Position numbers and translations under genes: made by a program | Part shown: piece by piece, positions 1-64,000 of the stretch | How the letters are laid out: each line of letters begins with the position of its first letter | Position numbering within the stretch: the stretch's first letter is position 1 | NCBI RefSeq assembly: GCF_006345805.1 | Contig: NC_042997.1 | Span: 202,616,001 to 202,680,000, forward strand | Direction: 5' to 3' | Origin: Octopus sinensis | Lineage: Eukaryota | Length of the DNA: 64,000 nt | Notes under the pieces: model-generated | What the model saw: only the letters and a program-made list of their open reading frames with translations | What the model was told of the DNA's origin: nothing | Databases searched by the model: none

Positions 1-3000
1 TCCCTTTATAGTAGTGGAACGTTAACGTTCTATGAAGTTCCTCCCACTACAGTCTTCTTCTGACCACGTATGTGGCAGCTAACCAGTTGTCATTGCAATG
101 CTGTAAGACAAAATGTTCTCAGTTGTACATTGTGGGCATTTCAATTATAACAACTATTTCAGTAGCTACAGAAAAATATTAATATGATGAGCTATCAAAT
201 AACGAATAATGAGTCATATACTTGTTTATTCCTGTTGTGAAATTAGAGGTCGCATGAGGACTACAAATGAGGATCGAACCAATCAGTTTATAGTAAGACT
301 TGGTACTTACGGATATGGTTATATTCATTTATTCATAATACTTGCTGTATTTGTTGGTACTGTAGTAGTTGATAAGCAATTCAGGCTATATAATTATCTG
401 AAACTTACAAAAGTCCACTGAACATATGTTAAGCGTTGTTTACACGATTTCCTCTATAACAAGTAGTAATTGTGGTAAGCTATATAGACAATAGATAAGA
501 CCTGTTATCTGAGTAGTATTGTTGACAGCCTGGCATTAGCATAAATAATGGTGGAAATATGAAAATTATGTGAAGTAGATATGCTAAACTAATATAACAT
601 ATTGTTAATATTGTCTGTTGCAGTAGGTTTAACCCGTGAGTTGAGAATTATGTTCTATTTGCAACTAAAGAAGATTAAGTATGCATTAGTTGAAGCCTAA
701 ACAAACAATTTTTTTTTTCCATTCTAACATAAGTGGCAATAATTTTAAAATATTGTCCCCAGACATTTCTCGCTTTCAAATTTGGCATTTGAAAAATTGC
801 TAAACTGTAAACTAGTTGCCCTAACAATTGTTTAAAAGAAACTTTACACTTTGTATATATATATATATATATATATATAGGTTATATTGGCACAGTAGTT
901 TAACAAATTACCTAAGCTTTGGTCAAGAGTTATGTACCTTCTCTAAGCCTAGTGACAGCTAATCTCAGTGGAACATTTAAAAGAAAAGAACAAGATGGAG
1001 ATTGTTATAGGATACTACAGGATTTTTAATATTAGGGATAGATGAGTTGGTGATTGCATTGACATTATTTGATTCTCTTACAGACAAAAGTGAATAAGTT
1101 TTTGGGTTTTTTTTTCCTTGTTTACTTAGGATCACATAGTATGTTTACTTGGTGAAAATATTTTAGAGATCTAAAATGGGATATATGTGAAATTTGACCT
1201 CTGGAAATTGGTGCAAGTAATGTGAAGTTAGATAAATTGGCAATAAAATGTTGACTGCATTAAAACAGTTAAATGTTACTTCTTTTAACAACACTTAGTA
1301 TAGCTTTAATCATGTTTTGCTATGTAACAAATATGAATATCTTGATTATTATAGCAGAAACAATGATGACTTGAACAATGATTTGCTCAACATAGTTAAT
1401 AGTTCCTTCTGTTACTTAATTGACATAATCGATGTTGAAGGAGACTAACTGAAATAAAGAGCAGGTAGTAACAAAGAAGCTAAAATTTCTTTTGAGAAAA
1501 CAAATATTTATCCAAATTTTGTCTGAATTTCTGATATAAAGAATTATTATTATTGGCTGATATATTAAGGCAAGTGTACTCATCCTGGTTGTTATAGTCA
1601 CAAAATTTTAGCAGTTATAACCTTTTATCATTATCATCATCATTTAATGTCCGTTTTCCATGCTAGCATGGGTTGGACGGTTTGACTGGGGACTGGCAAA
1701 CCAGGAGGCCGCATCAGGCACTAATCTGGTCTGGTGGTGTTTCTACAGCTGGATGCCCTTCCTAACGCTACTTTTTTTTGTTTTTTAGCATGTTATATTT
1801 GGAATAGACTCCTTTAATCAATCCACAAGGTAAATTAATTATTCTCATTCGGTTGTTACCCATATATCCAAGGAAGGAGATTACAATGACCATAACCAAG
1901 ATTAGGAATCTAGTTCAATTATATCAGTAAATCATAAGAGGCCATACAAAATGGGGATGGTACTGAAGCACGTCATGTTGAGCTGTGTGTAGAAATATAG
2001 AAATGTAATATAAATAATCAATGAGAATAGATGAAAATTGAGTTTAGAGAAATGACACAAAAATGGTGTCAAATGCTTTACAAGAGATGTTTTTTTGCCT
2101 TTTAGGTGTGGCATAATTGTAACTTATGTTTATGTGGACTTTTTTCTTCTTTTTTTTTTTGCATTGAAATTAATGGATGAATATACTTGGCTAAGCAAGT
2201 TGCACAAACTAATCCTTTGTACAAATGAATCATTTGTATGGAGACAATCAATTCACGTTACACTTCATTTTTCTTATTGTCAGATACATATTTTCTTTTT
2301 CGTTTGATCGAATCTATTCCACCAGACCACCAAAGTAGGTTAGTTTTTATACAAAAAAATCACTCAGAAGCAAGAAAGGTTTTCTTTTTTAAATGTTTAT
2401 GTTACTCTCTTAAATATAAAGAGAAATATGCTTTGTCATGAAATGACATTTATTTTTCTGATTCCCTCCTCCCTGAAATAGAAAATATATACTTCAAACA
2501 GATTTATGGTTTACATCAGTTTCCAGTAAATATATCCTTAGTATTTTAATTTCTAAAGAAATAATTATGCAAATTTTTACAATATTAGAAGACTTAAAAC
2601 TAAAGATTATCATACAACATAAACTGGCTTTTTGTAGAAATGCTGATACATAGAAGTCAAGCTAAACATTATTTTTCCCTTTATCCCTTTACAATGATAA
2701 TTTTTTCTGGTAAAACTTACATAATAGAACATGCTGTTTGTTGTCTTCTTGTCACTAATTACACCTTGCATACATGTTAACTAGGATCAATTAGTTTCTC
2801 TTATAATTTAGATAACCACTAATTTGTAATCTAATATTTTGACTATATCAAAGATAATAATTTCTTTTTTGAAATGGACTTGTTATATATTTTAATTATC
2901 CTTTCACTCTCTTAATACTCAAATTGATTCTAAGCTAATCCACCTAGTGCTAATACTTCAGGTTTAGTGATTATATATTTTTTATTATTAATGTGAGAAT

Positions 3001-5022
3001 TGTCAAAGAAAGAAAATTAATTATATGTCTTTGTGTTGAATTAAGTACTACATACAATCATTATTGCATATTTTCCTGTCTTTTATTCCTAGGAGTTGTG
3101 TGCCACCAAGCACAGGCAGACTTGCTTATATTGTCTTCGTTTTTTTCTTAGTCTTGTCTAAATATAACGTCAGTTGGAATGTTTGCAGATGACAGGCATT
3201 CCTTTCAATGTACCTAGCTTCAGGTTGCTTTGTCCTTCAAAACTGGTTATCTCTAGTCACTGCAGGAAGCTAAACCATCATAGACCTCTCTCTATCCAAT
3301 AACATTATCTGCAACTAATAAATCTAGGTATCCTTTAACTATGGCAACAGTTGCTGACTGAGACTTGCTAGTCATGGCACTGTCATTAGGAATAAGACTG
3401 GAATTGGCTTCATTACCACTGAGCAGATCTCTGTGTATGCAAATGTGCTCTTTATCATGAAAAGATAAATCCTGAAATTGCAGGAAGTTCACAGAGGAAA
3501 GTTAGCCAGGTAGCTGAGGAAAATCATTTTTAAAAAATGATTTCATTGTTCCCATTTTGAGTTCGAGAAAATATTTCATTTTTATCTTTTAACATCCACT
3601 ATTCCATGCTTGCATGGGTCAGACAAAATTTGTTGTGGCAGATTTTCTATGGACTGATGCATTTTTGTCACCAACGCTCGTTTATCGCAGGATGTCAACC
3701 TAAGGGAGATAACCACACACGACAGGGTTTTTTTTTTTCAGTTTGCATGTGTCAAATCCACTAAAGGCTTTTTTGGTCAGCCCAAGGCTATTGGTGCTTA
3801 CCTAAGAAATCTATAACCTTTATGAGCACAAAACCATGTTGTTGGGAAGTGAACTTCTTTACCACATGGCCATGGCCAGCCAATTTCAAATATGTATGTA
3901 TTTCTAGAGCAGGGTTTTATTTACTGTGAACTCGAGATTTGTTTTCAGTTATGATCTGTTCAAAAATCATTTACAACAGTTCCAGAAGATGCAGCTACCA
4001 TTAACAACTACTCCATTTCTTGGTATCCTTGAGCTTAGTGTCATAACTACTGCTTACATTTGTAAACTTGGACATAGAGAGCTAAGTTCCAAGCTTCAGT
4101 ATCATCTTTGTATACAGAGTGCTAGATTAGGTTATTGATTACCATTTTGATCCATTATTGCAAGATCATTAGCATGTAACAGCTGTCAAGGACACTTATC
4201 CCTGATTTTTGTGAGTATATCTCAATAATAATGAAGGGCATGGACTTTAAAAGTCCTCACATCAAAACAGGACTAAATAGGTTTTGTATATTGTTTGCAT
4301 TAATTCTGACCATCCATTCTGTTATATCTCTTAAATCTTCTCATGTTTTATCAAATTACATCTCTTGACACCCAATCAACATTTTTTGTAGATCAAAATA
4401 TGTGATGGAAAACTTTTCAAAAGTGCTTCTTGTGAAGGCTTCATTGCTTGTGTCAGTTTAACACACCTTTTCAACTGAACAGTTTTATACAAGAACAATT
4501 TGATTTTGAAGACAGACATACTACCTTCAATACAAATGGTTAAAAAAATATTGTTGACCCTGTATAAGTTGTTTTATTGATCCAGCATTTTAAAGTAAAG
4601 CAATAGAATTTAGCTGCTTTAAAAATTGTAATACAAAGAATGTAACTATAGTTAATGTTAAAATAAATATTTCTCCCTCCCACCTTCTCTTTCTCTCTCT
4701 GAGTAAGAATTGGAAATATCTTTCTATATTGTTTAATATTAATTAAGAATATATTGTTTCTTTGCTACTTTCATGATTACCTGCCATATAATTTGTTGAA
4801 ATATTAACTACACTGTTTGCTTTGTAAGACAATTGGTTAAGATGTTTAAGTTTGCGAATTTCTTTTTTCTGCATTACATGTGTTCTTAAATTCATTTGAT
4901 TAATTGATAATAACTAGCTTTATTTAATGTTGTTAATGCCAAATTTTACTGTAAATGAAAAAAAAAATGTTTCTTAAATATTACTTTACATAATTCTCTT
5001 ATTTGTTTGTTTATTGTTTCAG

Positions 5023-8000
5023 GGAAAATAGGAATTTAAGCCAACAGGGAACTGTGTTGAAAATGAGTCAAAAATCAGATGGAAAATTAATTTCTAAACC
5101 AGTTGATGCTCAACTCTTTAATGTTGATCTGTCTTCTGTTCCACTGCCACCTGCAGCAGCAGCGGCAGAAACTGTCGTTGAAGACACTTCGTTTTCATCA
5201 CAAAATCAAACTGTGGCTTTCACAAAGAAAAAGTACAATGATGAGTGTAATTCCTCAAAAAGTATGTCCAATATTCTACCTCCATCTTCACTTTCATCTA
5301 CAAGTTCCAGTTCTACAACCACAAGAATTCATTTGCCTTTTACATCAAGTGGATTGTCATTATCTAGTGATGTATCACAAATATCTACAACTTCAGTACC
5401 ACAACCAGTGCCCCCTCCTGTGTCTATGCCAATGACATCAGTTTCCACATTGCCGCCATTACCGCTAACACCTGTACCCCCTGTTCCACCACCTCCAGTC
5501 TTACCAGCAACACCTTCTTTAGATCTATCAAATTTTCAAACACAAATTATGGTACAGCATAATAACAGTAACAATGTAGTATCTTCTTCAACTCCATACA
5601 TTGATAGTATGGATAAAGAAACAACACATTCTATGAAAAAAGATACCATAGACATAACGAAATCTCTATCATCACCGGACGCTCAAAAGGATTCTAAATC
5701 TGATAAAAATCATATATTAGCAAAAACCCCTAATAGAATCACTCGATTTTCACTGAAGTCACCTGATGGTGGTGGCAAACCAAAAGTTTCGTTCCAGATA
5801 AAACGTAAAAATAGACCTATTGTTGGTGATAAAACAGAATCTATTGTTGAGGAAGAAGATGTAATCAACAGTAACCCTGGACAGTTTGTCACCAGAAAGA
5901 GAGAAATGTTTAAACCAGCTGAAGTTGAGTCTGTAGCAGCTCAGCAAATTGCATTAATCAAAAGTTTAGGAATTTTGGAAAATGTTCAAAAGAAAGCTCA
6001 AACATCACCCACAGGTCTGGAAACAGAACCATCTTTATTAACAACAGATCGAACTTCTCCTAGTGACAAAACAGTAGATAAAACTTTACTAAATAAAGTA
6101 AGTGATAAAATATCAGAAATATCTCTTTTAGGGAAAGAGGAGGAAAAGCAATCATTGGATGACAAATCGCAAGAGATGGCCAATGAAAAATGTACCCCAG
6201 AGAAAGTCCGTGAACAATTTTCTCATGAAACTAGTCAAGAAAATTCAAACATTACAAATGATAAACCAAAAGAAGTTACTCCTCATGGGAGCCCAAGTGA
6301 AAATTTGAATAAAGAAAAGTTTACAGAGAAACCAGTGAGCGAGAAATCTGTTAATATAACTCCTGAAAAATCTCATGAACCTTCATCATCAACCAATCAA
6401 TCTCGTGGAAAGTCTACACGTGACAGAAGTTCAGACCATTCATCATTAGAACGAACGCATGATCGCTCAACTCGAGATAAATATGATAAGAATTCTGACA
6501 AGTCTCGTGATCGAAATACTCATGATCGTTCTGGGAGAGATAGTTCCCACGATCGTTCTATAAGAGGGCAGTCCTATGAAAGAGGGGGAAGGGAGAAATC
6601 TCAAGACAGATCAAGAGACTGGGAAAGATCACGAGATCGATCAACAAGAGATAGATCTCGTGAAAGATCATATGACAGATCATCTCGAGACAGGCGTGAT
6701 AGATCAAACAGAGATCGGTCAAATAGAGACAGGTCACGTGATCGATCAACTCGTGATAGGTCACGAGAACGATCCACCCGTGGTAGATCAAGGGACCGAT
6801 ATATGAGGGAAAAGTCTTATGAGAGATCTCCAGATGAAAGATCTTTATCTGATAAACCTTCAGATCATATAAAAAATCGTTCTGATAATTCCTACGACTA
6901 TAGAAACTCTCAGAGACGCTTTAATACTAGAGAAAGGAGAAGTCGATGGAGTGAAAGATATGATGATAATCGTTATAGTCGAACTTCTGATCGGTATAAA
7001 AGGGACACATATGACAATCGAATATCTTCTCATTATTATGATGATGATTACTATAATCGGTCGCATTATGAGGATAAAAGATCTCGCTATGATGATAGAC
7101 CTTTTTACAGCCAAGATAAACATCAGCGATCTGATGATGTTTACTCAGATCGTTATGATAGAAGAAATAGGAGAGGTTTTCATCCTTCGGAAGACAAAGT
7201 TTCTGACATAGATAGTAGTTTAAAAGATTCTAGTTCTCCAATCCGTCACTCATTTACTGGAACTAAATCATCAAGCATAGGTAGTGGAATAAATGCTATA
7301 AGTGTTCATTACAGCCAGGCCAGTGATAGTGATAGTTCCCCTGTCCATAACTTAGATGGAATGAAGCAATATAATCAGCTACAGTATAGTTCTTCCAGTG
7401 TAGTTGTATCTAGTACAAGTACAGTTCCAACAAACCAGCTGCCAGTATTTGGACAAGAACATCAAATACAAAATTACAGTAATAAATTAGATGAATGTAG
7501 TACTGCAACTAATTATAATTATGGTGATTCAACACCAGTCCGAGATGAACCAAATGATTATGAATTCAATTTTGCACAGAATTCCACTCCAGTTAATTCT
7601 TATCAGGGCTTTGGTAATCTTTATCAGCCTAATACTAATGCAATGAATTGGTTGGCTCCTCCTCTAGAACCAGCCCAAGACATTGATGTAAGCCAGAGAA
7701 TTAATAGTACAACTACTATTCCAACTGTATTAGGGGATAATTCAAGTTATCCTTCTGTTCTAAATACCAGCATGCAACAGAAAGAACATGCAAGCATAGT
7801 TCCTATTACACTTGCCTCTCAAAATATAGCAGACCCATCAAGAATTAATATGAATATTTCCAATGCTGTCACTGAACACAGAATCCCTACACTCCTAAAA
7901 GATTTCCCCAAAATCACTCATAATAACAATTCAACACAAAACTTTGCTCTAACTTCAAATGTTAATCAACTAAATTTGTCTTCTGTTTCTACTTCAACCG

Positions 8001-11000
8001 TAAGCTTGAACTCTAATATTAATCTAAATCCTTGTTTACCAAATTCAGTTGGACTGCCACCTGTTGCCATTAGTCATTTACCACCACCACCACCACCACC
8101 ACCACCACCACTACCACTACCAGCTGAAAGTAATGCAAACTTTTTAACTCGACCCTATGAAGTGAAACTTGAAAATTCAAGCTATAATGTTTTGAGTAAT
8201 TATGCATCAAGTAAAACACCTTCTCAGTCTCAACCTGTCATTCATAGTAGCAACAAAGATTTCAGTTCCTCTCAAAAGGAACAACTTCAAGCTGTTACAT
8301 CAATTGCTATTGCAGATATTACAGTAGGTAGTTTTAGTGATTCTAAAGTGTCTTTGACATCACAAAGTACTGTACAGAAACCTGTTGCACAGTTAAGTTA
8401 TTCGGCAGATAAATTGCATGTTGCAGATTCTATCACTCAGTCTCCAAAGATAGATAGTTGTCATAAACCAGGGCTTGAAAATCAATTATTAACTTCAGGC
8501 ATTTCTGTAAAATCCACAGACTCTTCTGCTGAAGATTACAATAAATATTTTTCTTTGATAAGCAAACAAACATCCCAAATGAAGACAGTTGATGAACCAG
8601 CTCTACCAGTAACAAATTTAGCTCTTGAACATGTCCCAATCATAGAATCTTCTCATATAATTGAACCTGCTGAGACTAAGCAGAGAACATTAGTCAGTAG
8701 CCATTTAGGAGAAGCAGAAGTTAGTTCCTCTGACTATTTATTGACAGAGCAATCAACGAAACTGGCAGTTAAAACAGAACAACCTTCACTTGAACAGTGT
8801 ATACCAGACTCTGACTGTACTGATCAGAAGAAAGGTAAAATTAACGAAACTGATATTAAAAATGAAAGTCAAGAGAAGAGAGTTCCTGCTGTTGTAAACA
8901 CAACAGATAGTCTTTGCCTAAAAGATAACTTTGAAGAAGAACTAATGGAAGTTGATTCTCCTGAAAGTTCTTGCTACATTGAGACAAACTTTAATATGTC
9001 TTCTGCTCCGAACGACAACCAAGGACAAACAGCTGACAATCGTGACGACCGTTCTATCATTTCCACTTCATGTAGCAATAGTCAGATTCAAGATATACAA
9101 ACTGAAGTTCCACATGGAAAAACTGAAAATAAAGTTTATCTGAAGTCGGATTGCAAAGTAACAGATAGTTCAACGCTATCAAATCGAGAAAATGAAATTT
9201 CTTCTAGTGATATGCAGAAAACAAGCTGTGATATTCTTAACTCTGAGAACACTATTACTACAACTGGTAATGAAGAGAAAATCAAATTCTCTTCTCCAGA
9301 TTTGTCAAATTCAGTGACAATTAGTAAATACTCAGAAAGCTCTCGTCAGGCATCTACTGACAACAAACACATAAAATTTCAGCATGTCATTCGTAGTATT
9401 ACCACAGACACTACTTATTCAGTTGATGTCACATCATCTGATGAAAAATTCCCCAAAATAAACAAACCAAAATTTCACGCTCTTCAGAAAGATAGACAAA
9501 ATATTCCAAAATTGGACACTTTATCTCCGAAGAATACTAGTCAGATCATTTCAAGTGGGAAAGAAATTAAGAGTGGCAAGGTTAGTGGTAGCAGACCAAC
9601 ATCACGCTGGGATGTTTCTAATCCATCTCAAAGCAAGAACAGTGATATTGCAAAGTCATCTTCTGTTGCTACTTCAAGTGAAGTACAAAGTTCCAAATTA
9701 CTGAATCAGAATATTTTTGAAATAATTGGTGAATCTAAAAATATTTTTCAGAAAGATAGTCAGAATCTTGTGTCTGTAACAAATACTAAAGTTGGTCAAG
9801 TAAGTGTACTGAAGGAGAGTGAGACTGTTAAAGAACAGACCATTTCAGTATTCCATGAAAGTCTTGAATCTGAATACCAAGATAAGGTTAGTAAGAGCCA
9901 ATTGCCCAGCGTGAAGAAAGAAGAAAAGTTAAAAGTTGAACCAATACTTGAGCAGCCGTTCAAAGATACAGTGTTGTTGGAAACACAAGAACCTGTAAAT
10001 GTTGAATTATCCAAAGTAAACGAGTTAAATGAATCAAAAGAGCCAACCGTACTAAGTTCAAATGAAGTTTCAGTAAATAGTAGTGACCAGCTTAAAGGAA
10101 AGAAGGAGGAAAACACTGAGGTGGCTGCAGAACAAACTAACGAAGAAGAGCTATTGGCAAGAAATGTTGATACCGTTTCATCTAAGACTGAACAGGCAAG
10201 TGAGATCAGTGTTAGTGAGGATACTGCAGAATGTTCTACACTTGCAGAAACCAGTGTAAGAAATGAAGACTGCAGTAGTAAAGATGAGGGCATTGAGTCA
10301 CCAAATCAAGAAAAATCTGTTAAGGGTAGTAAAAGATCTGAGAGTGTGTCTCAGACATGTCTAACTCCTGCACCCAGAAGAAGCGGCCGCATTCGATCAT
10401 TAGAAGAGAAGAGAGTTCGTGAGAAAGAAGGGAAAAAAGAGAAAGATTGCCGTACAAAGAAGGACAAGAAAGAGGTGAAGACAGATAAAGAAGCTGAAGA
10501 TAAGGAGAAGCTTGTTCACGAAGATAAAAATATCGATGATCCAGGAACGAAGGATAATTCCATAAAAGAAGAGTTAGCAAAAGAAGCTGATGAGAGAAAA
10601 GAACGAGAGGGTAGACGAACTAGAAACCGAGCCAGCAACAAAGAAGAGGAGGATCTAAAGGAAGAGATGGATAAAAAACGTCGAGATCTTAACAACAGAC
10701 AGGTAAAAGAGGACACCAAGAAAGTGACGGAAATAGCAAAAGAGAAGCCAAAACGTCTTACTCGAAACAAAAAGCTTTTGGAGCCTGAAAAGACTAAATC
10801 AGATCAGATTGGATCAGAAAATGAAATTAAACAAGATGAGTGTGAAGCTGCTATATTAAATGTTGCTTCTGATTGTTCACAAACAGATACAACCTCTTCT
10901 AATTCAGTTAGCCAAATTAAAAAACCTTCGGCTGTTACAAGTAGCTATAGCCTGAACCCGACACAAAATAGTGCATCTTCTCTTCAGAAAGATTCATTCC

Positions 11001-11787
11001 AAACCACTCCTACAACTACTGACCAACCAGCCATTAATAAAGAAACAAAGAAAGAAGATTCCCTTACATCATCACGCCCCTTAAAGGTCAAGTCAAGGTG
11101 GAGAAAAACAATGGAAGCTGAGTGGTTATCAGCCAGTGCACATATATCAAGTACATCAACTGACTTGTCCAGTAGTGTTAGTACTACTATACCTACCACA
11201 CTATCACCCCAAATCTCCCCTTCTTTGCAAACATTACCATCAGCAGCTATTGTGACATCTTTGCCATCTCTGCCACAAACATTAAGCAGCCCCTCATTAC
11301 CATCTTCTTCATGTGCTCAGCCATCTGATCTTACAGTACCTTTAGGATCTCAGGCCAGTATTCATCAGACACAACCAACAACTCTTCTACAGCAAGCAAC
11401 ACCTTCGTCGCTACAGCAGCCGTCCATTCAGATCTCTTCCTCTCAGATTTCTCCTCAACAGAAATGCCAACCAGTGGTTTCAACAACATTCCAAAGTTCA
11501 GACGAAATCCTAATTAGCAGTAAGACTGCCTCAGCTAACAGCAGCATTATTGAAGATCATCGTAAGTCCTATTTACAAAAGCCAACAGTCGATACTATCT
11601 TAGAAGAAGAGGAGGAGGAAGAAGTAGAAGGGGAACGCAAAAACAAGGATGTAACTCTTCAAGAGGATGTAGCAAACCTAGTACCGTCATCGATCAAAGA
11701 TACTCCAAGTCGACCAGATGTGGAAGCGAACAAAGAAAATGATGGATCTTACGAGGAAATTACAGACAATATATATCTTACTGAAAG
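5023..11787 (+). CDS. SETD2: SETD2 giant internal exon (6,765 nt): disordered Pro/Ser-rich, RD/RS-rich and charged N-terminal region ending ...YEEITDNIYLTER
   Basis: Acceptor ttattgtttcAG (5021-5022) and donor AG|GTGAGT (11788) bound an uninterrupted ORF (track 5003..11791). C-terminal ITDNIYLTER matches the remembered human SETD2 pre-AWS motif IEENVYLTER. First in-exon ATG is at 5063; an upstream exon is required but was not found. Confidence 0.93.
8081..8122 (+). repeat. Coding (CCA)10 poly-proline tract
   Basis: HLPPPPPPPPPPLPLP in the giant exon. Confidence 0.9.
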
Positions 11788-11858
11788 GTGAGTACAAACA
11801 GAAATATATGTTTTTATCTTTGTTAATATTTATATTTTGGTGAGCTTCTGCTTATGTA

Positions 11859-13144
11859 TCGAGTCATCCCACAAGTTCTGTCCAAATATTGATTAAAGAA
11901 AACAAGTGATCATATGTTATATTTAATTGAAATGTAATCATCAATGTACTTTCCCTGATTATCTATGACTTCCTTCCATCTGTTTACAAGCTTTTTAATC
12001 CCATCAATGTAAAACTCTTTTGGTTTCAAAGCGAAGAACTCTGAAATATTAGTTTTGACCTCCTCCTGGCTTGCTAAAGTTATACCCTCCAAATGATTCT
12101 GTAAACTATGAAATAAATGGTAGTCTGAAGGAGCAAGGTTGGGAGAATAAGGTGGATGAGGAATTTTTTCCCAATCAAGCTCTTCGGTCTTTTGTGATGT
12201 GATCTTTGCAGTGTGGGGTCACGCATTGTCCTCATGAAACATCACTCCTTTTCGATTCACTAAAGCGGGTCTTTTTTTCTTCAAGGCTTGGTTCAAACGC
12301 TCTAATTGCTGATAGTAGACTTGAGCATTGATTGTTGCATTAGGTGGTAACAATTCAAAGTGAATTACTCCTTTGCAATCCCACCAGATAGAGAGAACCT
12401 TTTTCCCATGAAGTTCCCTTCTCGGTTGTAGTTGAGCTTTTTCCCTTTTACCAAGCCACTGTTTACGTTGTTTAACATTTCAATAGAAGATCCATTTTTC
12501 GTCACCAGTCACAAGTCTATCCAAAAAGGGTGAAATGAGTTTGCGAGAATGGAGAGAAGAGCAGATGTCAACTCGGGATTTGCAGTTGCTTTCAGACCAT
12601 TCATGAGGCACCCATTTTCCAAGTTTAGGAACCTTTCCAAGTTGTTGAAGATGACAACGAACAGTTGTGTGGTTTGAACTAAGCTTTATTGCCAATTATT
12701 CAAGTGATAATGCAGGATTTCCTTCAAGTAATGCCTCTAGGAGCTTATCATCAAACTCAACTGGACGTCCTGTTCAATCTTCATCTTCAAGGTTGAAATC
12801 TCCACTTCTGAATTTTGCAAACCATCTTCTGCAAGTTCTTTCATTCAAGCATTCTTTCCCATAAACTGAGTGTATGTTTCAAATCGCTTTGGCTGCAGAG
12901 TTTCCTTTTTTGTACTCATAAAGCATTATGTGCCTCAAATGCTCTTTGGATACTTCCATATTAGAAAGGGTTTTAATCAAAGAAATTTTAATTCTATTAT
13001 TCTGTAAAATAATATTTAATTAGTTTAAATGTACACAAATACATAAAAATAAATTTTAATTCCATTAGACATTCTAAAATACTATTAAATGTTATTCAAT
13101 GTTAAAAAAGGTAAAATCGGACAGAACTTATTGGGATGACCTGA
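11859..13144 (-). mobile_element. Full-length (1,286 bp) defective mariner (DD34D) transposon
   Basis: TA target duplications (11857-58, 13145-46); ~26-bp TIRs TC(GA/AG)GTCATCCCA..AAGTTCTGTCC; size typical of mariner. Confidence 0.92.
11910..12959 (-). pseudogene. Mariner transposase pseudogene
   Basis: MEVSKEHLRHIMLYEYKKG start; WVPHE, VTGDEKW, HEDNA*PH and YSPNLAPSDYHLF motifs; several in-frame stops, three being TGA at positions where CGA (Arg) would be expected. Confidence 0.92.
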
Positions 13145-13329
13145 TACATTGGTAAATGTAAGTAATGGTGGTTACAATGAGGGATTCTAAAATATGAAAT
13201 GTTTATTTTTAAGGTTCAGTCAGTGAAATGTCATTGAAAATTCATAGGTCCACTAAGTTGTGTTTGTAAAGATTAGGCACTACATCAAAATACAAGGAAA
13301 TATACTTAATTCTTATAACAATATGGCTG

Positions 13330-13700
13330 ACAGTTATTTTGAAGTTTTGGCTTTATAGCCTTCATCAGGCTGTAAATAACTTTGGTTTTCTTAGTCTTGT
13401 AGCTTTTTTTTTAAAGGGTTCATCTTGTGAGAGAACCAAAGTAAATGGAAAGTGGTTGTGTATATTTTTATTGGTATAGCTTTATGGTTGATTTGATTGG
13501 GTAGGTAGAAACTACTTTATTAGGAAAAAGAAGTAGCAATAGAATAAGGATGAGTGGAAGAAGGAATGGTGAAGATTTTTTTCTGGTTTGTCAGCTGAAT
13601 CTATGTAGAGACTATTTGAGTGGTTAAAGGGATTATGTTATTCATTCGGTCATGTATGTAAATAGACTGAAAGTGAACTGAAATATATTTTGATCTTAAT
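13330..13700 (-). mobile_element. Possible decayed Penelope-like element 3' end with degenerate hammerhead motif
   Basis: Minus strand CTGATGAAGGCTATAAAGCCAAAAC resembles the minimal PLE hammerhead core with a G12>A change; upstream remnant KHNPFNHSNSLY only loosely resembles a PLE ORF end. Confidence 0.35.
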
Positions 13701-14839
13701 GCTAATTCTCTTAATGATCTAAGTTTCTTATTTTTGCTCAGCTCCAAATGAGTTCTGAATAAGCCAACCTATAATCCAAGGAATTCCAGCCATGACAATC
13801 TCTGCTTATTTTAAAACATTGTATATATGACTACATTATCCAACATGTGCTTCTTAATCTTGCTGAGCTCTACCATCAACATTATATTGATATCAAGCTA
13901 ACATGGAGACTCAATAGTCAAAAGAAATTATTGATGAATTTGAACAGTAAAGCTAATATTACACTATGACCTTTGCCAAAAAGCTGAAATCAGTAATTCA
14001 CCAATGTGATGGGCCACAATAATGTGCAAGAAGAGAGATAGTTCTGCCATCAAAAATAATGGCTTGTTAACTTATAGGCTTGTTTTATTAGTTCATTGAA
14101 CAGTTGGCACAATTGGCAACTATGGGTCCCATCAATCTGTGGACAACTTTAACAAATATTGAGGTGATGTAAATAGTTCCATTACCAAATACTAAAAGTT
14201 CTCTCAAATACTTTCATTCTTTTAATACAAACATATGTACTGGCTGTGACAATTCATTTGTTAAGATTTACAGCTGTTTTTCCATGTTGACATGGATTAG
14301 ATGAAACTCATTGAAGCAGATTTTCTGTGACCAGATGCTCCTGTTGTCACCAACCCTTACCTGTTTTCCAGGTAAGTGTGTCCCCACCATCCAATTATGC
14401 ATGCTGAAAACTGAAACTGAAATTCTTTCATTAACTGGTAAACAAAAACAGTTTTTTTGTTTTTTTTAATGCTCAGACAGTGTTAATGAGGTTACATGGA
14501 ACAGCATGCACACATTTACACATTGATACATATGTACTCACATTCGCACAACTCTTGTGTTTCCATCTACCAAAATAATCTTCAAGGAATTTCCTCAAGG
14601 CTATAGTAAACACTTCACCAAGGTAGCTTCCTTTAGTGAATCCACAGCATCATAAACAGAAGTCACCTGTGATTGGTTGGTACCTAACTAATTGTGATGC
14701 TTTTTCACTTGTATTATCCTTTTTTTTTTAAATCTTGACATTTAATAAGAAAAGTATTTAGAGAATGGACATGTTTGATAATGAAACTATTTACATTACT
14801 AATTATGCCTTCGATATTCCTCCATAGTTAACACTGACA

Positions 14840-15067
14840 TTAATCCTATAGAATTCCGATCACTCTGTCAAACGTAATGCTTATTTATTCACGTTGTTTT
14901 GAAGTAATCATGCATTATCTCATAGCTTTGAGATTTCAATAATGTGATGGTTTATTTTTAGCATGGCATTGTTGGGTAGGTGTGAAAGGCTGAATCTGAC
15001 TGGCTTGAGCATAAAACAGGTAGAATATTTGGGTCTGGTATGCCTAGTTTAAATGCTAAAGGGTTAA
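14840..15067. mobile_element. piggyBac-like MITE (TTAA target)
   Basis: Right end TGCTAAAGGG|TTAA; left end TTAA|TCCTATAGAATT is a degenerate inverted copy; ~220 bp, non-coding. Confidence 0.6.
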
Positions 15068-15451
15068 ATTGAAAGGACCTATAATCAGTGGTAGCATCAT
15101 GTATTTACAAAAATATTACTATATTATTTACAAAATACTCAAGGATTTATATGAAACTATTATTCTTTCATCACAGTGTTTGTAGTAAAATTGCAGGCTC
15201 TTGCTCTCTCCTTGTTTGTCAGTGAGAACAGTGTGATAAACATGTCATCCTTCCACTCATTGTCATTTTACTTTTCACTTCTTCTGTATATGTCATTTGA
15301 CAACCTTATACTTCCACACTTCATAGCATGACAGTGAACAATAATTATAAGCTCATCATCAGGTTTCATGTGGACATGAGTTAAGTCAACTTTGAATATC
15401 AAATGATTTATATTTATTTTTTAATATTGCAATTTTTGTTGCAAATATTGG

Positions 15452-15681
15452 TTAATCTGCTTGCTACCATATATCTGTGGAAATACAATGCTTTTATTTC
15501 ACTTAATTTTGAAAATAATTAGAAATTTAGCAAAATAACTTTGTCATCATTAACCTGATGTTTAGAACATTAATTAGCATGAAATTTTGTTGGAGAGTTT
15601 TAACTTAGATCACTTTAAGACATGATGTTTGTATCATAGAACTAGGGGCAGTCTTAGGCAGTTTGGTATTGAAGGAGTTAA
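15452..15681. mobile_element. Second TTAA-flanked MITE family; related copies at 49109-49288 and 54076-~54260 (opposite orientation)
   Basis: Shared internal AATTTTGAAAATAAT...TTTAGCAAAATAACT..GTCAT.ATTAA between the 15.5-kb and 49.1-kb copies; TTAA ends. Confidence 0.55.
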
Positions 15682-18279
15682 TTATAAGTTTATATATATA
15701 TATACACATACACATATTGTTTTGTTTTAATAGTTTCAGAGAGCTTACATGTTTTATAGTCATATATGCATATACACATACAAACATTAGAAGATTTGGT
15801 CTCTCTCCATTCCATTACAGTATGAACTGTAAATGGTGTTGGCCATAATGATGATTGTGAGTGTAGAATTTCAAGCTTCACTATACTATTTCTTTTGTGA
15901 TTAGTTCAGAATGGGTTTCATTGCAAAGTTGTCAATGTTTTAACAACTGTAAATGTCACTTAAGATCTTGTTATTCATGCAAATATAAATTCTTTTATTT
16001 TTTATTTTTTTATATAGTTTTCTTTCTTACTTAAATGTATTCAGATTTCACTCTATTATTTCCTCTCACGGGATGAAACAATTTGATGTAGATGTTTATG
16101 CAAGCAATTTGGCACAACTGACTGGACATTCAACCTGGTTTAGCAACAGTACTTTTTGGCAGTGGAAGCAAATGCACACACACACACATATTTGGATAGA
16201 AAGAGTGAGAGAGACAGGCAGAAGATATTTCTTTTTCTCTATTCTATCATCACAGAGTTTGTAGTAATAGAGCAGGCTCTCACTTTCTCCCTGTTTGTCA
16301 GTGAGAACAGTGTGATAAACACTTCATCCTTCCACTCACTGTCATTTTACTTGTCACTTTTTCTGTGTATGTCAAATGACATACACAGAGATGGAGAGTG
16401 TGTGAGGAGAATGAAACATTAAAATGTCTATCAAATAGGTATGTCATATAAGCAACACCAAAATGGCTGTGTCCAAATATCTCATACCCTCCCACATCAT
16501 TAACCTATAATCTATCATAGATCATCCATTAGGCTTTACTTTAATCATACTTACCAATTTTTCTGTAAACATTAGCCAGCGTCTCTTTTTTTTCCTCCTT
16601 AATTTTGTCCTAAAAACAATTCACATGTACTCAGCAATTTATATCAAACTTTAACTCATTCCTTATATGAAGGGTGTAAATCTTTTTCCAGTTTGGAAAA
16701 TGTATGTAGTGATCTTTGTTAGCATAATTGACTGAAACAAATCTAAAACATTAAGAACAAACGGATACACACATATAATATTTTAGTTTTATCAACAATA
16801 TCTGAGATCAATGAACCAGTTGATTCTGTTTTATTTTTTAGGCAGTTTAATCAAATGCTGTTCTTGTTTCCAGTTCAAATTTACAATTGGTACAATGTTT
16901 ATTAGGAGATAGCAACTGAGACCTTGAAAGTGCCTTCCAGTGAAGACCTGCCAGTCTTTTCTCTTTCAACAACCAGAAAACACAAAACACTGCACACAAA
17001 TAAACCCCAATGCACCTCATCCTATTCCTAAAATATGAGCAGCATGTAACTATGTCTATCGTGTGTGTGATTTTATAACATCCATCTTCCATGCTGGCGT
17101 GGATTGGATACTTTGACAGGATCCAATGGACTGTCGTGCTCCAATGTCTGTTTTTGCATGGTTTCTATGGCTGGATGTCATTCCTTTTCCTGGCACCAGC
17201 ATTTGTGAGATTGCCCTGTAGCTTGCATGACTAAGATCTCAATCAACTGAGTGGGGCTAAAATTAAGAAGTTGGCAGCTTTATGTATAAATAACATAAAT
17301 TTCACTGAATTGGCATGGGATTTATCAGCCTATTTGATCATCCAAACTACAAATAAAACTGTCATGAACTTAGTAAATACAATATTAGCAATGTTATTAT
17401 TGCTGGAGATAGTGATTTCTGATGGATCTCTAGAGGTGGGGTGTCTTTTTTTTTTTTTTTTTTTTTTTAAGAATCTAGAATCCAATGCCTCAAGATAGTT
17501 TAGATTTTAAAGTTGTGTTTAGAGTGAATAAATAAATTGCATAGTGAATAGCAAATTAAAAATGCTGTCTAATGGAGTTAAGACCATTTAACAAGTTACA
17601 AATGTATAACTGGAAATTGTTTATGAAGATATCTATGTCTAAGTACTAGTAAATTTCTCATGACATCTACAAATATATTTTGGCTAGATAACAGTAATTA
17701 GCCAAACACATTCCATTTAAATTAACATGGAAGATATTGAAGCAAAATATGGCTTCAAGAATTTCAAAGGCATTCCATTTAATTTGTAAATTATGATTCT
17801 GAATATTGATAATGTCTAACCAAGAGGTGGGCTGAATACAATCCAGTAAAATCATACAGTTAAAGTGTCTCACCTCTAGATTAAGTGTACAGCACATGCT
17901 GTAATTCATATTAGTGAGCAAAAGCATTTTTTTTTAGTTTTATATCATTATTTTGTATTATGGTACATACATACACAGTTGTCACTTGCAATTAAGTATG
18001 ACTTGGTGGCATGTACCATCATTTCATTAATTGTTTTAGGTGCCCATATAATAATCTCAAGCAAACATAGACACTACTCACGTATCAATTATATATAAAG
18101 GATCTTAAGATGCTGGGCCTCATTGAGAAAGATAAGGGACTGGGTCTTGTGGAAATTTGCTGTACCTGAGAAGACATGTCACGCTAAGTAAAATTGTGGC
18201 CATCTATAAATACAGGCATGTCCTTTATTGCCATGCCTCACTCCCCTCTCCCAGCTGAGAGATCTTTATCTTGCTGGTG

Positions 18280-18497
18280 CTGGGGCCATGAAAAATGCAC
18301 TTGTGCCAGTGCTGCATAAATACCCTCAAGCTGGTGGCACATAAAAAGCACCCAGCACACTCTGTAAAGTGGTTGGCGTTAGGAAGGGCTTCCAGCAGTA
18401 GAAACTGTGCTGAAGCAGACATTTGGGGTCTCAACGGCTCTTGTCAAACTGTTCAACACATGCCTGCATGGAAAACAGATGTTAAATAGTGATGATT
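18280..18497 (+). mobile_element. Repeat family C copy (+), tail-to-tail with 18513-18860
   Basis: GTGGTTGGCGTTAGGAAGGGC...CATGGAAAACAGATGTTAAATAGTGATGAT. Confidence 0.75.
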
Positions 18498-18512
18498 TTA
18501 TATATATATATA

Positions 18513-18860
18513 TCATCATCATCATCGTTTAACGTCTGTTTTCTGCGCTAGCATGGGTTGGACGGTTCGACCGGGGTCTGGGAAGCCAGGGGCTGCACCA
18601 GGCTCCAGTCTGATCTGGCAGTGTTTCTACAGCTGGATGCACTTCCTAATGCCAACCACTCCGCGAGTGTAGTGAGTGCTTTTTACGTGCCACCTGCACA
18701 AGTGCCAGGGAGGGTCTGGCATCGGCCACGATTGGTTGGTGCTTTTAACGTGCCACTGGCACGGAAGCCAGCCAAGGCGGCGCTGGCATCGGCCACGTTC
18801 GGATGGTGCTTTTTATGTGCCACCGGCACAGAAGCCAGTCGAGGCGGCGCTGGCATCACA
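18513..18860 (-). mobile_element. Repeat family C (RTE-type 3' end with (GAT)n tail)
   Basis: CATCATCATCGTTTAACGTC..TTTC..CGCTAGCATGGGTTGGACGG...CTGGATGCACTTCCTAATGCCAACCAC; same family at 1628-1770, 17075-17200, 22310-22480, 52080-52290, 53760-53950, 60298-60485, 61975-62110 (all -). Confidence 0.78.
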
Positions 18861-19028
18861 CACACATATATACATCATCATTGTTTTAACGTCTGCCTTC
18901 CATGCTGACATGGGTGAAGCATTTTTAATTTACAACTGCATACAAGGCTTGTTAGCTGTTGGGAGCTTATATTATTTTGGAAACTTAATCTGCAGTCGAG
19001 GTTGGTGTTACAAAAGCATAGTAACCAA

Positions 19029-19628
19029 AGTATGGATGCAATGGAAAAAGATCTGGGGGGGCAATAACCTTTGTCGACAACAAAATAATTATCTAAGTGA
19101 AGGGTAGACTGATTCCTCTGTACAAATTGAAATATTACATGATAATGAGACATGATCTTTCAATGTGGAAGATTTACTAGAGCATGATGATAACTGAGGC
19201 AAGAGAGAAAAACCAGGCATTAAAGGTATTTGCTATATTGTACAAGAGGAAAGGTTGAAATAGTATGTACATATGATGCTTATGAAAAATGATTGGCTTT
19301 TTCTCCCTGCATCATCTGACAATGTTACACCTGACTATCATTTTTCATAAGCATCATATGTACATACTATTTCAACCTTTCCCCTTGTACACTATAGCAA
19401 ATACCTTTAATGCCTGGTTTTTCTCTCTCAATACACATCCATTAGAGCATGCTTGCCTCAGTTATCATCATGCTCTAGTAAATCTTCCACATTGAAAGAT
19501 CATGTCTCATTATCATTTAATATTTCAATTTGTACAGAGGAATCAGTCTACCCTTCACTTAGATATAATTATTTTGTTGTCAACAAAAGTTATTGCTCCT
19601 CCAGATCTTTTTCCATTGCATCCATACT
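19029..19628. repeat. Long inverted repeat (265/292-bp arms, 43-bp spacer)
   Basis: 19029-19293 is the near-exact reverse complement of 19337-19628; the right arm carries a ~22-nt insertion near 19430-19452. Confidence 0.92.
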
Positions 19629-19999
19629 GTCAATGCAGAAGTAGGTAGTTTGATCTCAGAATGAGAAATGGTGTGATGCTGTAGTAAATTTGGTCCATCT
19701 AACCCATGCTGGTATGGAAAAGTAGATGTGAAAATAACGATATTGCTGTTGCTGATGATGAATCCTGTTCAATAGCTTCATAGCAAAATGACTTAAATCA
19801 ATGTTTGTTACAGGAGTGCAAGAAAAGAAAGTAGAAGGGTTAATTTTAACCCCATAATGCAAAACTACATTGTATGGGCCTTTTGGTGTTTAGCAACAAC
19901 AAATCATGCAATTGTATTGACATGGCATTGATGTTGTATGGAGTATACCCTTTAGGGTATACTCTTTAGGAATATACCCATTAGGGTACATATACATAC

Positions 20000-20001
<2 letters not shown>

Positions 20002-20041
<40 letters not shown>
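20002..20041. repeat. (TG)n microsatellite; (TA)n tracts also at ~854-878, 18498-18512, 52318-52418
   Basis: Directly visible. Confidence 0.95.
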
Positions 20042-23000
20042 GATTCATGCAAATACACATGAGGAAATTTGCTCTCCTCAAAAGAACTGGGTGGCATTTA
20101 CCCAGTACTACAATTTTTTGCAAAACCATTGTCTGAACTGTGATGAATACTTTCATACACCAAGACTGCCCTCAAGCTTTCCTATATCCCAAACTGCCGC
20201 TCGTGTTCAACTTGGCAGAATCCTCTTTTCCTTCAGTCCTCAACTGCAATAACATCACAGTGAACTGTATCCCTGAGGAAAAGGCTCTGTACACACATGG
20301 TATATCCCCTCTAAATATATCCTCTTCAACACCATCAGATTACCATATTGAGTACATACACACCAAGTGCCAAAAAACCCCTTTCTGCTCACCTCAAACC
20401 AACAAAGCTATCGGCCCTAACAATGTCCTTCTCATTACCCTTAAGCATTTCTCCCTCATCCCACCTAGCTAGCTCTTGTATTCACCAAGCTCTTCAATCT
20501 CTCCTCCTCTCTCCTTAGAAATATACATTGGTCTTTGGAAATGTTCTACAGTATCTCATTTCCAAGAAAAGCAACTCCTCTGTCCCTGTTAACTATTATC
20601 CTCTCAGACTTTCTTCCAGTATTGCAAAGAACTGGAAACAGCATTAATGAAAGCTTTCCAACACCTGCAATTCTTCTTCCTTAAATGATCACTAGTACGG
20701 CTTCCATAAAGCCAGATCTGTTGGAGATCTGATTTGCTCTCTAATGCCTTGTGCCACTGGACTCTTTCTTTAAAGAAATTTGAAGGTAAAATTGTTGCTC
20801 TAAACATCAGTATAGCTTTTGATCCTGTTTGGCATATGAAACTCTTGTGTTGACAGAGAGCCTTCTGTCCCACACTCTCAATTTAGGTGTGCACTAAGGT
20901 TTGGTTTTACCTCCCATTTCCTTCCTTCTATACATCAACCTCCATGCCATCGCACCTGGCAACACCCACTTTTATGCAGTTAGTGCTGACTTTTAAATGT
21001 TCACCCCTCAACTTCTCCAACCATGAAACATCAGCCACATCCAACTTAGACACTGCATATCTAACTTGCACTGATTCCTTCAACAGGGACCTCAAAAGTG
21101 TCTTCCCACCTAGATAGACATGCCAATCTTTCTCTTTCAGCAAAAAAATACCAGCATTACATGTATGAAGAAAGCATCAATGTACCTCAACCTACCCTTC
21201 CTTAAACATTAACATTACAAAATTAGATCCCTTGTAGTTGCTCCAAATGTTAGGCTGTGCTATCACCAATGCTCTCTTCCTCTCTCTTGGCAAAAGCACA
21301 TTTTTTAAAAGCTAGGGCTTCATCTCAAACATTGGTCTTTCTCTTCAGGACCAGGAAACTCTTGGGTTCTCAACAATTATTGACTTTTATAAATCCCAGG
21401 TGAGGGCCCAAAATCATGCATTGTTCTCACATCTGGGACAGTGTGCTTTGGAAGCACACACAGACATCCTAGAGCACATGCAGAGAAAGGCCACTTGACT
21501 GCTTGATATAAAGTCACTCACGAACATGATCCAGCTTCTGGTCCGCATGTTAACTGTTTTCTGCTGCTACCATAACGGCCTCTGCTCTTCAGAACCTTCC
21601 TGTCTTGGGCCACTTTCACTCAGGCTCTCCTCATCACTCACGTTGTGTCCTACAGCCAAGGCCCCCACACTAACCACTGCATCACTTGTCTGGAACTTGA
21701 TCCCTTTGACTTGTATCACTAAATAAAAAAAAGATACAGAAGACTTGTATATTCTAGAAAGACAGGATGGTCATGGCCAAAATACTTGATTGTAGGCCTA
21801 CTTAATCAGTAATGAGAAACATGAACCAATGAGGGAGCTAATCACAGCATGGTTGTTTGAACTGCTAAATATAGCAGCTGAATTTCCCTCAAATCACACC
21901 ATACCATCTTAAAATAGGAAGGACATATTGTGTTGTGTTTTGAATAATGGATGTAGTAGTTGATGTTGGAATGCCTTTGATCAGAAGTTGGCTCAATCAA
22001 GGCTGACCTGATGTGAAACAACAACAAAATGTTGATGAAGTGAAGCAGGTTGTTTCTCTGCAGTTCTGGATTTCATCCTAAAGTGTAGCACCCTGGCACT
22101 TTGGGTATATACCATGTGTGTATATCTCACATATACCACCAATATACAGCATGTATAGACATGCTCAGGATAGGCACAGGCATGGCTGTCTAGTTAGGAC
22201 ATTCGCTTTGCAATAGTGCTTTCTCGTTCGGGATCACTGCATGGGTTTTTGGGAAATCTTTTTACTTTAGTCTTAGATAGTACCAATATCTTGTGAACCA
22301 AGTGTGTGTTGTCATCATTACCATCATCATTTAAAAGCTGTTTTGCATGCTGGCATGAGTTGAATGGTTTGGCAGGAGCTGGCAAATCAGAAAACTGTGC
22401 CTAGCTATGCTTTGGCATGGTTTCTACTTTACCAATGCCAATTACTCTACAGAGTGAACTGGGTTTGTTTTTATGTGGCAACAGTAAGGACATCAACTGT
22501 GTGTGTGAGTGTGTGTATTTCAAATGCATTTAATACATAAATGATAGCTTTCTTCAGTCATTTCACTTATAATATATTCAAATATTAAGTGACTCATGTT
22601 TATAATAATCTAGCCTATCCTTTCTTAGATAATGCAGCACATGTATATGAGTGGAATGTTGATCTAAGCACAAAGTCTGAAATATCTGGTGGTGTGCTAC
22701 ATTGAATTCTACTATTGAATATGTACTCACAGTAATCCCTCAACTATCACAGGTGTTACATTCCAACCCTCCCACCCCACGATAGGTGAAAATCTGCAAA
22801 GTATATTTTAAAAAATGTTTATAATTTGTATATATTTAATATTATTATAATTGCAAAACAACACCATGGAGGAATTGACATAAGCTTAAATAATAAACTG
22901 CAATATGGCGAGGGATAACTGTATATGTGTGTGTGAGTGGGTATGTTTATATGCTTTCTCATAGACACTATCAACCAGCAAATGATGGTGTTTATGTCCC

Positions 23001-23623
23001 ACATTAATTGGTCTTGTTGTTCATGCAAAGTCATGGAATAAAGTATTTTAATTAAAAGCTAAGTACATGTTGGCATCAGAAAGGGCATCCAGCCATAAAA
23101 TACAATCTCAACAAGTCTCATCCAACTCATGCCAGCATGGAAAAGGCAGTCGTTAAAGCAATGATATATAACTTGAAGAAAGAAAAAAAAATATTAGAGA
23201 AAAGTATCTGATATTGAAGACGAATGGCCCTAGTTGGAAGGCTTTCAGCAATCTTAGCCTTCCTTGTACCAAACCACACTAACCACAAATATTTCCAACC
23301 AACGAGTAATCGTCTATTTCAATGCCCATCACCAATTCACTTGTCAGCCACCATCACCACCTTCATACAAGCCATACTTTAAAACATCACTGGTTAAAAA
23401 TATTGTCATCAGGTTAACATTAGTAATGCAAGAGCTGTTAAAATTAAGCAAGGTCATCCTCTTTCTTCTGCATGAATGTTCATACTTCCATATATATATG
23501 TGTGTGTGTGAATTATATGGTTCCAAATTGGTTATAAAATGTTTCAATGCAATATTTTTACTTGATAGCTTTTATTGTTAATACAATGTGCATTCTCTGA
23601 ATTCTTTTCATTTATAACTTCAG

Positions 23624-23752
23624 GAAAAAATCAAAGCAAATGAGGGAAGTACGACGTATGGTTTGTGATTGCACAATAAACCCTGAAGATAGAGATGCCA
23701 ACTTGGATGCTTGTGGAGAAGATTGTTTGAACCGGATGCTGATGATAGAATG
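23624..23752 (+). CDS. SETD2: SETD2 exon, AWS domain part 1 (RKKSKQMREVRRMVCDCTINPEDRDANLDACGEDCLNRMLMIEC)
   Basis: tttataacttcAG acceptor and TG|GTAAAT donor; 129 nt, phase 2-2, joins the giant exon in frame; CxC...CGEDCLNR AWS signature. Confidence 0.95.
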
Positions 23753-24718
23753 GTAAATACACAACTGGTTGACTTAACCTTTCAAAATGTATCAGCATAG
23801 AAATTTTTTCCCCCCATCCCTGACATTAAATGATAATTAAAAAAAAAAATTCAAGCAGGAAATTACTACCATATTTGATGGCATATAAGATGTACTTCTT
23901 CCCCACCAAATCTCTCAAAAATTGTCCCAGGTCCTATATGTAAAGTCAAGCCCCCCCCCCCCCCCAACTTTAATGCACTAAAACTTTTTTCCTGAAATTA
24001 TCGCCATAGGTCTTTTATGCCATCAGATATGGTGTGCGTGTGTATATTATTACATAGGTCTATCGTCGCTAAAGGTGTAAAATTAAATTTCCTGGATGCT
24101 TTTTACTTTTTTTTTTGTGTATGGTAGGCTCAGTCCTTTTTTAGTGATATTTTACATATATCATTATTATTATCCTTGTTGTTTAAATTTTACCATAGTT
24201 TAGTTTTACTTCACATCTTTCAGTAATCAATAAAATTATGTTGCACTTTAGTAAAGGAGTTGATTCATTTATGGGCACTCATCTCCAAAAATATGGAACT
24301 TTGTTCTTAAAGATTTATAGATGACCACCCTGTAGACAGGTATGAACTGAAAAGCTTTGGATATTTAGACAAAGGGAAATGTAATATTGTGGCATTGCTA
24401 CTTCTCTCAAAAGTTTTGCAAAATAACTTTGTGTTGAATGAAACCAGGTTACAAACTTAGTCTATCAGACGAATGACAATGATTACAGGACTGGGAAATA
24501 ATAGGTATTGGGAAGAAATATTAATAACAACAATAATGATGATGATTTCTAACATTTGCAGATGACAAAATTTTGAGTCTTCAATTAAATCAACTGTAGA
24601 TAAGTACTTAATTTATTGAACTTTAGAAGGGTGAAAAACCTGTTTTTTTGTGGGATTTGAATCAGACTAAATACTGTTAAATAGTTCAAAATGTCCAACA
24701 CTCTTTTGAAATCTATCA

Positions 24719-25528
24719 TCTTCTCTATATATAAAAGGCAGTTTGTCTGTCTGTGTGTCTGTCAGGTTGTACCCTCACCCTGACCACGGCTTTCAACCGA
24801 TTCTGATGAAACTTGACACACACATAGCCCAATGTCATAATTGAAAACTAACACAGCGAAAATTTTGAAAAGTTCCCCCAGTTCTGAAAAAAATCAATAA
24901 ATTCGACATGGGGTCGAGAATCTAAACTTATCATATACAACACATTTTCCGTTGTAGTTTTCACAACTTGCAATCGATTTTCACCAAACTCATGGTGAAA
25001 CTTAATGTTACCCTAAGGAACTTAATTCTGACGTTAGTTTTCCATGCAATACCTTACCATCAGAAAAAATTGATAAAATCATGCCATTTTGGGAAATCAC
25101 GTTCAAATTCAAGATGACATATTTTCGACAATATCTTTAACAAATTGGCAGGAATTGTTTTGGAAATTCACAGCGAGCATCATGTCTGCTCCAAGGAGCT
25201 ATATGGCCCTTTTGATTCCAATAGGATACGTTATTACTGGAAAAAATCGGTTAATTACATCATATGTGGCACACATAGCAAACCGATTTTTCTGCGATAT
25301 TTTAAGAACTGGGTGGGGTGTGCTAAACAAAACCAGAAAATGCACTTTGACTGTCATAGATTTTCTTCATGCATGCAAGGGAACGGTGCCTTGAATGCTT
25401 TAATGCCTTTTAGGCTTCATTTTACAAAATAACAGTTCAATGAGTACAAAAAAGGGTAAAAAGGTAAAGGGCATTGCTTATCGACAAAGTTTCGTACATA
25501 CCCAGGCAACGCCGGGCTATGCTGCTAG
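24719..25528 (+). mobile_element. Non-autonomous Helitron (~810 bp)
   Basis: A|TC 5' end (TCTTCTCTATATATAAAAGG), internal (TGTC)n microsatellite, GC hairpin CCCAGGCAACGCCGGG near the 3' end, CTAG|T terminus, no TSD. Confidence 0.78.
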
Positions 25529-28500
25529 TCAGTACTAATAATAGCCAATTTTTTTATCACTTGTCAGCAGTACCAGAAACTGGACAACATAAATTACTAG
25601 AATCTCAAAAAGATTTTTTTTTTAAAATTCAACAAACAGCATAGAAAGCCTTGAATTTTTTGCTGCAATGTCCTGATAGAATGTCAAAGTTGTTGGCACT
25701 GTTAGTTACGCATCTATATATACAACAAGAATTATAGTTTTATTTCTTCCAAAGACATGGAAATCTGTTTTCAGAGGAAATGGAAATGTGACAAAATATT
25801 TTCATTTCATTAATTGATATTTAATAAAGAAGACTAGTTTCAACCTGTTACCATAGAAACCCTATCATTCACTCAGCTTGCAAACTATGAGTAGTGGCTG
25901 CATCAGTATTCCAGGCACACATTGGCCCCCATAAAAGTGTTGGCTATTTACTGGTACTGATGGTTGCAGAGCCAGTTAAGATTATTAAACAATATCTAAT
26001 TCCCTGCTTTTACTTATGTCTTTCTAATTCTTCTAGGGTCAGTCAGTCTTATTTTAATGATCCTTCTGACATCAGTTGAATAACTTCTAGTGATTGATTT
26101 AATTATTTATATTGTGTTTGTTTGTAAAAAAAGGACTTGTCTCAACAAAAGAATCTGAAATATTCTTTTGAAATAATGACATAAGTGGGTGATTCTTAAT
26201 TTTTTTTCCCCACAATTCAAAAAAATTTTAATTTTAGTTTGATAGTGTTTGGTAATTATGAATGGGTAAGAAAGTAACCTAAAAAAAGTAATATCTTTTA
26301 TTTTTCCTTATACAGACACATTCCTTTCTCATTAAATTGGGAAAGGTCCTATAAATTTTTCATTTCATTTTCTTTAAAACTATTCAAAAGGATTATTTTT
26401 CTTCCCTTTTATGCTTGCATTGAAACAGAATTTCTTAGAAAATTTCATTTGAGTATATGGTCAAAAAGTTGATTTGAGGAGGAAAAAGAAACATTATTGT
26501 TGCTGGAATATTTAAATTTCTGTGAATGTCTATTTATTTTGGTTGTATGACTTTTTTTAATGATTTTGTTATTTTTTAAAAATTATTCGTACATAATATA
26601 AGTGAGTGTAGATTTGAATAATTATGGGTATTAGTTGAATGTGCACCAAATGCTGATAAGTTACCATTTGTATAGCATTATATTATTAAAGATAATCTTT
26701 ACAAATACAGAAATACATTTTTTTATTGAAGGCAGTTCTTTGCTCCCTTCAATTTAGAACATTTTACAGCTATCATTTATGCATAGTATTGGTTTATCAA
26801 AAAATTCGTGAGAGAACACAGTATTTCAAAATTTACACCTGCATCTTTTATCCAATATCTTCACTCTTGCTGATTTGCTGTTCAACAACAACCAAGAAGG
26901 AACAAATGCAGATATCTCACAGCGACAGGAGAAAGGTCTACTTAAATTGTTACCATAAGGTAATCTGTTACTGGACAATGTTTTTTTTTTCTATTTTCTG
27001 CAGGCAGACGATACATCTTTGTTACACTGCTAAACAGGCCACATCTTGGACATTACATAATGCTACAGTTGCATGGCTGGTCTGTTGCGTGCGCTGATCT
27101 GGAACCAATGCACATCATGAACAGCTTGAAGGCATTTCCATCTGCAGCTACTGTGGCTGTGCTGTATCTGAAAAGAACATCTTCATCTTCCTCCGACTAG
27201 TGAGTGATAAAAAGATAATGATGACCGAGCATTTAGCTACTATTCTTTTACACAACCGTCTATACAAACAATTTCATCAGCTATTGGTGGTGCACATTTA
27301 ACAAAAACTATTACAAATGCATGCCTTAAAACATGTTTTAAATACAAGCCTTAACTTTTCTGTTGGTGGGTTATCGAATTGATTGAAACATCTTCATAAA
27401 ATATTAGCTCTCAATCTATAATCTAATACCGATTACATTCAGATTTCTTTTTGCAATTTCTGTAATACTTCAGTTATAATTCTTTGATCCACCATGTCAA
27501 AGGTAAAGGCTTGTATTGCTAAGTTTACAAACTAAGGAATAACAAGGATTTTTTTTCTTATCTAGTTAAAACTTAACACACTGACTTAAATACAGCTACA
27601 ATGATGTTTTTTTTTTCTTTATTGTATGTCCGTGTGTGTGTTTTTTTTTTAATGAATATTATCTAATAATATACTTTTGTCTTCAGCTGGATTAGATGAC
27701 ACTGAAAACTGTTAATTACTCCTCTAATTAAAAAGAAAAATCTACTTATATTTAGAACAGCGTATTACTTTCATACTACAAATAACTTATTATTGTATTA
27801 CTTATTTTGAATTTTTTATAGTTTTATAGAACCAAGACTGAAAGCTTGATAAATTATTGAGTGATGATCGTTGATAGCTTTGATCTATTATTCAGATAGA
27901 AATCTTACCTCAACCTCTCTTTAGAATTTGTTTTCTACACCACAACAGATTGTTATTGAAAATTAAGTCTCAACATTACACTTACATCACTAATTAACAT
28001 CAATAAATGGCAAATACATACATTGTTTGATAGGAAAGTTACTTTGTATACACTGAATAGCATTTACCAGCTAGACTACAAGTTGGAATTCCAGAATAAC
28101 CTCATTTAATACTTAGATAAATGCACTTCTTTCTTTCTGTATCAACATCAGGAGGTCATTTTATCTTTCCTCACACATTATCATATGGTCATTAGATTGT
28201 TCATTTTCCATGCTAGCATGGTTTAGATGAATATATAATTGAGGCATTGTTTTGCAAGGGGGTACCTTTCCTGTTGCTAACCCTTACCTGTTTTGCAAGT
28301 AAAGGATCTCTTATTCCATATGCCTTCAAAGGTGCAAAGCAACAAACCATCTGCTAATTGGTTTGTTGACAGGGCAAAATACAATATCACTGCTTATAGT
28401 TTTTGATATTTAGAGAAATACAAATGTAAATAAGCTCATGAACACATGCACACATTCGCATACATGCATGTGATGAGCTTCTTTCACTTTCTGTCTGCCA

Positions 28501-30089
28501 AATTCACTCACATGTAGACAACATTTGTCCAAGGTACTGTGAAACCACTTGGAAAGAGAACTTCTTGGACAACATGGTCATGCCTATGGCTTATGGTTGT
28601 GTGACCACATTCTGAAATGATACTAAAAACTCCCTGCATGAAGCAGTCTTAGTTAATCTTTTTGGTGACAGTGATGTTTGTGAAAATGTTCACTAAGCAT
28701 TTCAGTGTTTTGGAATAAGAACTTAGTTACCATCCCATGTCCCTTCACAGTTATTGTTGAAGCTCCATAGCAACCCTAATTAAACAGACATTTCTTCAGA
28801 GGCTTTTCAGTTATGATCATTCTGACTTTTTTCTCAGACACATCACACCTGGGGTCACATTATTCAATGTATTCTTTAGCTACTGTTTTGAGCAAGTCAA
28901 AAATCTAGAACTGTCCCTCATTCTTCTTCACAATATTATACTCCCAATCCGGAGGATGTGGTGCTTCAGGAAAAATGTGCAAATGCTACTGGGCTTTATT
29001 TATCAAGGGCCCGTGTTGGTATATTATGTGAGGTCCAACAAAATTGAAGTTATGCAGTACCTCTAAACTTGCTGTAGCACACTACATAAGTAAAATATAG
29101 ATACAGAAAAGCTAATATGGTTCCTTAATTGATAGATTAGGGTTGATGATCAGAAAATTCAAGACCCACTTTTTTAATGAAATGCTTGGGATCAGAACTT
29201 GAGTATTTGGAATTAATACAGAACTGAAATCAGTAAACTGCATTTTAACATATACATTCCTCACTTTTAAATAGGTTGCTACCTAGTGAAAGGCATTTAA
29301 AAGTGTGTCCTTTAAGGACCTACTCACATCAGCAAACACCAAGCTTAGATATATTTTCAATACCTAACCAACCAAAGCATTTTACTTTAGTTTGAACATA
29401 TTCATGCCATCTCGGGAATGTAATTAGTCCCCATTTGAAATGTAATTTGTCTTTATCTCAGAAATATAGATAGTCCTCATCGCAGAAACATAGTTCTCAC
29501 CCTAGAATTATAGGTAGTCCACATTTCTCTAAAATAGTCCTTATCTCACTAATATAGTTAGTTCTCATTTCTGGAATATAGCGAATCTGTTTCAGAAGCT
29601 ATAGATGTAATCTTCATCTCAGAAATGTAGTTAGTCATCTTTTTAGATATTTTTCCCTTCTCATATGAATATCATTAGACTTCTCAGAAATATTGTTGTC
29701 CTCATTTTAGAAACATCTCAGTAATCTAGATAATATAGTTGTCTTTATTTCATAAGTGTATATTTAGTTCTCTCAGCCATATAAGTTTGTCCTTTTCTTA
29801 GAAATATAGTTAGTTCACATGTCAGATATACTGTTAGCCCTTCCCTCAGAAGTATAGTTTGTTTTTCTCTTAGAAATATAGTTATCTATTCTCTTAGAAA
29901 TATAGTTAGCCATTCTTTCGGAAACTTAGCTGTTCTCTGAAATATAGCTATTCTTTCTCTCAGAAGTATAATTCTCTTAGCAATACAGTTAGTCCTTTTG
30001 TGTGAAATATTGTCAGACCTTCTCTCAGAAATATAGTTATTCCTTCTCTTAGAAATAGAGTTATTCCTTTCTTTTAGAAATTGAGCTAG

Positions 30090-33000
30090 TCCTCCTCAGA
30101 AATATAATTTGCTCCCGTCTTAGAAATACAGTTAGTCCTTTTGTTAGAAATATTATCAAACCTTCTCTTAGAAATACAGTTAGTCCTTCTCTCAGAAATA
30201 CAGTTAGTCCTTCTCTCAGAAATACAGTTAATCCTTCTCTCAGAAATACAGTTAGTCCTTTTCTCAGAAATACAGTTAGTCCTTCTGTTAGTCCTTTTCT
30301 CAGAAATATAGTAAGTCCCTCTCTTAGAAATACAGTTAGTCCTTCTCTCAGAAATACAGTTAGTCCCTCTGCTAGAAATACAGTTAGTCCTTCTCTCAGT
30401 ACTACAGTAAGTCCCTCTCTTAGAAATACAGTTAGTCCTTCTCTCAGAAATACAGTTAGTCCCTCTCATAGAAATACAGTTAGTCCCTCACTCAGAAATA
30501 CAGTTAGTCCCTCTGCTGAAATACAGTAAGTCCTTCTCTCAGAAATACAGTTAGTGCCTCTCTTAGAAATACAGTTAGTGCCTCTCTTGGAAATACAGTT
30601 AGTCCCACTCTTGGAAATACAGTTAGTCCTTCTCTTAGAAATACAGTTAGTCCCTCTCTTGGAAATACAGTTAGTCCTTCTCTTAGAAATACAGTTAGTA
30701 CCTCTCTTGGAAATACATTTAGTCCTTCTCTTAAAAATACAGTTAGTCCCTCTCTCAGAAATACAGTTAGTCCTTCTCTCAGAAATACAGTTAGTCCTTT
30801 CCTCAGATATACAGTTAGTCCCTCTCTTAGAAATACAGTTAGTCCTTTTCTCAGAAATACAGATAGTCCTTCTCTCAGAATACAGTTAGCCCTTCTCTCA
30901 GAAATACAGTTAGTCCCTCACTCAGAAATACAGTTAGTCCCTCTGCTAGAAATACAGTAAGTCCTTCTCTCAGAAATACAATTAGTCCCACTCTTAGAAA
31001 TACAGTTAGTCCCTCTCTTGGAAATACAGTTAGTCCTTCTCTTAGAAATACAGTTAGTCCCTCTCTTGGAAATACAGTTAGTCCCTCTTTCAGAAATACA
31101 GTTAGTCCTTCTCTCAGAAATACAGTTAGTCCCTCACTCAGAAATACAGTTAGTCCCTCTGCTAGAAATACAGTAAGTCCTTCTCTCAGAAATACAATTA
31201 GTCCCTCTCTTAGAAATACAGTTAGTCCCTCTCTTGGAAATACAGTTAGTCCTTCTCTTAGAAATACAGTTAGTCCCTCTCTTGGAAATACAGTTAGTCC
31301 TTCTCTTAGAAATACAGTTAGTCCCTCTCTTGGAAATACAGTTAGTCCTTCTCTCAGAAATACAGTTAGTCCTCTCAGAAATACAGTTCGTCCTACTCTC
31401 AGAAATACAGTTAGTCCCTCTCTTAGAAATACAGTTAGTCCCTCTCTTAGAAATACAGTTAGTCCTTCTTTTTGAAATATAGTTAGTCCTTTTCTCAGAA
31501 ATATAGTAAGTCCTTCTCTTAGAAATACAGTTAGTCCTTCTCTCAGAAATACAGTTAGTCCCTCTGCTAGAAATACAGTAAGTCCTTCTCTCGGTACTAC
31601 AGTAAGTCCCTCTCTTAGAAATTCAGTTAGTCCTTCTCTTAGAAATACAGTTAGTCCCTCACTCAGAAATACAGTTAGTCCCTCTGCTAGAAATACAGTA
31701 AGTCCTTCTCTCAGAAATACAGTTAGTCCCTCTCTTAGAAATACAGTTAGTCCCTCTCTTGGAAATACAGTTAGTCCTTCTCTTAGAAATACAGTTAGTC
31801 CCTCTCTTGGAAATACAGTTAGTCCTTCTCTTAGAAATACAGTTAGTCCCTCTCTTGGAAATACAGTTAGTCCTTCTCTTAGAAATACAGTTAGTCTTTT
31901 CCTCAGATATACAGTTAGTCCCTCTCTTAGAAATACAGTTAGTCCCTCTCTCAGAAATACAGTTAGTCCTTTTCTCAGAAATACAGATAGTCCTTCTCTC
32001 AGAATACAGTTAGCCCTTCTCTCAGAAATACAGTTAGTCCTTCTCTCAGAAATACACTTAGTCCTTTTCTCAGAAATACACTTAGTCCTTCTCTCAGAAA
32101 TACACTTAGTCCTTCTCTCAGAAATACACTTAGTCCTTCTCTCAGAAATACAGTTAGTCCTTCTCTCAGAAATACAGTTAGTCCTTCTCTCAGAAATACA
32201 GTTAGTCCTCTCTTTAAATACAGTTAGTCCTCTCAGAAATACAGTTAGTCCTTCTCTTAGAAATACAGTTAGTCCCTCTCTTGGAAATACAGTTAGTCTT
32301 CTCTTAGAAATACAGTTAGTCCCTCTCTTAGAAATACAGTTAGTCCCTCTCTTAGAAATACAGTTAGTCCTTCTTTTTGAAATATAGTTAGTCCTTTTCT
32401 CAGAAATATAATAAGTCCTTCTCTTAGAAATACAGTTAGTCCTTCTCTCAGAAATACAGTTAGTCCCTCTGCTAGAAATACAGTAAGTCCTTCTCTCAGT
32501 ACTACAGTAAGTCCCTCTCTTAGAAATTCAGTTAGTCCTTCTCTTAGAAATACAGTTAGTCCCTCACTCAGAAATACAGTTAGTCCCTCTGCTAGAAATA
32601 CAGTAAGTCCTTCTCTCAGAAATACAGTTAGTCCCTCTCTTGGAAATACAGTTAGTCCTTCTCTTAGAAATACAGTTAGTCCCTCTCTTGGAAATACAGT
32701 TAGTCCTACTCTTAGAAATACAGTTAGTCCTTTCCTCAGATATACAGTTAGTCCCTCTCTTAGAAATACAGTTAGTCCCTCTCTTAGAAATACAGATAGT
32801 CCTTCTCTCAGAATACAGTTAGCCCTTCTCTCAGAAATACAGTTAGTCCTTCTCTCAGAAATACACTTAGTCCTTCTCTCAGAAATACACTTAGTCCTTC
32901 TCTCAGAAATACAGTTAGTCCTTCTCTCAGAAATACACTTAGTCCTTCTCTCAGAAATACACTTAGTCCTTCTCTCAGAAATACACTTAGTCCTTCTCTC

Positions 33001-36000
33001 AGAAATACAGTTAGTCCTTCTCTCAGAAATACAGTTAGTCCTTCTCTCAGAAATACAGTTAGTCCTTCTCTCAGAAATACAGTTAGTCCCTCTCTTAGAA
33101 ATACAGTTAGTCCCTCACTCAGAAATACAGTTAGTCCTTCTCTTGGAAATACAGTTAGTCCCTCTCTTGGAAATACAGTTAGTCCCTCTCTTAGAAATAC
33201 AGTTAGTCCTTTTCTCAGAAATACAGATAGTCCTTCTCTCAGAATACAGTTAGCCCTTCTCTCAGAAATACAGTTAGTCCTTCTCTCAGAAATACAGTTA
33301 GTCCTTCTCTCAGAAATACACTTAGTCCTTCTCTCAGAAATACAGTTAGTCCTTCTCTCAGAAATACAGTTAGTCCTTCTCTCAGAATACAGTTAGTCCT
33401 TCTCTCAGAAATACAGTTAGTCCTTCTCTCAGAAATACAGTTAGTCCTTCTCTCAGAAATACACTTAGTCCTTCTCTCAGAAATACACTTAGTCCTTCTC
33501 TCAGAAATACAGTTAGTCCTTCTCTCAGAAATACAGTTAGTCCTTCTCTCAGAATACAGTTAGTCCTTCTCTCAGAATACAGTTAGTCCTTCTCTTAGAA
33601 TATAGTTAGTCCCTCACTCAGAAATACAGTTAGTCCTTCTCTTAGAAATACAGTTAGTCCCTCTCTTGGAAATACAGTTAGTCCTTCTCTCAGAAATACA
33701 GTTCGTCCTACTCTCAGAAATACAGTTAGTCCCTCTCTTAGAAATACAGTTAGTCCTTCTCTCAGAAATACAGTTAGTCCTTCTCTCAGAAATACAGTTA
33801 GTCCTTCTCTCAGAAATACAGTTAGTCCTTCTCTCAGAAATACAGTTCGTCCTACTTTCAGAAATACAGTTAGTCCTTCTCTTAGAAATATAGTTAGTCC
33901 TTCTCTCAGAAATACAGTTAGTCCTTCTCTCAGAAATACAGTTAGTCCTTCTCTTAGAAATACAGTTAGTCCCTCTCTCAGAAATACAGTTAGTCCTTCT
34001 CTCAGAAATACAGTTAGTCCTTCTCTCAGAAATACAGTTAGTCCTTCTTTCAGAAATACAGTTAGTCCTTCTCTCAGAAATACAGTTCGTCCTTCTCTCA
34101 GAAATACAGTTAGTCCTTCTCTCAGAAATAGTTAGTCCTTCTCTCAGAAATACAGTTAGTCCCTCTCGTATAAATACAGTTAGTCCTTCTCTCAGAAATA
34201 CAGTTAGTCCTTCTCTTAGAAATACACTTAGTCCTTCTCTCAGAAATACAGTTAGTCCCTCTCTCAGAAATACAGTTAGTCCTTCTCTCAGAAATACAGT
34301 TAGTCCTTCTCTCAGAAATACAGTTAGTCCATATCTCAGAAATACAGTTAGTCCCTCACTCAGAAATACAGTTAGTCCTTCTCTCAGAAATACAGTTAGT
34401 CCTTCTCTCAGAAATACAGTTAGTCCTTCTCTCAGAATACAGTTAGTCCTTCTCTCAGAAATACAGTTAGTCCTTCTCTCAGAAATACAGTTAGTCCTTC
34501 TCTTAGAAATACAGTTAGTCCCTCACTCAGAAATACAGTTAGTCCCTCACTCAGAAATACAGTTAGTCCTTCTCTCAGAAATACAGTTAATCCTTCTCTC
34601 AGAAATACAGTTAGTCCTTCCCTCAGAAATACAGTTAGTCCTTCTCTCAGAAATACAGTTAGTCCTTCTCTCAGAAATACAGTTAGTCCCTCTCTTAGAA
34701 ATACAGATAGTCCCTCTCTTGGAAATACAGTTAGTCCAATCTCTCAGAAATACAATTAGTCCTTCTCTCAGAAATACAGTTAGTCCTTCTCTCAGAAATA
34801 CAGTTAGTCCTCTTAGAAATACAGTTAGTCCCTCTTACAGAAATACAGTTAGTCCCTCTCTCAGAAATACAGTTAGTCCTTCTCTCAGAAATACAGTTAG
34901 TCCTTCTCTCAGAAATACAGTTAGTCCTTCTTCAGAAATACAGTTAGTCCTTCTCTCAGAAATACAGTTCGTCCTACTTTCAGAAATACAGTTAGTCCTT
35001 CTCTTAGAAATATAGTTAGTCCTTCTCTCAGAAATACAGTTAGTCCTTCTCTCAGAAATACAGTTAGTCCTTCTCTTAGAAATACAGTTAGTCCCTCGCT
35101 CAGAAATACAGTTAGTCCTTCTCTCAGAAATACAGTTAATCCTTCTCTCATAAATACAGTTAGTCCTTCTCTCAGAAATACAGTTAGTCCTTCTCTCAGA
35201 AATAGAGTTCGTCCTTCTCTCAGAAATACAGTTAGTCCTTCTCTCAGAAATAGTTAGTCCTTCTCTCAGAAATACAGTTAGTCCCTTTCTTATAAATACA
35301 GTTAGTCCTTCTCTCAGAAATACAGTTAGTCCTTCTCTTAGAAATACACTTAGTCCTTCTCTCAGAAATACAGTTAGTCCCTCTCTCAGAAATACAGTTA
35401 GTCCTTCTCTCAGAAATACAGTTAGTCCTTCTCTCAGAAATACAGTTAGTCCATCTCTCAGAAATACAGTTAGTCCCTCACTCAGAAATACAGTTAGTCC
35501 CTCACTCAGAAATACAGTTAGTCCTTCTCTCAGAAATACAGTTAGTCCTTTTCTCAGAAATACAGTTAGTCCTTCCCTCAGAAATACAGTTAGTCCTTCT
35601 CTCAGAAATACAGTTAGTCCTTCTCTCAGAAATACAGTTAGTCCCTCTCTTAGAAATACAGATAGTCCCTCTCTTGGAAATACAGTTAGTCCAATCTCTC
35701 AGAAATACAATTAGTCCTTCTCTCAGAAATACAGTTAGTCCTTCTCTCAGAAATACAGTTAGTCCTCTTAGAAATACAGTTAGTCCCTCTCTTAGAAATA
35801 CAGTTAGTCCCTCTTTCAGAAATACAGTTAGTCCCTCTCTTAGAAATACAGTTAGTCCCTCTCTCAGAAATACAGTTAGTCCTTCACTCAGAAATACAGT
35901 TAGTCCTTCTCTCAGACATACAGTTCGTCCTACTTTCAGAAATACAGTTAGTCCTTCTCTTAGAAATATAGTTAGTCCTTCTCTCTGAAATACAGTTAGT

Positions 36001-39000
36001 CCTTCTCTTAGAAATACAGTTAGTCCCTCTCTCAGAAATACAGTTAGTCCTTCTCTCAGAAATACAGTTAGTCCTTCTCTCAGAAATACAGTTAGTCCTT
36101 CTTTCAGAAATACAGTTAGTCCTTCTCTCAGAAATACAGTTCGTCCTTCTCTCAGAAATACAGTTAGTCCTTCTCTCAGAAATAGTTAGTCCTTCTCTCA
36201 GAAATACAGTTAGTCCCTCTCTTATAAATACAGTTAGTCCTTCTCTCAGAAATACAGTTAGTCCTTCTCTTAGAAATACAGTTACTCCCTCTCTTAGAAA
36301 TACAGTTCGTCCTTCTCTCAGAAATACAGTTAGTCCCTCTCTTGGAAATACAGTTAGTCCCTCTCTCAGAAATACAGTTAGTCCCTCTTTCAGAAATACA
36401 GTTAGTCCCTCTTTCAGAAATACAGTTAGTCCCTCTCTTAGAAATACAGTTAGTCCCTCTCTCAGAAATACAGTTAGTCCTTCTCTTAGAAATACAGTTA
36501 GTCCCTCTCTTAGAAATACAGTTCGTCCTTCTCTCAGAAATACAGTTAGTCCCTCTCTCAGAAATACAGTTAGTCCTTCTCTCAGAAATACAGTTAGTCC
36601 CTCTCTTGGAAATACAGTTAGTCCCTCTCTCAGAAATACAGTTAGTCCCTCCCTTAGGAATACAGTTAGTCTCTCTCTCTCTCAGAAATACAGTTAGACC
36701 TTCTTTCTGAAATATAGTTAGACCTTCTTTCTGAAATATAGTTAGTCCTTTTCTCAGAAATACAGTTAGTCCTTCTCTCAGAAATACACTTAGTCCTTCT
36801 CTCAGAAATACAGTTAATCCTTCCCTCAGAAATACAGTTAGTCCTTGTCTCAGAAGTACAGTTAATTCTTCTCTCAGAAATACAGTTAGTCCTTCTCTCA
36901 GAAATACAGTTCGTCCTTCTCTCAGAATACAGTTAGTCCTTCTCTCAGAAATACAATTAGTCCTTCTCTCAGAAATACAGTTCGTCCTACTCTCAGAAAT
37001 ACAGTTAGTCCTTCTCTCAGAAATACAGTTAGTCCTTCTCTCAGAAATACAGTTAGTCCATCTCTCAGAAATACAGCTAGTCCCTCTCTCAGAAATACAG
37101 TCCTTCTCTCAGAAATACACTTAGTCCTTCTCTCAGAAATACACTTAGTCCTTCTCTCAGAAATACAGTTAGTCCTTCTCAGAAATACAGTCCTTCTGTC
37201 AGAAATACAGTTAGTCCTCCTCTCAGAAATACAGTTAGTCCTTCTCTCAGAAATACAGTCCTCTTTCAGAAATACAGTTAGTCCTTCTCTCAGAAATACA
37301 GTTAGTCCTTCTCTCAGAAATACAGTTAATCCTTCCCTCAGAAATACAGTTAGTCCTTCTCTCAGAAATGCAGTTAGTCCTTCTCTTAGAAATTCAGTTA
37401 GTCCTTCTCTCAGAAATACAGTTAGTCCTTCTCTCAGAAATACAGTTAGTCCTTCTCTCAGAAATACAGTTCGTCCTTCTCTCAGAATACAGTTAGTCCT
37501 TCTCTCAGAAATACAGTTCGTCCTTCTCTCAGAAATACAGATAGTCCTTCTCCCAGAAATACAATTAGTCCTTCTCTCAGAAATACATTTTGTGCTTCTC
37601 TCAGAAATACAGCTAGTCCCTCTCTCAGAAATACAGTTAGTCCTTCTCTCAGAAATACAGCTAGTCCCTCTCTCAGAAATACAGTTAGTCCTTCTCTCAG
37701 AAATACAGTTAGTCCTCTCATAAATACAGCTAGTCCCTCTCTCAGAAATACAGTTAGTCCTTCTCTCAGAAATACACTTAGTCCTTCTCTCAGAAATACA
37801 CTTAGTCCTTCTCTCAGAAATACACTTAGTCCTTCTCTCAGAAATACAGTTAGTCCTTCTCTCAGAAATACACTTAGTCTTTCTCTCAGAAATACAGTTA
37901 GTCCTTCTCAGAAATACAGTCCTTCTTTCAGAAATACAGTTAGTCCTTCTCTCAGAAATACAGTTAGTCCTTCTCTTAGAAATACAGTTAGTCCCTTTCT
38001 TAGAAATACAGTTAGTCCCTCTCTTAGGAATACAGTTAGTCCTTCTCTCAGAAGTACAGTTAGTCCTTTTCTCAGAAATACAGCTAGTCCCTCTCTCAGA
38101 AATATAGTTAGTCCTTCTCTCAGAAATACACTTAGTCCTTCTCTCAGAAATACAGTTAGTCCTTCTCTCAGAAATACACTTAGTCCTTCTCTCAGAAATA
38201 CAGTTAGTCCTTCTCTCAGAAATACACTTAGTCCTTCTCTCAGAAATACACTTAGTCCTTCTCTCAGAAATACACTTAGTCCCTCTCTCAGAAATACACT
38301 TAGTCCTTCTCTCAGAAATACACTTAGTCCTTCTCTCAGAAATACACTTAGTCCTTCTCTCAGAAATACAGTTAGTCCTTCTCTCAGAAATACAGTTAGT
38401 CCGTCTCTCAGAAATACACTTAGTCCTTCTCTCAGAAATACAGTTCGTCCTTCTCTCAGAAATACACTTAGTCCTTCTCTCAGAAATACAGTTAGTCCCT
38501 CTCTTGGAAATACAGTTAGTCCCTCTCTCAGAAATACAGTTAGTCCCTCCCTTAGGAATACAGTTAGTCTCTCTCTCTCAGAAATACAGTTAGACCTTCT
38601 TTCTGAAAATAGTTAGTCCTTTTCTCAGAAATACACTTAGTCCTCTCTCTCAGAAATACAGTTATCCTCCCTCAGAAAACAGTTAGTCCTTGTCTCAGAA
38701 GTACAGTTAATTCTTCTCTCAGAAATACAGTTAGTCCTTCTCTCAGAAATACAGTTCATCCTTCTCTCAGAATACAGTTAGTCCTTCTCTCAGAAATACA
38801 GTTAGTCCTTCTCTCAGAAATACAATTAGTCCTTCTCTCAGAAATACAGTTCGTCCTACTCTCAGAAATACAGCTAGTCCCCCTTCAGAAATACAGTTAG
38901 TCCTTCTCTCAGAAATACAGTTAGTCCTTCTCTCAGAAATACACCTAGTCCCTCTCTCAGAAATACAGTTAGTCCTTCTTTCAGAAATACAGTTAGTCAT

Positions 39001-42000
39001 CTCTCAGAAATACACAGCTAGTCCCTCTCTCAGAAATACAGTCCTTCTCTCAGAAATACACTTAGTCCTTCTCTCAGAAATACACTTAGTCCTTCTCTCA
39101 GAAATACAGTTAGTCCTTCTCAGAAATACAGTTAGTCCTCTCTCAGAAATACAGTTAGTCCTTCTCTCAGAAATACAGTTAGTCCTTCTCTCAGAAATTC
39201 AGTTAGTCCTCTCTCAGAAATACAGTTAATCCTTCCCTCAGAAATACAGTTAGTCCTTCTCTCAGAAATGCAGTTAGTCCTTCTCTTAGAATTCAGTTAG
39301 TCCTCTCTCAGAAATACAGTTAGTCCTTCTCTCAGAAATACAGTTAGTCCTTCTCTCAGAAATACAGTTCGTCCTTCTCTCAGAAAATACAGATAGTCCT
39401 TCTCTCAGAAATACAGTTAGTCCTTCTCTCAGAAATACAATTAGTCCTTCTCTCAGAAATACAGTTGTGCTTCTCTCAGAAATACAGCTAGTCCTCTCTC
39501 AGAAATACAGTTTGTCCTTCTCTCAGAAATACAGCTAGTCCTCTCTCAGAAATACAGTTAGTCCTTCTCTCAGAAATACAGTTAGTCCTCTCATAAATAC
39601 AGCTAGTCCCTCTCTCAGAAATACAGTTAGTCCTTCTCTCAGAAATACACTTAGTCCTTCTCTCAGAAATACACTTAGTCCTTCTCTCAGAAATACTTAG
39701 TCCTTCTCTCAGAAATACAGTTAGTCCTTCTCTCAGAAATACACTTAGTCCTTTCTCTCGAAATACAGTTAGTCCTTCTCAGAAATACAGTCCTTCTTCA
39801 GAAATACAGTTAGTCCTTCTCTCAGAAATACAGTTAGTCCTTCTCTAGAAATACAGTTAGTCCCTTCTTAGAAATACAGTTTGTCCCTCTCTTAGAAATA
39901 CAGTTAGTCTTCTCTCAGAAATACAGTTAGTCCTTCTCTCAGAAATACAGTTAGTCCTTCTTTCAGAAATACAGTTTGTCCTTCTCTCAGAAATACAGTT
40001 CGTCCTTCTCTCAGAAATACAGTTAGTCCTTCTCTCAGAAATAGTTAGTCCTTGTCTCAGAAATACAGTTAGTCCCTCTCTTATAAATACAGTTAGTCCT
40101 TCTCTCAGAAATACAGTTAGTCCTTCTCTTAGAAATACACTTAGTCCTCTTAGAAATACAGTTAGTCCCTCTTTCAGAAATACTGTTAGTCCCTCTCTCA
40201 GAAATACAGTTAGTCCTTCTCTCAGAAATACAGTTAGTCCTTCTCTCAGAAATACAGTTCGTCCTACTTTCAGAAATACAGTTAGTCCTTCTCTTAGAAA
40301 TATAGTTAGTCCTTCTCTCAGAAATACAGTTAGTCCTTCTCTTAGAAATACAGTTAGTCCCTCTCTCATAAATACAGTTAGTCCTTCTCTCAGAAATACA
40401 GTTAGTCCTTCTCTCAGAAATACAGTTAGTCCTTCTTTCAGAAATACAGTTTGTCCTTCTCTCAGAAATACAGTTCGTCCTTCTCTCAGAAATACAGTTA
40501 GTCCTTCTCTCAGAAATAGTTAGTCCTTGTCTCAGAAATACAGTTAGTCCCTCTCTTATAAATACAGTTAGTCCTTCTCTCAGAAATACAGTTAGTCCTT
40601 CTCTCAGTAATACAGTTAGTCCTTCTTTCAGAAATACAGTTTGTCCTTCTCTCAGAAATACAGTTAGTCCTTCTCTTAGAAATACAGTTAGTCCCTCTTT
40701 CAGAAATACAGTTAATCCTTCTCTCAGAAATACAGTTAGTCCTTCCCTCAGAAATACAGTTAGTCCTTCTCTCAGAAATACAGTTAGTCCTTCTCTCAGA
40801 AATACAGTTAGTCCCTCTCTTAGAAATACAGATAGTCCCTCTCTTGGAAATACAGTTAGTCCAATCTCTCAGAAATAGAATTAGTCCTTCTCTCAGAAAT
40901 ACAGTTAGTCCTCTTAGAAATACAGTTAGTCCCTCTCTTAGAAATACAGTTAGTCCCTCTTTCAGAAATACAGTTAGTCCCTCTGTTAGAAATACAGTTA
41001 GTCCCTCTCTCAGAAATACAGTTAGTCCTTCTCTAGAAATACACTTAGTCCTTCTCTCAGAAATACAGTTAGTCCTTCTCTCAGAAATACACTTAGTCCT
41101 TCTCTCAGAAATACACTTAGTCCTTCTCTCAGAAATACACTTAGTCCCTCTCTCAGAAATACACTTAGTCCTTCTCTCAGAAATACACTTAGTCCTTCTC
41201 TCAGAAATACACTAGTCCTTCTCTCAGAAATACAGTTAGTCCTTCTCTCAGAAATACAGTTAGTCCGTCTCTCAGAAATACACTTAGTCCTTCTCTCAGA
41301 AATACAGTTCGTCCTTCTCTCAGAAATACACTTAGTCCTTCTCTCAGAAATACAGTTAGTCCCTCTCTTGGAAATACAGTTAGTCCCTCTCTCAGAAATA
41401 CAGTTAGTCCCTCCCTTAGGAATACAGTTAGTCTCTCTCTCTCTCAGAAATACAGTTAGACCTTCTTTCTGAAATATAGTTAGTCCTTTTCTCAGAAATA
41501 CACTTAGTCCTTCTCTCAGAAATACAGTTAATCCTTCCCTCAGAAATACAGTTAGTCCTTGTCTCAGAAGTACAGTTAATTCTTCTCTCAGAAATACAGT
41601 TAGTCCTTCTCTCAGAAATACAGTTCATCCTTCTCTCAGAATACAGTTAGTCCTTCTCTCAGAAATACAGTTAGTCCTTCTCTCAGAAATACAATTAGTC
41701 CTTCTCTCAGAAATACAGTTCGTCCTACTCTCAGAAATACAGCTAGTCCCCCTTCAGAAATACAGTTAGTCCTTCTCTCAGAAATACAGTTAGTCCTTCT
41801 CTCAGAAATACACCTAGTCCCTCTCTCAGAAATACAGTTAGTCCTTCTTTCAGAAATACAGTTAGTCCATCTCTCAGAAATACAGCTAGTCCCTCTCTCA
41901 GAAATACAGTCCTTCTCTCAGAAATACACTTAGTCCTTCTCTCAGAAATACACTTAGTCCTTCTCTCAGAAATACAGTTAGTCCTTCTCAGAAATACAGT

Positions 42001-43372
42001 TAGTCCTCCTCTCAGAAATACAGTTAGTCCTTCTCTCAGAAATACAGTTAGTCCTTCTCTCAGAAATTCAGTTAGTCCTTCTCTCAGAAATACAGTTAAT
42101 CCTTCCCTCAGAAATACAGTTAGTCCTTCTCTCAGAAATGCAGTTAGTCCTTCTCTTAGAAATTCAGTTAGTCCTTCTCTCAGAAATACAGTTAGTCCTT
42201 CTCTCAGAAATACAGTTAGTCCTTCTCTCAGAAATACAGTTCGTCCTTCTCTCAGAAATACAGATAGTCCTTCTCTCAGAAATACAGTTAGTCCTTCTCT
42301 CAGAAATACAATTAGTCCTTCTCTCAGAAATACATTTTGTGCTTCTCTCAGAAATACAGCTAGTCCCTCTCTCAGAAATACAGTTTGTCCTTCTCTCAGA
42401 AATACAGCTAGTCCCTCTCTCAGAAATACAGTTAGTCCTTCTCTCAGAAATACAGTTAGTCCTCTCATAAATACAGCTAGTCCCTCTCTCAGAAATACAG
42501 TTAGTCCTTCTCTCAGAAATACAGTTAGTCCTCTCAGAAATACACTTAGTCCTTCTCTCAGAAATATACTTAGTCCTTCTCTCAGAAATACAGTTAGTCC
42601 TTCTCTCAGAAATACACTTAGTCTTTCTCTCAGAAATACAGTTAGTCCTTCTCAGAAATACAGTCCTTCTTTCAGAAATACAGTTAGTCCTTCTCTCAGA
42701 AATACAGTTAGTCCTTCTCTTAGAAATACAGTTAGTCCCTTTCTTAGAAATACAGTTTGTCCCTCTCTTAGAAATACAGTTAGTCCTTCTCTCAGAAGTA
42801 CAGTTAGTCCTTCTCTCAGAAATACAGCTAGTCCCTCTCTCAGAAATATAGTTAGTCCTTCTCTCAGAAATACACTTAGTCCTTCTCTCAGAAATACAGT
42901 TAGTCCTTCTCTCAGAAATACACTTAGTCCTTCTCTCAGAAATACAGTTAGTCCTTCTCTCAGAAATACACTTAGTCCTTCTCTCAGAAATACACTTAGT
43001 CCTTCTCTCAGAAATACACTTAGTCCTTCTCTCAGAAATACAGTTAGTCCTTCTCTCAGAAATACACTTAGTCCTTCTCTCAGAAATACACTTAGTCCTT
43101 CTCTCAGAACTACAGTTCGTCCTTCTGTCAGAAATACAGTTCGTCCTTCTCTCAGAAATACACTTAGTCCTTCTCTCAGAAATACACTTAGTCCTTCTCT
43201 CAGAAATACAGTTAGTCCTTCTCTCAGAAATACAGTTAGTCCTTCTCTCAGAAATACAGTTAGTCCGTCTCTCAGAAATACACTTAGTCCTTCTCTCAGA
43301 AATACAGTTCGTCCTTCTCTCAGAAATACACTTAGTCCTTCTCTCAGAAATACAGTTAATCATTCTCTTAGA
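30090..43372. repeat. Intronic 24-bp satellite array, consensus AGAAATACAGTTAGTCCTTCTCTC, ~550 copies with higher-order duplications
   Basis: Directly visible tandem repeat; 8-aa periodic ORFs in the track; degenerate copies extend to ~29440 and ~44050. Confidence 0.98.
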
Positions 43373-43626
43373 AGTGTAGAATATCTATGGTCAGTGCACA
43401 CTTTTAGAAACATGGGTATAAGTTTTTATGAATAAGGAAATAAACTGGTAATATATGTTGGTAAATAGTGATAGTATGGTGGAAACTGATGGAAAAAGTG
43501 ACATTTAAAAATTTGTTTTGGGAAGAAGAGAACTGAGACATTTTGGAATTGACACTTTACCATCTGAAAAATATAGTTAGTTCTCATTTCAGAAACAGAT
43601 CGTCCCAATTTCATTTATGCCATTAC

Positions 43627-43963
43627 TTACTCTCTTTACTTGTTTCAGTCATTTGACTGCATCCATGCTGGGCCTGAGCACCACCTTTAGTCGAGCAAAT
43701 TGACCCCAGGACTTATTCTTTGTAAGCTTAGTACTTATTCTATTGGTCTCTTTTGCCGAACTGCTAAGTTACAGGGACGTAAACATACCAGCATCAGTTG
43801 TCAAGTGATGTTGGGGGGACAAACACACACACACACATACATATACATGGTGGGCTTCTTTCAGTTTCTATCTACCAAATCCAATCACAAGGCTTTGGTC
43901 GGCCTGAGGCTATAATAGAAGACACTTGCCCAAGGTGTCATGCAATGGTACTGAACCCGGAAC
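43627..43963 (-). mobile_element. SINE family B copy inserted in the degenerate satellite fringe
   Basis: Aligns by eye with 48323-48660; lacks the 5' head. Confidence 0.82.
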
Positions 43964-44343
43964 TTAGTTAATCTTTATTCCAAAAATATACATAGTTCAC
44001 ATATCAGATATATAATTAGTCTACACGTAAGAGATGTAGTTAGTCCTAATTTCATTTTGTTGGTTCTTTTGGAAATCTATTGAAAATATATTTGATTCAT
44101 GTTGATTCATTTGTAATTAGATCCTTTTGTGTGAGGGGGTATCGTCCTCTTTGTGTCTTTGTAGGATTTTGATTAGAAGGTCTCTTTAATCTCTGAGGTA
44201 GAGCTTCTTTTGCTCACACAGGTTTGTTTATTGTTGTTTTCATTGCAACAAATGCTTTTTTTATCTGGCAATGCTGCTAACTTTAGAGGCAGTTCCAACA
44301 TGGAGTAACAGGCCTGTGTTTGGCTATCTTTACTATCTCATGT

Positions 44344-44475
44344 CCATGGTCTAGTGATTAGACTGTTCAGTTCACAACTACAAGGTCATAGGTTCGATTT
44401 GTGGACCAAGCAGCACATTGTGTGCTTGAGCAAGGCACTTCATTTTATACTACTCCAATCTACTCAGCTAACAAT
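44344..44475 (+). mobile_element. Truncated tRNA-SINE of a third type
   Basis: TGGTCTAGTGATTAG A-box, GGTTCGATT B-box, then GTGTGCTTGAGCAAGGCACTT domain. Confidence 0.55.
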
Positions 44476-45162
44476 GCATAATCAGCCAAGTGCTGGTGCA
44501 GTCCTCTCTCTTCTATCTGTCATATCTTCAATTGTTCTGTCGGTTTATGGGTAGGAAGGCCAAGAGGATGTTTATGTTTGCTCATGGATATATTGTTGGT
44601 ACCTAAAAACAATCTGTATGAGTATGATTATACTATCAAGCTATACTTGCTGATAAGCAGGAAGAAGTGTGTGGAGAGAGCTCTTGCAACTATCAAAAGA
44701 CATAATTATGAATTTGATTCTTTCTCAAATATAGAATTTCATAATAAAAGGCAGGCAAAATATTGTTAATAGAGAGTTGACTTAAAAGATGGTAGTAAAT
44801 AATTTGAAAGGTGAAGTACAGATGGCATTTAAAGGATAATGGGGAAGAACAAAGGTTTGTTCATAGTTTGTGAATGGCTTTAAGTTCTCTATTAGAAGTT
44901 TTCCACAAAGTTGTGTTAGACTTTTCATTGGCGAAATCCATTCCTTATTATTTGTCAGAGACATCTTTGAGTATCTGTTGGGGAAGATATTATGAAGCAT
45001 TTTCAGTCTACTGGATACGGTGGTATTATTCTATTTTATTTTGGATCTAGTTAATGATATCAAAAGAACTGTTTTGTTGTTGGGATATCCTTGTTTGAGT
45101 TAGGTTCTACATAAACATTACCTATAGTTAATGTTGGTTTTGTACTTTTACTGTATTTTATC

Positions 45163-45500
45163 TTTTACTTGTTTCAATAATTGGACTGTGGCCATGCTGG
45201 AACACTGCCTTTAAAGGCTTTAGTCAAACAAATTGACTCAGTACTTATCTTATCAGTATTTCATTGCTAAACTGGTAAGTTACTGGGACATTATCCAACA
45301 CCAGTTATCAAGTGGTAGGAGTATCAAACACAAAGCCACACATACACATATACAACAGGCTTCCACACAATTTCCATCTACCAAATTCACTCGCAAAACA
45401 TTGTTTGGCCCAGGGCTATAGTAGAAGAAACTTGCCCAAGGTGTGTTGGACTGTTCCCAGAACAATGTTGTTGGGAAGCAAGCTTCTTAACCACACAGCC
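45163..45500 (-). mobile_element. SINE family B copy; further copies at ~46600-46945 (-), 3715-3875 (-), 56480-56620 (+), 63776-64000 (+), 22178-22260 (+)
   Basis: Shared TTTCCATCTACCAAATT.ACTC.CAA...GGCTATAGTAGAAGA.ACTTGCCCAAGGTG block. Confidence 0.75.
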
Positions 45501-45959
45501 AATGTCAAGGGCTTAAATTGGGTTTTGTTTCTTGCAAAAGAGACATGTCAATCCCGTTTTGGTCTGGATTGCAATCATCTGTTAATTCTTCTTTGTACTT
45601 CTTTTACCAAAACTACGTGGAATATGTAACAGTTCCACTATACTGTTATATTTCTGCAAAAATAGTTTATGTGAAAAATAAACAGATGAAGTAAAATGAA
45701 AAGCAATTCTAACTGCCATTCCCATTAGTTAGTCTGATGAAACTTGTTTCATGTTTTGTGTTGGTAAATTCACACAAGCTAGATATGGAGTTAAAAAAAG
45801 CCAGTTGTAAATTGAAAATCAGTGTGAAATCACTATTGCAGAATGAAATTGAACTTTTTCTCTGCACATTTATCTGAAGTAGTGTCACATGGGCTGTGTT
45901 TAAGCATCTCTCACCTGGCATGTGTATAGGAACTTTCCCTTAATGTCGACCTTTGTGCT

Positions 45960-46520
45960 GATCTTTTACACTTGTTATACAAGATTGTCCTTATTTTTTT
46001 TTTTATTTATCACAAGAAATGTGTCCTTGTCGTTTCTTGTGATCAGCAAAGAGTAAATCTCTAGTCGGCAATTTTGTTGTTTTTCAGTCAATTCAGGAGG
46101 CGCCCATTTGTTGAACTTCTTCACCTTGGCCGATTACATCACGATACCGGGAAGCAGTTGCAATGCTATGCCAAGCACTTCTGTAATTTCTCGTACCATT
46201 TTTCTTGGATCGGCTTCAAGTAAGGTTTTCAGATAATAAGGCTGTCATTACACCAGTCGAATGGACATTTACTACATTCTTTATATTCAAGGCCTACCTC
46301 TCCGGAAGGAAACATTCAAATCGGCATTTTACTGTGAGTCTATTAGCAGTGTTCTTGCTCTATGCTTGATGCAAGTTGCTTTGCTTACATTCAGAACTGG
46401 TTTGAATTTTTGTAGTAAAACTTGGCACAGTTTTGCTTCAAATAAACACTTCAGAATTTTCAGTTTTGCATCACAAACTAAAGCACATATTACAAAACAA
46501 ATGATTTAAGTTGGGTTCAA
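45960..46520 (-). pseudogene. Decayed mariner transposase N-terminal fragment (second family)
   Basis: Frameshifted remnants FPSGEVGLEYKECSKCP, TLLEADPRKMVREITEVLG and KFNKWAPPELTEKQQNCRLE correspond to the mariner FRSG..LED..RSGRP, EADP and KWVPHEL motifs. Confidence 0.7.
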
Positions 46521-47301
46521 CAACTGTTTTTGAAAACATAAATAGCATTTTTTTTAAAAACTGTCAAAATAAAATTTCCCCATATTGTTTTATTCTTCCA
46601 CGTGTTTCAGTCATTGGACTGGAGCAATGTCTTGAAAGGTTTTAGTTGAACAAATCAACTGCAGTTCTATTTTTAAGTTCAGTATTCTATCAGTCTCTTT
46701 TGCCAAATCACTAAAATTACAGGGACATAAACCACTAACATCATTTGTTAAAAGGGGCAGGGGATAAGACAAACATGCACACATGACAGGCTTCAACACA
46801 GTTTCTGTACACCAAATTTATTCACAAGACAATTAATTAGCCTGGAGCTATAGTAGAAGACACTTGCCTAAGGTGCTACATAGTGGGACTGAACCTGAAA
46901 TTATATGGTTGCAAACCAAACTTCTTAATCACACATCCATGCCTGCACCTATATAAATCAATTATATTATCTACATATTAACTGGGAATAATAGATTTTT
47001 CCACTTATTCTTATTGTAGAGTAATTTAGCTCCACAAACTATGCCCAGACTGACTTAGATATTAAATTTCTAGTAAGTACAAGATTCCAGATTCTTAGTG
47101 TAATTCTTTCAATGTTACAGTTTTCTAAGTATTTCATTTGGCAATAAAGTATCTTGGCTTATTCCTGCCTTTTATTATATAACTATTGTGTCATCATGTT
47201 CGTCTATCGCATCGTATTTAAATATTTCTAAGATTCATCAAGCTGTCTGTCTTTTCTCTGTACTAAGGGAAGTGTTTATTAGTCACTTATATGTAGAATA
47301 A

Positions 47302-47530
47302 GGCAGCGAGCTGGCAGAATCGTTAGCATACCGGGCGAAATGCTTAGCGGTATTTCGTCTGTCGTTACGTTCTGAGTTCAAATTCCGCCGAGGTCGACTT
47401 TGCCTTTCATCCTTTCGGGGTCGATAAATTAAGTACCAGTTACGCACTGGGGTCGATATGATCGACTTAATCCGTTTGTCTGTCCTTGTTTGTCCCCTCT
47501 GTGTTTAGCCCCTTGTGGGTAGTAAATAAA
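47302..47530 (+). mobile_element. tRNA-derived SINE family A, young copy with 11-bp TSD
   Basis: A-box TGGCAGAATCGTTAG, B-box GAGTTCAAATTCC, central GTCGACTTTGCCTTTCATCCTTTCGGGGTCGATAAA (MetaSINE-like from memory); TSD TATATGTAGAA at 47288-98 and 47539-49. Confidence 0.88.
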
Positions 47531-47740
47531 TATAAATATATATGTAGAACCTAGGTGTCTTCCCTAATAAGGTTTACTGAAGAAAGTTAGAGAGTTAAAC
47601 ACTCTACTCAGTGATATGTCAGTCACATTTATAGTTCTTACTACATAATGTGTTTGTTTTTTGATACTGTGGATTCAGTAATTTTAGTTTCCCTGTTCAT
47701 ATAAGATTCTTTCCAAGATAGTTCTGCAAATCATTATTAT

Positions 47741-48175
47741 GACAAGCTGGCAGGATCGTTAGTGTGTCAAACAAAATGTGAAGTAATATTTCTTGTGGCT
47801 CTTTGTGTTCTGTGTTCTAATCCAGTCTAGGTCAACTTTACCTTTCATCCTTTCATGGTCGATAAAATAAAGTACCTGTGAGGGACTGGGGTTGAAGCAA
47901 TCGACTTGACCCCTCTCACTAAAATTTCTGGTCTTATGCGAAAATTAGAAAGAGTTATTTTTATTATTAAGGAAGTTAGCACGCAAGACAAAAAATGCTT
48001 AGCAGCATTCTGCCTGTCTTTGTTTTGAGTTCAAATTCCACCAAGGCTGACTTCGCCTTTCATCTTCTCAAAGTCAATAAAATGAGTACCAGCTGAGCGC
48101 TGGAGTCAATGTAACCAACCCCCTCCCTCGAAATCGCTGGCCTAGTGTCTGAATTTGAAACCATTATTATTATTA
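47741..48175 (+). mobile_element. Two older degenerate SINE A-like copies in tandem
   Basis: Both retain CCTTTCATC and AGTACC central motifs and B-box remnants. Confidence 0.65.
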
Positions 48176-48322
48176 TTCAATAAATACGATAAAATCCAGA
48201 TGAAGCAGTGATAGTCAATCTATTTACTTCAATAGAACATAATATCAATAAATTATCTAACTAGTTTTAGCCATGGATATCAAAGTCATTTCAAATTTTA
48301 TCTCAGATGTTCTGAGTTCATT

Positions 48323-48660
48323 CTTTTACTCATTTACTTGTTTCAGTCATTTGACTTATTCTTTGTAAGCCTAGTACTTATTCTAGAGGTCTCTTTTGCC
48401 GAACCGCTAAGTTACGAGGACGTAAACACACCAGCATCAGTTGTCAAGCGATGTTGGGGGGACAAACACAGACACACACACACATATATATATACTTATA
48501 TACGATAGGCTTCTTTCAGTTTCCGTCTACCAAATCCGCTCACAAGGTTTTGGTCGGCCCAAGGTTATAGTAGAAGACACTTGCCCAAGGTGCCACGCAG
48601 TGGGACTGAACCCGGAACCGTGTGATTGGTAAGCAAGCTACTTACCACACAGCCACTCCA
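48323..48660 (-). mobile_element. tRNA-derived SINE family B (Octopus OK/OR-like, CORE-like GGCACCTTGGGCAAGTG), young copy
   Basis: Minus strand GGAGTGGCTGTGTGGTAAGTAGCTTGC...GGTTCAGTCC head and internal (TG/TA) microsatellite. Confidence 0.85.
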
Positions 48661-49454
48661 AACTGAATAATTGTCTTTATTAAAATTAGATTTTTCCTAA
48701 ATTGTAAGCTACTTCCTTGTTTAATAGTTTCTACTTGTAATAATAGTAATTTTGAAGGCAAATGAATAAGACTGTACTCCACATTAGTCCTCCACCACCT
48801 CTTTATTCTCAAGTATAATCTTGCTGGGATGGACTTTACATTTGATTCCTCTTGGAATAACATCAATATTAGTAATTCTTATACATCATTTGTTGCCATT
48901 GACTATATTGCCCTCTGCCCACCCCTACATTCTACTGCAATGATAAGTTAATTTATACAGAAATATTTGTATGAGCTAAATCAATAGCTGGGTTTTCAGA
49001 TTTACATCTTTATTTTACAAGAATGAAGAATGTTATAAAATTGTTTGCAAACATCTGAAACAAAAAGTCAGTACAATGTAAATATGTACATGGTACAGTT
49101 CATTGTTTTTAACCCTTTTGTTACCGTATCTCTGTTGAAATCGTTTTAATTAATTTTGAAAATAATGAAGAATTTAGCAAAATAACTTAGTCATTATTAA
49201 GCTGGTGTTTGGAGCATAAATTAACGTAAAAGTTTGTATTAGAAAATCAGAGGGGCAGCTTCAGACACGTTGATATTAAAAGTATTAAATGCTAACATAA
49301 ACATATTGTTAGAATGGCTTAACTTTGAAGAATGGATAAGGTTCAACATTGAAATATTTCCTTGAAAACAATGTTTTTTTTTTAATTCAACTGAATGTTT
49401 TTTTTAAAAAAGGATCTAATAACTTAGCAACACCAAACAAAACCTAACTGTTGC

Positions 49455-49468
49455 ATATATATATATAT

Positions 49469-49502
<34 letters not shown>

Positions 49503-49753
49503 ATATAGATAGAAAGATATAGATAGATAGATAGAAAGATATAGATAGATAGATAGAAAGATATAGATAGATAGATAGAAAGATATATAGATAGATAGAT
49601 AGAAAGATATATATAGATAGATAGAAAGATATATATAGATAGATAGAAAGATATAGATAGATAGAAAGATATATATATATAGATAGAAAGATATATATAT
49701 ATAGATAGATAGATAGAAAGATATATATATATATAGATAGATAGATAGAAAGA

Positions 49754-49787
<34 letters not shown>

Positions 49788-49790
49788 TTT
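49455..49790. repeat. Compound (TA)n/(TAGA)n/(TAGAAAGA) microsatellite
   Basis: Directly visible. Confidence 0.95.
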
Positions 49791-50249
49791 ATATATGATG
49801 AAAGTGATTGAGACCTTAGCAATAGCAAATAGTATTTTATTGTTAAATTCTGAAGTTTGCATTCCAACAAGGTAATAATTGTCATTGATAATACAGACTT
49901 ATACATGTCTGTGTGTGTGTTTGTTTATGCATATGCATTCATGTATACACCCACATATACATATCTATGGTATTTGTGCCTAAATTTCACAAACACATTT
50001 GTTTTTAGCTATTGATAAAATAGAAAAGATTATATTAATGACAAGTAAACAATTTTATTTTATACAAGATATTCAAATACAGATTTGATAGTGATAGATC
50101 TCCAGCCAGTAAAAATAGTTCAGATTAATCTTTTAGTGAACTAGGAGTCCTGCAGCTAATAATGTTGCTGTATATCTATGCTTTAATAGTCCTGTAATTA
50201 ACAAATTTTTTGAGCCTGTTTTTATCATGTAATTTTCTGTAATTTTCAG

Positions 50250-50301
50250 TGGTTCCCGTTGTCCATGTGGGGAATACTGCAACAACAAAAGATTCACTCG
50301 A
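50250..50301 (+). CDS. SETD2: SETD2 exon, AWS domain part 2 (CGSRCPCGEYCNNKRFTR)
   Basis: aattttcAG acceptor and CGA|GTAAGT donor; 52 nt; completes the Cys codon split by the intron; matches human SSRCPNGDYCSNRRFQR. Confidence 0.93.
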
Positions 50302-52369
50302 GTAAGTTAATGAGTTCAATTTTTGTATTCATTCTCACACATACATGCACACTGAATATTAGATTGTTTTTACAATCATCAGTTAATGATACAAATATCT
50401 CTGTGGTGTTCATGCAAATGTCATGTAAAAACATCCATTACACTCTCGGAGTGGTTGATGTTAGGAAGGGCATCCAGCCATAGAAAACCATGGCAAATCA
50501 GACTGGAGTCTGGTGCATCTCTTCGTCTTGTCAGCCCTGGTCAAACCGTCCAACCCATGCCAGCATGGACAATGGACATTAAATGATGAATTTTATACAA
50601 AAATGTTATTGCGTGTCTGGTAAAGCAACAAAGGTAATTATAATCATGATGATGATTATGGCAGCTGTGTTGCAACACCCCAGTATCTGTTATGGCAGTA
50701 GTTAATGATGCAGAGGCTGATGTCACCTTTTACTACTACGAATGTGGCCACCACAAACACAATTATTACTACTATAACTACTAACATGACGACAACCTCT
50801 GACATACTCATTGCTAATTTGATACCCTTGACATGATGCAATATTAAGGCTATGTTGGGTGTGGTGGTAATAATGATGCTGACTATGACAAATGTGTTTA
50901 CCATCTAACTCATACTCCTCCTTGGCAAGGCATTTTAAACATTTTTATCAATTGATGGAAGTTTTTCATTAAAAAATTTTCTTCTACTACACAACAGACA
51001 ATGTGATTGACTAGTTTAACTTTGTGAAGCTAGCTTGGCTAGTAAACTTTGTTTAGAATTTTACTTTACTCTGGAGATATGCTTTGACTGAGAAGACCCA
51101 GCAAACAAAGTGAGATCATAGCTAGCCTATGCCAGTGTCGCATAACCAGCTCACTCAAAAGTACCTTTGGATTGTAGGGCGACATGCCATGCTTGAGGAG
51201 ACCTATTAAGTCAAGTACATCATTAACATCAAAATCAAATCAAACCACAATCAAATGGAAATTGTAGTTGTGGCTGATGCCAGCGCCGCCCGTCTGGCTC
51301 CCTGTGCCGGTGGCACGTAAAAAGCACCATCCAAACGTGGTTGATGCCAGCCTCCTCACCCTGACCGTCTCCTGTGCTGGTGGCACATAAAAAGCCCCAT
51401 CCGAATGTGGCTGATGCCAGTGCTGCCTTGACTGGCTTCTGTGCCGGTAGCATGTAAAAGCACTATCCAAACGTGGTCAATGTAAGCCCCATCTGGCCCC
51501 TGTGCTGGTGGCACGTAGAAAGCACCTACTATACTCTCAGAGTGGTTGGCGTTAGGAAGGGCATCCAGCTGTTGAAACACTGCCAGATCAGATTGGAGCC
51601 TGGTGCAGCCAGTCAAACCATCCAACCCATGTCAGTATGGAAAAAGTGCTTTCCTGTATAGTCTCCGAGCAGCAGTTTTGGATGTGAGATTTGGTAGAAA
51701 GAGGCTGTGTTGAAATCTATAGGAGGATCCATTCCTGTTTTTAGGTGGTAGATTTAATCTGGCCCATGAGTACTTTTCACAGAGGTTACTGTGTTGCTAG
51801 TGTCTGGATAAGGTCACTGATATGAAGATAACTTCCTCTCTTCTGTCAATCTTGGAGACTCTAGAAAAGGTTATAGATGCTGCTGTTTATCATTTGGCTG
51901 AGTCGTAAGAAAAATATGGGCTAGATTAATGCACACTATGCTCTACTTACTTCAAATAACTCAAGATGCTTTCTTTAGTCATTAAAAGTTGTTGATCTTA
52001 AAGGAAATATCTTTTGATTGTATTTGTCCTTGTTTATGATTGTTGACATTTTAGGAAATGTAAGGGGTGTGTATGTATAGATCATCATTATCATCATTTA
52101 ATGTCTGCTTTCCATGCTGGCATGGGTTGTACAGTTTGACATGGAACTGGCTAGCAAAGCTGTCCTGACTCTCAGCACCTGAAAAGACAAGCCTGTATGT
52201 GTGGAAGATGGTGATTTTGCTTAGCTTGACACGTCTTATCAAGTACAGCAAATAACCACATCCCCTGGTCCCTTGTCATTTCCTCAGTGAGGCCCAGTGT
52301 CTGAAGATCCTTTCTCATATATATATATATATTATATATATATATATGTACATGTGCCTCTCTCTCTCT

Positions 52370-52411
<42 letters not shown>

Positions 52412-52418
52412 TATATAT

Positions 52419-53200
52419 AAATTGTATGATAGATTGCAGTCAATTCATTCTCTCTTACCTGTTTGTGTCTGCCTTCCAAATGCTGTTTTTACTGAGATCT
52501 CCCTTTTTAGTAGAAGAAATAGCTATAACCCTTTGACTGCTATTTCTAAATTCGGTATGTGGTAAGGCAACTCGTTGCTAAACCCTTATTGCTTAGTATT
52601 ACTTAAATTTTCCTCGAATGAGGCTTTTACATGCCGAAGACTACTTGGTGTAATTGATAATTTTTCCAAATTAATTAATTTCACCCTTCATTATTACGGA
52701 TAACCATATTTTATCTCAGTAGATGACCACAGCATCTTGTTTTGGCTACACGCGGGTGGGAAGGGGCTGTTGACACAATCGTTTCATTCACAAATTGAAT
52801 TCGGTGATACCAGTTGCGGATTCTAGCTCGCTCTGATACTGAGTTGAGTTGGTGCCTTCTGGTATCTCAAAATTCAATATATAATCATTTATGATTATAG
52901 TATTCTACGCTGAAGAGAAAAGAAGTTTCGGTAAGATAGAATTATTTAATATTTAATATTTAATTCTTATGCTTTCCTAAAAACTTGATTTCGAAACGTA
53001 CGTCCGTGGATAACTAAAAAAATTGTATGATAGATTGCAGTCAATTCATTCTCTCTTACCTGTTTGTGTCTGCCTTCCAAATGCTGTTTTTACTGAGATC
53101 TCCCTTTTTAGTAGAAGAAATAGCTATAACCCTTTGACTGCTATTTCTAAATTCGGTATGTGGTAAGGCAACTCGTTGCTAAACCCTTATTGCTTAGTAT
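52419..53200 (+). mobile_element. Retrozyme-like / Penelope-dependent non-autonomous retroelement: 601-bp monomer in a 1.3x tandem, inserted in a (TA)n tract
   Basis: 52419-52599 and 53020-53200 are identical 181-bp direct repeats. The hammerhead lies just before the second repeat. No ORF; (TA)n on both flanks. Confidence 0.7.
52897..53016 (+). ncRNA. Type I hammerhead ribozyme, predicted cleavage after GUC at 53004
   Basis: Core CTGAAGA (52910-16). Stem II 52917-52992 closed by G-C. GAAA at 52993-96. Short palindromic stem III ACGTACGT. GTC triplet 53002-04. Stem I TCTACG/CGTGGA plus 4 more bp after a 2x2 mismatch. Pairing checked by hand. Confidence 0.85.
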
Positions 53201-53650
53201 ATATATATATATATGTATGTGTATAATGATGCAAGACTTTGAACCTCATGAAGGAGCAATAAACACCAGGATGGGATAACTGGCAAATGTTATGCTTTGG
53301 AAGACCTGCCCATCTCATGGCATGGGTTAAGCAGTTTGACAAGATCTTATGAATTTAAAGTCTGCATTGGGCTTCAATGTCTGTATTGATATGTACAATG
53401 TCTGTACAACTGTGTGCCCTTCCTTACATCGATAACGTCAGAGTGATATGTGTTTTTGTTTGTGGCACTAGCTCTAGTGAAGATTGCCTTACATCTTACT
53501 AGACTAAGGGCCCAAGATGGCTCCTAAGTGACTCCTGCTATGAAAATATAACATTTGAAACAAATGTATAAATTCTAGTAACGCTTTTTGATTACAGCTG
53601 ACACTCAGGAATTAAATGTAATAATAATAATAATATTTTGTACTTTTTAG

Positions 53651-53727
53651 CATCAATATGTAAATGTCACAACATTCCAGACAGAAAACAAAGGACTTGG
53701 ATTGATGACTCTTGAAGATGTCCTACC
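53651..53727 (+). CDS. SETD2: SETD2 exon, start of SET domain (HQYVNVTTFQTENKGLGLMTLEDVLP)
   Basis: tactttttAG acceptor and CC|GTAAGT donor; 77 nt, phase 0-2; TExKGxGL SAM-binding motif. Confidence 0.93.
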
Positions 53728-54378
53728 GTAAGTAATCTTACTTAGAAACTATTGTTTTTAACCATCATCCTCATTGTTTTAAGTCTACTTTTCCATGCTT
53801 CTTTGGGTTGGATGGTCATTATTGCACTTGCAGATAGATTGGAGGAGCAATCTCACAGTTTTCATTTTTGGCTTGATTTTTGTGGTTGGATGCTCTTCCT
53901 ATGACCAACATCTCTATACAGTGCACTGAATGCATTATGGCACCAGTAACAGAAGAAATTAGGGATAAGAGCATGACAGATAGCATGCAATGGATAAATG
54001 GTACAGATAAATAAATGTTGATACTAAATTGCAAGGTAGGGAATATAGCTAGAGTCCTTACCTGGGGTGGTCCCCTTAACTCTTTTGATACCAACATTCT
54101 TGAGACTACTCCTGATTCTATGATACAAACCTCCTGTTTTAAAATATTTAAAACTTCCCATCAGACTTTCATGTTCATTTATGTTCCCAACTCTAGCTTA
54201 ATAATACTGAGTGTTTCCTCATTTTTCAATGTGGTTAAAGCACATGTTTCAAGGTGAGTGAGAGGTCAAGGACGATGAAAAGCTATGTGAACAAATGAAA
54301 CTATTGCCATTCTTACTCACACAGGCAGCATAATACAGTGAGATTGAGAAAAGAAGAAAGTGATTGAGTAGACTTAAT

Positions 54379-54610
54379 GGCGATGAGCTGGCAGAATCGT
54401 TAGCATGCCGGGTGAAATGCTTAGCGGTATTTCGTCTGCCGTTACGTTCAGAGTTCAAATTCCGCCGAGGTCGACTTTGCCTTTCATCCTTTCGGGGTTG
54501 ATAAATTAAGTACCAGTTACGCACTGGGGTCGATATTATCGACTTAATCCGTCTGTCTCTCATTGTTTGTCTCCTCTGTGTTTAGCCCCTTGTGGGTAGT
54601 AAAGAAATAG
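54379..54610 (+). mobile_element. SINE family A copy
   Basis: Near-identical to 47302-47530. Confidence 0.88.
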
Positions 54611-54859
54611 TTATGCAGATATACATGCATGCATGCATGTGTGTGTGTGTATCTACTGGTATTTCCCTTCAAACCACTTCTCCATTCTTGTTCTTCACCC
54701 TCTCTATTCACCTCTACTCTTATCTCTAACTATCTGCTACTCTTTCCTCTCACTTTTATAAACCACCTACTCCTGATCCACTGTCCTTAACTTCCTCACA
54801 GATACCCCCATTCACTCTGATATAAATGTCAGGTAGCTATGTATCTTATCTGTAGCAAG

Positions 54860-55090
54860 TTGGCGAAATAGCAGAAACGTTAGCACACCAGGCGAAATGC
54901 TTAGTAGTATTTCATCTGACTTTATGTTCTGAGCTCAAATTCTGCCGAGTTTGACTTTGCCTTTCATCCTTTCAGGGTCAATAAATTAAGTACCATTTAC
55001 GCACTGGGGTCGATATAATCGATTTAATCCCTTTGTCTGTCCTTGTTTGTCCCCTCTATGTTTAGCCCCTTGTGGGCATTGAAGAAATAA
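54860..55090 (+). mobile_element. SINE family A copy (more diverged)
   Basis: Same A/B boxes, central domain and 3' GTTTAGCCCCTTGTGGG. Confidence 0.85.
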
Positions 55091-55499
55091 GATGCTTGTC
55101 CCTGACATAAAAATATCACCTCTCCCTCATCTCAAGTACCATCATCGCCACCACTTAGTTGAAGGCTTTTCCCTTTCTGCCTTTATTTGTCTTCCCCTTT
55201 TTTTGTCCTTTCCTCTCTTGCAAGATACTTGGCAACCCTAGTAGTACTGGTGGCATGAAAAAAAAAAAAACAGCTCCCAGGACACATTATAAAATGGTTG
55301 GCATTAGAAGGGCATCCAGCTTTAGAAACCATGCCAAAGCTGACATGGTACACAATGCAACTCTGTTTCACTGGATCATGTCAAACTGTCCAAAATGGAC
55401 ATTAAATGATGATGATGATTACATACACACACATGCACACCTAACGATACATACTTTAGTATACATTTAATAAATGTAATTTTGAAGATTTTTAAAAAA

Positions 55500-55921
55500 A
55501 AGAATTGGGTGTGATTGTTGCCAGAGCAAGCTGGCCTCCGTGCCAATGGCACATAAAAAACACCATTCGAGCGTGATCATTACCTGCGTTGCCTTACTGG
55601 CTCTTGTGCTGGTGGCACGTGAAAAAACATTCGAGTGAGGTCATTGCCAGTACCGCTGGACTGGCTCCTGTGCAGGTGGCACATAAAAAGCACCATTTGA
55701 GCATGGCCATTGCCAGTACCGCCTGACTGGCCCTTGTGCCGGTGGCACGTAAAACACCTACAACACTCTCGGAGTGGTTGGCATTAGGAACGGCATCCAG
55801 CTGTAGAAACTCTGCCAGATCAGATTGGAGTCTGGTGCAGCCATATGGTTTGCCAGACCTCGGTTAAATCGCCCAACCCATGCTAGCATGGAAAGCGAAT
55901 GTTAAATGATGATGATGATGC
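55500..55921 (+). mobile_element. Repeat family C long copy with ~60-bp internal subrepeats; other + copies at 23065-23165, 50436-50590, 51130-51645, 55250-55420
   Basis: Repeated GTGC(C/T)GGTGGCAC(G/A)TAAAA units, then GGAGTGGTTGGCATTAGGAA...GTTAAATGATGATGATGATG tail ending ~70 nt before the SET exon acceptor. Confidence 0.78.
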
Positions 55922-55990
55922 TGATATTCCTTTAAACAGTCTTTTTAGTTCTATCAAAGCAATTAATCTTTTGTTTACTTTCTTTTGTAG

Positions 55991-56192
55991 GCATACATTT
56001 GTCATGGAGTATGTTGGAGAAGTTCTTGACTATAAGCAGTTCAAGAATCGGACAAAGCAGTATGCTAAAAATGGCCAGGAGCATTATTATTTCATGTCCC
56101 TGAATGCTGATGAAGTGATTGATGCCACATACAGAGGAAATAAATCTCGTTTTATTAATCATAGCTGTGATCCAAATTGTGAAACTCAAAAG
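55991..56192 (+). CDS. SETD2: SETD2 exon, SET core (HTFVMEYVGEV...DATYRGNKSRFINHSCDPNCETQK)
   Basis: ttcttttgtAG acceptor and AAG|GTGAGT donor; 202 nt; EYxGEV and RFINHSCDPN motifs; ORF 55899..56204. Confidence 0.97.
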
Positions 56193-56774
56193 GTGAGTTT
56201 GTGAGAAGGAACTGTTTTTTTTTTCTATAATTCCTCTATGTTAGCATAGGTCTTGTAATTTGTCAGAATTGATCATATGCATACTATTATAACAGTTTGT
56301 TTTTACAGCCATATGTTGTTCCTTATGCAAACTGCTTGGTGTTAAATCAGGGTGCAGCCTCTTTGTAAACCAAGTAAACTGGAGCAAACAGTGTTATGTG
56401 CCTTGTCCACAATCATTACACATTAGCTACTGAGAGGTTTGACTCGTGGCAGATAAATTGATTTCATTTTCATTTGATAGGTGCTGGCATGGCTGTGTGG
56501 TTGAGAAGTTTACTTCCCTACCAAATGGTTTCTGGTTCAGTCCCACTGCATAGTACCTTCAGCAGGTGTTCTACTATAGCCCTGTTTTGGAAGTTGATTT
56601 GGTGGAGAGAAACACCTCAGATCTTTTGTAATCTTATAGAAATTCAAACTAATATTTAGTTAAATCAGTTTGACTTTGTTTCACTGTACATTCGTTATAA
56701 ATAGAAATTTTCATATATTATCTGCAAAATCAATTGTAATGCTCAGCTTATTTATTTATTTATTTTTTCTTTAG

Positions 56775-56866
56775 TGGACGGTAAATGGAATGCTGCGAAT
56801 TGGATTTTTCACCAAAACGTTTATTAGTGCTGGGCAGGAGATGACATTTGATTATCAGTTTGAAAG
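56775..56866 (+). CDS. SETD2: SETD2 exon, SET C-terminus (WTVNGMLRIGFFTKTFISAGQEMTFDYQFE+AG)
   Basis: ttttttctttAG acceptor and AAG|GTAAAT donor (read-through hits TAA); 92 nt; ExTFDY motif. Confidence 0.95.
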
Positions 56867-57184
56867 GTAAATCTGATATCTAGGTATATTATTTCATTCC
56901 TTTGTTACACTACTAAACAAGAGAGTTAACCTGACATATGATGGAGCTAAAGCTTTGATATTAAGCTAGTACTTTTATCTATTAAAGTCAAGTGTGTGTT
57001 TCAGTTTTATTATTTAATCAAATATATTACAGTATTATTAAGTAACAAGATCGTTTGACATAAGATCTGGCTACTGATGCCCTACTCCATTGTATTTAAT
57101 ATTCTTTATTAAATTTTTTTTTAAATATTTTTTTTTGAAGTTCATGAATAATAGAACAAGTAGAAAGATATATTTTTCAACACA

Positions 57185-57300
57185 TAAATACTGAACAGTA
57201 TATATAAAGGATAAAATCTTTTTAAGAGCAGAAAAATTTGCCAGCAAATTTTTCTGCTCTTAAAAAGATTTTATCCTTTATATATACTGTTCAGTATTTA
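57185..57300. repeat. Perfect 56-bp-stem hairpin with 4-nt loop (CCAG), extending imperfectly to ~57143-57342
   Basis: 57185-57240 is the exact reverse complement of 57245-57300. Confidence 0.95.
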
Positions 57301-57461
57301 CTTGTTGAAAAAAATCTTTCAACTTTCTTTGTTGTAATCATGGTTCTCATAAATGACCACATCTTGATAGTTTAACATCGACTTAGATCTTTTCTTTTTA
57401 AATTCCAAATATATGAATAGTTAGAAAAGTCTTTCAGTGGCATTTTATATTATTTGTGCAG

Positions 57462-57597
57462 CAAACAAGCACAAAAATGTCACTGTGGCTCAAGTTGTTG
57501 TCGAGGAACAATAGGTGGTAAGAAGAAGTCTACAGTGAAATCCAAGAAGAAAAGTGTTTCCTCAGAAAAGAAAAAGAAAGAGTTTGAAGATGAATCT
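57462..57597 (+). CDS. SETD2: SETD2 exon, post-SET CxCx4C plus Lys-rich tail (KQAQKCHCGSSCCRGTIGGKKKSTVK...EFEDES)
   Basis: tatttgtgcAG acceptor and TCT|GTGAGT donor; 136 nt; matches KEAQKCFCGSANCRG. Confidence 0.92.
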
Positions 57598-59290
57598 GTG
57601 AGTTTACTAATTCAAAATATTGTGCTATATTCCACTTTAAAAAATTGTTCTGTTGGATAATTATGGCCAAGATGATTTCAGAAATAAAAGCTTTTGGTCA
57701 AATTACTTAATCTTTTTGTAAAATACCACTTCTCTGATTTATTTCTAATTTGTTACTGGAATATGGGTAGTCTGGTTTTTTATTTTCCTTTTCTTTATCA
57801 TAACATTTTTGCTTATAAATAACCAAATAAGTGGTATAACTTAAAGATTAGGAATACATTTGACATTCTTTAAAAATTAAAATGAAATAATGAATTATTT
57901 CATACTAATTTGTTCTCATTTTAATTGGCTAGCCATTTAGTTACAGAGCTTGGTTTGTTGCCTAAAAGCTGCCCTTGCAATCTCGGCTTATCTATATAGA
58001 TTGGTTAATGCTTTATAATGTGATTCAAGCAATTCTATCAGAGCCATTAACTCAATTAATTTTATTTGGATTTTTGGTACTAATCATGCTTCTAAGTTAA
58101 AATATTAATGCTGCTGTGGATATTTAAAAACTCTTAAAATTAATTCACTATTTTTTTTTGGTTTATATTGTTCTAAAAGCTTCTCTGTAAGCTTTTGTTT
58201 AGGTCCCAAGTTCTATTCTACTTTATTATTAGACACAAATATATATGTTATAGATTACAAGGAAGAATATTTTTTTATTATTATTTTGGTTTTTATCAGA
58301 AACAAAATTTTTATTTTCTAATTTTACCAATGATTTTGATCTGGCCATCCACCAATTGCACAGGTCTTTAATAATTAAAAATCAACATCACAGATTCTGT
58401 CACTGATCAAATATGTTAATTAGCCAAGTACAAAAATATAGGTTGGAGATATAAAATTCTGACTTAAAAGTTCTAAGTTTCCTTTTGGATACCCTTTTTG
58501 TTTGCTTTTCTTTGTTTTTGAAAATTCTAATTTCTGTTTACATTTTCATTCCATTTTTCCTCTTTTTTTTTTTTTTGCAATTGAAATTTTCAAATTATTT
58601 TTATCATGTCTGGCAAAATTTATTATCTGTTAATTCTTTTTGTAAATTGAATTTTTAAAACCTTTTCTAAAACAAAAGGTTTTCTAATTTTGTAACTTGA
58701 AAAAAAAAAAGTATTTTATTTTCTTCAAGTTCTGAATTCTAGAACTTTATTTTATTTTACAATGTTCTGTAACCATGGCTTTCTTCAAATCTAACACTGA
58801 CAGTGTAGCATCTTATGAAATTTTATGTAGAATGTAATTGATATATTGATTATTGGAATAATATATTTAAGTGACAACTTAACTGAAATTCATTTTGATG
58901 GCTAGTGGAAATAATATTTGTCCAATAAAAGGACTTCTATTGCTTTTTCTTAGCCAAAGTTTCGTCAAAACTATATTATTTCATAAAGGCTTAATTAGCT
59001 TTGTAGTTGTTAAAAAGAAATTATACATGTTTTATCACTAAGTTTAAAATGAGAAAAGAATTAGAATAAGAGCATAGTGTTGAGGATATACGTATTTTGT
59101 ATCTATTGTCTTTGAACTAAAAATACTTAACTCGAATTCTTGCTTTTTTGAGTTGTATAACCAAATTCCTCTAAATATCTTGAAGTCAGCTGTTCCATCA
59201 TATGCCTGAAATCAGTTGTTGGAATTCTGTAGAAAGCCTGTGATACTGGAATGGAATTTTCAAAACCTTTTCCCCTGACCCTATTTCCAG

Positions 59291-59455
59291 AATATCCTAA
59301 AGCTCAATAAGCAATGGAACAACATGTCGCAGAGTGATGATGATGGTGATGACGGTGACGACAATGGTGGTGACAACGGTGATGAGGAGGACGACGGCGA
59401 TGACGAACAAGGCGCCGTTAAGAAGCAACCAGATGGCCAGATAAAACTACTCATG
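59291..59455 (+). CDS. Candidate in-frame cassette exon (55 aa, Asp/Gly-rich) of SETD2
   Basis: Branch-like CTGAC plus pyrimidine tract plus CAG ending 59290; ATG|GTAAAA donor at 59456; 165 nt, phase 0-0, no stops; GC-rich island in AT-rich intron. No transcript evidence. Confidence 0.35.
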
Positions 59456-60649
59456 GTAAAATTAGAAACTAACCTCCTGCTAGTATTCAGACTAGGCAAC
59501 AAACTACAGCAGCAGATGTGTCATGTGTCACTAACCATCTGTAGGCTATGATACCTAAATTTCAGGGGTTCGTTCGCCACCCTTAACCCCCATATAATGT
59601 TCAGTCCCTTCCCCAGCTTTCGTTTACTTTTTATATAAAGTGAAAAACTATCAGCTTCTTTGCATTTCTATTTTCACTTTCTCTCTCTCTCTGTCTCTCT
59701 CTATCTTTTCTCTCTCACACACATACATATACATTACTCACACATTACTGCATATCTAAAAATCTGACTTTAATTATACTAAGTCATTAAATAATCATGC
59801 ATGTTGACAGCATTTATACATATTTTCAGTGTATGTATTTATGTGTGTGTGTTTGTGTGTGTTTATAGACACACAAACACACCCAGATACTTATTGATGT
59901 CTATTTGTATGTATTAATTGTTGGATGTTTTCTGTTTTATTAATTTACGTTTCACATTATCTACTGTCATTTCTACTTTCAGTGTTTTAATTAGTATCCA
60001 ATTTATTAGAGCACTTTATTAAATTATAATTTTTATTACTTGATTTTGAGATTCATCATAAATTACTAATAGTTAACATTTTCAAAATCAAAGAAAATGA
60101 AGACATTTTAGTAAGATGTTTTTTTCATTTAAGATATCATAACTGATTCAATTAATCTATTATCCAATTAGTTTTATATATAGCCCAAGATTGAATTTTG
60201 TTGGGGCTGGTTAATTATTGCCTTAAAGTTGCATTATTGTAGCTTTAATATATTATTATAATTATGGAGGCAGATATGTTGCATTACCATATATAAATCT
60301 CATCATTTAACATATTTTCCATGCTGGCGCGAGGCAGATAGTTCAGTAGGATCCAACAATCCGGAGGACTGTGCCAAGCTCTACTATCTGCTTTGGGATG
60401 GTTTCTACAGTTAAATGCCTTTCCCAATGCCAACCACTTTAAAGTATACTGGATGCTATTTATGTGACGCCAGCACAAGTGAGGTTACCATGTAATAACT
60501 CACAAAACTTGACTAGTATCATAGATGAGGAGGTAGCTTTGTGCTAGATGTTCAGAAATTAAAATATGGTAAGGCAAGAACTAAGTTTTTTGTTGTAGAG
60601 GATATACATAGCTATATGAGGGTGAATGCAGGTAATTGGTGGAGCTGAA

Positions 60650-61250
60650 AAGAAACTTAAAGATGATGAGTTTTTAGAGCGTACCCTCAAAGTACAAGAA
60701 GGTGACTAGAAGGGAGTGTGGGGATAGAAGATTAGAAGGAGGGGATAAATCTCTGCCTCACAATTCTGAATCCAACTCTTGGGCCAAACTTCCTTCTTTA
60801 TTTTACAGACCATGCCAGAGGTGGTGGTAAGATAATGGTTGGCATCAGTACAGGCTTTCCTCTTTCTTCCTTCTTAGAATATAGTCCTCTATGTAATCAA
60901 AAGAGATAATTATCATCTGTGAAGTGGTTTGTGTTGTGGTGAACTGAGCCTGTTTCTTCTACCATATATCTTTCAATTTCCTTCCTTCTCTCCTATCTTA
61001 ACAAATATAAGGTTTAAAACCTCTCCCAAGAAACCATTGTTATTGTTAGAGATATTGTGGTGGAGTTGTCAAGCTTTTGGGAAATGAATTTCTCCACCTG
61101 AGGCATTTCGTATATTTTGCAAGAACATTGCCAATTTCTTTGTACTTTTTGTTTGCTGAATTAAGAAAATATTTTCTCTGCTACACTCGTAAAGTATTTT
61201 GTCAATATTCCGTTTTAAACTATCTGCTCAATTAAAACAAAAAAAATTCT
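60650..61250 (-). mobile_element. Decayed LINE reverse-transcriptase fragment (RTE/L2-like)
   Basis: Frameshifted EE(Q)AQFT (EEQAGFR-like) and GKPVL remnants in RT order on the minus strand. Confidence 0.5.
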
Positions 61251-61759
61251 TTTTTGTCTCTTGTTTTTGTTTCTGTTACAAAAGTGAATAAATGCTGTCT
61301 GATGCTAATGTGTTAATTTAGTTTTAAAATAGTTTTCTTGCATTGTAATGATATTCAGTTTCCCTAGGAAAATTTTCTTTTGTTTTATATAACTTTATAT
61401 CTATCTTCATGTACATATATATAATATATACAAACACTTATATACATAAAAACTAGATTCCTATGAATTTTCCACTTTTTTTAATGATAAAAAATTTTTT
61501 TTTAGATCACGTTTAGTGTGATAACTATATTACCTTACCTAATTTCATTAACTTAGCTCTCTTTCTGCCATCAGGCTTATTGATTTGATTGCAAATCCAC
61601 AAAATGCCTTTCTGTGTTGCCTTAATATCTTCTTGCCTTAAGGCAAATTATCTGAGTTTCATTTTGTTTTTCCATTTATAATACTATAGAAAATCTACAT
61701 TTTAAATTCCTTTTTCTTTTTCATTTTTCCTTTTCTCTATATCCTGATTTTGCTTTTAG

Positions 61760-61891
61760 TTGGAAGAAGAAATGGAACGAATGTCCCAGTTGGAAGGATT
61801 AAAGAATAAAGAACATGTACTTAACCTGTGCAGGTTAATGGTTAGAGCAGAAAGTAATGACCATCGATTGTCCATATTGCGCATATTGCAG
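61760..61891 (+). CDS. SETD2: SETD2 exon, helical domain after post-SET (LEEEMERMSQLEGLKNKEHVLNLCRLMVRAES...LRILQ)
   Basis: tgcttttAG acceptor and CAG|GTAGGT donor; 132 nt; matches human GLSDKNQVLSLSRLMVRIE. Confidence 0.93.
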
Positions 61892-62378
61892 GTAGGTGAA
61901 TCAGACTTTAAACCTTATCACAAAAACCATTCTTGTTTCCAGTAAAAATGGATTTATTTTATATATTGTACAACACTCCATCACCATCTTCATTAAATGT
62001 CCACTTTTCCATGCTTGCATGGGTTTGATGAAACTCATTGAAGCAGATTTTCTACAGTTGGATGTTCTTATCATGAAACCTCACCTGTTCCAAGCAAGGT
62101 AATATTTTCCCTCGTCCTTTGAACATGAACAATAGCAAGTCATGTTTCATGGAAGATTGCAGACAAATAACACCATTTCCCCAAGGTGTGGATGGTTCTA
62201 TGACCAGTAGTTTTGTTTATAGTGTACAAATATCAAGACCTTGGGACACAAACACAGACATAGACACACATACATACATTCACACACACACACCTGGCTT
62301 TTTGTTTTATATTTAACATACTCTCTCATAAGGCATTGGTCAACTCTTGGCAGTTACCCTAGCTGCAATACAGTAGTT

Positions 62379-62595
62379 ATTTCTTTACTACCCACAAGGG
62401 GACAAACAAGGACAGACAAATGGATTAAATCGATTACATCGACCCCAGTGCGTAACTGGTACTTATTTAATCGACCCCGAAAGGATGAAAGGCAAAGTCG
62501 ACCTCGGCGGAATTTGAACTCAGAACGTAACGGCAGACGAAATACGGCTACGCATTTCGCCCGGCGTGCTAACGTTTCTGCCAGCTTGCCACCTT
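62379..62595 (-). mobile_element. SINE family A copy, antisense
   Basis: Reverse complement of 47302-47530 with a small internal deletion. Confidence 0.88.
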
Positions 62596-62802
62596 GCACG
62601 CAGAGCCATGTGGCTGTAAAGCAAGCCTCTTGGCCACACAGCCTTGCCTTATGTCAGTTGTTGCTGCTACAAAATAATTATGAAGTAAAATTGATTCTAT
62701 CATGATATCATATTTTCTGAATTTTTATCTATAAATAATCTGTCTTTCATTTTGATCTGTTTCTGTTTCATTCAACTTTTTTCCCTCCTTTCTCATTCTT
62801 AG

Positions 62803-62913
62803 GGCACAAATGAGCAGGCTTGTTTGCGTCTATTCTTGGACTATCATGGCCTACCTTTACTGTGGAGCTGGATGGCTGATATTGGTGATGGGGCTCCCTA
62901 TTTAAAATTACAG
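62803..62913 (+). CDS. SETD2: SETD2 exon (GTNEQACLRLFLDYHGLPLLWSWMADIGDGAPYLKLQ)
   Basis: Pyrimidine tract plus AG and CAG|GTATTA donor; 111 nt; matches human CLKSFLERHGLSLLWIWMAELGD. Confidence 0.94.
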
Positions 62914-63009
62914 GTATTATTTGCTGTTTATAGCTATAAATATATTTTTATATGTAATGGGTTCTAATAAGCATTGCAATAATATGAAACCCTTTTATTT
63001 CTTTTGTAG

Positions 63010-63726
63010 ATCTTGGACACTTTGAAGATGCTTCCCATAACTAACAAGACAATTCTGCAAGAAAGTAAAATTTTACCTATGGTTTTAAAATGGGCTACTG
63101 AACTTAAATTGACGGCAGATCCCGAAATTGAAACAGAACAAAGCAATGATAATTCGTCACAAGCTGGCACTCCTTCATCAGTGGCAAGTCGAGATGAACG
63201 ACCACCGAAGAAGAAGGTTAAATTTGCTGACGAAACTAGTTCGGACAGTGAAATGTCAGAGTGTAGCCGGTTGAGCGGCATGATATATGTCAATGAACCT
63301 ACAACTAAAAATGGACTGAATGAAGTTGCCGACAGCTCTGATATGACATATACAGATTATTCTACCCCAGGAGGAAATTTGTACATAGACGATTTAGATG
63401 AAACCAGATCTTCTAAATCACCTTCTAGTGGAGTGCCTAAAAGTGGAATTCTTATTAAACCAGAACTGCAAAAAGAGTTATCAAGTGAATCTTCCTCTTC
63501 ACCTGTTGTTGACGACAAAATCCAGTCTAATGAGGCTGAATCTTCCTCTCCAGATATACTTGAGAAATCAACGAAAGAAAAGTCAGAAGACGATACTTTA
63601 ACAAAAGACGATGACAGCAGCAATGAGGTCAAGGTAGCAGCGGACGAGAAGAACTTTGATTCAAGCAAGTTGTCATCAGTGGTTTCTCTCGCCACTGACC
63701 TACTCAAGCACTGGAGTGATTTAAAG
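63010..63726 (+). CDS. SETD2: SETD2 exon (ILDTLKMLPITNKTILQESKILPMVLKW...LATDLLKHWSDLK); gene continues beyond window
   Basis: cttttgtAG acceptor and AAG|GTAACA donor; 717 nt open frame; ends like human LATSLLDSWKDLK (next exon expected to start EVYRIPK). Confidence 0.93.
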
Positions 63727-64000
63727 GTAACACTTTAAGTAAACATTTAAAAGAACTTGTTTTAATGTTACATCACAGGCATGGTTGTTTGGAGAAATAG
63801 ACATGGCTGTAGGCTGTATGGTTAAAAAGTTTGCTTCCTGACTAGTACATTGGGCAAGTGACTTCTACCACAACCTTGGGCCAATCAAAGCTTTGTCTGA
63901 AACTGAAAGAAGCCTATTGTGTATAGTTGTGTGTGCGTGTGTGTGCATGCACCTGTATATGTGTGTTGACGTTTGCACTCTATAAAAGTAGCTGACTGTG

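What the first reader, a model, noticed from the sequence alone, without database searches (positions are those of the whole stretch)
52897..53016. Sense-strand self-cleaving ribozyme in the intron between the AWS and SET exons, with long stem II and palindromic mini stem III
Seen: all core nucleotides are present (CUGAAGA, G10.1-C11.1, GAAA, GUC). Stem II is 76 nt; stem III is ACGUACGU, which gives only 2 bp plus a GUAC loop as a monomer. Established: such short palindromic stem III hammerheads typically cleave efficiently as dimers. Inference: being on the pre-mRNA strand, it could cut SETD2 intron RNA co-transcriptionally; weak monomer activity may explain why the insertion is tolerated, or it may act as a concentration-dependent switch.
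Basis: partly seen in the sequence, partly recalled or inferred. Interest (0 to 1): 0.75.

Follow-up and report, generated by a model that had tools for sequence, protein, structure and literature searches.

The report
Hammerhead ribozyme on young octopus retroelement
The motif is a convincing type I hammerhead ribozyme, but it belongs to a small, recently inserted, non-coding mobile element (retrozyme / Penelope-type) sitting in an intron of the octopus SETD2 gene, and nothing suggests it is a regulatory device of that gene.

Summary
Window 52897-53016 (+) holds a complete type I hammerhead: CUGAAGA, G10.1-C11.1, GAAA, A15.1-U16.1, GUC|C. Helix I is 6 bp, a 2x2 loop, then 4 bp. Helix II is 4 bp, a 2x2 loop, then a long extension (76 nt). 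Helix III is 2 bp plus a GUAC loop. A motif this good arose in 1 of 400 random 64-kb sequences. Rfam Hammerhead_1 scores it 17.8 bits, below the gathering score of 34, with a 72-nt insertion in helix II.

The context explains it. The window is Octopus sinensis SETD2 (+ strand). The ribozyme lies in a 782-bp block (52419-53200), which is 1.3 head-to-tail copies of a 601-bp non-coding unit. The block sits inside a (TA)n microsatellite and is absent from the orthologous site in O. vulgaris and O. bimaculoides.

The unit RNA is exceptionally self-paired on the ribozyme strand (z = -6.5). The insertion's 5' end lies 15 nt from the predicted cut site. This anatomy matches animal non-LTR retrozymes, which are non-autonomous derivatives of Penelope-like elements.

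The SETD2 "switch" idea is unsupported. I found no other family copies with the tools available. This is a new member of a known kind, of moderate-low interest.

The parts
52419..53200 (+). Whole insertion: 782 bp, or 1.30 head-to-tail copies of a 601-bp non-coding unit (A-B-A). It is absent from the orthologous site of O. vulgaris and O. bimaculoides.
   Evidence: Self-BLAST; empty sites in L002 and L004.
52419..52599 (+). Segment A, copy 1 (181 bp): the partial upstream unit, equivalent to a pseudo-LTR.
   Evidence: 100% identical to 53020-53200.
52600..53019 (+). Segment B (420 bp, single copy), which carries the hammerhead at its 3' end.
   Evidence: No ORF longer than 47 aa. No protein homologue for any of the six frames.
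53020..53200 (+). Segment A, copy 2 (181 bp).
52897..53016 (+). Type I hammerhead ribozyme motif, complete.
52898..52909 (+). Helix I, 5' strand: 4 bp outer part, AU internal loop, 6 bp next to the core.
52910..52916 (+). Core C3-A9 (CUGAAGA).
52917..52992 (+). Helix II, 76 nt: 4 bp (G10.1-C11.1 then three A-U), a 2x2 internal loop (AG/GA), then an extended imperfect hairpin.
52993..53003 (+). G12-A13-A14 plus helix III (A15.1-U16.1, C-G, loop GUAC). ACGUACGU is palindromic.
53004..53005 (+). Predicted self-cleavage site, GUC(17)|C(1.1).
   Evidence: Sequence; Rfam alignment.
53005..53016 (+). Helix I, 3' strand.
52317..52418 (.). Left part of the (TA)n microsatellite into which the element inserted.
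   Evidence: TRF; sequence.
53201..53215 (.). Right part of the same (TA)n tract. The tract is uninterrupted in O. vulgaris.
50239..50301 (+). SETD2 exon encoding the end of the AWS domain (upstream exon of the host intron).
   Evidence: tblastn of P0007.
53651..53728 (+). SETD2 exon encoding the start of the SET domain (downstream exon, 647 nt after the cut site).
   Evidence: Conserved in Argonauta.

Best explanation
The hammerhead is the self-processing ribozyme of a small non-coding, non-autonomous retroelement of the animal 'non-LTR retrozyme' kind, that is, a Penelope-like-element (PLE) dependent element. The unit is 601 nt, 35% G+C, and folds into a highly self-paired RNA on the ribozyme strand.

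Inferred life cycle. Multimeric or tandem transcripts of a donor locus are cut at GUC|C by the hammerhead, either as a monomer or as a double hammerhead through the palindromic helix III. The monomers may be circularised by a host ligase. A reverse transcriptase supplied in trans, most likely from one of the recently active octopus Penelope families, copies the RNA by target-primed reverse transcription into a nick in a (TA)n tract.

The copy in this window arose that way in the O. sinensis lineage, after its split from O. vulgaris. cDNA synthesis started at ...UUAGUAU, ran 1.3 times round the unit, and ended 15 nt from the ribozyme cut site. The result is the A-B-A block.

Its position in a SETD2 intron, in sense orientation, is incidental. 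With a single ribozyme and the next exon only 647 nt downstream, any cleavage of SETD2 pre-mRNA is a side effect, probably minor, and not a selected function.

Shown: the motif, the insertion, its tandem anatomy, the empty sites and the RNA structure signal. Inferred: catalytic activity, circular RNA, PLE mobilisation and the effect on SETD2.
For: 1. The hammerhead core and three helices are complete. The architecture is the canonical metazoan type I one: helix I 6 bp, helix II 4 bp before the first loop, helix III 2 bp plus a palindromic tetraloop (architecture as described in PMC4209133, and PMC7229834).
2. A motif this good arose by chance in 0.25% of random 64-kb sequences. It is the only descriptor hit among the window and the loci L002-L004 (L001 contains the same copy).
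3. It sits in a 782-bp block made of 1.3 head-to-tail copies of a 601-bp unit, with two 181-bp segments that are 100% identical.
4. The whole block is missing from the orthologous (TA)n tract of O. bimaculoides and O. vulgaris. It is therefore a young insertion.
5. Partial tandems (pseudo-LTRs), a (TA)n target bias, hammerheads and non-autonomous derivatives are described hallmarks of PLEs (PMC8557442). Animal retrozymes are low-GC tandem repeats with type I hammerheads (PMC7229834). Their consensus lengths run 51-972 bp and they derive from PLE pLTRs (preprint 10.64898/2026.07.22.740005).
6. The unit has no coding capacity.
7. Folded as a circle, the unit gives -158.6 kcal/mol against -118.7 +/- 6.1 for dinucleotide shuffles (z = -6.5), with 20 G-U pairs. 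The opposite strand gives z = -2.8 with 8 G-U pairs. Five neighbouring intron segments give z from -1.6 to +0.55. The hammerhead helices I and II are part of that global fold.
8. The insertion's 5' end corresponds to position +16 after the predicted cut site. That is expected if the template RNA's 5' end was made by the ribozyme.
9. O. vulgaris has 30 recently active Penelope families with 329 insertions (PMC13282606), so a mobilising enzyme is plausibly present.
Against: - No second copy of the unit was found: none in the window, none in 332 kb of cephalopod SETD2 loci, and none in metagenome or viral collections. Family status, conservation of the core and covariation in the helices are therefore all untested.
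- The locus has only one hammerhead, and it lies outside the duplicated 181 bp. In PLEs hammerheads are typically inside the pLTR.
- The Rfam score is below the gathering threshold.
- The 601-nt unit is longer than the 170-400 nt typical of invertebrate retrozymes.
- The canonical loop 1/loop 2 nucleotides are replaced by internal loops, so activity is uncertain.
- The proximity of the 5' end to the cut site is a post hoc observation, with roughly 3-5% probability by chance.
- The insertion is seen in a single assembly, the one the window comes from.
Confidence: 0.7

Rival explanations
1. The block is not a separate non-autonomous family. It is a heavily 5'-truncated partial-tandem insertion of an autonomous Penelope-like element: only its 3' UTR/pLTR region was copied, and the hammerhead is the PLE's own.
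For: [quoted passage not shown] Their hammerheads lie near the 3' ends or in the pLTRs, and (TA)n targets are common (PMC8557442). Penelope families are recently active in O. vulgaris.
Against: PLE hammerheads in metazoans are mostly 'minimal' variants, with a longer helix II, a short helix I and little or no helix III (PMC4209133). This motif has the canonical retrozyme-type architecture. The 601-bp period closes on itself head to tail with no trace of RT/EN coding sequence. The strong strand-specific rod-like fold fits a self-contained small RNA.
Confidence: 0.15
2. The hammerhead-like motif is a chance match inside an unrelated insertion and has no catalytic activity.
For: Rfam scores it 17.8 bits against a gathering score of 34. 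The fold z-score of the 120-nt motif alone is only -1.41. At 0.0025 expected per 64 kb, on the order of 100 such matches would occur by chance in a genome of a few Gb. No homologues are available to show conservation.
Against: The motif lies in exactly the kind of element known to carry hammerheads: a young tandem non-coding retro-insertion in (TA)n. Features not used in the search also fit: the G10.1-C11.1 pair, the GUC triplet, internal loops at the canonical 6-bp and 4-bp distances, the palindromic loop III, the helix I extension, a global fold that keeps helices I and II, and the insertion end near the cut site. Twelve metagenome sequences matched the core plus the 3' half by chance, and none of them had helices I or II.
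Confidence: 0.07
3. The intronic sense-strand ribozyme is, or acts as, a regulator of SETD2. It cleaves the pre-mRNA co-transcriptionally, so that insertion carriers have lower SETD2 output, possibly in a concentration-dependent way through dimers.
For: It is in sense orientation in the intron that splits the AWS and SET coding exons. There are precedents: the CPEB3 intronic ribozyme tunes its host mRNA (PMC10919898), and type I hammerheads related to retroelement ones are conserved in amniote introns such as RECK (PMC6155905). Invertebrate hammerheads with 2-bp helix III can be fast as monomers.
Against: The insertion is absent from the two closest sequenced species, so no selection for it can be shown. 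There is only one ribozyme copy, so no cis dimer can form. The downstream exon starts only 647 nt after the cut site. In Xenopus about 43% of retrozyme copies overlap introns (after size normalisation they are under-represented there), so intronic copies are common and mostly tolerated. The insert has no polyA signal and no strong splice consensus. An incidental, partial effect on SETD2 pre-mRNA remains possible. A selected switch is not supported.
Confidence: 0.04
4. The block is a DNA-level element (foldback/MITE of the Tc1-mariner type, or a Helitron derivative) that targets TA, and the self-complementarity reflects DNA hairpins.
For: It inserted in a TA tract and has strong self-complementarity.
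Against: It has no terminal inverted repeats; both ends fall in direct repeats. It has no 5'-TC / CTRR-3' Helitron ends. The pairing is strongly strand-asymmetric, with 20 G-U pairs on the + strand against 8 on the - strand, and -158.6 against -127.2 kcal/mol. That points to RNA-level rather than DNA-level structure. A 1.3-mer head-to-tail arrangement is a retro-insertion signature.
Confidence: 0.03

Closest known systems
Animal non-LTR retrozymes (Cervera & de la Pena 2020, PMC7229834; Li, Clavereau & Pollet 2026 preprint 10.64898/2026.07.22.740005)
   Same: Type I hammerhead with helix I of 6 bp, helix II of 4 bp and helix III of 2 bp plus a palindromic tetraloop. Low-GC (35%) non-coding unit in head-to-tail arrangement. 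Highly self-paired RNA. No LTR, PBS or PPT features. Coexists with active PLEs in the host lineage.
   Different: The unit is 601 nt, against the usual 170-400 nt in invertebrates (though within the 51-972 bp reported in 2026). Only 1.3 copies and a single ribozyme at this locus. Loop 2 is replaced by a roughly 60-nt extension of helix II, and loop 1 by a 2x2 internal loop. Family copy number and circRNA expression are unknown. I found no cephalopod example in the literature searched.
Penelope-like elements and their pLTR hammerheads (Cervera & de la Pena 2014, PMC4209133; Craig et al. 2021, PMC8557442)
   Same: Partial-tandem insertion that forms a direct terminal repeat (pseudo-LTR). Insertion into a (TA)n microsatellite. 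Type I hammerhead with a palindromic helix III able to form dimers.
   Different: No RT/GIY-YIG ORF or remnant. The ribozyme is of the canonical type, not the 'minimal' PLE type. The ribozyme lies outside the duplicated 181 bp.
Newt/axolotl satellite 2 and Schistosoma Sm-alpha hammerhead repeats
   Same: Genomic repeat-borne type I hammerheads. A short palindromic helix III permits a double hammerhead (PMC7229834).
   Different: Those are very high-copy arrays or SINE-like elements of about 330 bp with conserved loop 1/loop 2 contacts. Here a single 1.3-mer is seen, with no tRNA-like part.
Conserved intronic ribozymes of amniotes (RECK/CTCL hammerheads; CPEB3 HDV-like ribozyme)
   Same: Sense-strand self-cleaving motif inside an intron of a protein-coding gene. 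The amniote hammerheads resemble retroelement hammerheads (PMC6155905).
   Different: Those are conserved at orthologous sites across classes of vertebrates. This one is absent even from the sister species, so it is at most raw material for such domestication.

Membership tests
Hammerhead ribozyme, type I (Rfam RF00163, clan CL00010) | Conserved catalytic core: C3-U4-G5-A6-N7-G8-A9, G12-A13-A14, A15.1-U16.1, H17. | tested here: met
   CUGAAGA 52910-16; GAA 52993-95; A52996-U53003; C53004.
Hammerhead ribozyme, type I (Rfam RF00163, clan CL00010) | Three helices around the core, with helix I open (type I topology). | tested here: met
   Helix I is 6+4 bp, helix II is 4 bp plus an extension, helix III is 2 bp plus GUAC.
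Hammerhead ribozyme, type I (Rfam RF00163, clan CL00010) | Score at or above the curated gathering threshold of the covariance model. | tested here: not met
   17.8 bits against 34, E = 0.2 in a 501-nt search. The full model aligns with a 72-nt insertion in helix II. No hit in the whole-window gathering scan.
Hammerhead ribozyme, type I (Rfam RF00163, clan CL00010) | Tertiary contact between helix I and helix II loops, needed for fast cleavage at physiological Mg2+. | tested here: inconclusive
   Internal 2x2 loops lie at the canonical distances, 6 bp into helix I and 4 bp into helix II. However, the conserved loop nucleotides are not recognisable and no 3D test was possible.
Hammerhead ribozyme, type I (Rfam RF00163, clan CL00010) | Site-specific self-cleavage. 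| not testable with these tools
   Needs in vitro transcription. The only indirect hint is that the insertion's 5' end lies 15 nt from the predicted cut.
Hammerhead ribozyme, type I (Rfam RF00163, clan CL00010) | Conservation of the core and covariation in the helices among homologues. | tested here: inconclusive
   No homologue was retrievable.
Animal non-LTR retrozyme | Head-to-tail tandem repeats, each carrying a type I hammerhead. | tested here: inconclusive
   The head-to-tail arrangement is present, but only 1.30 units with one hammerhead.
Animal non-LTR retrozyme | Non-coding, low-GC unit of a few hundred nt. | tested here: met
   601 nt and 34.8% GC. Longest ORF is 47 aa. No protein match in any frame.
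Animal non-LTR retrozyme | Highly self-paired RNA of the ribozyme polarity. | tested here: met
   z = -6.5 on the + strand, -2.8 on the - strand, and -1.6 to +0.55 in controls.
Animal non-LTR retrozyme | [quoted passage not shown] | not testable with these tools
   No eukaryotic genome or transcriptome DNA search was available. There are 0 further copies in 332 kb of cephalopod loci.
Penelope-like element (autonomous) | ORF with a telomerase-like RT and a GIY-YIG endonuclease. | tested here: not met
   The six-frame translation of the unit finds no protein at E <= 10. ORFs are 47 aa or shorter.
Penelope-like element (insertion signature) | Partial tandem forming a pseudo-LTR; microsatellite, especially (TA)n, target. 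| tested here: met
   A-B-A with an identical 181-bp repeat. Inserted in (TA)n, with empty sites in two species. Features as described in PMC8557442.
Domesticated intronic ribozyme (RECK/CTCL hammerheads, CPEB3 type) | Conservation at the orthologous intron position across species. | tested here: not met
   Absent in O. vulgaris and O. bimaculoides.

The most novel reading that the evidence does not exclude
The element is a currently mobile 601-nt hammerhead retrozyme of Octopus sinensis, and this particular copy is a natural 'ribozyme knock-in'. Its sense-strand hammerhead cleaves a fraction of SETD2 pre-mRNAs between the AWS and SET coding exons. If the insertion is polymorphic, it would then be a hypomorphic allele of a major H3K36 methyltransferase. 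It would also be an observable first step towards the kind of intronic-ribozyme domestication seen in amniote RECK.
Probability: 0.07. Interest if true: 0.7.

Novelty: new member of a known kind. Interest (0 to 1): 0.35.

Why it matters
If other genomic copies confirm it, this would be a cephalopod example of the hammerhead-bearing retrozyme / PLE-dependent class. My literature search found no paper describing hammerhead elements in octopus. The insertion is young enough (species-specific, with identical repeats) to study mobilisation directly.

Its anatomy bears on how these elements transpose. It is a 1.3-mer, its 5' end lies 15 nt from the ribozyme cut site, and priming occurred in a (TA)n tract. 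That is the pattern expected from reverse transcription of a multimeric or circular ribozyme-processed RNA.

The long helix II extension, with internal loops at the canonical positions, is a small natural experiment on hammerhead tertiary contacts.

For SETD2 biology it is probably irrelevant. For genome annotation it is a reminder that Rfam gathering thresholds miss hammerheads with large helix insertions.

Tried and rejected
1. The Rfam gathering scan of the whole window found no hits. The hammerhead shows only in an E-value scan of 501 nt. Weak snR33 and mir-317 matches there are noise.
2. I first read the 181-bp perfect repeats as a long target-site duplication around a 420-bp insert. I rejected this because neither repeat copy exists at the empty site in O. 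bimaculoides or O. vulgaris.
3. An exact look-up of the element's 47-aa ORF in public assemblies found nothing on record.
4. A composite six-frame 'protein' query of the unit against 5.8 billion proteins, meant to pull out Logan contigs with other copies, gave nothing at E <= 10.
5. A family-specific DNA pattern gave 0 hits in JGI metagenome contigs and IMG/VR.
6. The same 3' half with a short helix II gave 12 metagenome hits, but none has helices I or II. They are chance matches and serve only as a negative control.
7. nhmmer of the unit against the four cephalopod SETD2 loci found only itself.
8. The descriptor scan found no other hammerhead in L002-L004, and Rfam gathering found none in L002 or L004.
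9. A tRNA-derived SINE (Sm-alpha-like) was rejected: ARAGORN finds no tRNA-like part.
10. MITE, foldback and Helitron readings were rejected: no TIRs, no Helitron ends, and strand-asymmetric pairing.
11. I looked for PLE RT fragments among long ORFs of the loci, to use as a query for the autonomous partner. None was found, so I did not spend the last large protein search.
Full report
**The observation.**
At window 52897-53016 (+) the sequence reads: 5'-AUAGUAUUCUACG CUGAAGA [76-nt helix II] GAAA CGUACG UC|C GUGGAUAACUA.
- Every invariant hammerhead position is present: C3-A9 at 52910-52916, G10.1 (52917) paired with C11.1 (52992), G12-A14 at 52993-52995, A15.1 (52996) paired with U16.1 (53003), and C17 at 53004.
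- Helix I is 6 bp next to the core, a 2x2 internal loop, and 4 more bp.
- Helix II is 4 bp, a 2x2 internal loop, then an imperfect extended hairpin.
- Helix III is 2 bp closed by GUAC.
- The unconstrained MFE fold of the 120 nt gives helices I and II. Adding helix III costs 1.1 kcal/mol.
- Two copies co-fold into a double hammerhead with an 8-bp ACGUACGU/ACGUACGU helix III (-56.2 against 2 x -21.9 kcal/mol).

**Is it more than chance?**
- Rfam's Hammerhead_1 model aligns end to end but scores 17.8 bits (gathering 34; E = 0.2 for a 501-nt search), with a 72-nt insertion in helix II. The whole-window gathering scan is therefore empty.
- I wrote a descriptor: CUGANGA, at least 4 contiguous bp in helix II, a helix II region of up to 110 nt, GAAA, at least 2 bp in helix III, UH, and at least 5 bp in helix I.
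- It finds only this site on both strands of the window, even when relaxed, and nothing in the three other cephalopod loci.
- Among 400 first-order Markov random 64-kb sequences, a motif at least as good occurred once (0.25%). The relaxed version occurred in 11%.
- So it is significant for one window, but on its own it would not be decisive in a genome of a few Gb. The context decides.

**Where we are.**
- The large exon at 5063-11650 is 100% identical to Octopus vulgaris SETD2-like protein.
- Window 51500-54500 is 100% identical to the O. sinensis assembly GCA_006345805.1 (L001), so the window comes from that assembly.
- tblastn of the O. sinensis protein maps the exons. The end of the AWS domain is at 50239-50301 and the start of the SET domain at 53651-53728, with further SET exons at 55992-56192 and 56775-56864.

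**The carrier.**
- Self-BLAST shows that 52419-52599 and 53020-53200 are 100% identical (181 bp). They flank a unique 420 bp whose 3' end is the hammerhead.
- This is not a target-site duplication. I fetched the orthologous SETD2 loci of O. bimaculoides (L002) and O. vulgaris (L004). In both, the flanks align up to a (CT)n(TA)n tract and resume directly after it. The whole 782-bp A-B-A block is missing and the (TA)n tract is uninterrupted.
- The block is therefore a young insertion of 1.30 head-to-tail copies of a 601-bp unit into a TA microsatellite. It is specific to the O. sinensis sequence.
- Local flanks are about 95-98% identical between the two sister species, while the two 181-bp copies have no difference.
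- The unit has no ORF above 47 aa. No frame matches any of 5.8 billion proteins. It has no tRNA-like part and is 34.8% G+C.

**RNA-level structure.**
- I folded the 601-nt unit as a circle, opened at the predicted cut site. The + strand gives -158.6 kcal/mol against -118.7 +/- 6.1 for 100 dinucleotide shuffles (z = -6.5). The fold has 20 G-U pairs and keeps hammerhead helices I and II.
- The complementary strand gives -127.2 kcal/mol (z = -2.8, 8 G-U pairs). Five neighbouring 601-nt intron segments give z between -1.6 and +0.55.
- The element is thus an unusually self-paired RNA of the same polarity as the ribozyme. This argues against a DNA-level foldback element.

**Comparison with what is described.**
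- Cervera and de la Pena describe the canonical metazoan type I hammerhead as helix I of 6 bp, helix II of 4 bp, and helix III of 1-2 bp capped by a 2-4-nt palindromic loop, able to act as a dimer in tandem repeats (PMC4209133).
- They showed that such hammerheads reside in low-GC, non-coding tandem repeats, the non-LTR retrozymes. These are expressed as highly self-paired linear and circular RNAs and are probably mobilised by PLEs (PMC7229834).
- Craig et al. describe PLE insertions as partial tandems that create pseudo-LTRs. They report frequent (TA)n targets, hammerheads near the ends, and non-autonomous derivatives that also make head-to-tail insertions (PMC8557442).
- A 2026 preprint finds retrozyme consensus lengths of 51-972 bp, homology to PLE pLTRs, and about 43% of Xenopus copies overlapping introns.
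- A 2026 repeat annotation of O. vulgaris lists 30 recently active Penelope families (PMC13282606).
- The block matches this picture feature by feature. The differences are the 601-nt unit length, the single ribozyme at this locus, and the replacement of loops 1 and 2 by internal loops, with helix II continuing for about 60 nt.

**Mechanism.**
- The inserted sequence equals unit positions 16-601 followed by 1-196, counted from the predicted cut site.
- The 3' end (...UUAGUAU) abuts (TA)n with TA microhomology, as expected for target-primed reverse transcription from a nick in the TA tract.
- The cDNA then ran through one complete unit, including an uncleaved or religated ribozyme site. It ended 15 nt from a ribozyme cut site.
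- That is what a template with a ribozyme-generated 5' end would give. Such a template could be a multimer cut once, or a circle that opened during copying.
- This is inference. The coincidence has a 3-5% chance probability and was noticed after the fact.

**Consequences for SETD2.**
- Only one hammerhead is present, so no intramolecular double hammerhead can form on the pre-mRNA.
- Whether the monomer is active is open. A 2-bp helix III with a tetraloop is the usual invertebrate form, and those tested are efficient as monomers when the loop-loop contact is intact.
- The next exon begins 647 nt after the cut site. In the CPEB3 ribozyme case the distance is 9931 nt, and the ribozyme half-life there matches polymerase transit time (PMC10919898).
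- The insert carries no polyA signal and no strong splice consensus.
- Absence from the sister species rules out the conservation that marks the domesticated amniote intronic hammerheads (PMC6155905).
- Some incidental cleavage is possible. A selected switch is unsupported.

**Limits.**
- I could not search any cephalopod genome or transcriptome at the DNA level.
- All attempts to recover further copies failed. The 12 metagenome matches to the core plus the 3' half are chance hits without helices.
- Family status, core conservation, covariation, circRNA expression and catalysis therefore remain untested.
- The insertion is documented in one assembly only.

**Verdict.**
This is a genuine-looking type I hammerhead carried by a young retrozyme / PLE-type non-autonomous retroelement. 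It is a new member of a known kind, and its location in SETD2 is most likely incidental.

Noticed in passing
window 30287-43373 (array edges about 29770-43373): A giant intronic minisatellite in SETD2: 24-bp unit GTTAGTCCTTCTCTCAGAAATACA, about 550 copies, 90% matches, open in several frames. The homologous array in O. vulgaris (L004, about 42549-48311) is much shorter, so it changes length quickly.
   Followed up: partly
window 11913-12695 (-): Remnant of a mariner-type DNA transposon just downstream of the large SETD2 exon. Three adjacent stop-separated ORF pieces; the middle one matches Pfam Transposase_1 (E = 2.4e-26).
   Followed up: partly
window 52790-52883 (+), inside the inserted unit: A near-perfect hairpin (uugaauucggugauaccag ... 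cugguaucucaaaauucaa) with a weak, sub-threshold mir-317-like Rfam hit (13.3 bits against 56). It is part of the unit's rod-like fold. Whether it is processed into small RNA is unknown.
   Followed up: partly
window 47300-47498, 54386-54575, 54855-55055 (+), and 62397-62597 (inverted): Four copies (88-92% identical) of a SINE-like repeat of about 200 bp, scattered through SETD2 introns in both orientations. More copies occur in L001, L002 and L004.
   Followed up: no
window 51296-51526 and 55547-55754; related inverted copies at 18591-18840 and 1629-1768: A repeat family with internal tandem sub-repeats of about 66-70 bp (GGCAC(G/A)TAAAAA(G/A)CACC...), abundant in all three Octopus loci.
   Followed up: no
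window 19029-19628 and 57170-57315: Two near-perfect palindromes. One is nested inverted repeats of 64-114-nt arms at 94-99% identity. The other has 72-nt arms at 96% identity, separated by 2 nt. They may be foldback elements or MITEs.
   Followed up: no
window 18513-20026 against L004 31663-32790; window 22260-23490 against L004 35002-36256: Breaks in the otherwise 98-99% identical O. sinensis / O. vulgaris alignment. These are further species-specific indels or TE insertions in the same gene.
   Followed up: no
L003 (Argonauta hians SETD2 locus), e.g. 22391-22855, 37465-38121, 55468-55902, 69137-69700: Several copies of a LINE-type ORF tail (...RLRWFGHVERM-like) in both orientations within the Argonauta SETD2 introns. 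No hammerhead motif was found in that locus.
   Followed up: no
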